DNA from: an uncultured Lachnospiraceae bacterium
Lineage (GTDB): Bacteria > Bacillota > Clostridia > Oscillospirales > CAG-272
Direction of reading: 5' to 3'
Assembly (NCBI GenBank): GCA_964603455.1
Contig: CAZRVL010000001.1
Location: 17,031-81,030 of the forward strand
Length of the DNA: 64,000 nt
Shown: piece by piece, positions 1 through 64,000 of the stretch
How positions within the stretch are numbered: position 1 is the first letter of the stretch
How the letters are laid out: each line of letters starts with the position of its first letter
Notes under the pieces: model-generated
What the model was told of the DNA's origin: nothing
What the model saw: the letters and a program-made list of their open reading frames with translations, nothing else
The model's database searches: none
Translations under genes and position numbers: made by a program

Positions 1-217
1 CATATACAGTCTCAGTTTCATCGAAAATATATTCGGGAACTTCCGTGACTGTCTCACGTGGTAAATTCGCGATCTCTGCTAATCTTTCAAGAGCCTGACG
101 CGCAGATCTGTCAGCCATTTGATCTGTATATATGTTATAGCCTGCGATAAAAAGAGCCACTGCGATAAGCAGCAGCCCTATCGTTATCAAAGCAAGTCCG
201 CATTTAGCTCTTCTCAT
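1..217 (-). CDS. Sortase-like membrane-anchored protein, N-terminal fragment (gene runs off the left edge)
   Basis: Not in the ORF track because no stop lies in the window. Manual translation from ATG 217: MRRAKCGLALITIGLLLIAVALFIAGYNIYTDQMADRSARQALERLAEIANLPRETVTEVPEYIFDETETVY. This is a short basic N-terminus plus one TM helix, as in sortase anchors. The ATG overlaps the end of the upstream pilin gene by 14 nt. Confidence 0.4.
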   Translation of the reverse strand, partial: MRRAKCGLALITIGLLLIAVALFIAGYNIYTDQMADRSARQALERLAEIANLPRETVTEVPEYIFDETETVY

Positions 218-1274
218 CGCGGAATACTCCTCTTAAGCATATAATACCTGCCACGATGAATGCTAAGCCGACAGCCGTAAACAGTGGAACAGGCCACCAT
301 ATCTGACCGGTCTGCGGTAGTATCGGAGCATTTTCATCCGGAACAGATGTAGTATCTGCCACACTCGAACTATCCGATGTGCTGTCCGTTTCGGTATCTG
401 TCACAGCATCAACTGTGGTTTCAAGCTCTGTTGATGCTACTGTGGTATCCTCATACTGTGTGGTACCATCCGGCGGAGTTTCGGTCGTATCATCATTACC
501 TGTAGTGTCGGTCGTGTCCTCAGGTTCGTCAGGCTCAGAATGCTTATTTGTTATTACAAACGTAATACCTTCCTGAGTTATCGTCACGACATATCCATCG
601 ATCTCATCCTCGGCAACCGTCCATTTGCTGTTCGGATCGAGTCCTTCCCATGCATAACGCCAGTTGTTTTCCTCATTCAGGACAATCTTATCATATACTT
701 TTCCATCCTTTAGAAGATATACGACTATCTCTCGCGGACGCTCGGCTTCGAAACCCTCGTCATCCCAGACCTTCAAAACCTTGCGGTTCACCGTATCGTC
801 CTCTTTCGGAACATCCTCGGAATCAAACTTTGCATTCACCGTCAGATCATCTTCAAGAAGCACAGTAAACGGAGCAAAATCGTATATCTTGCCGTTTTGA
901 GTATGCCTGTCGGTGATTACAAGATAAAATCCTGCCGAAAGTCCATCGAATACCGCATATCCTTCACTGTTCGATGACACTTTGTCATAAGGTTCAAGTG
1001 CATCGCGGCGGACGAAGCCTTCGAGAGTGTATGCGAGAGAACGCGAATCAAACTCGACATTATATTTTTTAAAATTATCGGATACAGTAAGCTCACCGTA
1101 TCTGTCTTTCTCTGCAACAAGAAATATTTCAAATCCTACTCCACATAAAGGAACTTTTTTGTCTTTGCAGGAGATCGTCAAAGCTATAGAATCATTTGCT
1201 GTGACAGACAGAGCCGAGCATATGATCATCAATATACTCAGTATCACAGCGAATATACGTTTATTCATTTTCAT
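204..1274 (-). CDS. LPXTG-anchored Cna-B-domain pilin (putative minor/basal pilin)
   Basis: SD AAGGAGG lies inside the sortase 3' end; the best-spaced ATG is 1274 (MKMNKRIF, signal peptide). Cna-B signature KVLKVWDDEGFEAERPREIVVYLLKDGKVYDKIVL...WTVAEDEIDGYVVTI. T/D/E/S-rich stalk, then LPQTG, a hydrophobic helix and a basic tail. Confidence 0.75.
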   Translation of the reverse strand: MKMNKRIFAVILSILMIICSALSVTANDSIALTISCKDKKVPLCGVGFEIFLVAEKDRYGELTVSDNFKKYNVEFDSRSLAYTLEGFVRRDALEPYDKVSSNSEGYAVFDGLSAGFYLVITDRHTQNGKIYDFAPFTVLLEDDLTVNAKFDSEDVPKEDDTVNRKVLKVWDDEGFEAERPREIVVYLLKDGKVYDKIVLNEENNWRYAWEGLDPNSKWTVAEDEIDGYVVTITQEGITFVITNKHSEPDEPEDTTDTTGNDDTTETPPDGTTQYEDTTVASTELETTVDAVTDTETDSTSDSSSVADTTSVPDENAPILPQTGQIWWPVPLFTAVGLAFIVAGIICLRGVFRDEKS

Positions 1275-2106
1275 CGGCATCCTCCTTATCTCCGGGCTTT
1301 ACGCACAAAAGCACGGTCAATAAAATGATCAAAAGCGGTATCGCAACGATCGGTGCAACGATCAGCGGATCTATCTGCACGGCATCGGCGGTAACACGCG
1401 CTATCTTTGCTTCTTCGATATTTTCTATTCTATGTCCGCGGACAAGTAGACGGTGAGTATTTATTCCGTAAGGTGTACAGGTGACTATCGTACAATAATC
1501 CTGCCCTTCAACGATCTGCAAAGCATCGGTATCCTGAGGTTCAACTATCAATATCTGATCGACTTCATATGTCAATACCTCGTCAAGCACGCGGAGCATG
1601 AATAGAGAACCGTTCTGAAGCTTATCCAAATTAGTGAACAGCTTCGCGCTCGGAAGTCCTCGGTGTCCCGATAAAACGCAGTGTGTGCTTTTACCGCCGG
1701 TCGGAAGACTCGACCATTCGAGATGGCCGACGGCGATCTGAAGGACAGCTTCATCCGTACCGTGGTATATTGGTAGAGAACAATTTATCTCGGGTATCTC
1801 GATATATCCCATAATTCCAAGTCCCGAAAGATTCAACAGACTGTCGTAAAGCGATTTCTGCTCATCATCGAGCAAGTATGAATTTTCACGCCCGACAAGC
1901 GAAGCATTGTAATCCTTTGCAGCATTCCAAAGTTCATCATATTTGTCAGTATCAAGGTTAGCGACTTCCTCTGCATAGCCGGCTATCGCCTTTGACTGAT
2001 GCAAGGAGTTCCAATAATCGCTTACCGATGGGTACAACAGCAAGGAGAGACCTGCAAAAAGTATTAGAACCAGAAACAGGTTTGTATGGCTTTTATGTTT
2101 TTTCAT
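1261..2106 (-). CDS. srtC: Class C (pilus-polymerising) sortase
   Basis: Active-site motif YCTIVTCTPYGINTHRLLVRGHR, conserved His in VLSGHRGLP, and N- and C-terminal TM segments. SD AAGGAGA sits 8 nt before ATG 2106, so the track start 2142 is an upstream extension. Confidence 0.85.
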   Translation of the reverse strand: MKKHKSHTNLFLVLILFAGLSLLLYPSVSDYWNSLHQSKAIAGYAEEVANLDTDKYDELWNAAKDYNASLVGRENSYLLDDEQKSLYDSLLNLSGLGIMGYIEIPEINCSLPIYHGTDEAVLQIAVGHLEWSSLPTGGKSTHCVLSGHRGLPSAKLFTNLDKLQNGSLFMLRVLDEVLTYEVDQILIVEPQDTDALQIVEGQDYCTIVTCTPYGINTHRLLVRGHRIENIEEAKIARVTADAVQIDPLIVAPIVAIPLLIILLTVLLCVKPGDKEDADENE

Positions 2107-2121
2107 TGCAGGTATCTCCTT

Positions 2122-2140
2122 GCCGCTGCAAAGCAGCGGC
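2122..2140 (-). other. Intercistronic GC-rich hairpin between the major pilin and sortase genes
   Basis: Minus strand reads GCCGCTGC-TTT-GCAGCGGC (8-bp perfect stem), followed directly by the sortase SD. There is no U-run. Confidence 0.6.
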
Positions 2141-2162
2141 ATAATTTAACGAATTTGCATTA

Positions 2163-3629
2163 TCAGCCCTTGATATTCATGCGCTTTCTGGTAACGAGCA
2201 GAACCGCCGCACCTACGCACATTACAGAACCGAGAATGTAGAATATTGTAGTACCGATACCACCGGTCGAAGGAAGCTCAGTACCGGACTGGTTGTTTAC
2301 CTTAGCAACAACAGTAGTATAAGTGAGATCATCGGAATCTTCTCCCTTAGTAGCACCGGTGATGATAACTTCAACATCTTCGGAAAGCTTGTTATATCCG
2401 TCGGGTGCTTTTACCTCACGGAGATAATAAGTATCAGCATCAAGACCATCGATCTCGATCTTACCGTTTTCATCGGTGGTGAGAACGGTATTTTCGGGCC
2501 ATGTGATCGTGCCGCCATTAGCCTCTGGAACATCAACCCAACCTGTAAACTTGCCTTCAACGACAGTAGCTACCTTATCCTTATCTTCATTAAGGAGTAC
2601 GAACTCAGCACCTTCAAGAACTTTTGCTTCGTTTCCGTTTGCATACTTAAGTACATCCATATCCCATGTATAAGTAGTAGTGCTGCTCGGAGGTGTTACC
2701 TTTGTGTTAGTGCTGTCACCATAGCTGAGCGAGCTTTCGTTGGGGTTGCCGGGGAGACCTACAACTGCATTTTCATTGACGGTTGCGGTATAGGAAATGA
2801 CTATCTGATCATTAGCTTCAAGAGTATCGCAGAAAGCCTGAGTAAATTCGACTTCGAAGGTGCAGTCATCATTAAGACCTTCTGTCTTAACGGTGTAATA
2901 TTCTGCATCAACTTCTGTACCGTTCAATGTGATTCCGGTAACACCTGTGTAGGTGAGACCATCGGACATCTTATCGTGGAAAACATAGTTTTCAGCACCT
3001 GCCTGAGCGGTGATGGTGCTCTTGAAGTTTACAGTCTGATTTATATCAGCATCGTTATGATCGCCATATACACCGTTCGAATCCTCTTCAACGGTCTTTA
3101 CATTCTCTGGAGCAACGTTCTTTTCCTGTATGCTGACCTCGGGATTGATAGTATCGAGAGAGCAGAGAGTACCGAGAGTGGTATCAACGAGGTAGTAACC
3201 GAGGTTGAGGTTTTCGAATACTACAGTTGTACTTTCAGCAGTCTTTTCGCCCTGATTGGAACCGAGAGTCTTTGCATATGCCTGTGCAAGCTTAGCAAAT
3301 TCTGCCGCATCGGCATTTTCTACCCATGTTACGTATCCGTCATCATCAACGTTTACATAAGTACCTTCGATTCCATTACCGCTGATGAAATCTTCCCAGT
3401 CGGGAGCGACCGTGTAAGCATACGCATCATTGTCGGTGTCGTAGCTCTCAAGCACGAAGATCTGGTAGACAGTGTATTTCTGACCTACGACTGCGTTTGT
3501 GATAGTGATCTTACCACTATCATCGTTAGTTCCCGCAATTCTGCCGTCAGCCGCATACGCGGGACATACGAACGCGAAAACCATCATGACTGCCAGCAAA
3601 AGTGCGGCAAATCTCTTTGAATTTTTCAT
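2163..3629 (-). CDS. Major (backbone) pilin, LPXTG-anchored
   Basis: Signal peptide MKNSKRFAALLLAVMMVFAFVCPAYA, E-box-like YYLREVKAPDGYNKL, and C-terminal LPSTGG plus TM plus RKRMNIKG. It sits between the tip adhesin and the class C sortase. Confidence 0.75.
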   Translation of the reverse strand: MKNSKRFAALLLAVMMVFAFVCPAYAADGRIAGTNDDSGKITITNAVVGQKYTVYQIFVLESYDTDNDAYAYTVAPDWEDFISGNGIEGTYVNVDDDGYVTWVENADAAEFAKLAQAYAKTLGSNQGEKTAESTTVVFENLNLGYYLVDTTLGTLCSLDTINPEVSIQEKNVAPENVKTVEEDSNGVYGDHNDADINQTVNFKSTITAQAGAENYVFHDKMSDGLTYTGVTGITLNGTEVDAEYYTVKTEGLNDDCTFEVEFTQAFCDTLEANDQIVISYTATVNENAVVGLPGNPNESSLSYGDSTNTKVTPPSSTTTYTWDMDVLKYANGNEAKVLEGAEFVLLNEDKDKVATVVEGKFTGWVDVPEANGGTITWPENTVLTTDENGKIEIDGLDADTYYLREVKAPDGYNKLSEDVEVIITGATKGEDSDDLTYTTVVAKVNNQSGTELPSTGGIGTTIFYILGSVMCVGAAVLLVTRKRMNIKG

Positions 3630-3680
3630 AACAAAAATTCCTTTCTTAATATAAAAATTTTAAAATAAACATTTTTGAGA

Positions 3681-3713
3681 GCAGGAAGAAGAATCAATCG
3701 TCATTCTTCCTGC
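3681..3713 (-). other. Hairpin straddling the tip-adhesin stop codon
   Basis: GCAGGAAGAA (3681-3690) pairs with TTCTTCCTGC (3704-3713), a 10-bp stem with a 13-nt loop containing the stop at 3694-3696. No clean U-run follows. Confidence 0.5.
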
Positions 3714-6700
3714 GTTTTGAATTTGTATAGGCTATGAGCAATACCGAACTGCATATCAAAACAGCTCCGCTTATAACATATACCTCACTTCCTGACCCTC
3801 CGGTCTGCGGAAGCTCATAATAAACTCGGTTTTCAATGCTGCCGTTCCACGCAGCTTCATCACCGTTGACAAGGACTGTTATTTCGTCATATGCAATTAT
3901 AACGGTATATTCCTTGCCGTTTGAAACATATCCATCGGGTATCTTGGTCTCGGTAAGCTTATATATGTGACCGGAAGGTATGCCATCGAAGTAAACACTT
4001 CCGTCAGCTCCGGATACCGCGACCATATCGAGAAGTTCAACACACCCACCGTCTCCGTGACATCCGCTGCACGCGGCTGTGTCGTGGGACAGAGTAAATT
4101 CCGCTCCTTGAAGCGGACTTCCGCGTGTATCGACCTTATCAAATTCCAGTTCGCCGATATATCCGAATACAGATGGTATCGGGAAATCTATCTCCTTTGA
4201 TTCGGAGACTTCACTTGTTCCATTGATCTCCTTTATGACCTTATACTGCAATGTCGTTTCGCCGTTGGTATCATATATATCCCTTTCGACAAATCCATCG
4301 TTTTCGTTTTTCAATCGAACTCTGTAGACAAGCTGATAGGTATATATAGTTTTATCTCCGTTTTTCGATTCGACATAACCAGATCGTTTGAGATCCCATG
4401 TGATCTTTTCTCCGGCAAATGATGCGGTGTTTTCTGCACCATAGGAATGCTCACCGTAAAGATCGCCCTCGATCAGCTTAGGACTCTTATCGTAAAATCC
4501 GATAAATTCGATGTCCTTAATAAGATTTGCGATAGGCGGCATAGGGTCTTCGGCAACCCAGTCAGCCTCGGAAGCATTTGTGACCTCCTGCTTTATTGTT
4601 TCGAAAATCTGATTGTAAGCACCGATCAATCCGGCGGTGTTGGTACTGTCGTAGTAATAGCCTGAGCCGATGCTGTTGCCGAGCCAGTTTTTGTAAGCTG
4701 ATTCATCAGCCGCACCTCCGATTTCGTATGTAGTTCCGGTACGGTCAATGACAGAGAATCCATCCTTTGCAGTATGTGTATCATAGCCTGCAATCGTCTG
4801 ACCGCCGACATCAACGCCTATCGAGAATATAGTAGTTCCGGAATTTTTTATTGAAGTTGCCATCTTTCTTGCACGGATAGCCGCTTCATCACTGTAGCTT
4901 GTTCCGTATAAGCAAGGAGCTCCTATATTATAGTCATAAAATCTTCCGGTAGAATCATACGGGTCGTAGCCGTTATAACCGCTTTCAATATAAGTTGTAG
5001 GGAAGCCGTCACTGAGGAATATTATAAACTTGTTTTTGTTTGAAACGCCGTCCAACATATCAGAAGCCATCTTAAGTCCGGCTTCAATGTTTGTAAACCG
5101 GCTGTGACTTTCTCCATATCCACCGGCATTTATAATTTTTCCTGTTGCGGTACGCATAGTATTTTTCAGCGCATTTGCCTCAGCGTAACTGGTACAAGAC
5201 TCAAGACCGAATATTTCATGCGCATCTGTATTGAATGCAACATATCCGATCTTACTAACGCCGAGAATATTGCTTTCGGCGAACTTATCGAGAAAATCCT
5301 CTGCTGCATCCATTGCGGCTTGATAGCGAGTTATACCGCCGAAGTCATCTGTCATAGTGTTAGAAATATCCATGACGATAACGACTGCCATATCAGGTTC
5401 TTTAACGACTTCTTCGATCTTAGATGTGGTGCTGACCTTCAGAGTTATATCAAAGACATTCTCCAAGTCAGTGCCTTCTATAGTCTTGCTGACTGATACT
5501 CCATCGTCCGGATTTTCATTAGAACCGCCATGGTCTTCGATTTGAACATCTGACGGAGACACAGGTTTGTCATCGGACTCTTCCGAGCCTTCATCATCAA
5601 CGAAATATGCAAAATCGTAATCTTCCTCGGTATAATACGCATAATCGCTGTATTCCTCGAACCATCCGCTTTCAACCAAAGCCTTCCAGTTGTCACCGTG
5701 CGAAGGCTCGGCAATTCTGTTCGGGTCGCATGACTTCACGTCAAGCAGCTTCAAAAGCTCATTATACTGTGCCTTAGTCAGCTTTCCCTCATGATATGCC
5801 AATTCGATCTCGTCTTCAAGCTCGACAGCTTCGATCTCAGGCTCTTTTATCTCATCTATGCGTGATTCAAAAAGCTCATAGAATTTCTGCTGCTGTTCGG
5901 GTGTGTAAAGTGCTATAACCGTATATTCGGCAGATACAGCTGTCAATTTTTCAGTAACTTCATGCTCTGCACAAATATCATCCCATGCTCCGTACACAGA
6001 AGCCGCACCGAGTGTAAGAGAAATATTATCTCCGACCTCTGCATTGTTGACTTTAAGCGAAATACTGCCTTCCGCGCTTTCGGGTATCTTCATATCCTTA
6101 TATCCGACAAGCACCTGAGAGCCTTCGTCCTCGATTATATCAGCTTCATCAAACCATGATATATCCGCAAATTCGACTTTTTCGGAGTTGAACGGAAGAA
6201 CAAATTCATATTTTATCCGTCCGTGTTCGAAAATATCTCCGGTATACGAATCGGCTGAAAGCTCGAAGTTAAATACTATCGTTCCGCCGCTTGCGACCAG
6301 ATACTCGGTATCATCCTCTCTGCCCTCGACATATGTATCACCGAAAGTCAAGCCGCTGACATACGCACTGTCATCCTTAAGGAGCGGAATACGACCGTCT
6401 GTTAGATCGGATATGAGCTTCTCAATCTCTGCCAGCTCATTTTCGATAGAGATCGGCTCTTCACGCTCGGCATTCAGCTTTTCACACTCCCCACGAACAT
6501 AATCTATCATATCGCGAAGCTCTGCAATATAAGCTTCAAGCCCCTCGTTATCGCCATCCGCATAATATCCTTCGATATTCTCGGTGATCTCCTTATCGGA
6601 CGGAAGTATTTCAAGCAACTTCTTGGCTTCCTTCGGCAGATCTTGAACATCCTTCTTTTCTTCAAGCCCGCAGATGAGTTCGCCATCCTTATAGCACTTT

Positions 6701-7491
6701 TCGGAATGAATATGCTCTACATCATCCTTTGTGGTATCTTTCGGATCTTCAACAGTCGAATCGTTCCAATCATGCTTTCCAAACGATGACCACAGATCAT
6801 CGAAATTACCAAACGACCATGAATGACCGAATGATGTTTCGGTAGATGAAGTCTCAGCAGTAGTTTCCTCGATCACCGAATCAACACCACCGGATGATTC
6901 TACAGACGTGTCAATCGACATATCGAAAGATGTATCGCTCGAAATATCAGTCTCAACGGTCGTTTCATCCGATTCTGCTGTGCTCTCATCAAATGTAGTT
7001 TCGGGGACTTCGGTATCAGATACCACTTCATCCGTCGTTATCTCATCAGAGCCCGTCGTCTCATATGAAGCATCAGACTCATCCTTCGACTCTGTGGTTT
7101 CCTCAAAAGCCGTGTCATCTGTGCTTTCAGCAGACGTAATTTCATCAGATGTATCTACGTCTTTAATAGCTACATCTAAAGTTTCTTCGTTTTGATCATC
7201 AGATGTAACATCACTCGGCGGATCGGAATCGGCTTCATCTGATGTATTCGATGAAATATCCGAAGTCTCCGACTCAATCTCATAGGATGAATCGAATGGG
7301 AAGAACCATTCGTTTTCGGGAAATACATATCCGCTCTTTTCACGTTCAAGCGTTATCGCAGGCAGTATAAGAGCATATGTCGTGCAGAATACCACCGCGG
7401 CTGCAAGGAACACTACCAGCTTATACCACCGCGATCTTCGCTTATGCGCCTTTGCATATTTGTCGGCGTCCTTCAAAACGCCCTTTTTCAT
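3694..7491 (-). CDS. Pilus tip adhesin with a von Willebrand factor A domain, LPXTG-anchored
   Basis: A full SD AAAGGAGGTGATC precedes ATG 7491 (MKKGVLKD). Long n-region signal peptide; acidic S/T/D/E-rich region of about 170 aa; vWFA/MIDAS-like VVIVMDISNTMTDD; C-terminal Cna-B-like domains (KLTETKIPDGYVSNGKEYTV); LPQTGGSG plus TM plus KRRKNDD. Confidence 0.75.
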   Translation of the reverse strand: MKKGVLKDADKYAKAHKRRSRWYKLVVFLAAAVVFCTTYALILPAITLEREKSGYVFPENEWFFPFDSSYEIESETSDISSNTSDEADSDPPSDVTSDDQNEETLDVAIKDVDTSDEITSAESTDDTAFEETTESKDESDASYETTGSDEITTDEVVSDTEVPETTFDESTAESDETTVETDISSDTSFDMSIDTSVESSGGVDSVIEETTAETSSTETSFGHSWSFGNFDDLWSSFGKHDWNDSTVEDPKDTTKDDVEHIHSEKCYKDGELICGLEEKKDVQDLPKEAKKLLEILPSDKEITENIEGYYADGDNEGLEAYIAELRDMIDYVRGECEKLNAEREEPISIENELAEIEKLISDLTDGRIPLLKDDSAYVSGLTFGDTYVEGREDDTEYLVASGGTIVFNFELSADSYTGDIFEHGRIKYEFVLPFNSEKVEFADISWFDEADIIEDEGSQVLVGYKDMKIPESAEGSISLKVNNAEVGDNISLTLGAASVYGAWDDICAEHEVTEKLTAVSAEYTVIALYTPEQQQKFYELFESRIDEIKEPEIEAVELEDEIELAYHEGKLTKAQYNELLKLLDVKSCDPNRIAEPSHGDNWKALVESGWFEEYSDYAYYTEEDYDFAYFVDDEGSEESDDKPVSPSDVQIEDHGGSNENPDDGVSVSKTIEGTDLENVFDITLKVSTTSKIEEVVKEPDMAVVIVMDISNTMTDDFGGITRYQAAMDAAEDFLDKFAESNILGVSKIGYVAFNTDAHEIFGLESCTSYAEANALKNTMRTATGKIINAGGYGESHSRFTNIEAGLKMASDMLDGVSNKNKFIIFLSDGFPTTYIESGYNGYDPYDSTGRFYDYNIGAPCLYGTSYSDEAAIRARKMATSIKNSGTTIFSIGVDVGGQTIAGYDTHTAKDGFSVIDRTGTTYEIGGAADESAYKNWLGNSIGSGYYYDSTNTAGLIGAYNQIFETIKQEVTNASEADWVAEDPMPPIANLIKDIEFIGFYDKSPKLIEGDLYGEHSYGAENTASFAGEKITWDLKRSGYVESKNGDKTIYTYQLVYRVRLKNENDGFVERDIYDTNGETTLQYKVIKEINGTSEVSESKEIDFPIPSVFGYIGELEFDKVDTRGSPLQGAEFTLSHDTAACSGCHGDGGCVELLDMVAVSGADGSVYFDGIPSGHIYKLTETKIPDGYVSNGKEYTVIIAYDEITVLVNGDEAAWNGSIENRVYYELPQTGGSGSEVYVISGAVLICSSVLLIAYTNSKRRKNDD

Positions 7492-7524
7492 AGACTCGAT
7501 CACCTCCTTTTTACAAAAGATTTA

Positions 7525-8109
7525 TCAATTCACTTCTCCAAACGAATCAATAGGCCATACTCTGAAAACTATTTTTCCGACTACCTGCTCCTCCGAAACA
7601 CATCCTACCGATGTATTTCTCGAATCCACAGAAGTAGAACGTTTGTCACCCATGCAGAAATAGCGGTTATCCGGAACTTGATACGGCAATTCGATATTGC
7701 AGTCTCCAAGTGCTTTATCGGTCAAATACGGTTCATCGAGCAGTACTTCGTCCACATATACATTGCCCTCCTCGTCTATATCGACCCATTGCCCCGGACG
7801 TGCTATGCAGCGTTTTACCAAAACCTTGTTTCCAATATAAAAAGCCACAAGGTCTCCGGCTTCGAATTTAGATCCCTTAAGGCATACAACAATATCACCT
7901 TCACTCAATGTCGGAACCATCGAAGTACCGTATATCTGCAATACCGGCATAAATATCGTCGCGACCAACACAGCGACCGCGGCGGCTACTATTAATGTAC
8001 ATACCGTACTTCTGAACGCTTTACGATAGCGTCGATTATATCTGACTCGCTTGAGCTCACTCGAAAGCTGTTCAAGCGTTGGAGCACTAATATCAGTCTT
8101 CTTCGCCAT
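7525..8109 (-). CDS. Type I signal peptidase (S26 family) encoded inside the pilus operon
   Basis: Catalytic boxes GTSMVPTL, VKRCIARPG and GDKRSTSVDSR, plus an N-terminal TM. SD GAGGG lies 5 nt before ATG 8109, which sits inside the last 17 nt of the upstream gene. Confidence 0.8.
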   Translation of the reverse strand: MAKKTDISAPTLEQLSSELKRVRYNRRYRKAFRSTVCTLIVAAAVAVLVATIFMPVLQIYGTSMVPTLSEGDIVVCLKGSKFEAGDLVAFYIGNKVLVKRCIARPGQWVDIDEEGNVYVDEVLLDEPYLTDKALGDCNIELPYQVPDNRYFCMGDKRSTSVDSRNTSVGCVSEEQVVGKIVFRVWPIDSFGEVN

Positions 8110-8569
8110 TCGAACCCTCAACAGGTGTTGAAATAGCCGATTGGAGCGTTGAACGCAAAGCGTCTTGATTGTTTAGTATGACAGTAGCACGCTCGACCAC
8201 GGCACGCCAGTATGCCTCAGCCTTAGCACGTATCTTATCGCCCTCATCAGCGGCATTTTTCAAAATATCAGCCGCTTCTTTCTCGGCATTTTCACGTATA
8301 GAGCGACATTCATTTTCGGTATTATCATTTAGCCGCTCGATATTTTCAAGATACTGCTTAGCCGCCTTCTCAGCCGCTTCAAATACACCGTTGAGCAGGA
8401 GCGAAGCCTCGGCAATCGAACCGGCATTTTCAATATTGATCTGTCGGTCGGTCAACTTCGCGCTTGACGCTTCGATCTGCTTTTTTAATCTTTCGTTTTC
8501 TTCGGTCTGTGAGATCAACAGCTCAAGCAGCTCGGTTCGGCTGAGCTTTTGCAGTTCCTTATCTGTCAC
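8093..8569 (-). CDS. Coiled-coil protein of unknown function, first gene of the pilus operon
   Basis: GTG start with SD GGGAGA 6 nt upstream. Heptad-rich E/K/A sequence and no TM. Its end overlaps the signal peptidase start. Confidence 0.5.
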   Translation of the reverse strand: MTDKELQKLSRTELLELLISQTEENERLKKQIEASSAKLTDRQINIENAGSIAEASLLLNGVFEAAEKAAKQYLENIERLNDNTENECRSIRENAEKEAADILKNAADEGDKIRAKAEAYWRAVVERATVILNNQDALRSTLQSAISTPVEGSNGEED

Positions 8570-8610
8570 GTGGCATCTCCCATTCTTCGTTTGGATTATT
8601 TTCGTTAAAT

Positions 8611-8639
8611 ATTATATAACACATTTAAAGATCTGTCAA
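8611..8639 (-). promoter_or_regulatory. Sigma-A type promoter of the pilus operon
   Basis: Minus strand reads TTGACA (8639-8634), a 17-nt spacer, then TATAAT (8616-8611), about 40 nt upstream of the GTG at 8569. Confidence 0.7.
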
Positions 8640-8883
8640 GTCATATAAGTTTAATAAATTGTAAAATTCATGCAAAATCAAACATTTCGGTCGTGCTTTT
8701 GGTTATTATGTCTATTATTTTTTGCTTTCTCAATTGTTTTTTCGAACCGATATTCAACCAAGACGCGCAAAAGAACGATTTTATTTATTTCAAAATAAAA
8801 CTTTCGTATACACTTTTTCGCAAAGCACCTGAATATCTCACGAAGCTTTAATTAATAATATCTTTAAAGGAGATGATAAAAAT

Positions 8884-9834
8884 ATGTGTACTGCCGTGAA
8901 TTTCGGAAAATATTTCGGACGGAATCTCGATAATGAACGCTCATTCGGTGAAAATATAGCTGTGACTCCGCGAAATTTCAAGATCGAGCTGCGCTCCGGA
9001 AAAAGCATATCTTCTCACAAAGCCATGATGGGCATGGCGCATATAAGAAACGGCATTCCGCTCTACTACGACTGCATAAACGAAGTTGGACTGTATATGG
9101 CAGGATTGAATTTTTATGAAGCCGCATACAGACCGCCGTCAGATAAACTTGAAAATATCGCTTCATTTGAGCTTATACCTTATATTTTGTCATATTGTTC
9201 GACTGTAGACGATGCTATAATAATGTTGAAGAAAATAAATCTTACAAACGTGTGCTTCGAACCAGAACTTCTACCCTCTCCGCTGCATTGGATGATTGCA
9301 GACGATAAAAGATCGATAGCCGTAGAATCGACTATCGACCGAATAAATATTTACGAAAATCCGGCAGGAGTGCTCACAAACAGTCCCAATCTTCCAACAC
9401 AGCTGTTTAGCTTGAACAGCTTTATCAAGCTTTCGCCGAAGGCACCGAAAAATAGCTTTGGAATACCGCTCAAAAAGTATAGCCGCGGTATGGGTACGAT
9501 AGGACTTCCGGGAGATCTGTCTTCAAATTCAAGATTCGTGCGCGCTGCATTCGTAAGAGCCAATTCAAAGTATTCAGACAAAAGCTCAGACAATATAAGC
9601 CAATTCTTTCACATACTAAATTCGGTCGAGCAACCATTCGGATGCTGTGAGCTCGAAAGCGGTGAATATGAATACACTATCTATCAAAGCTGCATCGACT
9701 CGGATAGCTCGACATATTATTATCGAACCTATTATGATCAAAGGATACGCTCGGTATCGCTAAAAAACGAATATCTCGACATGGACAGAATAATATCCTT
9801 CGAACTTGAAAACGGTGAAGAAATCTCAATTTAA
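8884..9834 (+). CDS. Choloylglycine hydrolase family Ntn-hydrolase (bile salt hydrolase / penicillin V acylase-like)
   Basis: N-terminal MCTAV with nucleophile Cys2, the GRNLD motif, and about 316 aa. SD AAAGGAGA upstream. Confidence 0.8.
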   Translation: MCTAVNFGKYFGRNLDNERSFGENIAVTPRNFKIELRSGKSISSHKAMMGMAHIRNGIPLYYDCINEVGLYMAGLNFYEAAYRPPSDKLENIASFELIPYILSYCSTVDDAIIMLKKINLTNVCFEPELLPSPLHWMIADDKRSIAVESTIDRINIYENPAGVLTNSPNLPTQLFSLNSFIKLSPKAPKNSFGIPLKKYSRGMGTIGLPGDLSSNSRFVRAAFVRANSKYSDKSSDNISQFFHILNSVEQPFGCCELESGEYEYTIYQSCIDSDSSTYYYRTYYDQRIRSVSLKNEYLDMDRIISFELENGEEISI

Positions 9835-11112
9835 TGCGTCAAATCCATTTGAAAGATCGGCAATAATATCATCTATATGCTCAGTACCGATAGAGAGACG
9901 AATAGTATTAGGCTTTATACCCTGCTCGATAAGCTCCTTCTCCGAAAGCTGGCTGTGGGTAGTCGTAGCCGGATGTATAACAAGACTCTTCACATCGGCA
10001 ACATTTGCAAGGAGCGAGAATATCTTCAAATTATCTATGAATTTGTGCGCCTCGGCAGCTCCGCCATTTATTTCAAAGGTGAATATCGATGCACCGCCAT
10101 TCGGAAAATATTTCTCATACAGCTCATGATCAGGATGCGACTTTATTGATGGATGATTTACCTTTTCAACAAGCGGATGCTTTGTCAGAAATTCGACTAC
10201 TTTTTTGGTATTCTCCGCATGACGTTCGAGACGAAGCGAAAGCGTTTCAGTTCCCTGAAGCAGAAGAAATGCCGCAAACGGTGAGATCGACGCTCCGGTA
10301 TCGCGAAGCAGTATTGCACGGACATATGTGACGAATGCCGCAGCTCCGGCCGCCTTGACAAACGATATGCCGTGATATGACGGATTCGGTTCGGATATTG
10401 CAGGATATTTATCCGATGCTGCCCAGTCAAATTTTCCTGAATCGACTATTATGCCACCAAGTGTAGTTCCGTGACCGCCTATAAACTTTGTTGCGGAATG
10501 CACCACAATATCCGCACCATGCTCTATCGGACGGACAAAATACGGAGTTGCAAAGGTATTGTCAACAACGAGCGGGATACCGTGCTTATGTGCGATCTCA
10601 GCCAATGCGTCTATATCCGGAATATCGCTGTTCGGGTTTCCGAGAGTCTCGATATATATTGCTCTGGTATTTTCCTTTACAGCTGCCTCAACTTCATCAA
10701 GGTCGTGAATATTGACAAAGGTCGCGGTTATACCATAATTCGGCAGGGTATGTGCCAGAAGATTGTAGCTTCCACCGTATATCGTCTTCTGTGCGACAAA
10801 ATGACCGCCGTTTTGACCAAGTGCCTGAAGTGTATAGCTTATCGCAGCAGCTCCCGAAGCGACCGCAAGTCCGGCAACACCGCCTTCGAGTGCGGCGATA
10901 CGCTTTTCGAATACCTCCTGAGTCGAATTTGTAAGTCTTCCGTATATATTTCCGGCATCGGAAAGATCGAATCGTGCTGCGGCATGTGCGCAATCGTGAA
11001 AAACATACGATGTGGTCGCATAGATCGGTACTGCACGGGCATCTGTAGCTATATCCGGCTCTTCCTGTCCGACATGAAGCTGGAGCGTTTCGAATTTATA
11101 ATTATTTGACAT
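9826..11112 (-). CDS. metY: O-acetylhomoserine sulfhydrylase (PLP-dependent)
   Basis: FETLQLHVGQE N-terminus and PLP-lysine motif HSATKFIGGHGT; 428 aa. The 3' end overlaps the convergent hydrolase gene by 9 nt. Confidence 0.85.
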   Translation of the reverse strand: MSNNYKFETLQLHVGQEEPDIATDARAVPIYATTSYVFHDCAHAAARFDLSDAGNIYGRLTNSTQEVFEKRIAALEGGVAGLAVASGAAAISYTLQALGQNGGHFVAQKTIYGGSYNLLAHTLPNYGITATFVNIHDLDEVEAAVKENTRAIYIETLGNPNSDIPDIDALAEIAHKHGIPLVVDNTFATPYFVRPIEHGADIVVHSATKFIGGHGTTLGGIIVDSGKFDWAASDKYPAISEPNPSYHGISFVKAAGAAAFVTYVRAILLRDTGASISPFAAFLLLQGTETLSLRLERHAENTKKVVEFLTKHPLVEKVNHPSIKSHPDHELYEKYFPNGGASIFTFEINGGAAEAHKFIDNLKIFSLLANVADVKSLVIHPATTTHSQLSEKELIEQGIKPNTIRLSIGTEHIDDIIADLSNGFDALN

Positions 11113-11294
11113 TGTATTTGTTTCCTTTCAGTTATCGAATGTTTTTGTATATGATCAAGATAATACCTTCACATTCGTCCGAAACGGAAGTTTGCTCTTA
11201 TAAGTTCTTCAAAGATATTTCTCACAGCTTACCTCCACAGCAGATACTTGCTCTGCCGTATCCTTCCGATTTACCTACTATTTAGGTTGGTAAT

Positions 11295-11323
11295 ATTATA
11301 TCATATTTTTTCGGCTTTGTCAA
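11295..11323 (-). promoter_or_regulatory. Sigma-A type promoter of metY
   Basis: Minus strand reads TTGACA (11323-11318), 17 nt, TATAAT (11300-11295). This leaves a leader of about 175 nt before ATG 11112. Confidence 0.7.
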
Positions 11324-11461
11324 GTGGGAAAAACAAATTATTCCAATAAAAATAACGCCTCGCTTTCGAAGCAGTTTAAGTCAATATTCACAAAGCAGTT
11401 GAAGAATCATTGTGTTGGATAAAAAGTCATATAAAGTATATCGAAAGCTCTATATTAAAAT

Positions 11462-11486
11462 ACACGCCTGCATTGTGCAGACGTGT
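11462..11486 (-). terminator. Rho-independent terminator after the metallophosphoesterase gene
   Basis: ACACGTCTGCA-CAA-TGCAGGCGTGT, an 11-bp stem with one G-U pair, followed by ATTTTAAT. Confidence 0.6.
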
Positions 11487-11492
11487 ACAATT

Positions 11493-12494
11493 TTAATCAT
11501 TAACAATATGATCTACATTGATATGTATATGCTCGACCTCAGCACCGCTTTCCGAAATTTTCAGAAGCGTTCCGCCGTTCAGTCGCTGATCCCAATAGCA
11601 GCCCGCTCCGGTCTTGAGCGAATATACCAAGGTCATTCCCTTATAGTTTATCACATAGTCGTTCACATGCTCATGTCCCACAAGCGTCAATTTAGTATGA
11701 CCGCCGGCATTCACATAGTCAAAATCTCCGGTATCGACCGGATAAGAGCCGACTCCCTCGTACTTTGCACCGTATGCAGTTTTGTAGCCCTCGTTCCAAT
11801 ACTTATGGTCGCGGCTCTCTTCAGGACTTACGGTTTTCGGATCTACCGAACCGTTCCATGCCGCATTGAAAGCATCAAGATATGCGTAATAAGGCATATG
11901 CATTACTAGTGTAGCATTGACACCAAGCTTTTCCGCCTCTTCACGCTGCCATTTGAGTTGATTGTCCATCAAATGCGCCCATTTCTTTGTGATTCTGCCG
12001 TCAGCTCCGGTAAAATCCAGTCTGTCGTGGCTGTCCATCATAAATATCGCATGTATCGGCTTGCCATCCTCTTCAATACTTATAATGTAGTTTCCGCAGC
12101 CCATCTCAGAATCGCCCTTTTCAAATATACAGTGACTTTGCGAGAGCATTATATCGGCATGATGCGAAGCGACTTCCGCGCCGGCTTGATTATCATGATT
12201 TCCAAAGACAAACGCCCACGGTATCTTGTAGGATTCAAGCAGAGCCGAAAAATCCTCATAAGCCGAATCAGCTCGCGGTGAGTCGGCAAATGTAATATCA
12301 CCCGAGACAGTGATGAGATCCGGCTTTGTTTTGGCGATGAGAGAACCGATCGTATATTCAAGTATTCGGCGGTTCTTGCCGTTATCGGCTGCCTTGCACT
12401 CCCATTCATCGGCGGTCAGATGGGTATCGGTGAGGTTTAGAACACGAAACTCGCGATCCTTTGGCTTTTGAAGAATAAACATATTTTCCTCCAT
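11493..12494 (-). CDS. Calcineurin-like metallophosphoesterase
   Basis: Motifs LTDTH, SGDITFAD, GNHD and GHEH. Confidence 0.75.
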   Translation of the reverse strand: MEENMFILQKPKDREFRVLNLTDTHLTADEWECKAADNGKNRRILEYTIGSLIAKTKPDLITVSGDITFADSPRADSAYEDFSALLESYKIPWAFVFGNHDNQAGAEVASHHADIMLSQSHCIFEKGDSEMGCGNYIISIEEDGKPIHAIFMMDSHDRLDFTGADGRITKKWAHLMDNQLKWQREEAEKLGVNATLVMHMPYYAYLDAFNAAWNGSVDPKTVSPEESRDHKYWNEGYKTAYGAKYEGVGSYPVDTGDFDYVNAGGHTKLTLVGHEHVNDYVINYKGMTLVYSLKTGAGCYWDQRLNGGTLLKISESGAEVEHIHINVDHIVND

Positions 12495-12604
12495 ATATTC
12501 TCAGCCTTCGGAGTTTAAAAATTTCTCCATCCGGCATTTTAATTTATTATCGAAACCTGCTGTTAAGCCAACGGCATAGGTAAAAATATATTTGTATATT
12601 AATT

Positions 12605-12628
12605 AAGGTCTCGCAAAAACGAGACCTT
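12605..12628 (-). terminator. Rho-independent terminator
   Basis: AAGGTCTCG-loop-CGAGACCTT, a 9-bp stem with AT-rich flanks, just downstream of the stop at 12645. Confidence 0.65.
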
Positions 12629-12644
12629 ACCTTAATTAATTCGC

Positions 12645-12986
12645 TCAAACATTCTCTTCGGAATAATCCTCATAGTTATACTTATCATATTCGAGCATCT
12701 CGCGGCGAAGCTTCATCATTCTGAGAGTTTCTCTCACCTTTCCGATTAGCAGCACAAGTCCGCTCATGAAGGATATTGCACCGATAAATATCAGGGTCAG
12801 CTTCAATACCGAAATAGAATAATCACCCTTTGAGCCTATCGACATCATCGGAGTCGATTCATGTCCCTTCTTCGAGACCGATACATTCGTATCGAACTTG
12901 GCATTTACCACGAGACCACCCTTCGGGTCAAGGCATTTTACGAACTTTTTTATATTTTTTTTGATCTTTTTAAGTTGCTTTGTCAT
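12645..12986 (-). CDS. Small single-pass membrane protein, unknown function
   Basis: 113 aa with a lysine-rich N-terminus, one TM (LKLTLIFIGAISFMSGLVLLIG) and an acidic tail. It lies 17 nt downstream of the preceding membrane-protein gene. Confidence 0.45.
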   Translation of the reverse strand: MTKQLKKIKKNIKKFVKCLDPKGGLVVNAKFDTNVSVSKKGHESTPMMSIGSKGDYSISVLKLTLIFIGAISFMSGLVLLIGKVRETLRMMKLRREMLEYDKYNYEDYSEENV

Positions 12987-13002
12987 TGCTGCCTCCTGAA
13001 AG

Positions 13003-13629
13003 TTATTTTTTCTTTTCCTTGTCGGCTATATTCGGTCGCGAGGTCGATGTATCCGGCTTCTGCTGTCTCTCCGGGATTATGCGCAGATTATTTGAGCCCA
13101 TAAGATATGAAAATGCGCAAACGTCAATCGACGGCAGAGTCATAATTATGAACCACCACCATATATGTGCCATAGTGCCCGAGCTCTCAGGAAGTCCGGA
13201 TATTAGCAGATTTTCAAGTGTCTTTATTATTCCGAGAAAAGCACCGTTCATAAGTCTCGCGATAGCGTTGCATACAAGGCTCATAACCTGCGAGCCTTCA
13301 CTGTCGATAAGTACACCTATGCCCATGAGAAGTGCAAGGATAAGGTTCGGAACATTTGCACCAATGCCTATGAAAATGCCCTTTTCATTAAACCGGCGCA
13401 TTCTTCCGCCATCGATCTTTATTTTATCAGCAGCTCCAATATCCCAACATATGGTATAGGTTATCGCAAGTCCGAAGACCACCGCAAATATGCTTGACCA
13501 CAAAAGCAGCGAAGCATTTCTGAGTGTCGCTATGGCAAGCATGGTTCCAAAGAACGACATGACTATCTGTGTCAAAAAGACCTTTACCATGCTGTAAGAA
13601 TTTTCCTTTATAAACTGAATAAGTATCAC
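13003..13629 (-). CDS. Polytopic membrane protein, unknown function (start codon uncertain)
   Basis: 208 aa with at least 5 hydrophobic segments and a basic C-terminal tail. The track start is a GTG abutting GAAAGG. No family recognised. Confidence 0.5.
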   Translation of the reverse strand: MILIQFIKENSYSMVKVFLTQIVMSFFGTMLAIATLRNASLLLWSSIFAVVFGLAITYTICWDIGAADKIKIDGGRMRRFNEKGIFIGIGANVPNLILALLMGIGVLIDSEGSQVMSLVCNAIARLMNGAFLGIIKTLENLLISGLPESSGTMAHIWWWFIIMTLPSIDVCAFSYLMGSNNLRIIPERQQKPDTSTSRPNIADKEKKK

Positions 13630-13750
13630 ACCTTTCGGTAATTTTTGTTACTACTATTATATCCTGATTTTCAGTCAAAATCAAGTGGAAACAGTAAAAA
13701 TTTACATCTTATTTTATAAAGATTAACTCATTCATTAAAGCTTATGACAC

Positions 13751-13779
13751 TTGACAAAATGCAAAAAGTGGTGTATAAT
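13751..13779 (+). promoter_or_regulatory. Sigma-A type promoter of the recombinase-MATE operon
   Basis: TTGACA (13751-13756), 17 nt, TATAAT (13774-13779). The transcript would begin with the hairpin TGCAGAC-AATG-GTCTGCA followed by GTTTTT (13788-13811). Confidence 0.7.
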
Positions 13780-13834
13780 AGTGATATGCAGACAATGGTC
13801 TGCAGTTTTTATATATTATTGTGGAGGATATTAA

Positions 13835-14851
13835 ATGCAGACTCTTATAGACCCGGATGAACTTCCGAAGGTCGTTCGGGATTTTATGGCACATAAGCAG
13901 ACTGTCCAAGGAAGAGCTAAAAAAACTATGGAAGAATATGCGCTCGACATACGCACATTTCTGCGTTGGCTGACCTTGAAACGTAAGGGCATAGAAAAAA
14001 TTGATAACGATGAGCTTCAGCAAATAGATATATCCAAGCTCGATACCGAATTTATAACCTCGGTCACATCTGAGGAGATATACACTTTCCTTTTTTATAC
14101 ATTAAATGAAAGACAAAACCAACCGGCATCACGCGCAAGAAAATTATCCGCGCTTAAAAGCTTTTACAAATATATAACCGTATCCGCAAGACTTTCGGAC
14201 AACGACCCGACAAAAAATATTGAAGGTCCTCAGAAAAAGCAATCTCTGCCAAAATATTTGACGCTTGAAGAGAGCGAAGAACTGCTGAATGCGATAAAGA
14301 ACGACACAGAATCGAAAAGTGTCGCACGTGATTACTGCATAGTAACGCTTTTTTTGAACTGCGGAATGCGGCTTTCCGAGCTGTGCAATATAAATCTGTC
14401 TGACATCGATCGAAATTTGGAATCTCTCAGAGTGACCGGAAAGGGATCGAAGGAAAGGCTTATATATCTGAACGATTCCTGCCGCAGAGCGATCTCAGAT
14501 TGGCTTGCCGCACGAAGTACAGACCCCGAAATACGCGACAAGGACGCATTGTTTCTGTCATCGAGACACACGCGCATATCAAACAAGACCGTTCAATGGA
14601 TGGTATATAAATATCTCGATGCGGCAGGTCTCGGAAATAAATCGCTCTCAACGCACAAACTGCGTCACACCGCAGCTACTCTTATGTATCAGAGCGGAAA
14701 TGTTGATGTTCGAGTACTCAAGGATATTCTCGGACATGAGCAGTTGAACACGACTCAAATATACACACACGTGAGCGATGAAAACATGAAAAATGCGATT
14801 GACCACAATCCGTTAAATCAAAGCAAAAACAAAGAGGATAAAGAAAATTAA
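13835..14851 (+). CDS. Tyrosine recombinase, XerC/XerD-like
   Basis: N-terminal SAM-like core-binding region. Catalytic motifs RLSELCNI, HKLRHTAAT and LGHEQLNTTQIYTHV. Confidence 0.85.
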   Translation: MQTLIDPDELPKVVRDFMAHKQTVQGRAKKTMEEYALDIRTFLRWLTLKRKGIEKIDNDELQQIDISKLDTEFITSVTSEEIYTFLFYTLNERQNQPASRARKLSALKSFYKYITVSARLSDNDPTKNIEGPQKKQSLPKYLTLEESEELLNAIKNDTESKSVARDYCIVTLFLNCGMRLSELCNINLSDIDRNLESLRVTGKGSKERLIYLNDSCRRAISDWLAARSTDPEIRDKDALFLSSRHTRISNKTVQWMVYKYLDAAGLGNKSLSTHKLRHTAATLMYQSGNVDVRVLKDILGHEQLNTTQIYTHVSDENMKNAIDHNPLNQSKNKEDKEN

Positions 14852-14854
14852 AAT

Positions 14855-16228
14855 ATGGATACATCTGTCAATATAAAAAGCAAAGCTGATAAAAGTAATC
14901 TGACCGTTGGCTCTCTGCCAAAAAAAATACTTATATTCAGCCTTCCGCTGATGTTCTCAAACGTTCTTCAGGTGCTCTTTAATATGTCCGATATTGCAGT
15001 CGTAGGTCGATTTGCAGGTTCGAAGGCACTCGGCTCGGTCGGTTCTACAACTATAATAGTCATGCTTCTGACCGGAATATTGATCGGCATGGGAAGCGGA
15101 GTAAACGTTATCGTTGCGCGTTGTATCGGCGCAGGTCACAAAAAAGAGATCTCGGATTCTGTACATACAGCGTTTTTGATATGCCTTTTCACCGGTATAA
15201 CCGTTATGCTCGGCGGAATGCTGTTCTGCCGTCCGCTGCTCGAACTTCTCGGAACAAAAGCAGATCTTATAGACGGTGCAGAGCTTTATCTCCGCATATA
15301 TGCAATCGGAATGCCTGCACTCGGAGTATATAACTTCGGAAATGCGGTATACAGTGCAGCCGGAAACACAAAGAAGCCGCTGATATTCCTGCTAATATCA
15401 GGCATAATAAACGTGATACTCAATTTGATATTTGTCATAGTCATCCAGCTCAATGTAGCAGGTGTCGCACTCGCAAGCATAATCGCTCAGTACATCTCAG
15501 CGATCTCGGTAACTGTCTCGCTTATAAGATGTAAGGGAGATCACAAAATAATTCCAAAGAAAATAGGTCTGAATGCACATTTTTCAAAGCAGATAATCGC
15601 GCTCGGTCTTCCGGCAAGCTTTCAGAACTCTATATTCGCGATAGCTAATCTCTTCATTCAAGCCGGAGTCAACAGCTTCGACAGCATAGTTGTTGAAGGA
15701 AACTCAGCCGCTTCAAACGCCGACACGCTCGTATACGACCTGATGGCTGCTATATATACCGCTTGCTCGTCCTTTATGAGCCAAAATCTCGGAGCCGGAA
15801 AGCGTGACAGAGTTATAAAGAGCTATTTTTGGAGTCTTGCATATTCGTTCGGCGCGGCACTCATATTCGGAATATTTCTTGCGGCATTCGGAAATGAATT
15901 TTTGATGCTCTTTACAAAGGACACCGCAGTCGCGGCTGAGGGTATGGAAAGACTAAAGATAATGGCATTTTCATACTGCATATCGGCGTTCATGGACTGC
16001 ACGATAGCGGCTTCGAGAGGACTCGGAAAGAGTCTTGTACCGACTGTTATCGTGATAATGGGTTCGTGCGTATTCCGTGTTGCATGGGTATATACTGTAT
16101 TTGCATATTTCCACACTCTGCCAAGTTTATATCTGCTGTATGCCTTCTCATGGGCAATAACTGCCATTGCCGAAATAATATATTTTGCGCATAGCTTTAA
16201 AAAGCTCAAGCTCCCAAATGTCGCATAA
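14855..16228 (+). CDS. MATE family efflux transporter
   Basis: 457 aa with 12 predicted TM segments. Typical N-terminus LPKKILIFSLPLMFSNVLQVLFNMSDIAVVGRF. It starts 4 nt after the recombinase stop. Confidence 0.85.
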   Translation: MDTSVNIKSKADKSNLTVGSLPKKILIFSLPLMFSNVLQVLFNMSDIAVVGRFAGSKALGSVGSTTIIVMLLTGILIGMGSGVNVIVARCIGAGHKKEISDSVHTAFLICLFTGITVMLGGMLFCRPLLELLGTKADLIDGAELYLRIYAIGMPALGVYNFGNAVYSAAGNTKKPLIFLLISGIINVILNLIFVIVIQLNVAGVALASIIAQYISAISVTVSLIRCKGDHKIIPKKIGLNAHFSKQIIALGLPASFQNSIFAIANLFIQAGVNSFDSIVVEGNSAASNADTLVYDLMAAIYTACSSFMSQNLGAGKRDRVIKSYFWSLAYSFGAALIFGIFLAAFGNEFLMLFTKDTAVAAEGMERLKIMAFSYCISAFMDCTIAASRGLGKSLVPTVIVIMGSCVFRVAWVYTVFAYFHTLPSLYLLYAFSWAITAIAEIIYFAHSFKKLKLPNVA

Positions 16229-16231
16229 GAT

Positions 16232-17014
16232 CTACTTTCCGCGGTAATCGCGTGGTGTTCTTCCCGAAAATTTCATAAAAACACGATTGAAATTTCTCTG
16301 TGAGCCAAAGCCGCAATCATAGGCTATCTGCGTTATGCTCTGATCGGTCTCGCAAAGCAGATAGTATGCTCTTTCGACTCTAAGAGAATTTACAAAATCC
16401 GAGAAGCCGATACCAAGGCATTCGGACATTATGTGCGATATGTATGTGCTGTTGTACCCGATTATCTTTGAAGCATATTCCAAATTGAACTCTTGATTTG
16501 TATAGTTCTTCATGCAGACCGTGAGTATCAATTCTATCGTACTGCATTTTGACTGATTCCACGGTTTGAGCTCCACATTGTCAAAAAATTCGCTCAAAAG
16601 CGAAAGCAACATACCCTTCAAAACATTTTCATTCCGTGTTCCGCGGTTAAAATAATGTCCACAGCACATTATCATATCAGCATACCCCTTAAAAAGCTTC
16701 GATGTGCTTATGACCGGATCCTTTATTCGGTTATAGAGCATTATATTGCTGTACTCAGGAACGCTTGATGGCGGAACAATCATCATCAGCATATAATTTC
16801 GTTCGTCCGAAATATATTCGTGTTCTTCGAACGGCATTGCAAAATACATATCGCCCGGAGTCATTTTATACTCTTTTTCGCCGATCTTGACGGTGAATTT
16901 TCCGGAGATAAGATACAATATCTCAAATTCATAATGAAAATGATTATGGAATGACTTATTTTCCAAAAAGATAGCAAACGGCACTCTTGAATCCTTAACG
17001 AACTGCTTCTCCAA
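16232..17014 (-). CDS. AraC family transcriptional regulator (cupin sensor plus HTH)
   Basis: N-terminal cupin-like region (FHNHFHYEFEILYLISG) and C-terminal AraC HTH (GFGSQRNFNRVFMKFSGRTPRDYR). Confidence 0.8.
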   Translation of the reverse strand: MEKQFVKDSRVPFAIFLENKSFHNHFHYEFEILYLISGKFTVKIGEKEYKMTPGDMYFAMPFEEHEYISDERNYMLMMIVPPSSVPEYSNIMLYNRIKDPVISTSKLFKGYADMIMCCGHYFNRGTRNENVLKGMLLSLLSEFFDNVELKPWNQSKCSTIELILTVCMKNYTNQEFNLEYASKIIGYNSTYISHIMSECLGIGFSDFVNSLRVERAYYLLCETDQSITQIAYDCGFGSQRNFNRVFMKFSGRTPRDYRGK

Positions 17015-17160
17015 AATTACATCATCCTTTCAAAAATTCATGTAATCATTATACCACAAATCACATGATATGTCTATATCATGTTCGAAAAATTCTTTTA
17101 AAAATATATTAATTGAGGTATAATAAACTTGCAAATATAATTTTTGAAAGGATGTTTTTT

Positions 17161-18588
17161 ATGAAAAACAAAATAACAGCTCTGCTCCTCGTTGCAGCTC
17201 AGCTCGCACTCTTCTCATGCGGTGATCAGCAAAACAGCAACACTGAATCTTCAATTGAAGACACTCAAAGCGGCGATACCACAGCAAGTGACGGATATTC
17301 TCCGTCTAAGACATTTGATGACAAAGAGGTAAATATACTTCTTTGGACAGGAAGCCGCATCGCCGTAACAGAGGAAACCGGCGATGTAATAGATGACGCT
17401 GTATATAAAAGGAATCTTAAGGTAGAGGATGAGCTTAAGGTAAAGTTTAAGTATGATTCACGTACCGGTCACGGAAATGAATACAGTTCATGGCTCTCGA
17501 CCTTAAATTCAAGCATACTCGCAGGCGACAACGCATATCAGCTCGCCGGAGGATACGGCTACAGACTTTCAACAGAAGCTCTGAGCGGAAACTTTATGGA
17601 TCTCGCTGACAATCCATACATTGACTTCACAAAGCCATGGTGGCCGTCAAATATAATCGAAGCTGCCGATATAGGCGGAAAAATAACTATGGCATTCGGA
17701 AACATAGATCCTGTATACTATGATTCGACTTATGCGGTATTCTTCAATAAGGTCATTGCCGAGGATAATAAGCTCAATGATATATATCAGCTCGTAAATG
17801 ACGGCAAATGGACGCTCGACAAATTTCTCGAATATTCGCAGACTGCTGCAGATGATCTCAACGGCGATTCAAAAATGACCGAAGAAGACAGATACGGTGT
17901 ACTTTTCGACACGGCTATGTCGATAGACGCATTCATAAATTCCTGCGATATTAAAATAACCTCCAGAGATTCTGACGGACTTCCGAAGCTCATCGGATTA
18001 TCTGAAAAATATATAAATGTACAGCAGAAGCTGCGTTCCGCTATACACAATTCGGATCATGTAAGCTATGGAAATGAAAACAACAGCACGCTTTTTATGA
18101 GCGGAAAAGCACTTTTCATGCCGGTAAGTCTCAAATCCGCACATACTCTCCGCGCAATGGATGACGATTTCGGCATAATCCCTTATCCGAAATACAATGA
18201 GGAACAGGAAAAATACATCACTCACAACTCCATCGGAAACACGACCGCATATCTCGTTCCGATAACCTCGGACGCGGAGCTTGCGGGTTGCGTACTTGAA
18301 GCATTGGCTTATTACGGTTACAAGGATATTCTTCCCGAATACTATGAACGCGCATTAAAGGGTAAGGGCACTCGCGATGATGAATCGGCAGCGATGCTCG
18401 ATTTGATATTCGCCAACATCGAATTTGAATTTACCCAGATATATTCCTTCAATTTCGGCGACAATAAATCACCATCAATGGCACTCAGAGCCTCTGTATA
18501 CTATGACGAAGAGCTGGCATCGACATGGGCTAAGAGTGAAAATCTGTATGAGGAAACGATGAAGAACCTCATAAATGAACTCAAATAA
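17161..18588 (+). CDS. Solute-binding-protein-type lipoprotein, paralog 1 (LplA-like family-1 SBP, no cognate permease nearby)
   Basis: SD GAAAGGA lies 8 nt before ATG 17161. Lipobox LALFSCGD. Family motifs FGIIPYPKYNEEQEKY and YYERALKGKGTRDDESAAMLDLIF. Confidence 0.65.
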   Translation: MKNKITALLLVAAQLALFSCGDQQNSNTESSIEDTQSGDTTASDGYSPSKTFDDKEVNILLWTGSRIAVTEETGDVIDDAVYKRNLKVEDELKVKFKYDSRTGHGNEYSSWLSTLNSSILAGDNAYQLAGGYGYRLSTEALSGNFMDLADNPYIDFTKPWWPSNIIEAADIGGKITMAFGNIDPVYYDSTYAVFFNKVIAEDNKLNDIYQLVNDGKWTLDKFLEYSQTAADDLNGDSKMTEEDRYGVLFDTAMSIDAFINSCDIKITSRDSDGLPKLIGLSEKYINVQQKLRSAIHNSDHVSYGNENNSTLFMSGKALFMPVSLKSAHTLRAMDDDFGIIPYPKYNEEQEKYITHNSIGNTTAYLVPITSDAELAGCVLEALAYYGYKDILPEYYERALKGKGTRDDESAAMLDLIFANIEFEFTQIYSFNFGDNKSPSMALRASVYYDEELASTWAKSENLYEETMKNLINELK

Positions 18589-18671
18589 TTCCAAAATTTA
18601 ACTTGGCAAACAACAATTCTTGTGCAGAAAAAGTGATATGTAAAATATATGTAAATATTTCCTTGAATCTA

Positions 18672-18702
18672 TTGACAAATTTCGGGGGGGGGGTGGTATA
18701 AT
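18672..18702 (+). promoter_or_regulatory. Promoter of SBP paralog 2 with a homopolymeric G10 spacer
   Basis: TTGACA (18672-18677), a 19-nt spacer containing G10, then an extended -10 TGGTATAAT (18694-18702). ATG 18744 follows SD AAGGAGA. Confidence 0.7.
18684..18693 (+). repeat. Homopolymeric G10 tract
   Basis: Read directly as ttcGGGGGGGGGGtgg. I saw no comparable homopolymer elsewhere in the window. Confidence 0.95.
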
Positions 18703-18743
18703 GTTGATATATTATGAATTTTTCTTGCACAAGGAGAATAAAA

Positions 18744-20177
18744 ATGAAGCTCAAATTAACAGCACTGCTGCTCATCGCGGCACAGCTCGCCATGTTTTCA
18801 TGCGGCGATAATTCGAATGTTGATACCGAGACCACAACAGACACACAATCCGAAACGACCGAAGTCGGTGACGGATATTCTGTAAGTAAGACTTTCGAAG
18901 GTCAGGAGGTCAATATCCTGCTTTGGTCATTAACCGGGATCAATGTGACCGAGGAAACAGGAGATGTCATAAACGATGCTGTATATCATAGAAATCTCAA
19001 TGTAGAGGACGAGCTTAAGATAAAGCTCAAATATGATGTACGCGCAGGTCACGGCGGAGATTACGGCAACTGGATATCAACGTTAAATGCAAGCATAATG
19101 GCAGGAGACAATGCTTATCAGTTGGCAGGTGGATACGGATACCGTCTAACCGGAGACTCGCTCAACGACAGCTATATGAACCTGAAAGACAATCCGTATA
19201 TAGACTTCACAAAGCCCTGGTGGCCATCAAATATCATCGAGGCATCCGACCTCGGCGGACGTATGACTGTAGCCTTCGGCAACATCGATCCATCCTATTA
19301 CAACACGACTTACGATATATGCTTTAATAAGCAGATAGCCGAGGATCTCAAATTTGATGATATATACACCATCGTAAAGGATGGCAAATGGACACTCGAT
19401 AAGCTTATAGAATATTCGAAACTCGCGGCTGCAGATCTTGACGGTGATACAAAGATGACAGATGCTGACAGATACGGACTCATTTGTGACAATAATATGT
19501 GTGTAGATGCGTTCATAAATTCCTGCGACATAAAGATAACCGAAAAGGATTCCAACGGTGTTCCTTCACTTATCGGTCTGACCGAGAGATATACAAATCT
19601 CTATGACAAATTATACGATTTTTTGAAGACATCCGATTCGGCATATCTCTGTGATGATATGGACAATGTTAATGTAAAGCTGTTCATGAGCGGAAAAAGT
19701 ATGTTCTTCGCTTCCAGATTCCGCGATATACATACTCTCCGTTCGATGGACGATGATTTCGGTGTAGTTCCATATCCGAAGTACGATGAGGCTCAGGAAG
19801 AATATTATACCTACAATGCTATAGGAAACTCTACCTCGTTCATCGCACCGGTTACAGCCGATGAAGAACTCACCGGATGCCTTCTCGAAGCATTGGCATA
19901 TCACGGATACAAAGAAATTCTTCCCGAATACTACGAACGTGCGCTCAAAGGCAAGGGAACACGTGATGACAGCTCGGCAGAAATGCTCGATATAATATTC
20001 AACAATGTCAAGTATGACTTTACACAGATATACTCCTTCAACTTCGGCGATCAGAAGGCTCCGTCTATGGCTCTCAGAATGTCTTTAAAAAATAGCAATC
20101 CTATCTCATCTCTCTGGGCTTCAAATCAGAACATATACGATGAGACTATGGAAAAACTCACAAGTACACTTAAATAA
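18744..20177 (+). CDS. Solute-binding-protein-type lipoprotein, paralog 2 (tandem duplicate of paralog 1)
   Basis: Lipobox LAMFSCGD. Collinear with paralog 1 along its full length, roughly two-thirds identical by eye. Motifs FGVVPYPKYDEAQEEY and YYERALKGKGTRDDSSAEMLDIIF. Confidence 0.65.
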   Translation: MKLKLTALLLIAAQLAMFSCGDNSNVDTETTTDTQSETTEVGDGYSVSKTFEGQEVNILLWSLTGINVTEETGDVINDAVYHRNLNVEDELKIKLKYDVRAGHGGDYGNWISTLNASIMAGDNAYQLAGGYGYRLTGDSLNDSYMNLKDNPYIDFTKPWWPSNIIEASDLGGRMTVAFGNIDPSYYNTTYDICFNKQIAEDLKFDDIYTIVKDGKWTLDKLIEYSKLAAADLDGDTKMTDADRYGLICDNNMCVDAFINSCDIKITEKDSNGVPSLIGLTERYTNLYDKLYDFLKTSDSAYLCDDMDNVNVKLFMSGKSMFFASRFRDIHTLRSMDDDFGVVPYPKYDEAQEEYYTYNAIGNSTSFIAPVTADEELTGCLLEALAYHGYKEILPEYYERALKGKGTRDDSSAEMLDIIFNNVKYDFTQIYSFNFGDQKAPSMALRMSLKNSNPISSLWASNQNIYDETMEKLTSTLK

Positions 20178-20184
20178 TATGCTT

Positions 20185-20212
20185 CTCCCTGCATTTTTTG
20201 CAGGGAGTTTTT
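20185..20212 (+). terminator. Rho-independent terminator
   Basis: CTCCCTGCA-TTTTT-TGCAGGGAG followed by TTTTT. Confidence 0.8.
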
Positions 20213-20313
20213 ATATATAAATGCACGATTATTTTGACAACTCCACTTGTTTTATTAACAATTTTGGGGTATAATAGAATTATGATAATCAAAGCATTCA
20301 AGGAGAACGCACA

Positions 20314-21726
20314 ATGGAAAATTATGAGAATCCTCACAATATCGCTCCGGAGCTGTTTGAGACCATCTGCGCTCAGCGTGAATTTTTCGCTACTGGAAAG
20401 ACACGTGACATTTCATTCAGAAGACAGCTTCTTATAAATCTGAGAATAATGATACGAGACAACGAAGGACTTATTTTAGAGGCTCTGCGCGCCGATCTCG
20501 GAAAATCCTATACCGAAGCATATATGACCGAGATCGGAATGGTCGATCAGGAAATAAACCATACTCTGCGCTATCTGAAGGTTTGGAATGCGCCCGACAC
20601 GACTGCCACACCGTATTTTCTATGGCCTGCTTCGAGCAAAAAATATCACCATCCACGCGGACTCGTAATGATCTTTTCGCCGTGGAATTATCCGTTCCTT
20701 TTATCTATACAGCCGCTCATCTCCTCGATAGCTGCCGGAAACTGCACAATACTTAAGCTGTCAGAGCAATCTCCGCGTACATCAAAGCTACTTTGTGAGC
20801 TGATCGACAAATATTTTGACCGCGAATACATCGCAGCTTACATCGACAGCTTCGAAGCGGTAAAAGCTGTCCGTTGGGAGCAGTTCGGATTGGTATTTTA
20901 TACCGGAGGTCCGACCGTTGCAAGAATAATCTCAAAAGCGGCGGCAGCTCAGCTCACACCGGTAGTACTTGAACTCGGAGGAAAATCCCCCTGCATAGTT
21001 GACCGAACCGCAAATCTAAAGCTTGCAGCCAAGCGCATTGTCGCCGGAAAGCTGCTCAACGCCGGACAGACCTGTGTTGCACCAGATTATCTTTATGTCG
21101 AATCATGTGTCAAAGAGGAATTTATCGGATATTTAAAGGAATACTGCGACAGATTTTGCCAGGCTTCTCCGACCGAAAACAAATTCTATCCGAAGATAAT
21201 AAACAAAATGCACTTCGACCGACTCAAAAATTATCTTGCCGACGGAGATATAATATTCGGCGGCGAGGTCAATGAGGAAAACAACCGCATATCTCTTACA
21301 CTTATGGAGCATATCAAAAAGGACAGCAAGCTCGCAAGCGAAGAAATATTCGGTCCGATACTGCCGATATTCGAATTCGGAGATATAAATATTGTTATAA
21401 ACACGCTCAAAAAGCGTCCGAAGCCTCTCGCATTATACCTTTTCTCAAAGAACAAGGAGACCTGCAAAAATGTGCTCGACAATCTCGATTTCGGCTGCGG
21501 CTGCATAAACGACACAGTAATGCAAATCGCCAATCCCCACCTTCCCTTCGGCGGTGTCGGCGAAAGCGGAATGGGACGCTATCACGGAAAAGCCGGATTC
21601 GATACCTTCAGCACAGAAGCCTCTGTGATGAAATCTTCATCGCACATAGATATAAATCCCTTCCGCTATCCGCCATATGACGATAATTACGGATTGCTGA
21701 GAGTGATACTCAGGTATCTTATATAA
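20314..21726 (+). CDS. NAD(P)-dependent aldehyde dehydrogenase (class 3-like)
   Basis: Motifs ELGGKSP, catalytic Cys in GQTCVAPDY, EEIFGPILP and FGGVGESGMGRYHG. Confidence 0.85.
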   Translation: MENYENPHNIAPELFETICAQREFFATGKTRDISFRRQLLINLRIMIRDNEGLILEALRADLGKSYTEAYMTEIGMVDQEINHTLRYLKVWNAPDTTATPYFLWPASSKKYHHPRGLVMIFSPWNYPFLLSIQPLISSIAAGNCTILKLSEQSPRTSKLLCELIDKYFDREYIAAYIDSFEAVKAVRWEQFGLVFYTGGPTVARIISKAAAAQLTPVVLELGGKSPCIVDRTANLKLAAKRIVAGKLLNAGQTCVAPDYLYVESCVKEEFIGYLKEYCDRFCQASPTENKFYPKIINKMHFDRLKNYLADGDIIFGGEVNEENNRISLTLMEHIKKDSKLASEEIFGPILPIFEFGDINIVINTLKKRPKPLALYLFSKNKETCKNVLDNLDFGCGCINDTVMQIANPHLPFGGVGESGMGRYHGKAGFDTFSTEASVMKSSSHIDINPFRYPPYDDNYGLLRVILRYLI

Positions 21727-21751
21727 ATTTTATAATCTGTGAAATTACCTC

Positions 21752-21780
21752 TTGCATTCTGTGTCGATTTGTGGTATAAT
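21752..21780 (+). promoter_or_regulatory. Sigma-A type promoter of hom
   Basis: TTGCAT (21752-21757), 17 nt, extended -10 TGGTATAAT ending at 21780. This leaves a leader of about 150 nt. Confidence 0.65.
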
Positions 21781-21935
21781 AGTAGTAAGCTAATATGAGA
21801 AAGGAAACAGAGTTCTGCTCTGCCACTTTCGATCTTAAAAATGCTATCACAAACCAAGCTCCGAGATGGAGCAGAAAGGAAGCTTTTGCGTTGTGATGTG
21901 CAACATCACGTGCAAAACGTTACGGTTATAATAAA

Positions 21936-23129
21936 ATGATAAACGTTGCAATATTCGGATTCGGAGTAGTCGGCGGCGGTACTGCCGAAGTGCTTACGAA
22001 GAATGCCGAGCTGATCGCCGAGCGTGTCGGTGACGGGATAAACATAAAATATATTCTCGATCTGCGCGATTTTCCGGACAGTCCATTCGCAGACAAAATA
22101 GTTCACGATATTAATATCATATTGAATGACCCTGAGGTCAAGATATGTGCTGAGCTTATGGGAGGATCTCATCCCGCATTCGAATTTTCAAAGGCTGCAA
22201 TGGAAGCCGGAAAAAGCGTTGTAACTTCGAACAAGGAAGTAGTCGCTACCTTCGGTCCAGAGCTTCTTGAGATCGCCGCAAAAAACAATGTTCGTTATCT
22301 CTTTGAAGCGAGTGTTGGCGGAGGAATACCGGTGATACATCCTATCGGCTCTTGCCTGACAGCCAATGATATTACCGAGGTCGATGGAATACTTAACGGA
22401 ACTACCAACTATATCCTGACTCAGATGATAAACGAAGGCAAGGATTTTGCGGAAGCACTCGCCGAGGCTCAGGAAAAGGGGTATGCCGAAAAAGATCCGA
22501 CAGCCGATGTTGACGGTATAGACACCTGCAGAAAAATATCCATTCTCTCGGCTATCGCATTCGGAAAATTAATTCCGCCGGAAATGGTAAAGACCGAAGG
22601 AATACGCAGCGTAACTCTCAAGGATGTCGAGATAGCCGAAAAGCTCGGTGCATCGATAAAGCTTATCGGACGTGCAGTGAGAGTTGACGGAAAGCTCTGT
22701 GCAACAGTTGCGCCCATGCTCGTCAAAAATTCAAATCCGCTTGCAAATATTTCGGATGTATACAATGGAGTGCTCGTAAACGGAAATGCTATCGGAGATG
22801 TTATGTTCTACGGAAGAGGTGCGGGAAAACTCCCAACTGCAAGCGCGGTCGTTTCTGATATAATCGACATAGCTACTTACCTTGACCATCCGATACACAA
22901 TGTGCATATATGGGAACGTCTTCCCGAATCCGAACTGCTCGATGCAGACCATCTCAAATCCAAATTCTATCTGCGCTTTGACAAAAAGCCAAACCATTGC
23001 CTGTGTATGCTTGATGCAGAGGTTGTTGAGGACAGCGAAGACTGCTATGCGGTCGTTACAGGCGAGGTCAATCCGCTTGAGATCGGTATCACGCTCGCAG
23101 AAAAATATACTGCAATGAGAATCCTTTAA
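21936..23129 (+). CDS. hom: Homoserine dehydrogenase
   Basis: N-terminal Rossmann motif VAIFGFGVVGGG, substrate domain NGTTNYILTQM and ADVDGIDT, and a C-terminal ACT-like region. Confidence 0.85.
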   Translation: MINVAIFGFGVVGGGTAEVLTKNAELIAERVGDGINIKYILDLRDFPDSPFADKIVHDINIILNDPEVKICAELMGGSHPAFEFSKAAMEAGKSVVTSNKEVVATFGPELLEIAAKNNVRYLFEASVGGGIPVIHPIGSCLTANDITEVDGILNGTTNYILTQMINEGKDFAEALAEAQEKGYAEKDPTADVDGIDTCRKISILSAIAFGKLIPPEMVKTEGIRSVTLKDVEIAEKLGASIKLIGRAVRVDGKLCATVAPMLVKNSNPLANISDVYNGVLVNGNAIGDVMFYGRGAGKLPTASAVVSDIIDIATYLDHPIHNVHIWERLPESELLDADHLKSKFYLRFDKKPNHCLCMLDAEVVEDSEDCYAVVTGEVNPLEIGITLAEKYTAMRIL

Positions 23130-23135
23130 AATAGC

Positions 23136-23164
23136 AAGATCGGGAACGAAATGCTCCCGATCTT
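23136..23164. terminator. Bidirectional terminator between hom and the sigma factor gene
   Basis: AAGATCGGGA-9 nt-TCCCGATCTT with A/T runs on both sides. Confidence 0.65.
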
Positions 23165-23167
23165 ATT

Positions 23168-24805
23168 TTATTTCTGCTTTTCTTCGTATATCAAGACCAC
23201 TGGAGGGCAGCAGTAATCTACATCTGCCAGATGCAGTCCTCTCTCATACGCTTCTCTGATAACAAGCATAACAATACACTCTGTAGCCGGAAGATAGCGA
23301 TACATATCGCTTACACCCTTCAAATGTTTCGGCAGCGACAGCATATTACCCTTAAGATACTCTGCATATTCTCCGCCAAGCTCAGACTTCAGTTCATCGA
23401 AGCATTTTTCGATCAATGAGCTTATCTTTTTGAAATTCTCTCGCTCAACGATCGGAATATCTACCTTCAGTTCACCATCTTCTCTGATTATAAGTCCCGT
23501 ACACTTTATGAGATCGGGGAGCTTTTCTATCATTGCGGACGATATTCCGCTGTTTTCGACTGGAAGTTTTTTGTATATACACCAGAGCAACTTTCGTATT
23601 TCATTAAAATACAGCTCATATCCGCAGACAGCGAATCTGTGTGGGTTATCCCACAGAGTCGTGTCAAATTCTACCATCTGCAAAAATTTCGCATCAAAAT
23701 GATCGCATTCACCGCCATCTGTGCGATGTCCTCCGATAACACTGTATTCCTTCACTCTATCAAGCTCCTCGCTTTGATAACCGGACGGAGTATAATATCC
23801 GCTCGCAGTCCAGCTTCCTCCGTCACGCCGATTCGGATGTCTGTATGTGCTGTTGTCTGACAGCCTGAGCTGAAAACGTTGCAATGCACAGAGCAGAAAA
23901 TAACGTTCGAGCTTCGTCCTGCTGTGAACGTTCATCTCACGAACGAAATCAAGCCGGTCGAGTTCGTTTAATCTATTCGACAAAATATTCCATATTCTGT
24001 CAAAACGTTCCTTTATAAATTTTTGCTGTGCCGGGAAATGCTGTATCAAGTCTTCCGGACGATATATTATAAAATCGGTATAATATCTTTTTCCGTCAGT
24101 CTCGACCATAAGCTCGGCATTCGTAAGTTTTCTGATAATAGGTTCAATATATACGGTCGGTATTCCGAGCGCATTTGCAAGCTCTACCGCCGTGAGCGGT
24201 CTTTCGTATGCGGATATTAGCAGATTCTGCGCTATGAGATCGTCTTCAACGCAGGACATCGGCTCACCGTGAAGTCCTTCGCTTCCGCTTATCGAAAGAT
24301 TCAGCGTTCCGGGTATATTGTTTCTTGCTTCGTTCATTTGTGTAAATCCCTCCTTGATCTTTTCGCGACCTGCCGAAAGTCTGCTCTTGACCGTTCCTGA
24401 CGGCAGACCCATATGATAAGCTATATCCGATATAGTTTGACCGTTATAGTAATAACGTATCATAACCTCACGTGTTGTTTTGGACAGATAATTTATTTCA
24501 CGTCTCACACGCTCGGCTTCCTCGATCAGTTCATCATCACCTTCATCTGCTGCAATATTATCAGCCTCGAAAATATCGACTGTCGGCGGCTGTGAATACC
24601 TCTTTCTCAGCATACTGTTAAATTTGTGCATAAACGTATTCGCAAGCCAGGTCTTCGGATATTCTATCACTCCGCCTCTTCTCAAATATGCCAAGGCATC
24701 GAGAAAGGTTTCGGACACCAGATCCTCGGCATCCTCATATGATGAGCATTTCGATTCGGCAAATCTTCGTATGTAATCATAATATTCAAGCAGTTGGTCA
24801 TCCAT
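23168..24805 (-). CDS. ECF-type sigma-70 family factor fused to a C-terminal extension of about 370 aa
   Basis: SD AAAGGAGA lies 7 nt before ATG 24805. Region 2 (YEDAEDLVSETFLDALAYL) and region 4 (GQTISDIAYHMGLPSGTVKSRLSAGREKIKEG) are present. A winged-helix-like segment (LTAVELANALGIPTVYIEPIIRKLTNAELMVE) follows, then a large unassigned domain with no TM. Confidence 0.7.
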   Translation of the reverse strand: MDDQLLEYYDYIRRFAESKCSSYEDAEDLVSETFLDALAYLRRGGVIEYPKTWLANTFMHKFNSMLRKRYSQPPTVDIFEADNIAADEGDDELIEEAERVRREINYLSKTTREVMIRYYYNGQTISDIAYHMGLPSGTVKSRLSAGREKIKEGFTQMNEARNNIPGTLNLSISGSEGLHGEPMSCVEDDLIAQNLLISAYERPLTAVELANALGIPTVYIEPIIRKLTNAELMVETDGKRYYTDFIIYRPEDLIQHFPAQQKFIKERFDRIWNILSNRLNELDRLDFVREMNVHSRTKLERYFLLCALQRFQLRLSDNSTYRHPNRRDGGSWTASGYYTPSGYQSEELDRVKEYSVIGGHRTDGGECDHFDAKFLQMVEFDTTLWDNPHRFAVCGYELYFNEIRKLLWCIYKKLPVENSGISSAMIEKLPDLIKCTGLIIREDGELKVDIPIVERENFKKISSLIEKCFDELKSELGGEYAEYLKGNMLSLPKHLKGVSDMYRYLPATECIVMLVIREAYERGLHLADVDYCCPPVVLIYEEKQK

Positions 24806-24910
24806 ACTGTTTTCTCCTTTCATGAGTATAGTCGCAAAAATATTTAAATGGTTCGGTCAAAGATCGATTTTTTATTTTCTGCTCAGATTTATATAGTTTT
24901 AATAAATCAC

Positions 24911-24939
24911 TTGACAAATATTTTACAATGTGCTATAAT
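24911..24939 (+). promoter_or_regulatory. Sigma-A type promoter of the GDPD gene
   Basis: TTGACA (24911-24916), 17 nt, TATAAT (24934-24939). Confidence 0.7.
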
Positions 24940-24996
24940 ATAAATATCTTTAATAGGATATTTTATCACCATGAAGATAACGAAAGGATAAAGCTC

Positions 24997-25764
24997 ATGA
25001 GCACATATATGAAAATGAATAAGACATGGATCTCTTCGGCACATCAGGGATTCGTTAAAGACGGTGTACACCAAAATACTCTCGCCGCATATCTTTTGGC
25101 TGCCGATAAGGGCGCGGATATGATCGAGACCGATGAAAGAACTACTAAAGACGGAATAATAGTTGCAAATCACGACCCATCTGTAAAGGCATTCAATGAA
25201 AACGGTGAATTGGTCGAATATGTCATTTCCGAAACGAATTATGAAGACATAGCAAAGCTGCGCTTTGTAAAGGGCGGCGATGATGGCTGTCGTGTCCCGA
25301 CACTTAAGGAAGTTCTCCATCTCGCATATTTCACCGGAATGTGTCTGAATATCGACCTCAAGGAAGGAATTACACATGCCGAGGAGATCGCAGAAATGGT
25401 CGTAAGTTCGGGTATGCGCGGAAGAGTCGTATATGCTACTAATGCTTCCGGAGCGGCTGCAATAAACAAGATACTCGCTATCGACCCTGATGCAAGATTC
25501 ATAGACACCAAACAGAATTATACAAGAGAAAAGTTAGCAGATGTAAAGGACTACGCTAACAAGTGCTTCGTATACACAGGTGATTTTTCGGATGAAAACA
25601 TAGCCGAAATACGTAAGAGCGGCTGTATGCTCGCGACTATTTCGCTTAATGCGGACAATGCGAAGGCGGCATTCAAGCATCATCCAGACATGGCTGAATA
25701 TCCTCACACCAGCGATTTTGAGGCTATAGACAAAGAGATACTCAATGCGGTAAAATACTGGTAA
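24997..25764 (+). CDS. Glycerophosphodiester phosphodiesterase family protein
   Basis: SD GAAAGGA lies 8 nt before ATG 24997. GDPD signature SSAHQGFVKDGVHQNTLAAY...GADMIETDERTTKDGIIVANHD. Confidence 0.75.
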   Translation: MSTYMKMNKTWISSAHQGFVKDGVHQNTLAAYLLAADKGADMIETDERTTKDGIIVANHDPSVKAFNENGELVEYVISETNYEDIAKLRFVKGGDDGCRVPTLKEVLHLAYFTGMCLNIDLKEGITHAEEIAEMVVSSGMRGRVVYATNASGAAAINKILAIDPDARFIDTKQNYTREKLADVKDYANKCFVYTGDFSDENIAEIRKSGCMLATISLNADNAKAAFKHHPDMAEYPHTSDFEAIDKEILNAVKYW

Positions 25765-25777
25765 AATATATTTTTTG

Positions 25778-25806
25778 CGGACGATCCATTCGTCCGTTTT
25801 TGTTTT
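25778..25806 (+). terminator. Rho-independent terminator
   Basis: CGGACGA-TCCAT-TCGTCCG followed by TTTTTGTTTTT. Confidence 0.75.
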
Positions 25807-25920
25807 TGGGGGCTAATTGATCACACAGAAAAACTGTAAAATTCAGGAATCTGTTTTATAACCGTCACAATAGTGTGCTAAAATGTTATCGTCGATATAC
25901 GACAGAAAGGATGATGCAAA

Positions 25921-26592
25921 TTGCAATTCAGACACGAAGTCAAGCATATGATAAATCCATATGATATGCTGATACTTAGGCAACGACTTCGAGCGGTCAT
26001 GAAAACGGACAGTCATGTGATAGGAGGAAAATACGAGATACGAAGCTTGTATTTCGACAATATATATGACAAAGCACTCCGTGAAAAACTTGATGGAGTG
26101 AATATCCGTGAAAAATACCGCATACGCCTTTACAACAACGACCCATCTGTCATACATCTCGAACGCAAATTCAAGCATGGAGATCTCGGATATAAGGATT
26201 CGGCTCTTTTGACTCCATGTGAAGCCGAGCGCATAGTAAACGGTGAGATCGAATGGATGTCCGAAAGCCAAAACGATGTAATTCTTGGATTCTACACAAG
26301 AATAAAAAACGAAGGACTTCGTGCAAAGGTGATAGTCGATTATACACGTGAGCCATTCATATATGAAGCCGGAAATGTGCGTGTGACATTGGATCACGAT
26401 ATTCGAACCGGGCTTTCCTGCAAGTCACTTCTCGATCCGAAGTGCGCAACGATACCAATAAAGGATTCGCCTGCTATACTTGAAGTCAAGTGGGATAATT
26501 TTCTGCCTGACGTAATACGTGATGCAGTACAGCTTGATTGCAGATCGGCTTCGGCATTTTCAAAATATGCCGCCTGTCGAATGTACGATTAA
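25921..26592 (+). CDS. VTC-domain (Vtc4-like polyphosphate polymerase / triphosphate-tunnel) protein
   Basis: TTG start 9 nt after SD AGAAAGGA. N-terminus MQFRHEVKH and YEIRSLYFDN are typical of bacterial VTC-domain proteins. 223 aa, soluble. Confidence 0.7.
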   Translation: MQFRHEVKHMINPYDMLILRQRLRAVMKTDSHVIGGKYEIRSLYFDNIYDKALREKLDGVNIREKYRIRLYNNDPSVIHLERKFKHGDLGYKDSALLTPCEAERIVNGEIEWMSESQNDVILGFYTRIKNEGLRAKVIVDYTREPFIYEAGNVRVTLDHDIRTGLSCKSLLDPKCATIPIKDSPAILEVKWDNFLPDVIRDAVQLDCRSASAFSKYAACRMYD

Positions 26593-26666
26593 GTCAAGCT
26601 TTCCGACACAGATCAAATTTTAACCAAGAAAGGATGCCTTTCTAAAACAAAGGCAATGGGAATAAA

Positions 26667-27338
26667 ATGTCATTCAACGATATATTCAAATCAAGTTTCC
26701 TTGAAAACGTCACGGCAGTCAGTCTGCTCGATATGTTCCTGACCATATTGCTGTCATTCGGCATAGGTCTATTCATATTCCTCATATACAAAAAAACTTA
26801 TCGCGGCGTTATGTATTCCGCAAGCTTCGGCACTACTCTCGTTGCTCTGACAATGATAACCTCTGTCGTTATCCTCGCCGTTACATCTAATGTAGTATTA
26901 TCACTCGGTATGGTCGGTGCATTGTCGATAGTTCGTTTTCGTACCGCTATCAAAGAACCGCTCGATATAGCATTTTTATTCTGGTCTATCGGTGCGGGTA
27001 TCGTGCTTGCCGCAGGAATGATACCGCTTGCCGTAATAAGCAGCGTTATAATAGGCATCGTACTCCTCGTCTTTGTAAACAAAAAATCATATTCGCATCC
27101 ATACATGGTCGTGCTGAACTGCTGCGATCATGAGAGCGAAACACGTGCGGCTGAGTTTCTAAATAAAAATGTGATAAAGAGTGTTGTCAAGAGCAAATCA
27201 GCTGTAAAGGGTGCGGTTGAATTAAATATCGAAGTAAGATTAAAGGATGACAACACAGATTTCGTAAGTACGCTTTCCGAAATGCAGGGTGTGAACAGCG
27301 CAGTTATTGTTTCCTACAACGGCGAATATATGGGATAG
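26667..27338 (+). CDS. DUF4956-type membrane protein
   Basis: Four N-terminal TM helices including the conserved VGALSIVRFRTAIKEPLDIAFLFWSIGAGI, plus a soluble tail of about 85 aa. It is the middle gene of the VTC/CotH triad. Confidence 0.6.
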   Translation: MSFNDIFKSSFLENVTAVSLLDMFLTILLSFGIGLFIFLIYKKTYRGVMYSASFGTTLVALTMITSVVILAVTSNVVLSLGMVGALSIVRFRTAIKEPLDIAFLFWSIGAGIVLAAGMIPLAVISSVIIGIVLLVFVNKKSYSHPYMVVLNCCDHESETRAAEFLNKNVIKSVVKSKSAVKGAVELNIEVRLKDDNTDFVSTLSEMQGVNSAVIVSYNGEYMG

Positions 27339-27341
27339 ATC

Positions 27342-29282
27342 ATGTCACAAAGCAAACATTTTGAAAAGTTCGCGTGGAGCGTGACAGCTCTGATGCTAGT
27401 CATCACGATATTATTTATGAACGGAAGCTCGCTCGGAATACAGGTATCGGCACGTACTATGGGCTATGAGACGAGATTATTCGACAATTCAAGAATGCAC
27501 ACCATAGATATTGTTATGGATGACTGGGACGATCTAATTGCAAATGCCGCCGATGAAGAATATTATAACGCAAGCATAGTTATAGACGGAGAGGCATATA
27601 AAAATGTCGGAATACGCGCAAAAGGCAATACTTCCCTCTCAAACGTTGCCTCAATGGGAAGCGAACGCTACAGCTTAAAGATCGAATTTGACCACTATGA
27701 CAGCACAAAGACCTATTACGGACTCGATAAGCTCTGTCTCAACAATCTAATTCAGGATTCGACTATGATGAAGGACTATCTGACATATACTCTGATGAAC
27801 GAATTTGGAGTAAATGCACCACTGTGCAGCTTTACATACATCACAGTAAACGGCAATGACTGGGGAATGTATCTCGCGGTAGAAGGAATCGAGGATGCCT
27901 TTCTGACGAGAAATTACGGTTCTGACCACGGCGAGCTATATAAACCCGACAGCATGAGCTTCGGCGGCGGCAGAGGGAACGGCAAAGATTTCGACATGAA
28001 TGAGATAATGGAAAATTTTGATTTTTCGGACGTATCTATGCCACAGTTTCCAAACAGCATGGCTGACGGTGATATGCAAATGTATCGTGAAAGCGGCGAT
28101 ATGAAAAACGATATGGGAAATATCGAGCCGCCGAATATGAATAGCGGTATACCGCAGATGTCAGATACAGATCTTCCGAATCTCGAAGATACGAAAGAAA
28201 ATGATCTCGGAGATTTGTCATTTGGCGGAAAAGACCTCGGTAAAGCCGATCACAGAGAAATGGGCGGATTCGGCGGTGGAATGGGTTCATCAGATGTAAA
28301 GCTGCAATATATAGATGATGAGCTTGATAGCTATTCAAATATATGGGACAATGCAAAGACAAATATTTCCGAAGCCGATAAAAAGCGGTTGATTGAGTCC
28401 TTAAAATCATTATACGAATATGACAACATAGAAGATGTCGTTGACATTGATGGCGTTCTAAAATATTTCGTAGTACACAATTATGTCGTGAACGGTGACA
28501 GCTACACCGGCTCGATGGTACACAACTACTATCTCTATGAAAAAGATGGTCAGCTTTCGATGATACCATGGGATTACAACCTCGCATTCGGTACATTTGC
28601 CGGCGGTAATGCGTCTTCAACCGTCAACGAGCCGATAGATTCTCCCACATCAGATCCCGATGACCGACCGATGTGGGGATGGATATTGTCTGATGAAAAA
28701 TACACCGAAATGTATCACGAATACTTTTCGGAATTACTTAAGATAGATATTTCACAGATAATCGACAGCGCATATGAGCTTATAAAGGATTATGTCGAAA
28801 AAGACCCGACAAAATTCTATGACTATGATGAATTTGAAAAGGGCGTATCGACTTTGCGCGAATTTTGTAAGCTTCGCAGCGAAAGCATAGAAATACAGCT
28901 CGAAAACAACGAAACTTACGAAGCTATGAATTATTCAGATGCTTCGCATATAACGCTTTCGGATATGGGTTCGATGGATATGGGCAAAAACACCAATATG
29001 AATGAAATGCCGAATATTGGTCAGATGCTGCCCGAAGGCTTCAGAGCAGATGGCTCTAACGGTGAGATACCGAACGATACGGCGCGAAATGACCGAAGTG
29101 ACAAAAATTTCGATAATTTTGAAAAAGATCAAAAGCAAGAACGCTTTGAAGGCATGAATACACCCGATATGCAGCTTCCGAACGGTTCTCGGACAGTATC
29201 TAATGTAAATTCATGGATACTTGTCGGAATATCCTTTGCTGTGCTTTGTATCGGAATAATCATTGCAAAAATCCACAAATAG
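27342..29282 (+). CDS. CotH-family atypical kinase-like protein, membrane-anchored at both ends
   Basis: It starts 4 nt after the DUF4956 stop. N-terminal TM (FAWSVTALMLVITILFM) and C-terminal TM (WILVGISFAVLCIGIIIA). CotH-like core (YSLKIEFDHY, MMKDYLTYTLMNEFGV, GELYKPD, HNYYLYEKDG...WDYNLAFG). Confidence 0.7.
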   Translation: MSQSKHFEKFAWSVTALMLVITILFMNGSSLGIQVSARTMGYETRLFDNSRMHTIDIVMDDWDDLIANAADEEYYNASIVIDGEAYKNVGIRAKGNTSLSNVASMGSERYSLKIEFDHYDSTKTYYGLDKLCLNNLIQDSTMMKDYLTYTLMNEFGVNAPLCSFTYITVNGNDWGMYLAVEGIEDAFLTRNYGSDHGELYKPDSMSFGGGRGNGKDFDMNEIMENFDFSDVSMPQFPNSMADGDMQMYRESGDMKNDMGNIEPPNMNSGIPQMSDTDLPNLEDTKENDLGDLSFGGKDLGKADHREMGGFGGGMGSSDVKLQYIDDELDSYSNIWDNAKTNISEADKKRLIESLKSLYEYDNIEDVVDIDGVLKYFVVHNYVVNGDSYTGSMVHNYYLYEKDGQLSMIPWDYNLAFGTFAGGNASSTVNEPIDSPTSDPDDRPMWGWILSDEKYTEMYHEYFSELLKIDISQIIDSAYELIKDYVEKDPTKFYDYDEFEKGVSTLREFCKLRSESIEIQLENNETYEAMNYSDASHITLSDMGSMDMGKNTNMNEMPNIGQMLPEGFRADGSNGEIPNDTARNDRSDKNFDNFEKDQKQERFEGMNTPDMQLPNGSRTVSNVNSWILVGISFAVLCIGIIIAKIHK

Positions 29283-29299
29283 AATATCAAAATAAGACA

Positions 29300-29330
29300 G
29301 CACCTCAAAAGTAAAATGCTTTTGGGGTGC
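29300..29330. terminator. Bidirectional terminator
   Basis: GCACCTCAAAAG-7 nt-CTTTTGGGGTGC, a 12-bp stem with one G-U pair, between the convergent CotH and SGNH genes. Confidence 0.7.
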
Positions 29331-29349
29331 ATATCATTTTCAGAGCAGA

Positions 29350-30072
29350 TCATTCACAGAGCATAGTTTTTAGCAGCTCATATGCAAACATCCAATGAAG
29401 CTCACGTGTCGGATGATTTGCGTGATTTGACAAAAGTCTATTGGTATCAACTCCGCCTTCAGCCATCTTTTGCCAGATCAAATTGCAATCACATATTTTC
29501 ACATCAAGCTCTTCAGCTGTTTTTCTTCCGAGTTCAAGATATTTTTCAAGCCATCCGTCTCGTTCATTTTCGCTGATTGAGCGTATACAGCTCTCAAGTA
29601 TCTTGTCGCTGTCCTTATAATCGGCATAATTACACCTGAGATTCGGAGTCATGAATATCGCTTCAGCACCGCTGTTTTGTATCCTTTTGAATATTTCCTT
29701 AAGAGATTCTCCGTACCTTTCAAGCTCGGTTTCCTTTCTTCCGGCATCATTCAGACCATAGCATACAACTACAAGATCCGGAGAAAAGCTGAGAACATCG
29801 AGTTCGAGCCTTGCAAGTCCGTTCCAAGAGGTATCACCGCTAATTCCGGCATTTATAATGTTTACCGATACTGACGGATATATTATAGCGAGAAGGCTTT
29901 TGAGCTTTGACGAATAAGCTTCATCGGGATAAAATGTAGTCTTGACCTGTCCGTTTTCACTGTATATCTCAAAGCAGCCCTGAGTCACACTGTCTCCCAA
30001 AAAGGCTATCACCGGCTGTCGGCAGGAATTTAAATTGCTCTGCTTTTCCTTGAAACGTTCGATTATCTTCAT
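29350..30072 (-). CDS. SGNH/GDSL-type hydrolase (esterase)
   Basis: Start MKIIERF at 30072 forms an ATGA overlap with the upstream stop. Block I is FLGDSVTQG and block III is CYGLNDAG. Confidence 0.7.
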   Translation of the reverse strand: MKIIERFKEKQSNLNSCRQPVIAFLGDSVTQGCFEIYSENGQVKTTFYPDEAYSSKLKSLLAIIYPSVSVNIINAGISGDTSWNGLARLELDVLSFSPDLVVVCYGLNDAGRKETELERYGESLKEIFKRIQNSGAEAIFMTPNLRCNYADYKDSDKILESCIRSISENERDGWLEKYLELGRKTAEELDVKICDCNLIWQKMAEGGVDTNRLLSNHANHPTRELHWMFAYELLKTMLCE

Positions 30073-32072
30073 ATGAATAATTCCTCCATTCCCCAATCGG
30101 ATAAGAATATTACCGCGAATGCATAGCACAAATGGAAGAGCGAGGTGTTCCATTTCGAAGCTTTTCCCCACGCTTCAATTGTCGTGGTATGACCTTCGGC
30201 GATCATATTCAGCCATCTGGAATCGTTTTTGATCATTTCGCAAATAAGATCATTTCGTCCGAGTCTTTTAAGTCCGGTCATCGATGCAAAGGTCATAAAG
30301 AATGCCGAGGAAGTTGCCGGCTTGCTCATGATCATATCTACTATATTATTCATAGTCTCATCATTAGGACAAAGCCCCATTGCGAGTGCCATAGCATTTG
30401 ACGGTAACGCACAATGTCCACTTTCTGGCGAATCGCGGAATAGATTTTTCTCCGGGCAGAAGAATGTGGCTCTATAAGCTTTCACAAGCTCATCGGTATC
30501 TCGATATATCGGACGACCGAGCTTTTTCGCGATCTTATTTAACGAATTTATCGCGCCTATATAATATGCGTTTATGACATTGTGTGTTCCGACTGCTACT
30601 TTCCCCTCTGTAAGGTCAAAATCATATGAATCGCGTGCTTCCTGCGGCCAATCTACCACACACCATTTGTCAAGATCGTACAAAAGATGATCTTCACGCT
30701 CATATTCGGTTCTGTATGCGTCAAGCACAGCTGCAACACGGTCGAAATTCTCTGCAGCGAAATCAGTATTGCCGGATATATGTATCTGTGCAAGCAAAAG
30801 CTCTGGAAGCATCAGGACATATTCTGCGATCTCCTGCATGAATGAACAGGGCGAACAGGTCATAAGAGTCGGAGTTATAAAGGCTGTGTCGAGCGCATTC
30901 GTGATCATTTTTTCCATCATAGAGGTGTCATCAGTAAGTATCGCAAGCGCAGTACTCGTATATGAGCCGTCACCGAGATATTGTCCCTTCTCACGCTCCA
31001 TACAGTCCTGAATGACCTCTTGAACACCGTATTTTAAGGAATGCACACAAAGCTCCCATACAGCCTTTAACTTCGGATCGTCATATGCACATCCACGTTT
31101 TGCTTCGAACGGATAATGACGTGAAATAAATGCGATCTCACTTATCTCGCACCCTTCAGGAAGGATAAGCTCCATATATCTGAATGACATATAATCATAT
31201 TGATCAAATCTGTCAACCCTGCCCGAAAGCACCATTTCTTCTTCATATGTACAGTTCGCACGGAGCTTATAGCGGACATTGCCGTCATCATTCAGCTCCT
31301 GCCCACATAATAATTTCAGTGTCTCACCTGCTTTTCCAACCGCATTAAAGATAGGGTATCCAACATACTGACTTCCGAAATCGACCATAAGCCCATTATC
31401 TGTTTTTTGAACAGATATCGGAGCTATGATCTCAAAATCGAGTGGTTTTGTAGGCTGTTCAATAAATTTGTAGTCTGCATATTCGTTGATAGCTGAATCA
31501 GACCAATAAGAATCATCGTATTCGGGCTGTTCGAAGCCTATCTCGGCTGAACGGCAATCGTACATCTCCATGAACTGCGTATCATATCCGACCTTGCCTA
31601 TCACATGATAAGCTGTATGGATAGTGCATTTTGTCTTCTCGGAGCTTTTTGCTTTCAGAACACCATCCTCGAATATGTCATATATAAGCCCATGCCGATT
31701 GTCCGCACTGCACCATACGCGGTTCACGAGTCCCTGATAGTATGTGTGGAATGCAACGGTATTTTTTCCCTTACGGACATGATCGGTTATATCAACCTTC
31801 ATATAGTAATATTTGAAATCGAAGCCCGGAGCAGGACCTTGAGTTACAAAGTTTCCGTTTATATAGAGCTTGAAATAATCATCGGCTGTGAGATATATGT
31901 ATACTTTTCCACCGTTATACTCAAAGCTGTCTCTAAAAAGTATATGCTGATCCTGCGGCATATCGCCGGGCGCAGGAGCTTTTTCAAGCTGCCTGTGCCA
32001 AAGCTTTACCGGTTTGAAGTCCTTTAAAGACGGATGTGTTATAAGCCTTCCGTCAAAGATATGGTTTTCCAT
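30069..32072 (-). CDS. Alpha-L-rhamnosidase-like (GH78-type six-hairpin) glycoside hydrolase, cytoplasmic
   Basis: Rhamnosidase-N-like segment (YFKLYINGNFVTQGPAPGFDFKYYYMKVDITDHVRKGKNTVAFH) followed by a large alpha/alpha-toroid-sized region. No signal peptide. Confidence 0.6.
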   Translation of the reverse strand: MENHIFDGRLITHPSLKDFKPVKLWHRQLEKAPAPGDMPQDQHILFRDSFEYNGGKVYIYLTADDYFKLYINGNFVTQGPAPGFDFKYYYMKVDITDHVRKGKNTVAFHTYYQGLVNRVWCSADNRHGLIYDIFEDGVLKAKSSEKTKCTIHTAYHVIGKVGYDTQFMEMYDCRSAEIGFEQPEYDDSYWSDSAINEYADYKFIEQPTKPLDFEIIAPISVQKTDNGLMVDFGSQYVGYPIFNAVGKAGETLKLLCGQELNDDGNVRYKLRANCTYEEEMVLSGRVDRFDQYDYMSFRYMELILPEGCEISEIAFISRHYPFEAKRGCAYDDPKLKAVWELCVHSLKYGVQEVIQDCMEREKGQYLGDGSYTSTALAILTDDTSMMEKMITNALDTAFITPTLMTCSPCSFMQEIAEYVLMLPELLLAQIHISGNTDFAAENFDRVAAVLDAYRTEYEREDHLLYDLDKWCVVDWPQEARDSYDFDLTEGKVAVGTHNVINAYYIGAINSLNKIAKKLGRPIYRDTDELVKAYRATFFCPEKNLFRDSPESGHCALPSNAMALAMGLCPNDETMNNIVDMIMSKPATSSAFFMTFASMTGLKRLGRNDLICEMIKNDSRWLNMIAEGHTTTIEAWGKASKWNTSLFHLCYAFAVIFLSDWGMEELFI

Positions 32073-32089
32073 AAATTACACCTTATATT

Positions 32090-33544
32090 TTATTCAGACA
32101 TCATATTCATAAATGAGTCGATCTCTGCCTGCGCTCCCTCAGCATACTGCTCATACCACGAAGCAAAATCTGTGCTGTTATTTATGCAGACAAGCTCCTC
32201 AAGCGTGTAGAACAGCTTCATCATGTTAGTTCCGAAGCCGAAATAGTTCATTCCCGCGTCATATACGATATTGTCGAATATAATATCCATCATAGCTGCT
32301 GAATCATCATCGCGTGACAGCTTTCCGACAAGCGTAACATCATAATATGCGGGGATAGTGGTCTTCTGACTGATATAGCTCATATAATCGATGACCTTCG
32401 CGACCATTTCGGGATTCTTTATAGATGCAGGTATACACATAAGAGAGCCCCAGTCATTTGTATAATAGTTGTCCTGTGCTTCATCGTATTTCGGAAATGG
32501 AAGTATGCCGAAATCAACATCGCTGTCTCGAAAATCGTATATCTGATAGAGAGGATACCATTGGAAGAGCGAACGTCCGCTGTCCATATTTATCTGCACG
32601 GATTTATCGTTCACGTAAGCATACGACCAGATATAGATCGATTGGTCGTTGTTAAGTGCTTTATTGAATTTTTCAATTATGTCTATAGTTTTTTCGCTGT
32701 AGTATGCCAACTCAAAGCCATCATCATTCTTATCTGCAAGGAATATGTCACATGCATATGGAATGCAGTTGAGTATCCAGTTACCGAGTCCGGTGATGCC
32801 GTATTGATCATTCACGTCCATAGTCGAATCGCCGTTAATATCGACTGTCGCTTTTTCAGCCATCTCATACATTTTATCGAAAGTCCATGTTCCATCGTAT
32901 ACAAGCTTATATGGATCTTCCATTCCGAAATCGGTTATCATGTCCTTATTGAACAATATGCAGCATGGATTTGCTATCATGTAATCCGAAACAGCATAAT
33001 ATTGCTTATCTCCGAGAGAGAGCGCATCGTTGAAGTTTCGGTTGTAATAATCCTTTGAGAAGTCAATATACGGCAGCTCGTTCCAATCGTAAAGGCTTCC
33101 GCTCGTCAGCATATCAGATACACCGCGTATACAGTGCGGAAGAGCCAATTGGAAGGAATCGTCTCCGGCAGCTACTGTCTGCTGCACCGTACTTGCAAGA
33201 TCACGATGTGTCGGAACGATATAGTTTTCTATCTCGACACCAAGATAATCTTCGGTCATGAGCTCACGCTCATATATCGCATCATTCATACGGTCGCCGT
33301 TCGCTTCCTCAGCAAAGAAATATTCATCATAGAAAGGAAGCTCGAATGCGAGTATAGTGAATTTCTCACCGCCGAAATCAGATCTTTCAAAATCCGGAGT
33401 ATCAGCAGCCTTTGTACCGCTATCAGAGTTCGAAGCAGAGCTATCGCTTGATGCTTCGGTATTTTCTCCGTTTTCGTTATTGCCGCATGAGAACGCGGAA
33501 AGCAACATGGACGCTAAAAGTATCAGGGTTATCGCTCTTTTCAT
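32090..33544 (-). CDS. Solute-binding-protein-type lipoprotein, paralog 3
   Basis: SD GAAAGGA precedes ATG 33544; the track start 33562 is a TTG inside the SD. Lipobox LSAFSCGN. Motifs FGILPFPKYDEAQDNY and YYDVTLVGKLSRDDDSAAMMDIIF. Confidence 0.6.
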   Translation of the reverse strand: MKRAITLILLASMLLSAFSCGNNENGENTEASSDSSASNSDSGTKAADTPDFERSDFGGEKFTILAFELPFYDEYFFAEEANGDRMNDAIYERELMTEDYLGVEIENYIVPTHRDLASTVQQTVAAGDDSFQLALPHCIRGVSDMLTSGSLYDWNELPYIDFSKDYYNRNFNDALSLGDKQYYAVSDYMIANPCCILFNKDMITDFGMEDPYKLVYDGTWTFDKMYEMAEKATVDINGDSTMDVNDQYGITGLGNWILNCIPYACDIFLADKNDDGFELAYYSEKTIDIIEKFNKALNNDQSIYIWSYAYVNDKSVQINMDSGRSLFQWYPLYQIYDFRDSDVDFGILPFPKYDEAQDNYYTNDWGSLMCIPASIKNPEMVAKVIDYMSYISQKTTIPAYYDVTLVGKLSRDDDSAAMMDIIFDNIVYDAGMNYFGFGTNMMKLFYTLEELVCINNSTDFASWYEQYAEGAQAEIDSFMNMMSE

Positions 33545-33580
33545 TTTGATATTTCCTTTCAATGAAAAATTATTTTTAGA

Positions 33581-34153
33581 TCATTCGGGTCTATCTTCAA
33601 GAGTGAGCTCGTAATCTCCGAGATGCTTGACCTTGAAGCCGTTTTTCTTATATTCGTTGTAATCGAAAGCTTCGAGCTCATCGATAGCTAATTTGTGGAA
33701 CTCATAGAAATTGTGCCACCATTCATAGCCGCTGCCAAGCTCTGCACCAAGGTAAGCATCCGCTATATCGCAGCCCATCTTCGGCGCAACATAAAACGCC
33801 CCCATCGCCAGAACATTTACACCGTTTCCTGTTATTGCGCGAAGCGCAGCAGGAACACTTTCGACCACTCCGGCATGTACGTGCGGACACTTTGAGGCCG
33901 CGATATGTATACCCATTCCGGTACCGCAAAATATGAGTGCGCGCTCAAATTCCCCTTCTGAAATCATCGAACCGACTCTGAGTCCAACTCTGTGGAACAT
34001 AAGATCGGTATCGTTCGGATCTGAATCGGCACGAACTCCGACATCGGTTATTTTCCACCCCTTCTTTTTCAGATGCTCTACGACCGCCTCCTTCAGCGGA
34101 TAGCCGGCGAAATCCGCACCGACCAAAAGCTCCTTTTCTTTGATGGTTTTCAT
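33581..34153 (-). CDS. RpiB/LacA/LacB family sugar-phosphate isomerase with a C-terminal extension of about 40 aa
   Basis: GADFAGYPLKEAVVEHLKKKGWKITDVG and active-site region IFCGTGMGIHIAASK. 190 aa, against about 150 for canonical RpiB. Confidence 0.75.
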   Translation of the reverse strand: MKTIKEKELLVGADFAGYPLKEAVVEHLKKKGWKITDVGVRADSDPNDTDLMFHRVGLRVGSMISEGEFERALIFCGTGMGIHIAASKCPHVHAGVVESVPAALRAITGNGVNVLAMGAFYVAPKMGCDIADAYLGAELGSGYEWWHNFYEFHKLAIDELEAFDYNEYKKNGFKVKHLGDYELTLEDRPE

Positions 34154-34207
34154 AAGATTACCTCTGCTTTCTCTCCGTTCGGAGTATTTTTTATTCCGAC
34201 CATATGG

Positions 34208-35209
34208 TCAAAATATATTTACTGTGGAATTTCTCTCTATAACCTCTGTCGGAATACGTATCTTTTCATATTCCGAGCTTTTTTCCGAGATCAGTTTTTT
34301 TATTAGCTCAGCGGTATTCAATGCGAGAGCCTTTATATCCTGTCTCACGGTCGTAAGAGGTATCGGAGATGTGATAGAGAATATACTGTCATCGAAGCCT
34401 GCAACAGATACTGTTTCGGGTATTTTTATCCCGGCAGAGACCAGACGGTTAACTACTCCGAGCGCAACGAAATCATTTACACACACGATAGCATCCGGCG
34501 GTGACTTAATGAATTTTTCAGCGGCATCGAAGGCTGCCGTATAGTCGATCTTATCAATGCAAACTATTTCAAAATCGACATTTTCGTTAAGCGATTCGAT
34601 AAATGCCTTGGTTCGACAGTCTATCGTCCATGTTCCCGAAAGTCCGGTCATGTATGCTACTCTTTTCGGGAATCTTGAAAGTATCTTTTCCACAAGGCTG
34701 TGCATTCCGCTTTCAAGATCACAGTACACACAGCTCATATCCTCGATAAAGGTAGTCGCGCATACCGTGGGAATATCCGAAGTCTTCAACAGCTTAAGTG
34801 ATGCCGAAAGGTCAAGCGGCAGATTTATAGGAACATAGATTATTCCCTCTACCTTTGAAGCTATCATATCACGTATCGCTCGTTCCTCCTTTGTAGGCGA
34901 GTTTGACGAGATGAATATCGAAAGTGAGAATCCGATCTCCGAAACTCGGTCTGAAAGCTCCTTTACAAACGAGGAATAATATATATTTTCAATATCCGGA
35001 ACTACCAGACCGAGCATTCCGCTTTTCTGCCTGACAAGTCGTCTTGCATAAAGATTTGGAACATATCCGAGCTCATCAGCAACTTTTTTTATAAGCTCCC
35101 GCGTTTCGAGCTTAACAAGAGAATTTCCGTTGAGAGCCAATGAAACCGTGGCTTCGGACATATTGACTGCCTTAGCTATGTCACATATAGTAACCGATCT
35201 TTTTGCCAT
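34208..35209 (-). CDS. LacI family transcriptional regulator
   Basis: SD GGAGG lies 5 nt before ATG 35209 (MAKRSVTICDIAKAVNMSEATVSLALNG, the HTH), followed by a periplasmic-binding-fold effector domain. Confidence 0.85.
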   Translation of the reverse strand: MAKRSVTICDIAKAVNMSEATVSLALNGNSLVKLETRELIKKVADELGYVPNLYARRLVRQKSGMLGLVVPDIENIYYSSFVKELSDRVSEIGFSLSIFISSNSPTKEERAIRDMIASKVEGIIYVPINLPLDLSASLKLLKTSDIPTVCATTFIEDMSCVYCDLESGMHSLVEKILSRFPKRVAYMTGLSGTWTIDCRTKAFIESLNENVDFEIVCIDKIDYTAAFDAAEKFIKSPPDAIVCVNDFVALGVVNRLVSAGIKIPETVSVAGFDDSIFSITSPIPLTTVRQDIKALALNTAELIKKLISEKSSEYEKIRIPTEVIERNSTVNIF

Positions 35210-35227
35210 ATGAACCTCCGTCTTAAA

Positions 35228-35243
35228 TTTAAAACGTTTCAAA
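35228..35243. promoter_or_regulatory. Candidate LacI-family operator in the lacI-type gene leader
   Basis: TTTAAAACGTTTCAAA is a 16-bp palindrome with one mismatch centred on CG, matching the TGAAACGTTTCA-type half-sites of LacI/CcpA-family operators. It lies between the predicted -10 and the SD. Confidence 0.45.
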
Positions 35244-35266
35244 AATATTGTATAAACTATATTAAA

Positions 35267-35295
35267 ATTATATCATTTAATCTCAGATTTGTCAA
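35267..35295 (-). promoter_or_regulatory. Sigma-A type promoter of the lacI-rpiB-SBP-GH-esterase operon
   Basis: Minus strand reads TTGACA (35295-35290), 17 nt, TATAAT (35272-35267). Confidence 0.65.
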
Positions 35296-35401
35296 TCATT
35301 AAAGCGCATAAAATATATAATCATATATAAATATTTATGCGTATAATCGCCTATATCAACATTAAAAATCAATTTTTTAAAACAGGCTCTAATAACATAC
35401 A

Positions 35402-35437
35402 AAAAGACAGCTCCATCATTAAGTGAAGCTGTCTTTT
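35402..35437 (-). terminator. Rho-independent terminator about 160 nt downstream of the GH stop
   Basis: AAAAGACAGCT-loop-AGCTGTCTTTT with A/T-rich flanks. Confidence 0.65.
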
Positions 35438-35596
35438 AAATCTATTTCGAAGATTTTTGTTTTTTCGCTCATTCAGCATTGACTACCAAGCCAACTTTTA
35501 GAACACCGGCTCTGCATTTGCGAAATCAGTTCATTTTAATTATTTTCAGGACATAGCTTTTCAGCAGTCGCCGAGCTGAACATCGGTTCATTTAAT

Positions 35597-37306
35597 TTAT
35601 CTTACTATTTCGATCTCAGACGGAGCGTTTATCTCGACTTTGCCATCCTTATCGGCATATATCTCGACCTTACCGAATGGTGTCGGATATGTTCCGCGGA
35701 TCCAATCGAGTCCGCAGAGATCCGGTTTAATTTCGAGCTTCTTGCAGCCTGCTTCGAGTATCTTGACACCGAGCACATGACGTGCAATGAATATGCACGG
35801 ACCGGATGACCAACCATGGCAAAGGCTATGGCGAAGTCCCGTGTAGCAGTATTTACCGAAATCTGCGTGTATATCCTTTTCGCCTTCGGGAACTATCTCA
35901 TCGATTCTGTGTGCATCCCACACTCCGTTTTCATCGGTAGTCCAATCGAGGTCAAAATCCTCCCAGAAGGTAGTCGCACCGAGCTTGAGCATAGCACCGT
36001 AGTATTCCTTCATATCCGCAAGAGCCTCTTTCGTCTTTCCTGCCATTGCGCGAGCCGACAGTATATAATATGAATAATATGTAGAATATCCGTGCGCACC
36101 GTTTTTCGAAATGATCTCCTCATCGACAGTCTTAGGATCTGCGATACCCGAAAGAGCAAGCAGCGATGAAGCCGATTTTGCCTTAAGTGCCGGAACGTGT
36201 TTCTTCATGCGTTCAACTGTATCATGGCAGAGCGCGGCAAGCTCATCCTCACCGAATATTCCGCAAAATTCCGCACAGGTATCTATAGCCATCGAAAGAA
36301 GTCCCTGAAGTCCGCATGCCTTTGCTTCAGGATCATCGTTCGTAGGCCAGTCAAGGAATCTCCAATCGGGAATATTTTCCTTTCCGTTTTCATCAACGAG
36401 CGAGCAAAGCACCGGAGCTATCGAGGTTATGTAATCCTTCTGCTCATTGAGATACTCGACATTTCCGTTCTGGAGGTAGTAATCGCGCTGACACATTATC
36501 CACCAGAGAGTATATGAGGGGATATTGTTCATCCAGTGAGGCTTTGAATTTGACCAGTCTGTAGGATTTCTTGCAAGCTCGGGGTCTATCGGAGTTATAT
36601 CTCTGACCGAATCAAGGCTTCTCGAAACGACCTCGTTGTCACCGAAGACAGAGCATATCGTCATGACTTCGGGGTGCATATCGCCTATCCAAACAAGACG
36701 GTCACGCTTTATGCCGTCCCACATATATTCCTGCATATTGAGGTGAGCGGTGTATGCGGCAGTATCGTATATTTTAGTGATCTCGCTGTCCGAGCAGTCG
36801 AACGAACCAACATAATCTATATCGCGGATTATGAGCACACCTTCGATAGCCTTGAGTGCAAGTTCTTCGCCCTCAACAAGCTCTATGCAGACAAATCTGA
36901 AGCCGGATTCATTTGTATCTGTTCCGGAATAGCCGCTCAAAGAGAGTCTGAAATCGCGGTTTGCATGGTCATTGGTCGAACCTCTTTCAGTTACAGGAGT
37001 TAGAGCCTCTGTGACCGATTCGCCGAGTCTTACATTGACGGTAACTCTTTTAGGCTTTACCCATTGAGCCAATATTCTGATGCTTCCGTGGATCTCGCGT
37101 CCGAAATCGACAAGTATCATCGCACCATTTTTAAGAACCGTGCAGTGCGAAGCATCAAACGAGATCTGACCTATGCGGTCTTCAAGCATCTCCTCGGGGT
37201 TTTGAATATCGCCTGCCGTCTTGACTATTCTTGTGGGGCGAAGATAATATCTTGTACGCGGATCTGTATCAAATGTATGCAGACCGAATTTATCTGTGAG
37301 TTTCAT
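35597..37306 (-). CDS. Rhamnosidase-like (GH78-type) six-hairpin glycoside hydrolase, cytoplasmic
   Basis: C-terminal signature SLCHGWSSGPCIFIARHVLGVKILEAGCKKLEIKPDLCGLDWIRGTYPTPFGKVEI is typical of the rhamnosidase catalytic/C-terminal junction. No signal peptide. Confidence 0.55.
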   Translation of the reverse strand: MKLTDKFGLHTFDTDPRTRYYLRPTRIVKTAGDIQNPEEMLEDRIGQISFDASHCTVLKNGAMILVDFGREIHGSIRILAQWVKPKRVTVNVRLGESVTEALTPVTERGSTNDHANRDFRLSLSGYSGTDTNESGFRFVCIELVEGEELALKAIEGVLIIRDIDYVGSFDCSDSEITKIYDTAAYTAHLNMQEYMWDGIKRDRLVWIGDMHPEVMTICSVFGDNEVVSRSLDSVRDITPIDPELARNPTDWSNSKPHWMNNIPSYTLWWIMCQRDYYLQNGNVEYLNEQKDYITSIAPVLCSLVDENGKENIPDWRFLDWPTNDDPEAKACGLQGLLSMAIDTCAEFCGIFGEDELAALCHDTVERMKKHVPALKAKSASSLLALSGIADPKTVDEEIISKNGAHGYSTYYSYYILSARAMAGKTKEALADMKEYYGAMLKLGATTFWEDFDLDWTTDENGVWDAHRIDEIVPEGEKDIHADFGKYCYTGLRHSLCHGWSSGPCIFIARHVLGVKILEAGCKKLEIKPDLCGLDWIRGTYPTPFGKVEIYADKDGKVEINAPSEIEIVR

Positions 37307-37341
37307 TTAAAATTTCCTTTCGGTAAAGTTTATTTCATATT

Positions 37342-37371
37342 ATTATAGCATATTTTAAGGTCGATTGTCAA
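37342..37371 (-). promoter_or_regulatory. Sigma-A type promoter of the 35597-37306 hydrolase gene
   Basis: Minus strand reads TTGACA (37371-37366), 18 nt, TATAAT (37347-37342). Confidence 0.65.
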
Positions 37372-37553
37372 TGGATTTTCCGAAATAAAGTATGATTTTT
37401 TTGTTCTTTGAAACGGCGTGATCTGTGCTTGGTCTAATCGTACAAATCAATGCAATTTAATATGCGTACTGCACCAAAGCCTTTTATAATGATTGCGCTG
37501 CTATTAAAGCTATCAAAATATTGTCTGCTCAATGCAGATCCGCATATAAAATC

Positions 37554-37578
37554 AAGGCTCTCGCATTCGGAGAGCCTT
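37554..37578 (-). terminator. Rho-independent terminator after the AI-2E transporter gene
   Basis: AAGGCTCTC-7 nt-GAGAGCCTT followed on the minus strand by GATTTTAT. Confidence 0.7.
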
Positions 37579-37582
37579 TGTA

Positions 37583-38953
37583 TTATTTCTTTTTGAACTT
37601 TTTGAAAAAAGCTTTTACTCTTTCGCCGATAGGATTTTCACTCAGACCGGCAGTCAGCGATGCCAACTTTGCCGCTAAGGTATGAGAATCATCATCGGTC
37701 AATGTCCTCTCCTCCACTCCGGTATAATAATCAAGAGTTTCGGTCGGAAGTTCACGCTTTGAAAGGCGTTTTTCGACTGCGATCTTCAAAAGTGAATATA
37801 TCACCGAGAAAAGCGGAACGGCTATCACCATTCCGAGCAGTCCCATTAGTCCGCCCATGACTGTTATCGAGAACAAAACCCAAAGAGATGCGAGTCCGGT
37901 CGTCTGTCCGACTATCTTCGGCTTTATCACGTTTCCGTCCATCTGCTGGATGACAAGTATTATCACAGCAAACCACAATGCCTTTATCGGGTCTACTATG
38001 AATATTATGAGAAAGCTCGGTATCGCGCCTATGAACGGTCCTGCGACCGGTATGATATTAGTTATTCCAACTATAGAACCGACAAGCACAGAATACGGCA
38101 TATTGAATATCGCGCACACCGCAAAACATAGTATTCCCACGATAAGCGAATCGAGTATTTCTCCTGTGATGAATCCGCCGAATGTACGGTCTGTGAAGTT
38201 GCAGAGTTCGAGTATGCTGTTATACATTCTGGTGCTTGTGACCGAACGAAGCAGCTTTTTCAGCTGTGCTATGAGCTTTTCCTTCGATGCAAGGAAGTAT
38301 ATCGAAAAGCATATTCCGAGTATCACATTTATAAAGCCACTGGCGATACCGGAGAATACATTCATCATCTGCGGAACATAGTCCTTTATCGACACGGTTA
38401 TATCCGCTATGAGGTCCTCAAGCTTTTCGGTAAATTTTTCAAAATTTATATATTTTTCGAAAAAGTCACTTACCGTATTCACATCGCTGCCGAACGCCTC
38501 TGAAAAGACCGAATCGGTAAAAAATCTGTCCAAGCTTTCGGCAAAATCATTTATTAGCTGCGATGTACTTTGTATGTATCCGCTCATCTTGCTCGAAAGA
38601 TCGATAAAGCTCAGGTATATCTGCGGAACGATGAGCAACAGCAGGACGGTCAATATGATGAGCACAATTATCACTGTTACAAGTATCGACAATCCGCGTT
38701 TCAAACCCTTCTGCCGCTTTGATGTCACTTTAAAGCGCACTATATGCTTTTCGGAAAATTCAAGTATCGGATTTATAAGATACGCTATCACAAGTCCTAT
38801 CCACACCGGCGAAAGTATGGAATTAAGCTTATCTAAGCCCGCCGCTATGAAAGGAAAATTCATTACAGCCGTCAGGAGCATGATTATTATAAATGCCGTG
38901 ACGATCGTATATACAGCGATCGTATTATATTTTGGATTTCGATCGATCTTCAT
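37583..38953 (-). CDS. AI-2E family transporter (PerM/UPF0118)
   Basis: 456 aa, polytopic. Conserved C-terminal half (IPVAGPFIGAIPSFLI...IQQMDGNVIKPKIVGQTTGLASLWVLFS). Confidence 0.8.
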   Translation of the reverse strand: MKIDRNPKYNTIAVYTIVTAFIIIMLLTAVMNFPFIAAGLDKLNSILSPVWIGLVIAYLINPILEFSEKHIVRFKVTSKRQKGLKRGLSILVTVIIVLIILTVLLLLIVPQIYLSFIDLSSKMSGYIQSTSQLINDFAESLDRFFTDSVFSEAFGSDVNTVSDFFEKYINFEKFTEKLEDLIADITVSIKDYVPQMMNVFSGIASGFINVILGICFSIYFLASKEKLIAQLKKLLRSVTSTRMYNSILELCNFTDRTFGGFITGEILDSLIVGILCFAVCAIFNMPYSVLVGSIVGITNIIPVAGPFIGAIPSFLIIFIVDPIKALWFAVIILVIQQMDGNVIKPKIVGQTTGLASLWVLFSITVMGGLMGLLGMVIAVPLFSVIYSLLKIAVEKRLSKRELPTETLDYYTGVEERTLTDDDSHTLAAKLASLTAGLSENPIGERVKAFFKKFKKK

Positions 38954-39134
38954 GCGATTCCTCCGTTATGACTTTACTATATAAATTCTACTCTAAAACA
39001 ATAGGTTTGTCAAGAGGTTTCCTTCTTTTTTTAAAGCAGCGCATGACAAAATTAACATATTAGCCAAAAATGTGACAGTTTTCTGATGAATGCTCACGAA
39101 AATTGAAAATTAAGTGAATTTATGCGAGTTTATA

Positions 39135-39163
39135 TTGCAAAACGGCTCAAAATGTGGTATTAT
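39135..39163 (+). promoter_or_regulatory. Sigma-A type promoter of the nad/aro operon
   Basis: TTGCAA (39135-39140), 17 nt, extended -10 TGGTATTAT ending at 39163. Confidence 0.6.
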
Positions 39164-39198
39164 ATTATAGTACAAATATATTCTTCGGGAGCAATCAC

Positions 39199-40119
39199 AT
39201 GATAAACAATACAAATAAGGAAATCGCTGAGGAAATACTGCGCTTAAAAAAGGAAAAGGACGCACTTATCCTCGCTCATTATTACCAGAGACTTGAGATC
39301 CAGCAGGTAGCCGACATCTTCGGTGACTCCTTCGAGCTTTCAAAAAAAGCTAAGCTTGCACAAAATCAACTGATCATATTCTGTGGTGTAAGCTTTATGG
39401 CTGAAAGTGCAAAGATACTCAATCCGACAAAGAAGGTAGTCCTTCCGAGAGCCGACGCAGGCTGTCGTATGGCAAACATGGTCACGCCCGAAGATATTCT
39501 GGCTCTGCGCGAAAAATATCCCAAAGCGGCTGTCGTATGCTATGTAAATTCATCTGCTGCGACAAAAGCGGTATCTGACATTTGCTGCACTTCATCGAAT
39601 GCGATAAAGGTCGTCGGAAGTCTGCCGAACAAGCAGATAATCTTCGTCCCCGACAAAAATCTCGGTGCATACGTTGCAAAGGCTTTTCCAGAAAAGGAAT
39701 TCATACTTCATTCAGGCTTCTGTCCGACTCACAAGAACATAACCGCTGAAGAGGTCGAAAAAGCCAAGGCTCTTCATCCGAATGCGCTGCTTGCTGTACA
39801 TCCCGAATGTGAGAAGGAAGTTCTCGATGCCTCAGACTTCATCGGAAGCACATCGCAGATAATCGACTACTGTGTCAAGACCGACAGCGAAGAATTCATA
39901 ATCGGAACTGAGGTCGGAGTCGTTGACCGGTTGAGCTTCTATCACCCCGAAAAAAAATATCATCTGTTGACACCTTATCTCGTTTGCTCGGATATGAAAA
40001 AGACTGAGCTTTCGGATGTTCTGAATGCACTCAAAACAGAGGAGCATGAGGTCATCATGACAAATGACGAGATCGAAGCCGCAAGTCTTCCGCTCGAACG
40101 GATGGTCGCGATAAAATAA
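39199..40119 (+). CDS. nadA: Quinolinate synthase
   Basis: Start MINNTNKE. Motifs ILAHYYQ, FCGVSFMAESAKIL and three conserved Cys regions (AGCRMA, CYVNSSA, GFCPTH). Confidence 0.9.
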   Translation: MINNTNKEIAEEILRLKKEKDALILAHYYQRLEIQQVADIFGDSFELSKKAKLAQNQLIIFCGVSFMAESAKILNPTKKVVLPRADAGCRMANMVTPEDILALREKYPKAAVVCYVNSSAATKAVSDICCTSSNAIKVVGSLPNKQIIFVPDKNLGAYVAKAFPEKEFILHSGFCPTHKNITAEEVEKAKALHPNALLAVHPECEKEVLDASDFIGSTSQIIDYCVKTDSEEFIIGTEVGVVDRLSFYHPEKKYHLLTPYLVCSDMKKTELSDVLNALKTEEHEVIMTNDEIEAASLPLERMVAIK

Positions 40120-40133
40120 AGGAGATATAAATT

Positions 40134-40976
40134 ATGCAAATCTATGGACAGGCACTTGATAAGATCATTTTAAACGCACTTGAGGAGGATGTCGGAACGG
40201 GAGACATAACAACTCTCTCGACCATCCCCGAAAATCGGATCGCGCATGGCTTATACAAGGCCAAGGAATGCGGCGTGCTCTGCGGAATCGATGTTGCCAA
40301 GCGTGTATTCGAACTGATCGATCCCACTATTGAATTTACCGCAATAAAAAAAGACGGAGACCTTGTAAACATAAATGACATAGTTGCCGAGGTCAAGGGA
40401 AAGGCAGCTAATGTGCTCACCGGTGAGCGCGTTGGACTCAATCTCATGCAGCGTATGTCGGGCATTGCCACAAGAACAGCCGAAGCTGTTAAGCAGGTCG
40501 AGGGAACTCAGGCTAAGATCTGCGATACGCGAAAGACTACTCCCGGACTCAGAATACTTGAAAAATATGCTGTCAGAGTCGGCGGCGGAACAAATCATCG
40601 CTTCAATCTCGCAGATGGTGTGCTCATAAAGGATAATCACATAGTTGCAGCCGGTTCTATAACCGAAGCAGTCAAATCGGCAAGACAGAATATTCCTCAC
40701 ACACTTAAGATCGAAGTCGAGGTCGAGACCTTCGCAGGACTTGAAGAAGCTCTCAATGCCGGAGCAGATATAATCATGCTCGACAATATGAGCTGTGCAG
40801 CAATGAAGCAGGCTGTAAAGATGGTCGGTGGAAGGGCTTTGACCGAAGCCTCGGGAAATATGGGCGACAGAGATCTCAGAGAGGTCGCCGAATGCGGTGT
40901 CGATCTCATAAGCATAGGTGCGCTGACTCATTCGGTGCGCGCTCTCGACATCAGCTTGAAATTTACTATTGAATGA
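40134..40976 (+). CDS. nadC: Nicotinate-nucleotide pyrophosphorylase (carboxylating)
   Basis: Motifs EDVGTGDITT, ICDTRKTTPGLR, GGGTNHRFNL and IMLDNM. Confidence 0.9.
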   Translation: MQIYGQALDKIILNALEEDVGTGDITTLSTIPENRIAHGLYKAKECGVLCGIDVAKRVFELIDPTIEFTAIKKDGDLVNINDIVAEVKGKAANVLTGERVGLNLMQRMSGIATRTAEAVKQVEGTQAKICDTRKTTPGLRILEKYAVRVGGGTNHRFNLADGVLIKDNHIVAAGSITEAVKSARQNIPHTLKIEVEVETFAGLEEALNAGADIIMLDNMSCAAMKQAVKMVGGRALTEASGNMGDRDLREVAECGVDLISIGALTHSVRALDISLKFTIE

Positions 40977-42016
40977 TCATGGAAAAAATAATCGTAAAAC
41001 ATACGATGGGCGAATATCCGATATATGTCGGTGAGGATATTCTTGAGGACGCACTTTGTGAGTTTTTCAAAACAAGATCGTATGACAGGATATTTATCGT
41101 AACCGACAGCAATGTTAGCCGTTTGTACGACAACAAACTTCATGAAACACTCGAAAAGCTCGACATCACCTTCTGCGGATATTATTCCTTCCTCGCAGGG
41201 GAGAAATCAAAAAATCTCGGCACAGTGTCCGAAATGTACGATATGTTCGCAAAAACACATCTCACCAGAAAATCGCTCGTCATCGCGCTCGGTGGAGGAG
41301 TGGTCGGAGATATGGCAGGCTTTGCGGCGGCGACCTTCCTTCGCGGCATAGATGTGCTTCAAATACCGACTACCCTGCTCTCCCAGATAGATTCATCAAT
41401 CGGCGGCAAGACAGGTGTGGATCTCGAATACGGAAAAAATCTGGTAGGTGCATTCCATCAGCCAGTAGCGGTAATATCCGACAGCCTTTTTCTTGAAACA
41501 TTGCCGAAACATTTTGTAAATGACGGAGTGGGTGAAGCAATAAAGACCGGACTCATCGGTGATGCTGAGCTTTTCTGCGGAATAGAGACGCAGACCATAT
41601 CGCGTGCCGAGCTGATAACACGATGTGCAAGATTCAAGGCTGACATAGTTACTAAGGATGAATTTGAATCGGGTCTTCGCAAAATACTGAACTTCGGTCA
41701 CACTATAGGTCATGCTGTTGAAAAGCTCGGAAACTTCGAACGCTTTTCTCACGGAGAATCGGTCGGCATAGGAATGCTCTACGCAGCAAAGATCGGCGAA
41801 AAGCTCGGATATATGAAGTGCTTCGAACGTATCAAATCTACACTCAAGCTATGTGGTCTTCCGACCGATATGGACTACTTGCCTGACGAGCTTATAAATA
41901 TAGCGGCAAGTGATAAAAAGCGCAGCGGCGATTCGATCTCATTCATTCTTCTCGATGAGATCGGCACTCCGAAGATAGTTGATATAAACATAGATGAACT
42001 GAGAGGTATGCTGTGA
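40973..42016 (+). CDS. aroB: 3-dehydroquinate synthase
   Basis: Motifs GGGVVGDMAGFAAATFLRGI, QIPTTLLSQIDSSIGGKTG and NFGHTIGHAVE. The start forms an ATGA overlap with the nadC stop. Confidence 0.85.
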   Translation: MIMEKIIVKHTMGEYPIYVGEDILEDALCEFFKTRSYDRIFIVTDSNVSRLYDNKLHETLEKLDITFCGYYSFLAGEKSKNLGTVSEMYDMFAKTHLTRKSLVIALGGGVVGDMAGFAAATFLRGIDVLQIPTTLLSQIDSSIGGKTGVDLEYGKNLVGAFHQPVAVISDSLFLETLPKHFVNDGVGEAIKTGLIGDAELFCGIETQTISRAELITRCARFKADIVTKDEFESGLRKILNFGHTIGHAVEKLGNFERFSHGESVGIGMLYAAKIGEKLGYMKCFERIKSTLKLCGLPTDMDYLPDELINIAASDKKRSGDSISFILLDEIGTPKIVDINIDELRGML

Positions 42017-43275
42017 CGATATTCAAACCATTAAAAATGTGCGGAGATGTCAGAGTTCCGGCTTCGAAAAGTCAAGCACACCGTGCGCTCATATGCGCAG
42101 CTTTGGCAGGCAACAGCAAGATCACCGGACTTACGCCTTCTCAGGATATGACTGCCACTCTCGGTGCTTTAAAGGCACTCGGAGCTGATATTGAAGCTGA
42201 TTTCGAAAAGGGTACTGCGGTATCCGGGAAACCACTGGTCAGATGTGAAAATGATATTGATTCTTCTGATTACTCGGTCATAGACTGCGGAGAATCGGCT
42301 TCAACTCTGCGCTTTATGATACCGATAGCCGCAGCTCTCGGACGAAATGTAGAATTTATCGGTCACGGAAGACTTCCCGAGCGCACGACAATGCTGTACA
42401 AGCCGTTGCTTGAAGCTCACGGTGTCAGGATGGATTATCCGAATGGTGGAAAATTTCTGCCTCTCAGACAATCCGGGAAACTTACCGATGGCATATATGA
42501 GATACGCGGAGATATATCCTCGCAGTTTGTCACAGGTCTTATATATGCGCTGTCGATAGTCGGAGAAGGAAGCGTAAGGCTCACTACAAAACTTGAAAGC
42601 CGTCCGTATGCCGACATGACTGTCGATGTTATGAGACGCTTCGGCATAAATATAGCCGACAATGATGATTCGTATATAATCTCTGGAAAATACAGCCCAA
42701 CGTCAATGGATGTTGAGGGTGATTGCTCGCAGGCGGCATTTTTCGCTGTGCCTGCCGCGATACATGGCAGTATAAGACTTTTCGGTATAGATCAAAGCAC
42801 CAAACAGGGAGATTTCAAGCTCTTTGAGATACTCAAGGGCTTCGGCGCAAAGGTCGAATATTCGGAAAATATCATAACAGTAAGCGAAGGTAAGCTAAAG
42901 GCATATGACATTGATGCTTCGGACATACCCGATCTTGTGCCGGCACTCGCAGTGCTTGCCGCATACTCTGAAGGACAGACACGCATATACAATGCCGGAC
43001 GGCTCAGACTCAAAGAGAGCGATCGCATAGCGACCACCGTTGATATGATAAATTCGCTCGGCGGAGAGGCATTTGCGACTGATGACGGCATTGTGATAAC
43101 CGGAAAAGAAAAGCTTTCAGGCGGAAAGGTCAAGTCATACGGCGATCACAGAATAGCTATGGCAGCGGCGGCGGCTTCTGTCGGCTGCAAAGCTGATGTC
43201 GAGGTAGATGATATGAGCTGCACCGCAAAATCCTTCCCGAACTTCACGGATCTATTCGAAGCCGACCGAGCATAA
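42013..43275 (+). CDS. aroA: 3-phosphoshikimate 1-carboxyvinyltransferase (EPSP synthase)
   Basis: GTG start overlaps the aroB stop (GTGA). Motifs VPASKSQAHRALI, RLKESDRI and YGDHRIAMA. Confidence 0.9.
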   Translation: MTIFKPLKMCGDVRVPASKSQAHRALICAALAGNSKITGLTPSQDMTATLGALKALGADIEADFEKGTAVSGKPLVRCENDIDSSDYSVIDCGESASTLRFMIPIAAALGRNVEFIGHGRLPERTTMLYKPLLEAHGVRMDYPNGGKFLPLRQSGKLTDGIYEIRGDISSQFVTGLIYALSIVGEGSVRLTTKLESRPYADMTVDVMRRFGINIADNDDSYIISGKYSPTSMDVEGDCSQAAFFAVPAAIHGSIRLFGIDQSTKQGDFKLFEILKGFGAKVEYSENIITVSEGKLKAYDIDASDIPDLVPALAVLAAYSEGQTRIYNAGRLRLKESDRIATTVDMINSLGGEAFATDDGIVITGKEKLSGGKVKSYGDHRIAMAAAAASVGCKADVEVDDMSCTAKSFPNFTDLFEADRA

Positions 43276-43314
43276 AGGCTTTATCTGCTATTATTTATAA
43301 AAGGACTGATATAA

Positions 43315-44856
43315 TTGAAACAATATCTATATTCGAAATCTATCGAAGAGCTTCCTGTAAGTCATTGTGATGTACTGGTTGTCGGCGCGGGCATAGCCGG
43401 ACTTTATGCGGCGCTTGAGCTTCCCTCCGAGCTGAATGTAACTATAGCGACCAAGGTCGGATTTGATATGTCAAACTCATATCTCGCTCAGGGAGGCATA
43501 GCTTCGGTTATCGATTCTTCAGACAGATTCGATTCGCATATCGAGGATACCCTAAAGGCAGGTGCCGGTGAATGCGATCTCAAAGCCGTCACGACCCTTG
43601 TAAAGGAAGGACCTGAGAACATACGCCACCTTGTTGATATGCTCGTTCCATTCGACAAAAAGGACGATGGCTCGCTCATGATAACCCGTGAAGGCGGTCA
43701 TTCCTGCCGCAGAATAGTCCATTGCGGAGGTGATGCGACCGGTCGAGAGGTCACAAAGCGTCTCACCGAGATAGCTCTCACACGGGATAACATAACTATA
43801 CTCCAAAACACAAATCTCATAGATATATTGACAGAGAACGGTGCAGTTGTCGGTGCGCTGCTTTCTGGAGAAAAGGATCACATAGTGTCCTGTTCAAAGA
43901 TCATTCTCGCCACAGGCGGAATAGGTGCGCTGTATGAGCATACTACCAATCCCTCCGGTGCAGTCGGTGACGGTATAGCAGCAGCAGCCAGAGCCGGTGC
44001 AAAGGTCGTGAACATGGAATTTGTACAGTTCCATCCGACTACGATGATACCTCAGTCAGGTCAGACCGAACGCAGATTCCTTATCTCCGAAGCTGTCCGC
44101 GGTGAAGGCGGTATATTGAAGAACCATTTGGGCGAAGCCTTTATGCAGGGCAAGCATCCACTCGCAGATCTCGCTCCGCGTGATATTGTGACACGTGAGA
44201 TACTCCATGAAATGCGCAGAACAGGCGAAGCTCATGTATTCCTTGATGTTTCTGCTATGAGTGAGGAGTTTTTCGCAAAACGTTTCCCAACAATATACGG
44301 CGAGTGCAAGAAATACGGTATCAACATTCCACGCGATATGATCCCTGTTGAGCCGGCTCAGCATTATCTTATGGGCGGTATCGAAACAGATATTGATGCA
44401 AGGACCTGTGTAAAGGGTCTCTATGCCTGTGGAGAATGCGCATGGACAGGTGTTCACGGTGCAAACAGGCTGGCAAGCAATTCTATGCTCGAATGCCTTG
44501 TATTCGGGCGCAGAGCCGCAAGATCGGCAGCCAACGACAAATTTGCCGAAAAACAGGATAGATTCTCGATCAAAACAGTCGAAGGGAAACCTATTTCGGA
44601 TGAATATATCGAAACCAAGCGAAGTGAACTCCGCGCTGTGATGACCGAAAACCTAAACGCCGTAAGAACACTTTCGGGAATGGCAAAGGCAAAAGATTAT
44701 GTTGATAAACTTCTTGCAGAGCTTGATATGAGCTCAATTTCCACAAAGCGCGGATATGAGCTTTACTCACTTTCCACAGCCGCAAAATTCATAACCGATG
44801 GTGCATTGGCACGTGAAAAATCGGTCGGTGCGCATTATGTCGAATACTGTGAATAA
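43315..44856 (+). CDS. nadB: L-aspartate oxidase
   Basis: TTG start. FAD motif VLVVGAGIAGLYAAL, plus RFLISEAVRGEGG and GLYACGECAWTGVHGANRLASNS. Confidence 0.9.
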   Translation: MKQYLYSKSIEELPVSHCDVLVVGAGIAGLYAALELPSELNVTIATKVGFDMSNSYLAQGGIASVIDSSDRFDSHIEDTLKAGAGECDLKAVTTLVKEGPENIRHLVDMLVPFDKKDDGSLMITREGGHSCRRIVHCGGDATGREVTKRLTEIALTRDNITILQNTNLIDILTENGAVVGALLSGEKDHIVSCSKIILATGGIGALYEHTTNPSGAVGDGIAAAARAGAKVVNMEFVQFHPTTMIPQSGQTERRFLISEAVRGEGGILKNHLGEAFMQGKHPLADLAPRDIVTREILHEMRRTGEAHVFLDVSAMSEEFFAKRFPTIYGECKKYGINIPRDMIPVEPAQHYLMGGIETDIDARTCVKGLYACGECAWTGVHGANRLASNSMLECLVFGRRAARSAANDKFAEKQDRFSIKTVEGKPISDEYIETKRSELRAVMTENLNAVRTLSGMAKAKDYVDKLLAELDMSSISTKRGYELYSLSTAAKFITDGALAREKSVGAHYVEYCE

Positions 44857-44949
44857 ACCGGAGTTTTCCACATTTCCAACAGGCTTTTCCCCAAATTCCG
44901 AGGTTGTGGCAAACAGAGTGTGGAAATATTCTGTGGAAAATGTGGAAAA
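44737..44949. promoter_or_regulatory. Cluster of seven DnaA-box-like 9-mers (three forward, four reverse)
   Basis: Forward: ATTTCCACA 44737, CTTTCCACA 44770, TTTTCCACA 44864. Reverse: TTTGCCACA 44905-44913, ATTTCCACA 44919-44927, TTTTCCACA 44932-44940 and 44941-44949. They were compared with the DnaA-box consensus TTATCCACA / TT(A/T)TNCACA. Confidence 0.5.
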
Positions 44950-46030
44950 TGCAATACGTTTTCAGCTCAAGAAGCTCGGCTGTTCGGATATGTTCAAGGA
45001 TAAGAGGGTCGCAATAAAGCCGAACCTCGTCATGAAAAAATCTCCCGAAGCTGCTGCTACTACTCATCCGATAGTTCTCGAAGCTATGCTAAGGATACTC
45101 AAAGAATCGGCTGCCGACATAGTTATCGCCGAAAGTCCTCCCGGTGTATACACGGAATCTGCGCTTAAAGGCTTTTACAATGCCTGCGGTATCACCGAAG
45201 TTGCCGAAAGATATTCGGTAAGGCTAAATTTTGACACATCGAGCCGAGAGGTCAGCATACCATATGCCAAAAGTGCGCATATGTTCGAGCTGATAACTCC
45301 GATGCTCGATGCCGATGTCATAGTCAATCTTGCAAAGCTCAAAAGTCATGCGCTGACTAAATTCAGCGGCACTGTCAAGAATTATTTCGGAACTGTTCCG
45401 GGAATAACGAAGGTCGAAACACATGCAAGATTTCCCGATTACGGTGATTTTGCCTCTATGCTCGTTGATCTATGCTCATATTTTGCATTTTCGAAGCCGA
45501 CATTCAATATACTTGACGGAATATTGGCTATGGAAGGAAACGGTCCTACCGGCGGCGATGCCCGCGAGCTCGGATGGCTTCTTTCCGGACTCAACCCATA
45601 CAACGTCGATATAGTCGGAGCAAAACTGATCGGATTCGACGATATTATGATGCTGAACGAAGCAATAAAACGCGGATATGCGGTGAGTGAGCCGCTTGTG
45701 TACGGAGATCCTTTGGAAATTGTGGAAAACTTTAAGCTGCCTGACACATCCGGCTCGACTTCAGCTCTCGAATGGCTTTCAAAAGCCTTCGGAGGCAGGC
45801 TGTACAAATGGCTCCAACCGCGTCCTGAGGTTTCCACAAATATGTGCATAAGTTGTGGGGAATGTGTAAGAAGCTGTCCCCAAAAGACGATCAGGATAGT
45901 TGAAGGAAAGAAACGACACGCACTTATCGATGATTCGGGCTGCATAAAATGTTACTGCTGCCAGGAAATGTGTCCGGTCAAGGCAGTTCGGATAAAGAAA
46001 AATCCGATAATGAAGTTACTTGGGGGTTAA
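44837..46030 (+). CDS. DUF362-domain protein with a C-terminal 2x[4Fe-4S] ferredoxin domain (start uncertain)
   Basis: DUF362-like N-terminal region (KRVAIKPNLVMKKSPEAAATTHPIVLEAMLRILKE). Two ferredoxin-type Cys clusters: CISCGECVRSCP and CIKCYCCQEMCP. ATG 44837 has no good SD and overlaps nadB by 20 nt; in-frame GTG candidates lie at 44906 and 44918. Confidence 0.7.
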   Translation: MSNTVNKPEFSTFPTGFSPNSEVVANRVWKYSVENVENAIRFQLKKLGCSDMFKDKRVAIKPNLVMKKSPEAAATTHPIVLEAMLRILKESAADIVIAESPPGVYTESALKGFYNACGITEVAERYSVRLNFDTSSREVSIPYAKSAHMFELITPMLDADVIVNLAKLKSHALTKFSGTVKNYFGTVPGITKVETHARFPDYGDFASMLVDLCSYFAFSKPTFNILDGILAMEGNGPTGGDARELGWLLSGLNPYNVDIVGAKLIGFDDIMMLNEAIKRGYAVSEPLVYGDPLEIVENFKLPDTSGSTSALEWLSKAFGGRLYKWLQPRPEVSTNMCISCGECVRSCPQKTIRIVEGKKRHALIDDSGCIKCYCCQEMCPVKAVRIKKNPIMKLLGG

Positions 46031-46033
46031 GAT

Positions 46034-46918
46034 TTGAACATAACATTATTAGCACACGCAAAGATAAATCTCTGGCTCGACATAAAATCCAAACGAGTTG
46101 ACGGCTATCACAACATCGAAAGCATCATGCAGACCGTGAGCTTATGTGATGAACTGACGATAGAGCGGCTCGATCGAGGCAAAGGTATAACTATGCGCTG
46201 TGATGACAACAGCCTTGACTGCGGAAGGACAAATCTATGCACACGCGCTGCCGAAACCTTTTTAAGCTCGGTCGGAATAAACGAATACAGCATATCTATA
46301 GACCTAAAAAAACGCATTCCGATCTCTGCCGGACTTGGAGGCGGAAGCACAGACGCAGCCGCTGTGATACGTGCGCTGAATAAACTGTTCGAGCTTCGGC
46401 TGTCAGTCGATGAGCTTTGCAGGATAGGCGTAAAAGTCGGTGCAGATGTTCCATTCTGTATACGCGGCAAAACTGCTGTTGTACGCGGTATAGGAGATAT
46501 TCTCGAAGAATGTGAAAAAATGCCGAAATGTCCGATACTGATCGCCTGCGACGGTGAATCGGTATCGACTCCCGAAGCATACGGAATGATGGATGAACTC
46601 TACGGCGATTTCACATCGAGAACGAAAAGCGCATATGAGCTTGCAGATACCTTCAAATCCGGTGACATCTCGAAGATCGCAAACGGATTTTACAATATAT
46701 TTGAATCTGCGATACTCAAAAAGCGTCCGCGAGCGCAGTATCTTAAGGATTTCATGCTGTCATCGGGTGCGTTGAACGCGCTGATGAGCGGAAGTGGGCC
46801 TTCGGTGTTCGGTGTATACGATGAGCTTGCAAAAGCCGAAGCGGCTGCCGATGAGCTTAAGCACAATGGCATTAAGGCTGTAGTATGCGAGCCATATTAC
46901 GATAACGCCCGTCTGTAA
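46034..46918 (+). CDS. ispE: 4-diphosphocytidyl-2-C-methyl-D-erythritol kinase
   Basis: TTG start. Motifs AKINLWLDIKSKRVDGYHNIES and the GHMP kinase motif PISAGLGGGSTDAAA. Confidence 0.85.
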   Translation: MNITLLAHAKINLWLDIKSKRVDGYHNIESIMQTVSLCDELTIERLDRGKGITMRCDDNSLDCGRTNLCTRAAETFLSSVGINEYSISIDLKKRIPISAGLGGGSTDAAAVIRALNKLFELRLSVDELCRIGVKVGADVPFCIRGKTAVVRGIGDILEECEKMPKCPILIACDGESVSTPEAYGMMDELYGDFTSRTKSAYELADTFKSGDISKIANGFYNIFESAILKKRPRAQYLKDFMLSSGALNALMSGSGPSVFGVYDELAKAEAAADELKHNGIKAVVCEPYYDNARL

Positions 46919-47002
46919 TATATTTAAGACGATCTATATAAACATTTATGCTCACATAGAGCGGAAAGGATGCTTTCAAAACGAAAGCAATGGTATATCA
47001 TA

Positions 47003-48067
47003 ATGAAGCTTTTAAAACCTGTCTCGGCACTTCTTGCCCTGACCCTCGTATCTGCACAGCTTTTTGCGTGCGGTGACAGCAAATCAAATTCGGATACCTT
47101 CGATTACAGCAAAGGACTCGACAACAACGGATTCTTTGAGAACGTCAAGGCTTCGGATTATGTCAATCTTCCCGACTATAAAGGAATTGAATTTGATGGC
47201 TCGATACTCACAGCTGCCGAGGATGAAGTTCAGACTCAGCTCGATGGTGTTCTCGAAATATATTCGACATACGAAGAGATAACCGATGCCGAAGTCAAAG
47301 ACGGCGATACAGTCAATATTGATTATGTAGGCTCTGTGGACGGCGTTGAATTTGCCGGCGGAAGCACTCAGGGTCAGGGTACGATAGTTACTATCGGTGT
47401 TACCTCATATATAGACGATTTTCTTGAGCAGCTCATCGGTCACAAGCCGGGCGATACCTTTGATGTTAATGTCACCTTCCCCGATCCTTATCCGAACAAC
47501 ACTGATCTCAGCGGCAAGGATGCGGTATTCAAGACCACTATAAATTATATCCAGGGCGAAGAGATCTCGGCTGAGCTTACTAATGAGCTGGCTGCTTCCT
47601 ATGGCTTTGATTCTGCCGATGCGATGATGGAAAATATTCGTGAATGGGTAGTTGACAAGCAGAAGTTCGAATTTTTCACCGACATTCTTGCAAAAGCTAC
47701 CGCTTCCAAGGACATTCCTCAGTCGGTCATAGATTATGTTATCGATTACGACATCTCGCAGTATGAATATTACGCTTCGGCTTATCAGATGACAGTCGAT
47801 GAGATCATCACGAATCTTCTCGGCTACGATTCCAAGCAGGCTTATATTGATGCGAATATGGATATATATGAGGAAAACGCAGTCCAGTATCTCGCGGCTC
47901 AGGCTATTGCAGAGCTTGAAGGCTTGACTGTGACAGATGCCGACATCGAGGAAGCCGGATACACCGATACACAGATAGATACCTACGGACTCCCCTATAT
48001 CAAGCAGTATATCCTCTTCCAGTCGAAGATCCCGAACTATATCATCGAAAACGGACAGGCAAAGTAA
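47003..48067 (+). CDS. Lipoprotein with a trigger-factor-type FKBP PPIase domain and trigger-factor C-terminal-like region
   Basis: Lipobox AQLFACGD. PPIase domain GDTVNIDYVGSVDGVEFAGGSTQGQGTIVTIGVTSYIDDFLEQLIGHKPGDTFDVNVTFPDPY matches the trigger-factor pattern. The ribosome-binding N-domain is absent. Confidence 0.65.
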   Translation: MKLLKPVSALLALTLVSAQLFACGDSKSNSDTFDYSKGLDNNGFFENVKASDYVNLPDYKGIEFDGSILTAAEDEVQTQLDGVLEIYSTYEEITDAEVKDGDTVNIDYVGSVDGVEFAGGSTQGQGTIVTIGVTSYIDDFLEQLIGHKPGDTFDVNVTFPDPYPNNTDLSGKDAVFKTTINYIQGEEISAELTNELAASYGFDSADAMMENIREWVVDKQKFEFFTDILAKATASKDIPQSVIDYVIDYDISQYEYYASAYQMTVDEIITNLLGYDSKQAYIDANMDIYEENAVQYLAAQAIAELEGLTVTDADIEEAGYTDTQIDTYGLPYIKQYILFQSKIPNYIIENGQAK

Positions 48068-48071
48068 GCTT

Positions 48072-48875
48072 ATGGAGACAAACAAGACACATGAAATGGT
48101 CGATAGAGTATTCCGTTCGACCGCGAATTATGATGACTTCGAAAAGCTGTGCGAATTGTTTCGTTCAGCTAAGGCGGTATGCACACTGACCGATGAGAAC
48201 AGGAATCGTCCGTTCTTCGCTCCGTATATATACACCTGCTCCTGCTGTGGCGTTACATTAGCCGATGAAAACTGGAACTGTGTTGCCTTCACCGAAAATA
48301 ACGTATTGAGCGTTCGACCTATATCGAATGATTATTACGTATATACGCTTGAAGTTGAGACCACTTGTGAGGTATATCCGCGCCAAAGCGATGAGATCGC
48401 CGACAGGAACGTTGTATATCTTTCCTTCTATACACTTCCTAAGGAAGGCAAAAAGGAGCAGGACAGCCGTTCTGACGATGAGAGCTACAAGGCATTCGAT
48501 ATAGGAATGAATCGGCTATTTACAGGCATATATGATCTCGATACGCTCGGATGGTTCTGTGATACCGTAATGGCGGTATACGATGCTTCGTGCGATCCCG
48601 ACGAAGCGATGATGATGCTGACGATAAACGAGCGAGTACAAGATCCTACCTCAAATGCGGTTTACGTAAATGAGATCAACTATGATAAAAAATCACTGAC
48701 ATTTGCTGCCGATGCCGGAAACGGAGAAACTTTGACTTTGACATTATCTCCGGAAAGGGTAATGGGAGTTGAACGCATAGCTTGTGTAAACAATTCCTTC
48801 TACTGTGTTGAGATCGATCTCGCTCAAACTTCCACATCCTCCCCATCATACATTCAATTAGGAATCTTTCTCTAA
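48072..48875 (+). CDS. Hypothetical cytoplasmic protein, no family recognised
   Basis: 267 aa, starting 4 nt after the lipoprotein stop. Cys pairs (YTCSCCG, CVAF, TTCEVY). No TM or signal peptide. Confidence 0.5.
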   Translation: METNKTHEMVDRVFRSTANYDDFEKLCELFRSAKAVCTLTDENRNRPFFAPYIYTCSCCGVTLADENWNCVAFTENNVLSVRPISNDYYVYTLEVETTCEVYPRQSDEIADRNVVYLSFYTLPKEGKKEQDSRSDDESYKAFDIGMNRLFTGIYDLDTLGWFCDTVMAVYDASCDPDEAMMMLTINERVQDPTSNAVYVNEINYDKKSLTFAADAGNGETLTLTLSPERVMGVERIACVNNSFYCVEIDLAQTSTSSPSYIQLGIFL

Positions 48876-48879
48876 ACGA

Positions 48880-49002
48880 GCAATAGTCAAGTGATCTGTA
48901 CAGAAAACTTATTATATCTCTCCCATAGTGTCACTTCCATACGGGAGCAGAGATCTGTTTTAAAAGACAACGATCTGTAATCAGCACAGATCATGCTATT
49001 GC
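48880..49002 (+). repeat. Intergenic repeat copy A (123 nt, with terminal inverted arms)
   Basis: It begins GCAATAGTCAAGTGATCTGTAC. The 5' arm GCAATAG..TGATCTGT (48880-48899) is complementary to ACAGATCA..CTATTGC (48986-49002). The core is homologous to copies B and C. Confidence 0.7.
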
Positions 49003-49024
49003 AATATATCTCAAAATCAAGTAC

Positions 49025-49058
49025 AAGGCGTGTCCGACTTATTGTCGGACACGCCTTT
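49025..49058 (+). terminator. Rho-independent terminator
   Basis: AAGGCGTGTCCGAC-TTATT-GTCGGACACGCCTTT, a 12-bp perfect GC-rich stem. Confidence 0.8.
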
Positions 49059-49127
49059 CAATACATACCACTTGATTTTTGTCGGCACGATGGTCGGATT
49101 TTTTCCCCTTTTATACGGATTTTGGGG

Positions 49128-49156
49128 TTGAATTTTTTGAGAAAATAGTGTATAAT
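49128..49156 (+). promoter_or_regulatory. Sigma-A type promoter of the GH127 gene
   Basis: TTGAAT (49128-49133), 17 nt, TATAAT (49151-49156). Confidence 0.65.
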
Positions 49157-49213
49157 AGTTGTAGTAAGATCAATGACGATCAACTAATATTGTTTATTTA
49201 AGGAGATAATATC

Positions 49214-51046
49214 ATGATCAACGCACTTTCGCATGATAAGATCAAGCTCACTTCAGGCTTTTGGAAGGAAAAACAAACGATGGTGAGAAAAACCACCATC
49301 ATGAACGTCTACAAGCGTTTTAAAGAAACCGGACGCTTCGATGCCTTTAAAATGAACTGGAAAGAGGGCGAGCCCAACAAGCCGCATATCTTCTGGGACT
49401 CGGATGTTGCTAAATGGCTCGAATCTGTCGCTTACCTCACTAAGGAATCCCCTGAGCCAGAGCTCGAAGCCATCGTCGATGAAGTAGTCGATGACATCGA
49501 AAGGGGTCAAATGGAAGACGGTTACTTCAATATCTATTACGAGCTCTTTGAGCCGAACAACCGCTTCACAGTACGCGGAAACCATGAGCTCTACTGTGCA
49601 GGTCATCTCATTGAAGCCGCTATCGCTTACGATGATGCTACAGGCAAGCATAAATTCCTCAACCTTATGCTGAAATATGCCGCTTATATCGAGAAGGTAT
49701 TCAAGATCGATCAGTCGGCTGCATTCGATTCTCCCGGTCATGAAGAAATAGAGCTCGCCCTTGTTAAGCTCTATGACTACACCGGAGACCGCAGATGGCT
49801 CGACCTCTCGCTTTTCTTCATCAACAACCGCGGCTCTCAGGCTAAGCTCCCCGAAGGCGACAACTACCACCGTGATACAAACATACAGGATCATGCTCCG
49901 GTTCGTGAGCAGTTCACAGCAGAGGGTCATGCAGTCCGTGCATGCTATCTCTACTGCGCTATGGCTGACCTCGCACTTCGTGAAAATGACGAAGGTCTTA
50001 AGAATGCCTGCGATAAGATATTCAAAGATATAACACAGTCGAAGATGTACATAACCGGTGCTATCGGCTCTACAAAGAATGCGGAAGCCTTTGAGGATGC
50101 CTATCGCCTTCCCGATGACACAGCTTACGGCGAGACCTGCGCGGCTCTTGCACTGGCTCTCTTCGCACGCAGAATGACAAGACTTGACCCAGATTCGGTA
50201 TACGCCGATACTGTTGAGCGCGTAATATACAATGGATTTCTCTCGGGAGTGTCGCTTGACGGAAAGTCCTTCTTCTATGAAAATGCACAGGAGATCGACC
50301 TTGAGAACCGCAAGATCGTCCGTGCCTCACTCCATAACAACCGCAATACCCACTTCCCGATAACTCAGCGTATTGAGGTATTCGGCTGCTCCTGCTGTCC
50401 TCCGAATGTGACAAGATTCATTCCGTCCATTGGTGATTTCATCTACAATTATACAAATGATATGGTTTACGTGAACCAGTATATGTCGAACGAAGCCGAT
50501 TTCGGCGATTTCAAGATAGAACAAAAGACTGGCTATCCGTATGACGGATCGGTCAGCATAGTATGCGACAAAGACAAAAAGCTCGCGATAAGGATCCCCG
50601 GTTGGTGCGATGTATGGACTTTAAAGTGCGGCGGTAAGGCAGTAAATGCCGAGGTCGTAAAGGGATATGCAATGCTCGAAGCGAATGGCGGCGAGGAAAT
50701 CGTGCTTGATATGCGCATAGAACCTAAGAAGGTGCGTGCGGATATGCGCGTAAGAGAAAATCGCGGACAGATGGCAGTGACCTACGGTCCGTTCGTAATG
50801 TGCATGGAAGGTGTTGACAACGGCGGTAGCTTATCCAACGTAGAACTCGGTGCGAACTTTGTGGTATCGCACGATGATGAGCTGAATGTTCCGTGCGTAT
50901 ATGCAGATGCGGTTCGAGTAGATGTAGCTTCATTATATTCGAACAAAGTAACAGAATCGCCGTTCCGCGCAAAGCTAATCCCGTATTTTGCATTTGCGAA
51001 CCGCGGTGAATGCGACCTCAAGATCTGGGTAGCAAGTCGCAAATAA
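49214..51046 (+). CDS. GH127 (DUF1680) beta-L-arabinofuranosidase-like hydrolase, cytoplasmic
   Basis: N-terminus GFWKEKQ...FDAFKMNW...HIFWDSDVAKWLE, GHEEIELALVKLY, and the Cys-rich metal/catalytic motif FGCSCCPPNV typical of GH127. Confidence 0.8.
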   Translation: MINALSHDKIKLTSGFWKEKQTMVRKTTIMNVYKRFKETGRFDAFKMNWKEGEPNKPHIFWDSDVAKWLESVAYLTKESPEPELEAIVDEVVDDIERGQMEDGYFNIYYELFEPNNRFTVRGNHELYCAGHLIEAAIAYDDATGKHKFLNLMLKYAAYIEKVFKIDQSAAFDSPGHEEIELALVKLYDYTGDRRWLDLSLFFINNRGSQAKLPEGDNYHRDTNIQDHAPVREQFTAEGHAVRACYLYCAMADLALRENDEGLKNACDKIFKDITQSKMYITGAIGSTKNAEAFEDAYRLPDDTAYGETCAALALALFARRMTRLDPDSVYADTVERVIYNGFLSGVSLDGKSFFYENAQEIDLENRKIVRASLHNNRNTHFPITQRIEVFGCSCCPPNVTRFIPSIGDFIYNYTNDMVYVNQYMSNEADFGDFKIEQKTGYPYDGSVSIVCDKDKKLAIRIPGWCDVWTLKCGGKAVNAEVVKGYAMLEANGGEEIVLDMRIEPKKVRADMRVRENRGQMAVTYGPFVMCMEGVDNGGSLSNVELGANFVVSHDDELNVPCVYADAVRVDVASLYSNKVTESPFRAKLIPYFAFANRGECDLKIWVASRK

Positions 51047-51091
51047 TCAAGTATGTGACAAAAAAGCATGAGGTATGACCTTATCAGCCGT

Positions 51092-51187
51092 GCGGAGTAT
51101 CTCCGCCGGCAATAGTCAAATGATGTGTACCAAAAATCGTTAAGTATCTACTATCAGCCGCACTTCATCGTGACATAAACAGAGGGC
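51092..51187 (+). repeat. Intergenic repeat copy B (about 96-nt core)
   Basis: CGGAGTATCTCCGCCGGCAATAGTCAAATGATGTGTACC...TATCAGCCGCACTTCATCGTGACATAAACAGAGGG. A partial extra sub-copy (AAAGCATGAGGTATGACCTTATCAGCCG) lies at 51063-51091. Confidence 0.7.
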
Positions 51188-51280
51188 TTGTAAAACGAAA
51201 TTAGTACTACTAAAAGTGTGTTCAAACAGACATTTTACATTAAATGTACAGCATTTCATATTATAGGAGGAGCGCGGCTA

Positions 51281-52099
51281 ATGAAGTCTGAGCAAAAGTA
51301 TTCAAATTATGAATATTTAACATATGAGCACGGCAGCACACCGCCGCGATATTGTAATTCCGGAAAGTTCACTTCTCGAAGTGAATGGATACATCCTCTT
51401 TACAACAATGAGACTACAGAGCTTATGTTTGTGACCGAAGGAGAATTTCTGCTCGAAGAGAACGGAAACGAGTATAAACTTTCATCGGGAGATATAATAT
51501 ATCTCGATGCCGGAAAAACACACAAGGGTGTAAAGATCACCGATTCGAAGGTATCATTCTACTGGATACATTTTTATCTTCCGAACGGTGAGGTCATGCC
51601 TATAAAGCATCTTACCTTACGTGAGGTATATCCGGTGAGCTTATTATGCCGTCAGATACTGCATTATGCCGAGAGCAAGGCAAGTCCAAAGGTATTGGAC
51701 AGCTTATTATGTGTACTGATCGAAGAGATCGACTCTCAGGACATAAAAAAAGAGTCGCTCGATTCATTAGCCGAGCGCATAGTGGAATGGCTCAGGATAA
51801 ACTCAGATCGTCAGTTAAAGACTTCTGACATCTCCGAGCGGTTTGGCTACAATGAGGATTACATCTCCCGTTTATTAAAGCATGAATACGGTCGTACATT
51901 AAAACAGATGATAGTTGACAAGCGCATGGAGTACATCAAATACCTATTATCCGAGACTGAGCTTACTCTGACCGACATATCCTTTCGTTCCGGATTTACC
52001 GATGTAAAATTATTTCTAAAGTTCTTTGCTTATCACGAGGGCATAACTCCGACCGAATACCGCGCTACATACAAGTCCGGTCACACCAACAACCGCTGA
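51281..52099 (+). CDS. AraC family transcriptional regulator
   Basis: SD AGGAGG upstream of ATG 51281 (MKSEQKY). Cupin-like N-domain and C-terminal HTH (GFTDVKLFLKFFAYHEGITPTEYR). Confidence 0.8.
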   Translation: MKSEQKYSNYEYLTYEHGSTPPRYCNSGKFTSRSEWIHPLYNNETTELMFVTEGEFLLEENGNEYKLSSGDIIYLDAGKTHKGVKITDSKVSFYWIHFYLPNGEVMPIKHLTLREVYPVSLLCRQILHYAESKASPKVLDSLLCVLIEEIDSQDIKKESLDSLAERIVEWLRINSDRQLKTSDISERFGYNEDYISRLLKHEYGRTLKQMIVDKRMEYIKYLLSETELTLTDISFRSGFTDVKLFLKFFAYHEGITPTEYRATYKSGHTNNR

Positions 52100-52101
52100 C
52101 A

Positions 52102-52197
52102 ACGGAGTGTCTCAGCCAACAATAGTCACATAATGTTTACCGAAAGCATTAGGTATGTCCCATCAACCGCATTTTATCGTGACAGGAACAGAATGGA
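52102..52197 (+). repeat. Intergenic repeat copy C (about 96-nt core)
   Basis: CGGAGTGTCTCAGCCAACAATAGTCACATAATGTTTACC...CATCAACCGCATTTTATCGTGACAGGAACAGAATGG. It aligns base-for-base with copy B with one indel, and roughly 70 percent of positions match by eye. Confidence 0.7.
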
Positions 52198-52272
52198 TAT
52201 TTATGAGACGGCAACGATTGGTAATGATTATTTTTATAGAATATCTATCTCATGCGATACAAAATCGATAAT

Positions 52273-52303
52273 AAAAGTGCCTGACTTTCGGTCAGGCACT
52301 TTT
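52273..52303. terminator. Bidirectional terminator
   Basis: AAAAGTGCCTGAC-TTTCG-GTCAGGCACTTTT between the convergent AraC and SBP4 genes. Confidence 0.8.
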
Positions 52304-52323
52304 ATAGTTATATACGATACACG

Positions 52324-53802
52324 TCACTCGATATTTCTTACCAGTTCGGTGATCTCAGCAAGATAATTTTCTGCCGATGATTTGTTTGAATCATAGTATG
52401 AAGTTATGTTTACATTCTTTTTGGCAATATTGTCGCGGTATGAGTTCATAGGAGAGAACTTGTACTTTCCGCTCGCTTCAAGGAACATCGAGAAGTCATA
52501 TTTTCTCGAATCCATGATGAGATCAAGCATCTTCAGAGAATTTTCATCGCGAACGCCCTTCTCTGCCAACGAGACCTCATATACCGCAGGTCTCATATAT
52601 TTGTAGCCGTATGCAGACATACACTCTACAACTTCACCGATCACTTCAAGCTTTTCATCACTTATGTTTATCGGGAGGAAGAAGACTCCGGTACGTCCAA
52701 GCATATGCGTTTGATATTCTGCCTGATTCTCATCGAGCTTCGGGTACGGAAGTATTCCGTAGTCGTCACTCATTGATCTAAGGTCTGTTCCGATAAGATA
52801 ATTCAAAAGCATCGGCGAGAATAATGCCTGTCCGTTCGCAAAATTAACTCGATAATCATACGGTGCGTTCGTATCTACATAAGCCCCCGAATTGTTCCAG
52901 TAGAGATCATACAGCTTCTCTATCGATGTAACCAATCTGTCACTGTAGAAATCTACGACCGGGTAATTGTCGCTGTCGCGTCCTATTGATGTAACACCGT
53001 GCGACACCATGAAAGCGTCAAGTGTTGCAAATGAATCGGTATATAAGCCGTAAATATCATCCGCATCGCTCTGATTGTTTCCGTTTAGATCGACATATAC
53101 ATCCTTTGTAAGCGAATATGCCTTGTCCATAGTCCATTTACCAGACTCGACTGTCTCGTAAATATCGCCGATATTCCACTCATCTGCAAGACGCTTATTG
53201 AACACCCACGTCCAACACATCGTTATATTTGTGGAACAAGCATCAGAAAGTATTCCGAATTGACTGTCACCTATCTTTATCTGCTCGTTAGCATCCTCTA
53301 CATACCACGGCTTAGAAAGGTCGTAACCCTTCACATCGTTCCACGGCATTACCGTTCCGCTCGTTATGATATTTCCGGCATATATCGCCTTCATAACATA
53401 CATATCACAGAGATTGTCACCTGCCAGAATGCTCTGATTGAAGGTCGAGACCGAATCGCGTTCGGCGAATGAGCAGTCGTATACCAATTTCACGCCAAGA
53501 CGATTTTCGGTTTCGATATTGCGCTTATATATCGCGTCATCGACCGGTTCACCGGTCTGCTCGGCTTCGAATGCCTCGGAATCCACATAGTTGTAGCCTG
53601 CCGCTCCGTAGCCGAATATCCTTATCTCCATTCCATCCATATCGCGCTGAGGAAGCTCATCGTATATGTCTACCTCGTTAGAGGTAGTCTCATTAGAACT
53701 TGTTTGCTCAGTTCCCCCCTCAGTGGAAATAGTTTCATTTCCGCACGCTGCTGTCGAAATCAGCAGAGACGCAAGAAGTGCAACAGATACCGCCTTTTTC
53801 AT
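52324..53802 (-). CDS. Solute-binding-protein-type lipoprotein, paralog 4
   Basis: SD GAAAGGA lies 11 nt before ATG 53802. Lipobox ISTAACGN. Motifs YGILPYPKLDENQAEY and YEVSLAEKGVRDENSLKMLDLIM. Confidence 0.6.
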   Translation of the reverse strand: MKKAVSVALLASLLISTAACGNETISTEGGTEQTSSNETTSNEVDIYDELPQRDMDGMEIRIFGYGAAGYNYVDSEAFEAEQTGEPVDDAIYKRNIETENRLGVKLVYDCSFAERDSVSTFNQSILAGDNLCDMYVMKAIYAGNIITSGTVMPWNDVKGYDLSKPWYVEDANEQIKIGDSQFGILSDACSTNITMCWTWVFNKRLADEWNIGDIYETVESGKWTMDKAYSLTKDVYVDLNGNNQSDADDIYGLYTDSFATLDAFMVSHGVTSIGRDSDNYPVVDFYSDRLVTSIEKLYDLYWNNSGAYVDTNAPYDYRVNFANGQALFSPMLLNYLIGTDLRSMSDDYGILPYPKLDENQAEYQTHMLGRTGVFFLPINISDEKLEVIGEVVECMSAYGYKYMRPAVYEVSLAEKGVRDENSLKMLDLIMDSRKYDFSMFLEASGKYKFSPMNSYRDNIAKKNVNITSYYDSNKSSAENYLAEITELVRNIE

Positions 53803-53825
53803 TAATATATCCATCCTTTCATAAA

Positions 53826-56342
53826 TTATTTTTTATAGTTCCAATGCTCATCGGGGAGAATATCATACGGGCGCAGAAATTCGAGCTTTCTGTAGTCACC
53901 GAAATTTTCCTTTGCCTGGAAGCATATTGAAACACCTCCGCTTATATGCTTTCCGACATAGCAACCACGCTTCTCATCATATTCAAGCTCACATTTCGGA
54001 CCTCTCCAAAGATCCCAGACACCGCCGACAAATGCTGTTCCTCCCTTTTCGGGATATATCGTCAGTTCGGCATCGCAAAGTCCGTTTATGACATATCTTT
54101 CATCGTTGTTGACCACAACGTCCGCAACATGTTCGCGCTTTAAAGAGATCTTCGAACGCTTTTCCTGCTTCACGAAGACACGGCAGTCGGTATGTATCCA
54201 TCTTGACAACGGATACGTTCCGATACTGTTGTCGATGGTAAATTCGCTATTGTCAAACGCAGGTGCTCCGAGCGGAGTCGTGTAATTCATCTTTACTGAA
54301 GCATCCTTTGCAAAGAGATTATATACAAGCGAATTGCGGCATTTTGCGAACTGAACTATCGGAAGATTATCATCAACACTGAAGGTCTCAAACGTCAAGC
54401 CATATCCGAACAGCTCAAGCGCACATCTCGGGAGCATCGCAGTCGGGAAATACTTCGAAGGCATGAGCTTCGGAGGGAGTCCGCCCTTGTCTCCGTGAGG
54501 GAACGAGCCGCGTATCCATACAAGCCCCATATCCTTGTTATAGGTCATATACGCACGCTTTTCGCCGTCCTTCGATACCTCGGCAGCGACATAAGTGCTA
54601 CCGTTCGAAATCTCGCCGATACCGCCGTTCGACATGAGAGAGGGATGGGAGATCATATTGGAATATTCATTCACCTCAGCCTTGTCGAGCTTAAGCTCAG
54701 TCGAAAGCTCAAGTTCACCGCAAAGCTCGGTCGAATATGCTATGCCGACAGCATCAAGAAGCTTTCTTGACGCATTTCGCAAACTTCCGACCAGGATAAC
54801 TCTAACACCCTTCTCAATAGCCTCGAACAATGCCGCTTCGAGTCGGCTGTCAGCCTTCGGAACAGGTGTGAAAAGTATAGTGTTCACGAGTCCGGACTTA
54901 TCACAGACGATGAAATTCTCATCGGATATTACGCTGTTCAGCGGCATTCCCATATCAATAGCCGCTTCAACATACCAGTCGTCCATGAAAATCTCCGAGA
55001 TATGTCCCTCATGAAGACCGCTCTCGCAGTATGCCTCGAAGGGATATACCCATGTTACAAGTCCGGCCTCATCGGGATAATCGTTGTATGCGGTAAGAAG
55101 GTGCGGTATGACCTCATTCGGACAACGTTCGGGAAGTCTGCCGTATGAATCGTCTGCCGACAGGAAGCTGAGTCCGAACGGCTTTGTAACCTCAAGCTTT
55201 TCGTCGAGTCGAGCCAAAGCGAGCGGAAGATATATATCATGCGGACTGCGGTCATATCTGTCGAACCACGGCGAATTTATCCACCATGGGTCATGTATAT
55301 AATAACGAAGGTTGAAGCCCTTCTCAGGCAAACGTGCAGTATGCGACATACAGCCTGCAAGCTCAAGACCGAAACGATAGTTGAGCGGTGCCCAGGGAGA
55401 GTTCGGCGGTGCTACAAGGTTCTTTTGAGAATATATCTCATCTATCGGACAGCCGTGCGCCGAAATATCCATTCCGGTCGAGAGATTCGAGCCGCGTGTT
55501 TCGACCCTTGTATCGCCGATCTCGGCTGTGAAATATTTCCAGAACTCAGATATGTTATCGCGCACCTTTTTTGCGCCGTCAAAGTTGAATTCAGTTCCGT
55601 TGAAAAGCTCACCTGTCCAGTTCCAGGAAGCGAGCGAGAAACCGAAGCCGTTCGACAGCCAAATATAGTCAAAGCCCAGATCGCGCTTCATAGCCATGAA
55701 CTGCCGTCCCAAGAACTCACCGATATGCGTACCTTCGGGAATACCGTTCGGATAAGCGGCATAATGCCTGTCATCACCGTGAAGCCTTGATGCACAATGC
55801 ACCCACATCTTGCTTCCCATAATATCGCCCTTGCATATCTCGGTGTGGCGGTTGTATTTAAAGTCTGACCATGCAAATTCAGGTCCCGGATCAAAGGTCT
55901 CGCCTACCTCGATGTCAAAGCCTGTGATCTCTTTACCGACACGCTTCATGATCGAAATTATGCGTTTCAGATCACCATAGGTCATTTCGGGCGGATTTTC
56001 GATGTAGTTCAGCGGATAAGCATGAAGACTGAGACGATCTGCGCGTGAATGCGGGTCTGATTCTCTGTTCCAGTTTCCTATACCGAGATATTTGCACCAT
56101 TCAAAGCTGTCATCCATATTGCCGGAATATTCGAGTATCTCCGAGCCGTCGCTCGTCCAAAAAAGCAGCGCACAGCCCGTTGCATATTTAAGTAGCGGTC
56201 TCCACTGATCAAACAGCTCACGTGCGACCTTTTCAAAGCCTTCATCGCTCATATCTCTGCCAAAAGGCTTAAGGCTTATCTCAAGGCATACTCTTCCGGC
56301 ATTCGTTGTGCTTTTATATTCGTAATTAAACATTATTTTCAC
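53826..56342 (-). CDS. Large cytoplasmic protein of unknown family (candidate carbohydrate-active enzyme)
   Basis: An uninterrupted 838-aa ORF with no signal peptide or TM, and no family motif I can name. It is flanked by the isomerase and SBP4 genes with 12- and 23-nt gaps. Confidence 0.5.
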   Translation of the reverse strand: MKIMFNYEYKSTTNAGRVCLEISLKPFGRDMSDEGFEKVARELFDQWRPLLKYATGCALLFWTSDGSEILEYSGNMDDSFEWCKYLGIGNWNRESDPHSRADRLSLHAYPLNYIENPPEMTYGDLKRIISIMKRVGKEITGFDIEVGETFDPGPEFAWSDFKYNRHTEICKGDIMGSKMWVHCASRLHGDDRHYAAYPNGIPEGTHIGEFLGRQFMAMKRDLGFDYIWLSNGFGFSLASWNWTGELFNGTEFNFDGAKKVRDNISEFWKYFTAEIGDTRVETRGSNLSTGMDISAHGCPIDEIYSQKNLVAPPNSPWAPLNYRFGLELAGCMSHTARLPEKGFNLRYYIHDPWWINSPWFDRYDRSPHDIYLPLALARLDEKLEVTKPFGLSFLSADDSYGRLPERCPNEVIPHLLTAYNDYPDEAGLVTWVYPFEAYCESGLHEGHISEIFMDDWYVEAAIDMGMPLNSVISDENFIVCDKSGLVNTILFTPVPKADSRLEAALFEAIEKGVRVILVGSLRNASRKLLDAVGIAYSTELCGELELSTELKLDKAEVNEYSNMISHPSLMSNGGIGEISNGSTYVAAEVSKDGEKRAYMTYNKDMGLVWIRGSFPHGDKGGLPPKLMPSKYFPTAMLPRCALELFGYGLTFETFSVDDNLPIVQFAKCRNSLVYNLFAKDASVKMNYTTPLGAPAFDNSEFTIDNSIGTYPLSRWIHTDCRVFVKQEKRSKISLKREHVADVVVNNDERYVINGLCDAELTIYPEKGGTAFVGGVWDLWRGPKCELEYDEKRGCYVGKHISGGVSICFQAKENFGDYRKLEFLRPYDILPDEHWNYKK

Positions 56343-56354
56343 CCTTTCTTTAAA

Positions 56355-57791
56355 TCATGCGAGCGGTTTTTCGAGCTTTATGCCCATCATACGCGCAAAT
56401 ATTTCGATTTCCTTCATATGATCTCCGACACCGAGAGCCAGATGATGTGTAGGTCCTGCCGCACACCAACGCTCAACAAATTCATTTGCCGGGACATTGA
56501 AACGGCATTTTGTGTTCGTGTTTCCGGTAGCAGGTATCGCGCCCGGTCTCGATTCACCATTCGCCGCTATCAGCTTCATAGCTCCGTCTCGTCCTACCGA
56601 ACAGGATAACAGCGATATTTCACCGGTTTTAAGCTTAAATTCAACCGAAACTCCCGCCCCGGATTTTCCGTGGAACTTTTTCAGCTTTCGAAGCACCGGA
56701 CGCTCATCGCTGATATTTATATTGTGCGGACCGTCATGACCTATGAGTACGATGTCATCGACCGTATCGAACGGATGAAGCTCCGCAAACGAACCACCGC
56801 CGCCTATGCGGTTCATTATCAGCATAGCCGCTGCAGTCTTCAGATCGGCTTCTCCTGCCAACGGTATCCCGCGGCTCGTAAGGAGTGAATTTCCGATGAT
56901 CAGATTTGATGCTATCCGCTCATATTCATTGCCGTTCTCGCCCTTGTAGTAATATGCCAGTGCGGTAAGACCGTTTTTCTCGACAAGCTCGTCAAGTCCG
57001 ACCGAGCATTTTGCGGCAAGCTCAAGATCCGAATCGCTGACATAATCGGTCAATGGGTCATTCGATGGCTCACGAATATCGAATATCGACTTTATGACTT
57101 CGATGCGTTCCTTCACCTGTTGTTCGGTAACAGAATTGACATATTCACAAAGTTCACACATTTCGAGCATCTTGACATGAGCTCCGAACGCCGCCGAGAA
57201 CGCAGTCGGGTCGGTATTCATGTCATACATTCCATCATAAGTGTGACCGAGATAACCGAATTTCGCATACTTGAATGCCGAGACAGCCGATATTGCACGC
57301 TCCAACAAACCGACACGTTTAGCTATAACCTCACGATCATTTGCAGTCTCGACCAGAAGAAAAGGCTTCTTAGCACCGAGCCGTTCGTAAACTCCGACAA
57401 ACTCAGGCATTGAACATATGTCATCATTCATAAGCTGCATATAAGTTGTGGTTTTGGAGTAATCGAGCCTTTCGAGCGGTTGGAGAGCGACCAATATCTG
57501 AGGTATGTTGAGATATTTCGCAAACGGGAACACGACCTGAGAGGTTATGTAGGTTGACATTATTATGAACAGCGCATCAAGATCGAACGAGGCAGCCTTT
57601 TTAAGGCATATATATGAGCTGTCAATATCATCGGCAAAGCCGAGGTCGATGACTTCAACGTCATCCGAAAAATATTTTGCGAAATCGACCTGTTTTTGTC
57701 TCAGATCATCAAGAAGACCATCAAACTGCGGCCAGTATATGTAGTGACCCATTCCGATAAGTCCTATCCGAGCCTTACGTGTGTGAAGCAT
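56355..57791 (-). CDS. L-fucose/L-arabinose isomerase family protein
   Basis: 478 aa. The N-terminus ARIGLIGMGHYIYWPQFDGLLDDL and overall size fit the COG2407-type sugar isomerases. The SD is weak. Confidence 0.55.
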   Translation of the reverse strand: MLHTRKARIGLIGMGHYIYWPQFDGLLDDLRQKQVDFAKYFSDDVEVIDLGFADDIDSSYICLKKAASFDLDALFIIMSTYITSQVVFPFAKYLNIPQILVALQPLERLDYSKTTTYMQLMNDDICSMPEFVGVYERLGAKKPFLLVETANDREVIAKRVGLLERAISAVSAFKYAKFGYLGHTYDGMYDMNTDPTAFSAAFGAHVKMLEMCELCEYVNSVTEQQVKERIEVIKSIFDIREPSNDPLTDYVSDSDLELAAKCSVGLDELVEKNGLTALAYYYKGENGNEYERIASNLIIGNSLLTSRGIPLAGEADLKTAAAMLIMNRIGGGGSFAELHPFDTVDDIVLIGHDGPHNINISDERPVLRKLKKFHGKSGAGVSVEFKLKTGEISLLSCSVGRDGAMKLIAANGESRPGAIPATGNTNTKCRFNVPANEFVERWCAAGPTHHLALGVGDHMKEIEIFARMMGIKLEKPLA

Positions 57792-57955
57792 TTTTTAGCC
57801 ATAAGTCTCCGATAATACGGAAGCTTCCTTTCGGGATATTTTTATGTGTCGATATAGCGACAAGTTTATATAAATATAATACCACATTAAAACAGCCATG
57901 TAAATGGACAAATCGACCAAAATAGCACAATACGACCACTCAGGTGAATTTTTTC

Positions 57956-57984
57956 TTGACAAATCCACAGTTTGGGTGTAAAAT
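57956..57984 (+). promoter_or_regulatory. Sigma-A type promoter of the AraC gene at 58018
   Basis: TTGACA (57956-57961), 17 nt, TAAAAT (57979-57984). Confidence 0.6.
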
Positions 57985-58017
57985 ATAATCATGATAATTT
58001 TTAGAAAGGAGCATCAA

Positions 58018-58851
58018 ATGAACGACCAGGTTCAGCAGGCAGATTTCGACATACAGATACGCGAACTGCTTTTAGTTCACAAAAACACCTTTATCCATCG
58101 CTTCAAATGGACAGAATACCGCAGCGGACGGATTATAGACGGCTTCACGATGTGCGTATCCGGAAAAGCATACTTCGACTTTGGCAGCTTCGGCTTCGAG
58201 CTGAATGCGGGCGAAGCGGTATTTCTTCCGGCTGCAAGCTCATATGTAGTGCGCTGTGAGAGCGAAGAACCATTCATACATTATACAATCAATTTCAGAC
58301 TCGAACCGAGTGAAGACCCCGACTGCAAGGTAACGGCATTCTCCGAAATATCCGCAGGAAATCTCAGGCATATCACAAGCTCTGACAGCGCAAATATCTA
58401 TCTCGTAAGACTTGAAGAACTGCTGTCTGTCTGGCAAAGCAAAAAAAACGGCTATCGCGTGAAAGCCAAGGCAATATTATATGATCTGCTCTACCTATAC
58501 TTCACCGATGCAGGTCGCACTCACCGAAATCGTGACGAATATAATATGCTCCTCCCCGCAAAAAAACTGCTCGACGCACACTACAGTGGCTCTGAAACTA
58601 CCGCAGAATTAGCAGAGCTGTGCAATATGAGCGTAACGACCTTCAGACGGATGTTCACAAAGCTTTTTGCCATGCCGCCGATGGAATATAAGACAAATAA
58701 GCGCATACTTCGCGCAAAGGATCTTCTGCTCTCGGGACAGTATTCTATAAGCGAAGCGGCACATGAGGTCGGATTTACCGATCCGAATTACTTCACAAGA
58801 GTCTTCAAGGCACGCGAAGGCATCTCACCGTCCGAATTTATTCGCGGCTGA
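58018..58851 (+). CDS. AraC family transcriptional regulator
   Basis: SD AGAAAGGAG lies 6 nt before ATG 58018. Cupin-like N-domain and HTH (GFTDPNYFTRVFKAREGISPSEF). Confidence 0.8.
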   Translation: MNDQVQQADFDIQIRELLLVHKNTFIHRFKWTEYRSGRIIDGFTMCVSGKAYFDFGSFGFELNAGEAVFLPAASSYVVRCESEEPFIHYTINFRLEPSEDPDCKVTAFSEISAGNLRHITSSDSANIYLVRLEELLSVWQSKKNGYRVKAKAILYDLLYLYFTDAGRTHRNRDEYNMLLPAKKLLDAHYSGSETTAELAELCNMSVTTFRRMFTKLFAMPPMEYKTNKRILRAKDLLLSGQYSISEAAHEVGFTDPNYFTRVFKAREGISPSEFIRG

Positions 58852-58856
58852 TATAT

Positions 58857-58900
58857 AAAAAGCTATCCTTCCAAATTTCCACGGAAGGATAGCTTTTTTT
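58857..58900. terminator. Bidirectional terminator
   Basis: AAAAAGCTATCCTTCC-10 nt-GGAAGGATAGCTTTTTTT, a 12-bp stem with A and T runs. Confidence 0.8.
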
Positions 58901-58910
58901 CATTAAATTG

Positions 58911-59933
58911 TCATTCTCTGTTATACTTTCTGAAAAGCTCAATAGCGGGCTTGCCCTTTGGAGTAAAGCCACAGTTTCCGGCAGGGTCTGAGTCGAGGAA
59001 TGGACGATCGAGCTGCTCATCCCACTTCCACCAGCATATTCCGCGCCACCAGCTCTCGTTCTTAAAGGTCTCAACGACCGCTTCGAGATAATTTGCCTGT
59101 TCCATGCCGTCATATTTCGGAGTAAGACTCCAACCGGCAGGACTCATCGCACCGCCCTCTCTCGATGTACAGCCGCATTCGCCGAAAAGCAATGGCTTGC
59201 CGTATATTTCGGCGCATTTTCTGAACCTTTCAAGCAGTGGCACAAATGCTGTCTTCAGCTCTTCGAGTGTAGGATTCGGTTTAGTAGCTGCCTTGTAGTA
59301 GCAGCTTATCGACAGAAGATCGAGGTCATGGAACCAATGATTTTTGTTCTTAACCGCCGCTTCGAAGTCGATATGCCCAAGATGACAGGTGTGACAGGAG
59401 GTTACAGGACCGCTGTAAACCTCTCGAACCGCTCGAATGACCTCCTTCCATTGACTGTTGAAAGGAACTATGAGGTCCAATTCGCTGTCAAGACAGAACA
59501 TTTCGCAGCCTGTGCGCTCGGCTATCTTTGCATAATGAACCGAACGCGCCTTCATGCTCCTGAACCATCTCGCAGCATGATCGGTCGCACAGCCCGGAAT
59601 GCGGTTAGCCGAATCCCATGGAAACCATGTAGAAAGTCTGTCCGAGCCATCAAGTCCTTCGAGCATCGGTCTAAGCTGTATCTTTATGCCAAGACTGTGA
59701 AGATAGTTTATCATATCCACAAGCTCTATATCGGTCGGGGTCAGCTCAAAATCCATGAACTGGAAATTTGCCGAATAGTTCTCCTGGAACACAGTAGCGA
59801 CAAGAGTCACCCACTTTATACCGGCAGCCGCAATAGCATCGGCTTCAGCCTTAGCCTCAGGCGATTCATAATATCCGGCTTTCGCACGGAATCCGAATGT
59901 AACACCATATTGTCTTTCATCGATAACGTTCAT
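58911..59933 (-). CDS. TIM-barrel glycoside hydrolase, clan GH-A-like (GH113/GH5-like), cytoplasmic
   Basis: 340 aa. Beta/alpha-barrel-like pattern with candidate catalytic Glu residues (FCLDSELD, LLFGECGCTS). ATGA overlap with the upstream gene. The family assignment is tentative. Confidence 0.45.
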   Translation of the reverse strand: MNVIDERQYGVTFGFRAKAGYYESPEAKAEADAIAAAGIKWVTLVATVFQENYSANFQFMDFELTPTDIELVDMINYLHSLGIKIQLRPMLEGLDGSDRLSTWFPWDSANRIPGCATDHAARWFRSMKARSVHYAKIAERTGCEMFCLDSELDLIVPFNSQWKEVIRAVREVYSGPVTSCHTCHLGHIDFEAAVKNKNHWFHDLDLLSISCYYKAATKPNPTLEELKTAFVPLLERFRKCAEIYGKPLLFGECGCTSREGGAMSPAGWSLTPKYDGMEQANYLEAVVETFKNESWWRGICWWKWDEQLDRPFLDSDPAGNCGFTPKGKPAIELFRKYNRE

Positions 59934-61573
59934 TTTGATTCTCCTTTTGTGCTCTTAAAAAGAACACCGTATTTTAAATTATTTACAAAAAGCATATCAT
60001 GTTCGGTCGAAAGCTCTGCAGTCTCATCGTCCCAAATATTTATGACTTCAAGTTGTTCGTAAAGCGGTATCTCTATTACCTTTTTAGAGATAATAGACTC
60101 ATCCTTTAAGTCACGCAGTATATTCTTCCAGTTGTACGACTTGTTTCTCAGATAACCGAGTACCGAATTTTTGCCGCGCAGGATGAGAAGAATAAATTCA
60201 TCATCCTCATATACAAATGATCTGAACTCTTCGCGATCAAATTCTATACCGCGTGAAAGTATCTCGATAGGCTTGAAATATTTATAAAGATTCTTTGACT
60301 CGACATATCGTCCGTCCCAATGCCAGATATGACCACAACCTGCCGCACAGCAGAATATCGGAGTATAAACGAGATCACAGAATATCATTCCGTTGTGATC
60401 GGCATTGTAATATCTGAAAGGTCCGGAATGACAGTTGTTGACCGCTCCGGTCTCAGCGACTATAAACGGCTTGTTCGGCTCTGCGAGACGAACTACCGCA
60501 TCACGTATCAGAGCTATCGTGTCATCATGGCAGATCTCATAGCCTGAACCTTGATCGAGGTAGCGATGCACCTGTTTTATATCCGAAAGCTCCCAGACGA
60601 AATTTTTATACAGCTCATATACTCCGTCACAGTCGAAGCTTCCGAGAGAATTCATCACTAAATGCCGCTTGAAAAGTTCCTTTACTTTCGGGAGCATATA
60701 CCTGTTCCATTCGAGCATCTCATTCCAAGGCAAGCAGTTCATTTCGTTCCAAAGCTCTATGCCGAATACAGTCGGATCTCCCGAAAAGCGTTTGGCAAGC
60801 TCTTTGACCTTATAAAGCCACTTTTCGCGCCAAACATCATCTCTGAGCCATTCTGCGGCACTTTTACAGCGTCGGTCTCCGATATAAAGCCGCTTATTGA
60901 ACTTTCGGAAAACATCATCCGAATATGAATCCGAATCCGCGACTCTCTCATAATCAAAGAATCTGAATTGTTCCAGAGTGAGCTTCAGTTTTATATCATA
61001 TTTTTTCGAAAGCTCTACTAGATATTCGATTTTCGAAAGCTTTATATTGTCAAGCACTCCGGCTTCTTCTGTGTCCGGCGAAAAATATTCGTGACCTATC
61101 CATATTCTGACAATATTCACACCGTTTTTGCTGCATTCGCGAAACCAATGCTCGTATTGACGCATTCCGAGATACTTGAAACCCGAGCAACCGAACTCAT
61201 CGCCGTTTGACTTCGAATACGGAGTTATAAAGGCTAAGTTTATGCCTATCGGGCAAAACGAAGTCGAGTCACTGTAGGCAAAATATCTCGGATCTTTCTT
61301 ACTAACTTCAACATATCCGTGCAGATCCGATTCGACACATTCAAATTCTCCGCCGTCAAAGCTGTATACTCCAAGCTCATCCGGGAAAAATCTGACAAGC
61401 TTATAAGGACTCTGAACAGCCGTCACTCTTTCTCCGCCCTCATCATCATAGTAAAATTCTATCGGTTGATATTCAAACGGTTCGAGGATCGTCACTTTTC
61501 CGCTCGGAGACACAAGAGTGATGCTATGCTCACTCTTGTATTCAAATTTTCCGTATAACTTTATCTGCTCCAT
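59930..61573 (-). CDS. GH5-like (clan GH-A) glycoside hydrolase, cytoplasmic
   Basis: Acid/base motif GIELWNEMN and nucleophile-type motif PFIVAETGAV. No signal peptide. Confidence 0.6.
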   Translation of the reverse strand: MEQIKLYGKFEYKSEHSITLVSPSGKVTILEPFEYQPIEFYYDDEGGERVTAVQSPYKLVRFFPDELGVYSFDGGEFECVESDLHGYVEVSKKDPRYFAYSDSTSFCPIGINLAFITPYSKSNGDEFGCSGFKYLGMRQYEHWFRECSKNGVNIVRIWIGHEYFSPDTEEAGVLDNIKLSKIEYLVELSKKYDIKLKLTLEQFRFFDYERVADSDSYSDDVFRKFNKRLYIGDRRCKSAAEWLRDDVWREKWLYKVKELAKRFSGDPTVFGIELWNEMNCLPWNEMLEWNRYMLPKVKELFKRHLVMNSLGSFDCDGVYELYKNFVWELSDIKQVHRYLDQGSGYEICHDDTIALIRDAVVRLAEPNKPFIVAETGAVNNCHSGPFRYYNADHNGMIFCDLVYTPIFCCAAGCGHIWHWDGRYVESKNLYKYFKPIEILSRGIEFDREEFRSFVYEDDEFILLILRGKNSVLGYLRNKSYNWKNILRDLKDESIISKKVIEIPLYEQLEVINIWDDETAELSTEHDMLFVNNLKYGVLFKSTKGESK

Positions 61574-61575
61574 AC

Positions 61576-63048
61576 TCAGTCCTCAAGTGCCATAATATCT
61601 GCAAGATATTCTTCGCACATGGTATTTACAGCTTCTTCCTGCGAAGCCCATGTCGATGCCCAACCCCCGGTCGGTCTAGAGATAGCATTTCTCAAAGTGG
61701 TTGATATAGCTTTCATCATAGGTCCGTGAACCACACCGAAATCAAAGCTGATATGTCCTCTTATAAGATCGAACATCTGTGCGCTTATGTCATCACGCGA
61801 ATACTTTACCTTTAATGCCTTCTCATAGTATGCCGGAGTTACCGAACGATAGTTCTCGCTCGCCAAAGCTTCGAGTACAGCCGCACAATTTTCCACATTT
61901 GCGGTCTTAAGTATTCCGAACAGCGAATAAGTTGCTCTCGATGAGGAAATATATTCGGACTGCTCCTCATCATATTTGGGGTATGGAAGGATACCGAAAT
62001 CGAAATCCATATCTCTGAATATTTCGGAATTTTTAAATTCACCTGTCATAAAAAGTGAGCGTCCATCTGAGAATATCTTAGTCTCATCTGAGTCCTCCGG
62101 CAACTGTTCGAGACAAGAATCGTTTTCCATTATGGTCTTGAATTTGTCGATAAGCGAAACTATCTGCTCAGAGCCAAGAACATATTCAAAAAGTCCTTCT
62201 GAGTTCTTCTCGGTAAGTCTGAGTCCGCAGGACAAAACAAAGTTCGGCGCATGATTCACGTTCGAAAAATAAAATCCGAATTGGTCTTCGAGATCGACCG
62301 AGGTATTGCCGTTTAAGTCGCTGTACATTGACGATGCCATCTCTGTCATCTTGTCAAGCGTCCACTTTCCGTTATTGACCAACTGATACGGATCATCAAG
62401 ATGATTTTGCTCGATCATATTCTTGTTGAAATAAAAGCACATCACCCCTTTTACAACACCAAGGCAGGCTTCTCCCGAACACATATACATACGTCCGTTC
62501 ACCGAAAGCTCATCGACCAACTCAGCCGGCCACCAATCCGAATCGAAGTTGAGATACGGTATGTCACTCTTGAGCAGGTTTACGAACATTCCCTCCTGCG
62601 CAAGATACGGCATTATATTCGAAAGTCCGGCAGCTATATCAATAGAACCGTCATTCGCCAAAACGCTCGATCTCACCGTGTCCATGTATATGTTGCGGTC
62701 ACCCCAGAAGTCCTCGGAAGTGTTCGAGATATATTCGAGGTTCACGTTAAGGCGTTCCTCTATGGCACGGTTTCGGTTGTATATCGCGTCATCGACAATA
62801 TCGCCGCTCTCCTCCGCGTCAAATTCACTTTCGATGGTATCGCCGCGAACATATATTTTAACAGTTGCGTCATTTAGATTTGTGCCGACCGGAATATTGT
62901 CTATCGAGGTCTCGACTCCCGAAGAAATTTGATCATCTGCCGAAGTATCATCAGACTGCATACCATCCGAGTCCGAGCACGCTGTAAAAGAAGTTATCGA
63001 GGCTAACATAGCTACCAAAAGCAGCTTTGAGATCATTCGCTTTTTCAT
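61576..63048 (-). CDS. Solute-binding-protein-type lipoprotein, paralog 5
   Basis: Lipobox TSFTACSD. Motifs FGILPYPKYDEEQSEY and YYEKALKVKYSRDDISAQMFDLIR. Confidence 0.6.
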   Translation of the reverse strand: MKKRMISKLLLVAMLASITSFTACSDSDGMQSDDTSADDQISSGVETSIDNIPVGTNLNDATVKIYVRGDTIESEFDAEESGDIVDDAIYNRNRAIEERLNVNLEYISNTSEDFWGDRNIYMDTVRSSVLANDGSIDIAAGLSNIMPYLAQEGMFVNLLKSDIPYLNFDSDWWPAELVDELSVNGRMYMCSGEACLGVVKGVMCFYFNKNMIEQNHLDDPYQLVNNGKWTLDKMTEMASSMYSDLNGNTSVDLEDQFGFYFSNVNHAPNFVLSCGLRLTEKNSEGLFEYVLGSEQIVSLIDKFKTIMENDSCLEQLPEDSDETKIFSDGRSLFMTGEFKNSEIFRDMDFDFGILPYPKYDEEQSEYISSSRATYSLFGILKTANVENCAAVLEALASENYRSVTPAYYEKALKVKYSRDDISAQMFDLIRGHISFDFGVVHGPMMKAISTTLRNAISRPTGGWASTWASQEEAVNTMCEEYLADIMALED

Positions 63049-63149
63049 TTTATTACCATAGCATTTGCAAATGCAGCTTTACACTGCAAAGCCAAAGCAT
63101 CCTTTCTGTTCCGTATAGAAACATGTTTTTAAAGTTTATTATGAAAAAT

Positions 63150-64000
63150 TCATCTGTTGTTGTCAAGTATTCCCTTTAGATAACCTATCGCAAACATCCG
63201 ACCGAGCGCATCGTATCCGTCCTGCTTTCCGCTTTCAAACGGAAGTGTCGGAACATGATCGACTCTTATCGGAATATCACTTGCACCGTTCTTGCAGTAC
63301 TTTGTATAGAGACGTATCGCATCTGCCATATCAATATCACCGTTATCGTGATATGTTTCGGAGAAATCTTTCTTTACACCGCGTACATTTCTGAAATGCA
63401 CGAAGAATATTTTATCAGCCAATGTAGGTATCGCCTCACCAAGCTCCTCACCCATCAGTTTGTAGCACGCTTGACAGAAGGTCACACCCAGATTAGGCGA
63501 ATCTGCCACTGACATACCGCGCTTTATAGCTTCAAGGCTCGTAAATATCCTTCCGACTCTGCCAAGCGATGCAAGCGGCGGATCATCCGGATGAAGTGCC
63601 AGCTTTATGCCGTATTTCTCCGCATACGGTATTACCGCCTTTATAAAATAGACATAATTCTCCCAAACCTGCTCACTCGGCAGCACATATCCGTCATCAC
63701 AAAAATCATCGAGCTTGAATCCTGTGACATATGCTCCTCCGCGTTCCGGCAGAGTCTTAGACGTGCGCGTCCAGCCGTAATGTGCCATAAAATTAAAGCA
63801 CACCGTGGTTACCCCCTCGCGTCCAAGGTTCTCCATAAGCTTTATAAAGGCTTCTATCGACTCATCACGCATATTGTCTCCAAGCTTTATATGATCGTGG
63901 AGCGAATTTGGGAGCGGCTCGACAACTAGCGGAGTTATACCATGAGATCTGAATCGATCACATACGGTCTTCAGCATTTCGGATGAAGTGACATCGAAGT
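63150..64000 (-). CDS. uxuA: Mannonate dehydratase, 5'-truncated by the window edge
   Basis: Motifs VCFNFM, LALHPDDPP, FVHFRNV and RVDHV. The frame stays open upstream of the track Met (63977) to position 64000 (..FDVTSSEMLKT). Confidence 0.8.
   Translation of the reverse strand, partial: FDVTSSEMLKTVCDRFRSHGITPLVVEPLPNSLHDHIKLGDNMRDESIEAFIKLMENLGREGVTTVCFNFMAHYGWTRTSKTLPERGGAYVTGFKLDDFCDDGYVLPSEQVWENYVYFIKAVIPYAEKYGIKLALHPDDPPLASLGRVGRIFTSLEAIKRGMSVADSPNLGVTFCQACYKLMGEELGEAIPTLADKIFFVHFRNVRGVKKDFSETYHDNGDIDMADAIRLYTKYCKNGASDIPIRVDHVPTLPFESGKQDGYDALGRMFAIGYLKGILDNNR

Follow-up and report, generated by a model that had tools for sequence, protein, structure and literature searches.

The locus lies in a 64-kb window, the whole stretch of DNA analysed here, from an uncultured gut-type Clostridia species, where the L-aspartate oxidase gene nadB (43315-44856, forward strand; Pfam FAD_binding_2 at 3e-91 and Succ_DH_flav_C) runs into a gene for a 397-residue protein with DUF362 and 4Fe-4S dicluster domains (44837-46030, forward strand; Pfam DUF362 at 4e-51 and Fer4 families). 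Alignment with homologues places the start of the second gene at ATG 44837, which leaves a 20-nt overlap with nadB, whose stop codon occupies 44854-44856; GTG 44849 is an alternative start. The same 397-residue product is called, identical, on contigs from several samples, and the gene order is kept in related species, where the orthologues likewise have overlapping stop and start codons. Superimposed on this junction is a cluster of short repeats built on the octamer TTTCCACA/TGTGGAAA. The original prediction took the DUF362 start to be ambiguous, but homologue N-termini match the residues encoded from about 44864 on, and 44857-44949 is coding sequence for residues 8-38, which align with those N-termini. 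Because DUF362 starts at ATG 44837, every octamer copy is coding and none is intergenic; the alignment, together with the stop/start overlap in orthologues, rules out an intergenic regulatory element. A promoter or terminator reading fails as well, since the locus has no sigma-70-like site and its terminator-like sites, both on the opposite strand, occur only at chance level.

The repeats are real and far above chance. All of the 9-mers originally listed are found at their coordinates and on their strands, and the counts given for the octamer, eight copies in 1.1 kb (44738-45838) with six in 211 bp (44738-44948), do exceed random expectation, as judged from shuffles and related loci. The window holds 11 copies in all against 1.86 expected from dinucleotide shuffles, none of 100 of which reaches 11, and outside the cluster the background falls to about 0.07 per kb, close to the rate in loci of other Clostridia species (0.066 per kb over 682 kb). 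In those 682 kb two copies never occur within 220 bp of each other, and no 8-mer of any kind has six non-overlapping copies in 300 bp; in the window itself, the octamer is the sole strand-collapsed 8-mer with more than three copies in 220 bp. An assembly artefact is excluded, as the same sequence is present in ten contigs from at least nine samples.

About 11 boxes occupy a 250-bp core (44700-44949), and three outliers lie at 45.7-45.85 kb; the octamer copies among them occur in both orientations and all three codon phases. The last 160 nt of nadB carry four boxes: the reverse-strand TTATCAACA (44700-44708, codons YVDK), a match of the TTAT type with a high score of 8.58; the forward-strand ATTTCCACA (44737-44745, ATT TCC ACA, IST) and CTTTCCACA (44770-44778, CTT TCC ACA, LST); and the reverse-strand TTATTCACA (44848-44856), the top-scoring box of the region (8.78), within which the nadB stop falls (TGT GAA TAA) and which also covers DUF362 codons 4-7. 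Three forward-strand boxes follow in DUF362: TTTTCCACA (44864-44872, codons 10-12, FST) and the strain-polymorphic TTTCCAACA (44873-44881, FPT), a weak box at the matrix threshold, are the two halves of the left arm of an inverted repeat, and the weak box TTTTCCCCA (44885-44893) encodes FSP. The remainder of the core reads on the reverse strand, with TTTGCCACA (44905-44913, codons VVAN), one mismatch from TTWTNCACA and under the matrix threshold, a second ATTTCCACA (44919-44927, GTG TGG AAA, VWK, where homologues have V-[T/G/E/D]-[D/E/G/S]), and two abutting copies of TTTTCCACA (44932-44949, codons S-VEN-VEN), which form the right arm and have the same length as in homologues. Farther downstream are a reverse-strand TTTTCCACA (45721-45729, IVEN), a forward-strand GTTTCCACA (45830-45838, VST, where homologues have V-[D/E]-x) and a reverse-strand TTATGCACA (45843-45851), a TTAT-type box with a high score of 7.84 in the first ferredoxin Cys motif (MCIS). 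The first of these outliers, with 45712-45720, belongs to a 22-nt near-copy (45708-45729 against 44928-44949, 19 of 22 positions), and other near-copies at the locus cover 15 nt (87%) or 13 nt (92%).

Could the genes themselves account for the array? When nadB and DUF362 are resampled synonymously, 0.18 copies of the octamer are expected against the eight observed, and none of 3000 resamples exceeds three. The copies draw on rare codons (TCC, 13% of Ser; GTG, 15% of Val; ATT, 14% of Ile), with all forward copies reading xTT TCC ACA and three reverse copies reading GTG GAA AAy. Ser-Thr is written TCCACA in four of five cases here against 3 of 82 (3.7%) in the other genes of the window, and Val-Glu is written GTGGAA in three of eight cases against 3 of 89 (3.4%). 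Nor is the tandem VENVEN an in-frame duplication of the slippage type, because it aligns column for column with homologues, with no insertion and no added length; the family pattern at this position is V-[D/E]-x-[I/L/V]-E-[N/S/A], and the sole stretch longer than in homologues is the poorly conserved N-terminal FSTFPTGFSP. The array is thus a DNA-level imposition, achieved with rare codons and, at some positions, non-conservative residues.

Scored with the B. subtilis DnaA matrix from IDAP-seq (PMC4447404, Table S3; p<=0.0015), the window holds 2.66 boxes per kb, which matches B. subtilis, for which 11,353 boxes are reported in a genome of roughly 4.2 Mb (about 2.7 per kb; PMC4447404). The interval 44651-44950 has 10 matrix boxes in 300 bp, against at most about 5 in 300-bp windows off the cluster, at most 6 in related loci, and a resampling null with a mean of about 2.5 and a maximum of 6 in 2000. 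In B. subtilis, oriC and the strong clusters have 4-12 boxes per 300 bp and the weak intragenic sites 2-5 (PMC4447404); DnaA-box matches are as dense here as in regions known to bind DnaA strongly. Under the rule applied to clostridial origins (TTWTNCACA, up to one mismatch), there are 11 boxes in 250 bp, where clostridial oriC1 has 9-19 and oriC2 5-9, and the cluster qualifies under the PMC7561715 criterion of at least three boxes at a mean spacing below 100 bp. On both the matrix and the TTWTNCACA counts, the 9-mers do fit a relaxed DnaA-box consensus, as had been claimed for them.

The fit also appears to extend beyond one repeated word. Seven of the window's twelve boxes scoring at least 7.8 sit in 44650-45900, and three of those seven (44700, 44848 and 45843) are of the TTAT type rather than TTTCCACA, for which the null gives P(>=3) = 23/4000 (p≈0.006). 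With the TTTCCACA copies removed, 44300-45900 holds 9 boxes against a null mean of roughly 5-6, and because this total excess is small, support for the sites fitting the DnaA profile as a family is only moderate. The perfect box TTATCCACA is missing from the cluster, though synonymous or conservative substitutions (CTT to TTA for Leu; GAA to GAT) would suffice to make it. T at position 3 and C at position 5 recur in eight of the boxes, a uniformity that might reflect another protein or a copying process; T at position 3 is found in only 12% of the boxes bound in B. subtilis (PMC4447404).

The locus does not look like a replication origin. None of about 46 Pfam-annotated ORFs in the window is dnaA, dnaN or another replication gene, and no AT-rich unwinding element exists in 44.3-46.1 kb, where the lowest 60-nt GC is 0.35 and intergenic minima elsewhere in the window reach 0.12-0.18. 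These two absences agree with the original argument against oriC and exclude a chromosomal origin. The T-at-position-3 variant does occur naturally as an origin box. Scanning metagenomes for three TTTCCACA copies gave 120 loci, six of which, from about four lineages, place the array next to dnaA, with DnaA and DnaN confirmed by Pfam; in one of them (L154), 11 (T/A)TTTCCACA boxes lie between dnaA and dnaN or in the last 45 nt of dnaA. Four such arrays (L154, L128, L131 and L184) resemble the one described here in their 9-mers (TTTTCCACA/ATTTCCACA), close spacing and use of both orientations. They differ in being non-coding, between dnaA and dnaN or upstream of dnaA, whereas the nadB-DUF362 locus has no dnaA, dnaN or AT-rich element. 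Most metagenomic TTTCCACA arrays are not beside dnaA, and regular iteron-like tandem repeats are common among them, which makes it probable that proteins other than DnaA use the word too.

The array belongs to one species, in which it is fixed among strains, and the nearest other species lack it. All copies are retained in each of ten strain contigs, which are 98.2-100% identical. Variation among them (68 variable sites in 3603 nt) puts no SNPs in the 64 motif positions against 1.2 expected, numbers too small to show constraint. The nearest other species, at 76% and 70% protein identity and with the same gene order, have no octamer copies, and the orthologous junction has no matrix box in L082 and one each in L086 and L087; a search of genome contigs for closer relatives gave only relatives of at most 60% identity. 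With 0-1 boxes at the junction in the nearest other species, there is no evolutionary conservation to lean on. The 9-mers are therefore missing from orthologous loci, an outcome that the original prediction had listed as counting against it. This absence is weak counter-evidence, because the genes that neighbour Bacillus DnaA-box clusters differ from species to species (PMC3245932).

What, then, put the array there? The explanation we favour, with a little short of an even chance of being right, is a species-specific, non-origin array of DnaA-box type written into the overlapping coding sequences of nadB and the DUF362/ferredoxin gene. Here the original prediction of a non-origin DnaA-box cluster partly stands, as the locus is not an origin, its box density is high and the excess goes beyond codon usage; its ambiguous DUF362 start does not. 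The conserved initiator DnaA, through its domain IV, would bind the array cooperatively, which would then act as a reservoir or sink modulating free DnaA, in the manner of the B. subtilis non-origin clusters or E. coli datA. It might, in addition, serve as a roadblock, dependent on DnaA, inside the nadB-DUF362-ispE transcript. The inverted order of the boxes and their hairpin potential would be a by-product of two facing box arrays. The fuller claim, that one Clostridia species recently evolved a predicted DnaA-binding reservoir analogous to datA or the B. subtilis DnaA-box clusters (DBCs) by recoding a gene junction, at the cost of rare codons and altered residues, we put forward more tentatively, as more probably wrong than right.

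The strongest competitor, which we consider unlikely yet worth taking seriously, is mutational: short templated mutations, by template switching between nearby quasi-repeats or by quasi-palindrome correction, would have spread an 8-9-mer over 1.1 kb in one lineage with the help of drift, and the likeness to DnaA boxes would be incidental. The copies do not show a range of DnaA-box variants but are unusually uniform (the same 8-mer, T at position 3, C at position 5), longer near-copies exist (19 of 22 nt, 15 nt at 87%, 13 nt at 92%), and the central inverted repeat, matching at 16 of 18 positions, is typical of quasi-palindrome correction. The absence of the cluster from the nearest other species and the lack of detectable within-species constraint fit this explanation too. 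However, template switching spans tens of bases, and it is hard to see it producing eight copies in two orientations and three phases with no change in length. It also leaves the separate excess of high-scoring TTAT-type boxes (p≈0.006) unaccounted for, and rare codons and non-conservative residues (VWK, VST) are fixed in ten strain contigs all the same.

A protein other than DnaA, for example a Spo0A-like or AbrB-like regulator with a lineage-specific function, could instead recognise TTTCCACA/TGTGGAAA, and to this we give a low probability. Eight positions are invariant, including positions 3 and 5, which are fairly free for DnaA, and two of the three double units read TGGAA-N4-TGGAA. This spacing would presumably suit the bipartite AbrB motif, which we take to consist of paired TGGNA elements, and the Spo0A 0A box, which we take to be TGTCGAA, is one mismatch from the octamer. 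Yet we know of no regulator that has TTTCCACA as its consensus, and, compared by eye, none of the known sites of Spo0A, AbrB, parS, Noc, Rex, CodY, TnrA, WalR, NrdR and sigma-54 fits the 8-9-mer over its full length. Among widely conserved proteins, only DnaA is known to have a measured matrix that gives these sites high scores, and the additional TTAT-type boxes fit DnaA specifically.

An explanation at the RNA level is less likely again. In the nadB-DUF362 mRNA the complementary UUUCCACA and UGUGGAAA copies would pair into nested helices and thereby adjust translational coupling or transcript stability. Nesting is possible because, within the core, every forward copy comes before every reverse copy, and the RNA folds with z=-3.1 over 44725-44960 (1 of 200 shuffles equally good) and with z=-2.1 over 44850-44965. 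The original prediction included such a stem between 44864-44881 and 44932-44949, and the inverted repeat does exist, gap-free, with 16 of 18 positions complementary and the first 12 perfect. What fails is its placement over the start codon: with the start at 44837 or 44849, the arms fall at DUF362 codons 10-15 and 32-38, and they cover neither start codon nor any Shine-Dalgarno sequence. Orthologues give the stem no support either, as their junctions lack the arms and fold no better than shuffles (L082, z=+0.80; L086, z=-0.62), which rejects a conserved RNA structure. Covariation is absent, and the two SNPs that strains carry in the left arm are not matched by compensatory changes; the distal pair at 45721 and 45830 has z=+0.1, and the opposite strand folds comparably (z=-2.7). 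Pairing, moreover, requires complementarity and not one word eight times. A known RNA family is excluded by the absence of any Rfam match across the whole window at gathering thresholds.

Hardly credible, finally, is an ordinary coding coincidence of repeated xST and VEN tripeptides with local codon preference: the copies are all coding, in the xTT TCC ACA and GTG GAA AAy patterns, and the family pattern at VENVEN leans that way, but 0.18 copies expected against eight seen, and codon pairs this rare elsewhere in the window, refute a codon-usage or peptide-repeat artefact, the VEN and FST codon strings that the original prediction had itself named as a possible source.

Experimental work on non-origin DnaA-box clusters comes mainly from E. 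coli and B. subtilis, and every strong one known is intergenic. What defines such clusters structurally is conceded to be unclear (PMC3245932). If the DnaA explanation is true, the locus would be the first known case of a non-origin DnaA-box cluster that lies wholly within coding sequence, and the control of initiator DnaA would have left a visible mark on protein-coding DNA, with selection for initiator binding overriding codon choice and even protein sequence. It would also mean that such loci can arise quickly, and in coding DNA. The locus offers a compact, testable fragment of 300 bp, and the orthologous junctions with 0-1 boxes are a natural negative control. Should DnaA not bind, an unusually clear and unexplained DNA-level constraint within genes would still stand.

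How does the array compare with the DnaA clusters already known? Like the B. subtilis non-origin clusters, it has dense boxes (10 per 300 bp, against 7-11 there) in both orientations, no unwinding element and a species-dependent location (PMC3245932, PMC4447404). All six B. subtilis DBCs are intergenic and often regulate flanking promoters, whereas this array lies wholly in two coding sequences and, unlike those clusters, includes no perfect consensus box. Most Bacillus DBCs are near oriC; the window annotation shows no origin-proximal marker gene within 44 kb upstream or 18 kb downstream of this array. DnaA occupancy and a replication phenotype have been demonstrated for the B. subtilis clusters, whereas here binding is predicted from sequence. 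The E. coli locus datA, with five boxes and an IHF site, promotes hydrolysis of DnaA-ATP. It shares with this array a non-origin position, several DnaA boxes, an extent of about 1 kb and a proposed role in lowering the availability of active DnaA, but the boxes here are many more, weaker and coding, and an IHF-type site is not expected in a Firmicute. The secondary sites that DnaA binds in vitro within B. subtilis genes (codV, rplB, yhcA, ggaA and others) are likewise coding and composed mostly of imperfect boxes (PMC4447404, Table 1). They carry 2-5 boxes per 300 bp, bind with a micromolar apparent Kd and are mostly unoccupied in vivo, against 10 boxes per 300 bp here; and at the nadB-DUF362 junction the codon statistics speak against boxes that arose by chance and for boxes that were put in place.

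An array of sites that match the recognition profile of DnaA, packed as densely as in an origin, is embedded in coding sequence at the nadB-DUF362 junction; it is a DNA-level feature and specific to one species. Both strands of the window together contain the octamer TTTCCACA 11 times, whereas dinucleotide-preserving shuffles predict 1.86 copies and none of 100 reached 11. Eight copies lie within 44738-45838, six of them within 44738-44948. The sequence description in the original prediction is correct, and the observation is stronger than its author could know. Among window 8-mers, collapsed by strand, TTTCCACA is the only one with more than three copies per 220 bp. In 682 kb of other-species Clostridia loci it occurs at 0.066 per kb, with no pair 220 bp or less apart, and no 8-mer there has six non-overlapping copies per 300 bp. 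These window-wide and related-loci counts rule out a look-elsewhere effect. An assembly artefact is ruled out by 10 contigs of the same species from at least 9 samples (98.2-100% nucleotide identity over 3.6 kb), which keep every copy. Variation among these strains is too low to reveal constraint: of 68 variable sites in 3603 nt, 1.2 would be expected at the 64 motif positions and none is seen there, and a weak copy at 44873-44881 carries two SNPs. Within 44725-44778, GATATGAGCT occurs twice, 28 nt apart and in two different nadB reading frames, each time followed a few bases on by a TTTCCACA box, so that the repeat in nadB may extend beyond the box.

The array sits in an operon-like run on the plus strand (39154-46918) in which two shikimate genes split the NAD genes: by ORF annotation, nadA (39154-40119), nadC (40134-40976), aroB (40973-42016), aroA (42013-43275), nadB (43315-44856), a DUF362 and 4Fe-4S protein, and an ispE-like GHMP kinase (46034-46918), after which comes an FKBP-type isomerase. 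Upstream of the run, Rfam gave no match, either to an NAD-related riboswitch or to any other family. A search with the long DUF362 reading frame returned thousands of DUF362-ferredoxin homologues of 385-400 aa, and because their N-termini align to window residues FSTFPTGFSPNSEVVANRVWKYSVENVENAIRFQL, the start is placed at ATG 44837 or possibly GTG 44849; the 397-aa product from the ATG is the one called on other contigs. This start overlaps the nadB stop codon (44854-44856), and the entire cluster is therefore coding, including the part that the original prediction had placed just after nadB, which encodes the DUF362 N-terminus. Gene order is identical in the closest other species, where the DUF362 ATG and the nadB stop share 1-4 nt. 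The overlap is thus present in all three species examined, at 20 nt in the window (44830-44860) and 4 nt and 1 nt in the relatives (L082, 3995-4010; L086, 3995-4005), and with no good Shine-Dalgarno sequence visible there by eye it suggests that the two genes are translationally coupled. In a more distant relative (L001, 3700-4060, 60% identity), what by eye is an aroA-like frame abuts the DUF362 start without an intervening nadB; the nadB insertion would therefore be specific to the window's clade, and DUF362 not generally tied to NAD synthesis.

Could codon usage generate such a cluster? When synonymous codons of nadB and DUF362 were resampled from the window's own usage, the mean was 0.18 copies of TTTCCACA against 8 observed, and none of 3000 trials gave more than three. 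Plus-strand copies read as xTT TCC ACA (IST, LST, FST, VST) and minus-strand copies as GTG GAA AAy (VEN, three times) or GTG TGG AAA (VWK), drawing on minority codons (TCC, 13% of Ser; GTG, 15% of Val; ATT, 14% of Ile). In the two genes TCCACA encodes 4 of 5 Ser-Thr pairs, against 3 of 82 in other window genes, and GTGGAA encodes 3 of 8 Val-Glu pairs, against 3 of 89. Resampling and codon-pair counts exclude a codon-usage effect or plain coincidence. The abutting box pair, VEN-VEN, aligns without insertion to the family pattern V-[D/E]-x-[I/L/V]-E-x; certain copies depend on unusual residues, with VWK in place of the V-[T/G/E/D]-[D/E/G/S] of homologues and VST in place of their V-[D/E]-x. The cause of the cluster therefore acts on nucleic acid, not protein.

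The sites were scored with a matrix built from nucleotide counts of 150 experimentally bound Bacillus subtilis DnaA boxes (PMC4447404, Table S3) at the published cut-off of p<=0.0015. The window holds 2.66 boxes per kb and B. subtilis 11,353 in roughly 4.2 Mb, about 2.7 per kb (PMC4447404), and because these rates match, the calibration carries over. Ten matrix boxes fall in 300 bp from about 44651, against at most about 5 away from the cluster, a maximum of 6 in 87 other-species loci, and 0 (L082) and 1 (L086/L087) at the orthologous junctions; resampling with proteins fixed gave a mean of about 2.5 and a maximum of 6 in 2000 trials. The two origin regions and six strong non-origin regions of B. 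subtilis have 4-12 boxes per 300 bp, its weak intragenic sites 2-5 (PMC4447404). Under the criterion for mapping clostridial origins (TTWTNCACA, at most one mismatch), 11 boxes lie in 250 bp; by comparison, oriC1 regions have 9-19 and oriC2 regions 5-9. The region's top two scores belong to boxes other than TTTCCACA copies: TTATCAACA (44700) and TTATTCACA (44848), which lies across the nadB stop and exists because the nadB C-terminus has changed to HYVEYCE, against HYIEPDET or HYIEPDAE in relatives. With TTATGCACA (45843) they make three high-scoring boxes of other type, reached in 23 of 4000 resamples, which lends separate, moderate support to DnaA-box identity. The DnaA-box reading of the original prediction thus stands as to profile and density, while binding itself is predicted.

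As the original prediction stated, the array is not an origin. Between 44.3 and 46.1 kb no 60-nt segment falls below 35% GC (intergenic minima in the window are 12-18%), and dnaA, dnaN and other origin-proximal markers are absent among about 46 annotated window ORFs, which encode pilus and sortase proteins, sugar utilisation, NAD and shikimate enzymes, and regulators. A sortase-dependent pilus locus on the minus strand (204-8121) comprises a Cna_B protein, a class C-type sortase, a signal peptidase, an LPXTG backbone pilin (GramPos_pilinBB/SpaA) and a 1269-aa VWA/SpaA tip-pilin-like protein. VTC-domain, DUF4956 and CotH-kinase-family proteins are consecutive at 25921-29282. A 551-aa protein (23168-24823) matches Pfam just once, to sigma-70 region 4 near residues 104-158, and is otherwise unassigned; a sigma/anti-sigma-like fusion is one possibility.

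The 9-mers are absent from orthologous loci, a result that was to count against the DnaA reading: the next available relatives (76% and 70% protein identity, gene order kept) have no copy of TTTCCACA in 9 kb, and the protein database holds no relative between 76% and 99% identity. Candidate clusters in other Bacillus genomes adjoin different genes in each species (PMC3245932), so turnover of location is to be expected, and by this analogy the absence would remove a support rather than strongly oppose the reading.

The eight boxes are also alike, with T at position 3, a base that just 12% of bound B. subtilis boxes carry there (PMC4447404), and C at free position 5. The perfect consensus TTATCCACA is easily reachable (Leu CTT to TTA, or Glu GAA to Asp GAT, where homologues often carry Asp). 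This uniformity, together with longer near-repeats, speaks for the strongest rival, a functionless product of templated mutation and drift, which is still unlikely. The objection from uniformity is weakened because T3-type arrays adjoin dnaA in some bacteria. A public metagenome scan (three TTTCCACA copies, gaps of at most 30 nt) matched at least 120 loci, six of which, from about four lineages of 26-56% GC, have the array directly beside dnaA; Pfam confirms DnaA and DnaN in L128, L154 and L189 and DnaA in L131, and in L154, 11 (T/A)TTTCCACA boxes occupy the dnaA-dnaN interval or the final 45 nt of dnaA. Their position indicates that uniform T3-type arrays are genuine origin architecture in some bacteria. 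In another metagenomic locus, L184 (5800-7600, GC 0.29, DnaA signature motifs), about 11 TTTCCACA-type boxes flank the presumed dnaA, and a single ORF of at least 200 aa under table 11 fits an alternative code with UGA read as Trp.

Regular tandem arrays, set apart from long ORFs, make up most of the other matches, so other proteins probably also use the word; recognition of TTTCCACA here by a protein other than DnaA is nonetheless improbable. Very long regular arrays on metagenomic contigs L164 (1-2311; 58 copies, many about 27 nt apart), L213 (7882-7990; 12 copies, 9-nt period) and L125 (19 copies) look like iteron- or satellite-like repeats sharing the DnaA-box word. The inverted repeat of the proposed RNA stem (44864-44881 with 44932-44949) is real, and the RNA folds with z=-2.1 for 44850-44965 and z=-3.1 for 44725-44960, but RNA structure as the function is very improbable: its arms lie at DUF362 codons 10-15 and 32-38, away from the start, the opposite strand folds nearly equally (z=-2.7), the distal box pair does not (z=+0.1), orthologous junctions fold as shuffled sequence does (z=+0.80 and -0.62), neither of two SNPs that strains carry in one arm is compensated, no Rfam family matches in the window, and pairing needs no eightfold reuse of one word. 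In our reading the hairpin potential follows from two arrays of one site that face each other.

The preferred reading, to which we give somewhat less than an even chance, is that DnaA binds the array, which acts as a non-origin DnaA-box cluster. Bound DnaA would make it a sink or reservoir for the initiator, and perhaps a roadblock on the nadB-DUF362-ispE transcript as well. The proposed mode of action would be like that of the B. subtilis clusters and E. coli datA; those are intergenic, whereas the array in the window is embedded in coding sequence.

Follow-up and report, generated by a model that had tools for sequence, protein, structure and literature searches.

As a short intergenic repeat follows the stop codons of three plus-strand genes, among them GH127 and AraC, in a 64-kb stretch of bacterial DNA (the window, meaning the whole stretch that was analysed), we were interested whether its copies represent a new RNA family, a mobile element or a trace of rearrangement. 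An earlier note on this DNA had described three same-orientation copies, and these were confirmed: the head CAATAGTCAMRTRATNTKTAC was found exactly three times in the window by pattern match, at 48881, 51110 and 52120, always on the plus strand, with 0.07 occurrences expected from shuffled sequence.

Copies of the repeat and adjacent terminators

The copies and the features around them are located as follows.

11421-11488, plus strand: possible degenerate fifth member; head-like 26-mer, then an imperfect terminator hairpin (11460-11488)
48880-49002, plus strand: copy A, with its head at 48881-48906 (pattern match and blastn)
49003-49057, no strand assigned: spacer with a short head-like stretch (49011-49024) and terminator T_A (49025-49057)
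49056-49081, minus strand: inverted head copy A', adjoining T_A on its side towards the old divergent promoter region
49093-49213, plus strand: ancestral divergent intergenic region of GH127 and AraC, given as context and not a repeat (blastn and sequence reading)
51041-51090, plus strand: copy B0, head and middle; the head overlaps the GH127 stop codon (51044-51046)
51093-51190, plus strand: core of copy B, with a 17-nt 5' extension, head, middle and tail 1 (blastn to C)
51196-51250, plus strand: putative decayed version, in copy B, of the terminator segment (position and order)
51251-51346, plus strand: new 5' region of AraC, with the ribosome-binding site AGGAGG (51267-51272) and ATG at 51281
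52103-52258, plus strand: copy C, with 5' extension, head (52120-52145), middle, tail 1, and tail 2 with a degenerate inverted head
52259-52305, no strand assigned: flank (CAAAATCGA...) and terminator T_C (52271-52305)
52306-52346, minus strand: possible, weakly evidenced inverted head-like arm C', overlapping the last codons of a 496-aa gene

By blastn, B (51093-51183) and C (52103-52192) are 78% identical over 91 nt (E 1e-15), and their halves (families D1 and D2 of a repeat search) are 81% and 78% identical. The single 1-nt indel between them had been seen before, and the identity of 78-81% over about 95 nt is slightly higher than the 70% given then. Copy A is weaker and more diverged yet real, with E-values of 1.5e-4 to B and 5.5e-5 to C and a local alignment score to C of 34 (shuffles 12.3 ± 1.9); its head is 77-85% alike to those of B and C, the rest only 34-53%. 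It starts 5 nt past the stop (48875) of a hypothetical 267-aa gene and carries an inverted head-like tail at 48982-49002, which makes it a 123-nt imperfect hairpin. Copy C starts 4 nt past the AraC stop (52099). A weaker similarity between A and C runs beyond the copy ends proposed earlier and reaches into the terminators at 49025-49057 and 52271-52305. The 46 nt from the GH127 stop to copy B are not a plain spacer; they contain the truncated fourth copy B0, which aligns locally to B and C with scores of 22 and 19 (shuffles 8.0 ± 1.6; 0 of 1000 reach either) and whose strain alleles gave E 0.002 with nhmmer. This leads to three and a half copies of a non-coding module of about 100-200 bases, all within 3.4 kb. 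No copy is significantly similar to the last 80 nt of AraC.

The inverted head A' matches head A at 20 of 26 positions (0.04 such matches expected per shuffled window). It also shares GACAAAAATC with the sequence directly after the AraC stop in the relative L085, a hint only (p 0.0025, uncorrected). The best head score within C' is 17 of 26, corresponding to the 99th percentile of the background, and with gaps allowed the score is 10, which is not significant across the window; this stretch overlaps conserved coding sequence. At 11421-11488 the 26-mer matches head C at 20 of 26 positions (again 0.04 expected per shuffled window), and nhmmer matches the head part only (E 5.8).

T_A has a 14-bp perfect stem with a 5-nt loop (-27.8 kcal/mol) and T_C a 15-bp perfect stem with a 5-nt loop (-24.3 kcal/mol), the latter being common to the AraC side and the convergent 496-aa gene. 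They are the two longest perfect hairpins in the window and share the stem GTGNCNGAC; the T_A stem GTGTCCGAC resembles the T_C stem GTGCCTGAC, with both differing positions compensated on the other arm. Comparison of the A-tail with the C-tail including terminators is marginal alone (z 3.6; the highest score among 300 shuffles equals the observed one). The segment after B reaches 59% identity to the C flank and terminator (37/63) with only -5.6 kcal/mol, and as this similarity is not significant alone, its homology is suggested by position and order. That A and C precede terminators and B has no working one before AraC was thus correctly read in the earlier note, as was the statement that the repeats themselves are not terminators, tRNA-like or a recognised ncRNA: no match to Rfam was obtained for them even at E up to 10. 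A 77-aa ORF called across copy C had no relative among 1.8 billion representative proteins, which is weak negative evidence with regard to a mobile element.

Gene order at the GH127/AraC locus

In seven loci of relatives (L010, L011, L085/L086, L087/L088, L089), with AraC proteins 53-70% identical to that of the window, GH127 and AraC are divergent and the repeat is absent. All relatives examined have a shared region of 120-220 nt between the two genes and a 490-aa gene that converges on GH127. The order in the window is derived, with the AraC regulator gene inverted and downstream of its sugar-hydrolase partner GH127. L085 is collinear with the window (second AraC gene, AraA, 836-aa gene, 490-aa gene, GH127), the placement of AraC being the sole difference. 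One copy was found in each of the three joints of the new order, namely copy A with its terminator between the 267-aa gene and the old promoter region, B0 and B between GH127 and AraC, and C with its terminator between AraC and the 496-aa gene. The proposed check whether the repeats mark rearrangement junctions therefore gave a positive answer at all three joints of this lineage-specific AraC relocation, and this is the central finding.

The breakpoints were located by blastn, where L010 929-2865 aligns to window 51028-49093 and L011 1-72 to 49164-49093 (85%). Homology of the intergenic region to relatives stops at 49093, and that of AraC at the nucleotide level begins at 51350 to 51362. Synteny with L079 is lost within the final codons of the 267-aa gene, after which L079 has no repeat. 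The ancestral intergenic region now serves GH127 only, with the old AraC ribosome-binding site persisting on the minus strand. The start codon of AraC is ATG 51281, not 51283, and protein alignment showed its 19-residue N-terminal extension in none of the homologues, which cover 90-92% of the query save two shorter and more distant proteins (75-76%). A source of the stretch 51251-51346 was looked for and none was found.

Sequence change among strains and RNA structure

Strain rates were obtained by comparing L072 with the window, with four-fold sites (4.4% different) as reference. Copies A, B and C differ by 3.1%, 5.1% and 9.9%, and copy C is the fastest-changing stretch (13 of 95 positions in its core, 13.7%, versus 4.4% at four-fold sites; p 5e-4). 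Promoter region and T_A together differ by 0.5% between strains (copies versus promoter plus T_A p 4e-4), with 1 substitution in 156 nt for the promoter region and 0 in 51 nt for the T_A stretch. The copies change at or above the neutral rate, without purifying selection on the unit. Copy C of L072 has B-type states in alignment columns 28-48 with C-type flanks around them, and reciprocal patches are present in copy B of both L072 and L009. Among strains, B alleles contain parts of C and C alleles parts of B, and the two copies, 1 kb apart, exchange patches by gene conversion. As the copies drift neutrally and swap patches, their appearance is that of scars of a rearrangement or of a small repeat element in decay, and not that of a new RNA family. 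Ten of ten same-species contigs, up to 2% diverged, have one identical arrangement, and since all of them carry every copy within their span, there is no presence/absence polymorphism.

A functional RNA element kept by selection in the 3' UTR or between cistrons, be it a 3'-UTR-derived sRNA, an mRNA-stabilising or processing structure or a protein-binding module, is very unlikely, even if the copies lie same-sense directly after three stop codons and inside transcription units. The conserved helix with a compensating change that had been proposed (51115-51123 with 51165-51174, 12 pairs) can form in all B and C alleles, where 90.5% of cells are paired compared to 18-54% in slid controls, but it is broken in A at 6 of the 12 pairs, has a consensus energy of -2.7 kcal/mol and a covariation term of 0.02, and the one compensated pair does not exceed what shuffled controls yield, so that the suggested covariation test was not significant. 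Copy A, alone among the copies, folds better than shuffles (z -3.6 on the plus and -4.5 on the minus strand); B and C do not (z about +1). Change between strains is at or above the four-fold rate next to a conserved promoter and terminator, and none of the relatives contains the repeat, nor do the large genome and metagenome collections. The sRNA family, the conserved structured RNA and the conserved protein-binding module suggested before are not supported, in view of the neutral-or-faster change, the shuffle-like folds of B and C, and the lack of significant covariation and of further clear copies in the 64 kb.

Origin of the copies

On balance, the repeats are probably a lineage-specific, selectively neutral junction module that was multiplied locally during the GH127/AraC rearrangement, with two possible origins, local duplication of a 3'-UTR-plus-terminator module or decay of MITE/SPRITE-like copies. 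The module would be a unit of about 100-160 nt, without sequence-dependent function, followed by a Rho-independent terminator. The AraC coding sequence would have been severed from the shared region at its start codon and then placed inverted downstream of GH127. The terminators of A and C are intact and would stop transcription of the genes beside them; AraC would take its new ribosome-binding site, start codon and 19-residue extension from the sequence behind B. As the hairpin of B is decayed, GH127 and AraC may be co-transcribed by read-through. This order of events is our reconstruction, and for the copies we infer an origin in local duplication or recombination and not in transposition. 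A local duplication including flanking coding sequence had been named as an explanation that would refute a repeat family; local duplicates they probably are, but no coding sequence is included.

Some observations speak against a junction module. Between A and B/C the head is far better conserved than the rest of A, which would not be expected from a duplicate that decays neutrally and evenly; an end recognised by a transposase or recombinase, or a recent patch of conversion, would fit it. In copy A the terminal inverted repeat is good and the fold strong, all copies keep the same orientation to the upstream gene and start at or a few bases from stop codons, which random rearrangement does not require, and the head-like 26-mer by a terminator at 11421-11488 may be a dispersed member. 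In addition, no single simple event has been derived for three direct copies and a relocated inverted gene; it takes the net effect of two nested inversions, or an inverted copy and a later deletion.

A small non-autonomous mobile element, MITE-like or similar to the terminator-bearing pneumococcal SPRITE, is possible, if less likely. It would have inserted in a single orientation between stop codon and terminator or brought its own terminator, with more copies elsewhere in the genome and the local ones serving as homology for the AraC relocation. The 123 nt, inverted ends of about 20 nt and strongly stable hairpin of copy A agree with this, and the heads are the best-conserved part, as expected of recognised ends; however, inverted ends are clear only in A, with B and C folding like shuffles, a consistent target-site duplication is absent, and the A-C homology runs past the inverted-repeat end of A. 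B0 and B may be seen as a truncated-plus-full tandem pair, and clustered, nested pneumococcal repeats of this kind have been described (MITE review, PMC10969869). Removal of 52103-52258 leaves TGACAAAATCGA after the AraC stop, in our own reading close to TGACAAAAATCGA of L085, and the removed piece has ACAA on both sides. The inverted head at 49056-49081 and the possible head-plus-terminator copy at 11421-11488 would be further members, but the search for clear extra copies in the 64-kb window gave none, although its remaining 60 kb or so can exclude a family only if it has over about 100 copies. When 185,579 species genomes and a metagenome collection were scanned for the head motif, the matches were motif-only and at chance level, and as none was a real head match, no parent insertion sequence with such ends was seen. 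Relatives gave no significant match (a sole nhmmer match in L079, E 0.32, is at chance level) and plasmid and phage records no match; there is no transposase among ORFs of at least 150 aa in 1-40119 and 43315-56342, and no presence/absence polymorphism as described above. The REP/MITE-like element considered earlier thus survives as a rival only. Least probable of all is a cassette- or shufflon-like locus with the heads as site-specific recombinase sites, between which single genes are excised and reinserted. Both relocated blocks (promoter region plus GH127; AraC coding sequence) are bounded on both sides by heads, those of the GH127 block being inverted (49056-49081, minus; 51041, plus), and AraC is broken a few bases from its start codon, with the repeat following 4 nt past its stop; yet the same-species contigs share one arrangement, the heads are only 77-85% alike and strain-variable, and no such sites occur in any other genome scanned. 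The tyrosine recombinase gene in the window (13835-14851) is 35 kb off and of ordinary Xer-like architecture, and no attC-like RYYYAAC...GTTRRRY pair is present in 48800-52400.

Similarities to known systems are partial. SPRITE is also a short non-coding intergenic repeat with a terminator-like hairpin, located downstream of genes and often clustered or nested with other repeats, but it is a dispersed multi-copy family in one well-studied genome, whereas the copies known here all lie at the joints of one rearrangement and have no similarity to sequence outside the species in the data scanned. ERIC, Neisseria Correia and pneumococcal RUP elements resemble the repeat in size (about 100-160 nt), 3' UTR or intra-operon location, missing coding capacity and connection to local rearrangement, and copy A, an imperfect long palindrome with inverted ends, resembles palindromic MITE-type repeats. 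ERIC, Correia and RUP occur in tens to hundreds of copies, each with defined ends and in most cases a target duplication, for instance TA; here the inverted ends are clear in one copy, and consistent target duplication, dispersed copies in 60 kb and strain presence/absence variation are lacking. Integron attC sites are same-orientation imperfect palindromes of 60-140 nt after the stops of consecutive co-oriented genes, as here, but R''/R' core sites and an integron integrase by the array are missing, GH127 has its own promoter region and the arrangement is fixed in all strains. Duplicates at rearrangement junctions share the confinement to breakpoints, neutral change and gene conversion between nearby copies. 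As a rule they carry along the sequence present at the break, which is often coding, in contrast to the present copies with no coding sequence, one orientation, starts at stop codons and an unevenly well conserved head. REPs measure 20-40 nt, are palindromic with a conserved 5' end of GTAG type, occur in hundreds of copies and are linked to a RAYT transposase; none of these traits was seen here. Nevertheless, like the REP/BIME sequences of proteobacteria, the repeat is extragenic yet would be transcribed, follows stop codons and has short alternating units around hairpins, with head-like arms in the order + - + - across 48881-49081.

A repeated unit and its terminator

The head CAATAGTCAMRTRATNTKTAC (21 nt), the best-shared 5' part of each copy, occurs at just three places of the 64 kb (48881, 51110 and 52120), each time on the plus strand (shuffle expectation 0.07), which confirms the three same-strand copies of the earlier note. 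They follow a 267-aa gene without Pfam hit (copy A), a GH127 beta-L-arabinofuranosidase gene (copy B) and the gene of an AraC-family regulator (copy C), identities that the earlier note had right. The features of the locus are as follows.

48881, plus strand: head of copy A
49025-49057: first terminator, T_A
49056-49081: inverted head A', directly past T_A
51041-51090: truncated fourth copy B0
51093-51190, plus strand: copy B, head at 51110
52103-52197, plus strand: copy C, head at 52120
52271-52305: second terminator, T_C
52133-52366: 77-aa open reading frame, a gene call in the public annotation of a same-species contig, spanning copy C and T_C

Over ~95 nt, copies B and C share 78-81% identity, interrupted by a single 1-nt indel (blastn E 1e-15); the indel had been recognised before, and the identity is higher than the roughly 70% first claimed. 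Copy A is a weaker yet real member (E 1.5e-4 with B, 5.5e-5 with C), with an A-C local alignment score of 34 compared with 12.3 ± 1.9 in shuffles, and head identity among the copies amounts to 77-85% versus 34-53% for the remainder of A. B0 was detected inside the 46 nt separating the GH127 stop codon from B, with its head overlapping that stop codon; its score of 22 against B was equalled by 0 of 1000 shuffles (8.0 ± 1.6). A' matches the head at 20 of 26 positions, with 0.04 such matches expected per shuffled window. The stretch 49058-49092 was first taken for what is left of the 5' coding end of AraC, a reading then discarded: homology stops within a few bases of the old AraC start codon, and an inverted head copy accounts for the stretch better. 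The head-like arms number five to six, all at one locus, and a three-copy profile run over the window gave nothing further convincing. The units measure 100-160 nt and have no conserved open reading frame, as the indel puts B and C in different frames. The repeat observation is confirmed and extended by these results.

The weak similarity of A and C outlasts the core, continuing into a second segment and then into the terminators, with the limitation that the tail-only alignment is marginal when taken alone (z 3.6, observed score tied by the best of 300 shuffles). T_A and T_C are the two longest perfect hairpins of the window, with loops of 5 nt each, and have the stem GTGNCNGAC in common, in which each of the two positions that differ has a compensating change in the other arm. 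The counterpart stretch of B is 59% similar and folds at -5.6 kcal/mol, compared with -27.8 and -24.3 kcal/mol for the two terminators. The extension of A-C similarity into the hairpins and the weak counterpart in B indicate that the repeated thing is a module of unit plus terminator, which A and C preserve whole and B has in decayed form. The stem differences between T_A and T_C are the sole clear compensatory change of the region. Head-like arms as a general terminator feature of this genome were rejected, the other 20 terminator-like hairpins of the window being at background.

No match was obtained for the whole window in Rfam 15 at gathering thresholds, and at E up to 10 the region 48700-52400 gave only terminator look-alikes (52201-52339). 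The head pattern was found at 6 places in 185,579 species genomes and, in a looser form, at 60 places in a metagenome collection; as agreement with the profile was restricted to the pattern stretch in each case, these matches are attributed to chance. Plasmid and phage records had no match. Among 1.8 billion representative proteins the 77-aa frame across copy C found only itself, apart from one match, compositional in nature, to a repeat protein of Bacteroidota type IX secretion, which was set aside as irrelevant; judged by its lack of real homologues, the frame is almost certainly a spurious gene call.

Gene order in relatives and the new 5' end of AraC

The species is on record solely as short metagenome contigs, which come from SRR27361838, SRR6824202, SRR6824203, SRR36265372 and ERZ27271066. 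The protein of the window's last open reading frame is absent from the records, and extension past the window gave nothing. Ten of these, 97.5-99.7% identical to the window, each carry every copy within their span. For AraC and the 267-aa protein, identity falls from 99% straight to 70% in the next relatives, and the collections searched contain no relative in the range 75-95%. GH127 and AraC are divergent in all seven relatives' loci with an AraC orthologue (L010, L011, L085/L086, L087/L088 and L089; 53-70% identical), indicating that the co-directional order of the window is derived. L085 is collinear with the window over a second AraC gene, AraA, an 836-aa gene, a 490-aa gene and GH127, the placement of AraC being the sole difference. 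The stretch upstream of GH127 (49093-49213) corresponds to the divergent intergenic region, with the old AraC ribosome-binding site still on the minus strand, and nucleotide homology of AraC to the relatives picks up only at 51350 to 51362. By this comparison, the AraC coding sequence was cut loose at its start codon, and its present place is downstream of GH127, in inverted orientation.

At the opposite end, synteny with relatives' loci around the 267-aa gene (L079-L084) extends over the genes for an AI-2E transporter and NadA as far as the 267-aa gene and stops at the last codons of the latter, after which the relatives have a different gene and no repeat. In L079 (10799-12735 compared), the relative with 70% identity, this is a 597-aa FAD oxidoreductase, at the place where the window (48876-64000) has at least 15 kb of arabinose/glycan-utilisation region. 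Synteny with L079 breaks exactly at the 267-aa stop codon, and copy A thus marks a larger synteny boundary too. When the repeat profile was run on the relatives' loci, no copy was detected, bar one chance-level match in L079 (E 0.32). Three stretches are without counterpart in the relatives:

48876-49092, essentially module copy A
51047-51349, essentially module copy B
52100-52323, essentially module copy C

The check proposed earlier, whether the repeats mark rearrangement junctions, was thus positive, with all three breakpoints filled by a copy.

AraC now starts at ATG 51281, preceded by a new ribosome-binding site (AGGAGG) that no homologue has. Its 19-residue N-terminal extension (KSEQKYSNYEYLTYEHGSTPP; 51281-51346) is likewise absent from every homologue, and searches for a source of the extension or of the stretch after B found none. 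The extension looks like a de novo recruited coding sequence born of the rearrangement.

Neutral change, sequence exchange and folding

Rates of change were taken from L072 (98% identical) and L009 (99.3% identical), with the four-fold degenerate sites of 11 genes as the neutral yardstick.

Sites differing from the window in two same-species strains
Region: L072; L009
Four-fold degenerate sites, 11 genes: 4.4%; 1.0%
Copy A: 3.1%; 0.8%
Copy B: 5.1%; 4.1%
Copy C: 9.9%; 2.5%
Promoter region plus T_A: 0.5%; 0%

The C core of L072 has 13.7% differing sites, above the four-fold rate (p 5e-4), while the promoter region with the first terminator lies below it (p 0.002); all copies compared with the latter gave p 4e-4. 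The units are free of purifying selection, and the adjoining regulatory DNA is under it. The excess change in B and C is explained by sequence exchange between the two, as their strain alleles are mosaic. Copy C of L072 has B-type bases over alignment columns 28-48 with C-type flanks (a patch of ~20 nt), B of both L072 and L009 has C-type bases at columns 41-59, and C of L009 and L001, a further strain, is B-type at single sites. The alleles compared are:

Window: B 51093-51190, C 52103-52197
L072: B 10489-10586, C 11497-11596
L009: B 9812-9909, C 10822-10918

This pattern of bases indicates that the two direct repeats, which lie 1 kb from each other, still undergo gene conversion.

Copy A alone folds beyond shuffles (z -3.6 on the plus and -4.5 on the minus strand), because the head pairs with a tail (48982-49002) that resembles an inverted head; for B and C, z was about +1. 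Every B and C allele has the 12-pair helix proposed in the earlier note, which is disrupted in A. Its compensated pair did not hold up as support, being one pair whose covariation score was reached by 33 of 500 shuffles, and the RNAalifold consensus came to -2.7 kcal/mol with a covariation term of 0.02. A functional RNA is therefore very improbable: its structure would lack backing by covariation, the copies (3-10% differing, compared with 4.4% at four-fold sites) are not conserved above neutral, and no relative has copies, nor has Rfam 15 such a family. The structured-RNA or sRNA option raised before is not supported on these grounds.

Origin and meaning of the repeats

We conclude that the repeats, copies of a module made up of 3' UTR and terminator, are selectively neutral, specific to this lineage and fill the joints of a local rearrangement. 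An origin by local duplication or recombination is favoured, if with modest confidence, since the copies are confined to breakpoints, similarity seemingly extends into the terminators, and neither dispersed copies nor a parent element were found. As for segmental duplicates at junctions, the copies are restricted to breakpoints of the derived order and diverge neutrally, here with gene conversion; unlike in such duplicates, a source sequence was not seen at the ancestral locus, and the relatives' intergenic regions had no significant similarity to the copies. Hints of an origin of the unit in the relatives' 3' UTRs, the L011 3' UTR against C (p 0.012) and an L085 flank against A' (p 0.0025, both uncorrected), were not used as evidence. 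A unit derived from the AraC 3' end by tandem duplication with coding sequence was rejected, as the last 80 nt scored against every copy like shuffles or the ends of other genes. The head as an AraC operator was dropped on window evidence, the promoter region having no head-like match at 17/26 or better. Of single-step models, neither simple inversion nor tandem inverted duplication yields three direct copies plus an inverted gene. T_A and T_C have been kept and are functional in form, decay of the B hairpin would allow co-transcription of GH127 and AraC from the old promoter region, and the stretch past B provides the new ribosome-binding site and start codon of AraC.

The chief competing reading, which we consider possible but unlikely, is a small element of MITE or SPRITE type that has further copies elsewhere. 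The units have the size of MITEs (about 50-500 bp) and no coding capacity. In favour of such an element, A has inverted ends, its remainder is less well kept than the heads, a truncated and a full copy stand in tandem (B0 and B), the orientation is the same in all copies, each of which begins at a stop codon, and C is flanked by ACAA. MITEs carry inverted repeats at both ends of each copy; A has these (48880-48901 with 48982-49002), but C has only a degenerate tail and B lacks that segment. Instead of target-site duplications around each copy, no direct repeat is common to A, B and C, and only C is flanked on both sides by ACAA, with boundaries set by the L085 comparison. No further clear copy was found in the window's remaining 60 kb, and the ten contigs, each with every copy in its span, showed no presence/absence difference among strains. 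An autonomous insertion sequence with the same ends was not found either, as head matches elsewhere are single and motif-only, and no transposase was detected among open reading frames of 150 aa or more in 1-40119 and 43315-56342. A possible further copy is also counted on the side of such an element:

11421-11488: head-like 26-mer (20/26 against the head of C), with an imperfect terminator hairpin 16 nt further downstream

This site, which sits between two minus-strand genes, may be a degenerate dispersed member of the repeat or a chance match. REP/BIME elements are 20-40-nt palindromes with a conserved 5' tetranucleotide, present in hundreds of copies and accompanied by a RAYT gene, and differ from the units in all of this; no HUH transposase was among the scanned frames. 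Least probable of all is a recombinase-site system. The window does encode one tyrosine recombinase:

13835-14851: phage-integrase catalytic domain with SAM-like N-terminal domain, the only one found

This gene is 35 kb off and every strain has the same arrangement. Integron attC sites, with R'' (RYYYAAC) and R' (GTTRRRY) 40-130 nt apart beside an integron integrase, have no likeness here, as a regular-expression scan of 48800-52400 on both strands gave no core-site pair. The recombinase gene lies 2.4 kb from the possible head copy at 11421.

The repeats might also be an undescribed, lineage-restricted mobile repeat with its own bidirectional terminator, inserted in fixed orientation after stop codons, with recombination between copies relocating single coding sequences. 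We regard this as improbable. If true, a single coding sequence would have been moved almost exactly from start codon to stop codon, and operons would be reshuffled by terminator-borne repeats, so that a divergent regulator ends up as the terminal gene in the operon of its target. The feature is of an ordinary kind, consisting of small MITE-like or junction repeats, found here in a new lineage. It carries little weight as a discovery in RNA or regulation, the evidence favouring selectively neutral repeat DNA. Its value lies in a clean, dated case of regulator-target rewiring from divergent to co-directional AraC/GH127, with de novo gain by AraC of a ribosome-binding site, a start codon and 19 N-terminal residues, loss of the hairpin in one of three module copies exactly where read-through is needed, and flanking direct repeats that still swap sequence by gene conversion. 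For motif hunting it is a caution that same-orientation repeats after stop codons and one 'compensatory' pair are possible without RNA function. Dispersed copies in the whole genome would make it a terminator-bearing small repeat family of an uncultured Clostridia lineage.

Other features of the window are five genes of ~490 aa and a pilus cluster:

17113-18588, ~490-aa gene
18714-20177, ~490-aa gene
32090-33562, ~490-aa gene
52324-53814, ~490-aa gene
61576-63048, ~490-aa gene
204-7503, sortase-dependent pilus cluster with VWA-domain tip pilin, LPXTG-anchored backbone pilin, sortase and Cna-B protein

No Pfam hit was obtained for the four ~490-aa genes scanned; the L009 counterpart of the fifth, 61576-63048, gave only a weak SBP_bac_8 match. 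In translated comparisons the counterpart of 52324-53814 matches three other ~490-aa genes, not 32090-33562. These genes may represent a sugar-binding lipoprotein family of glycan-utilisation clusters.
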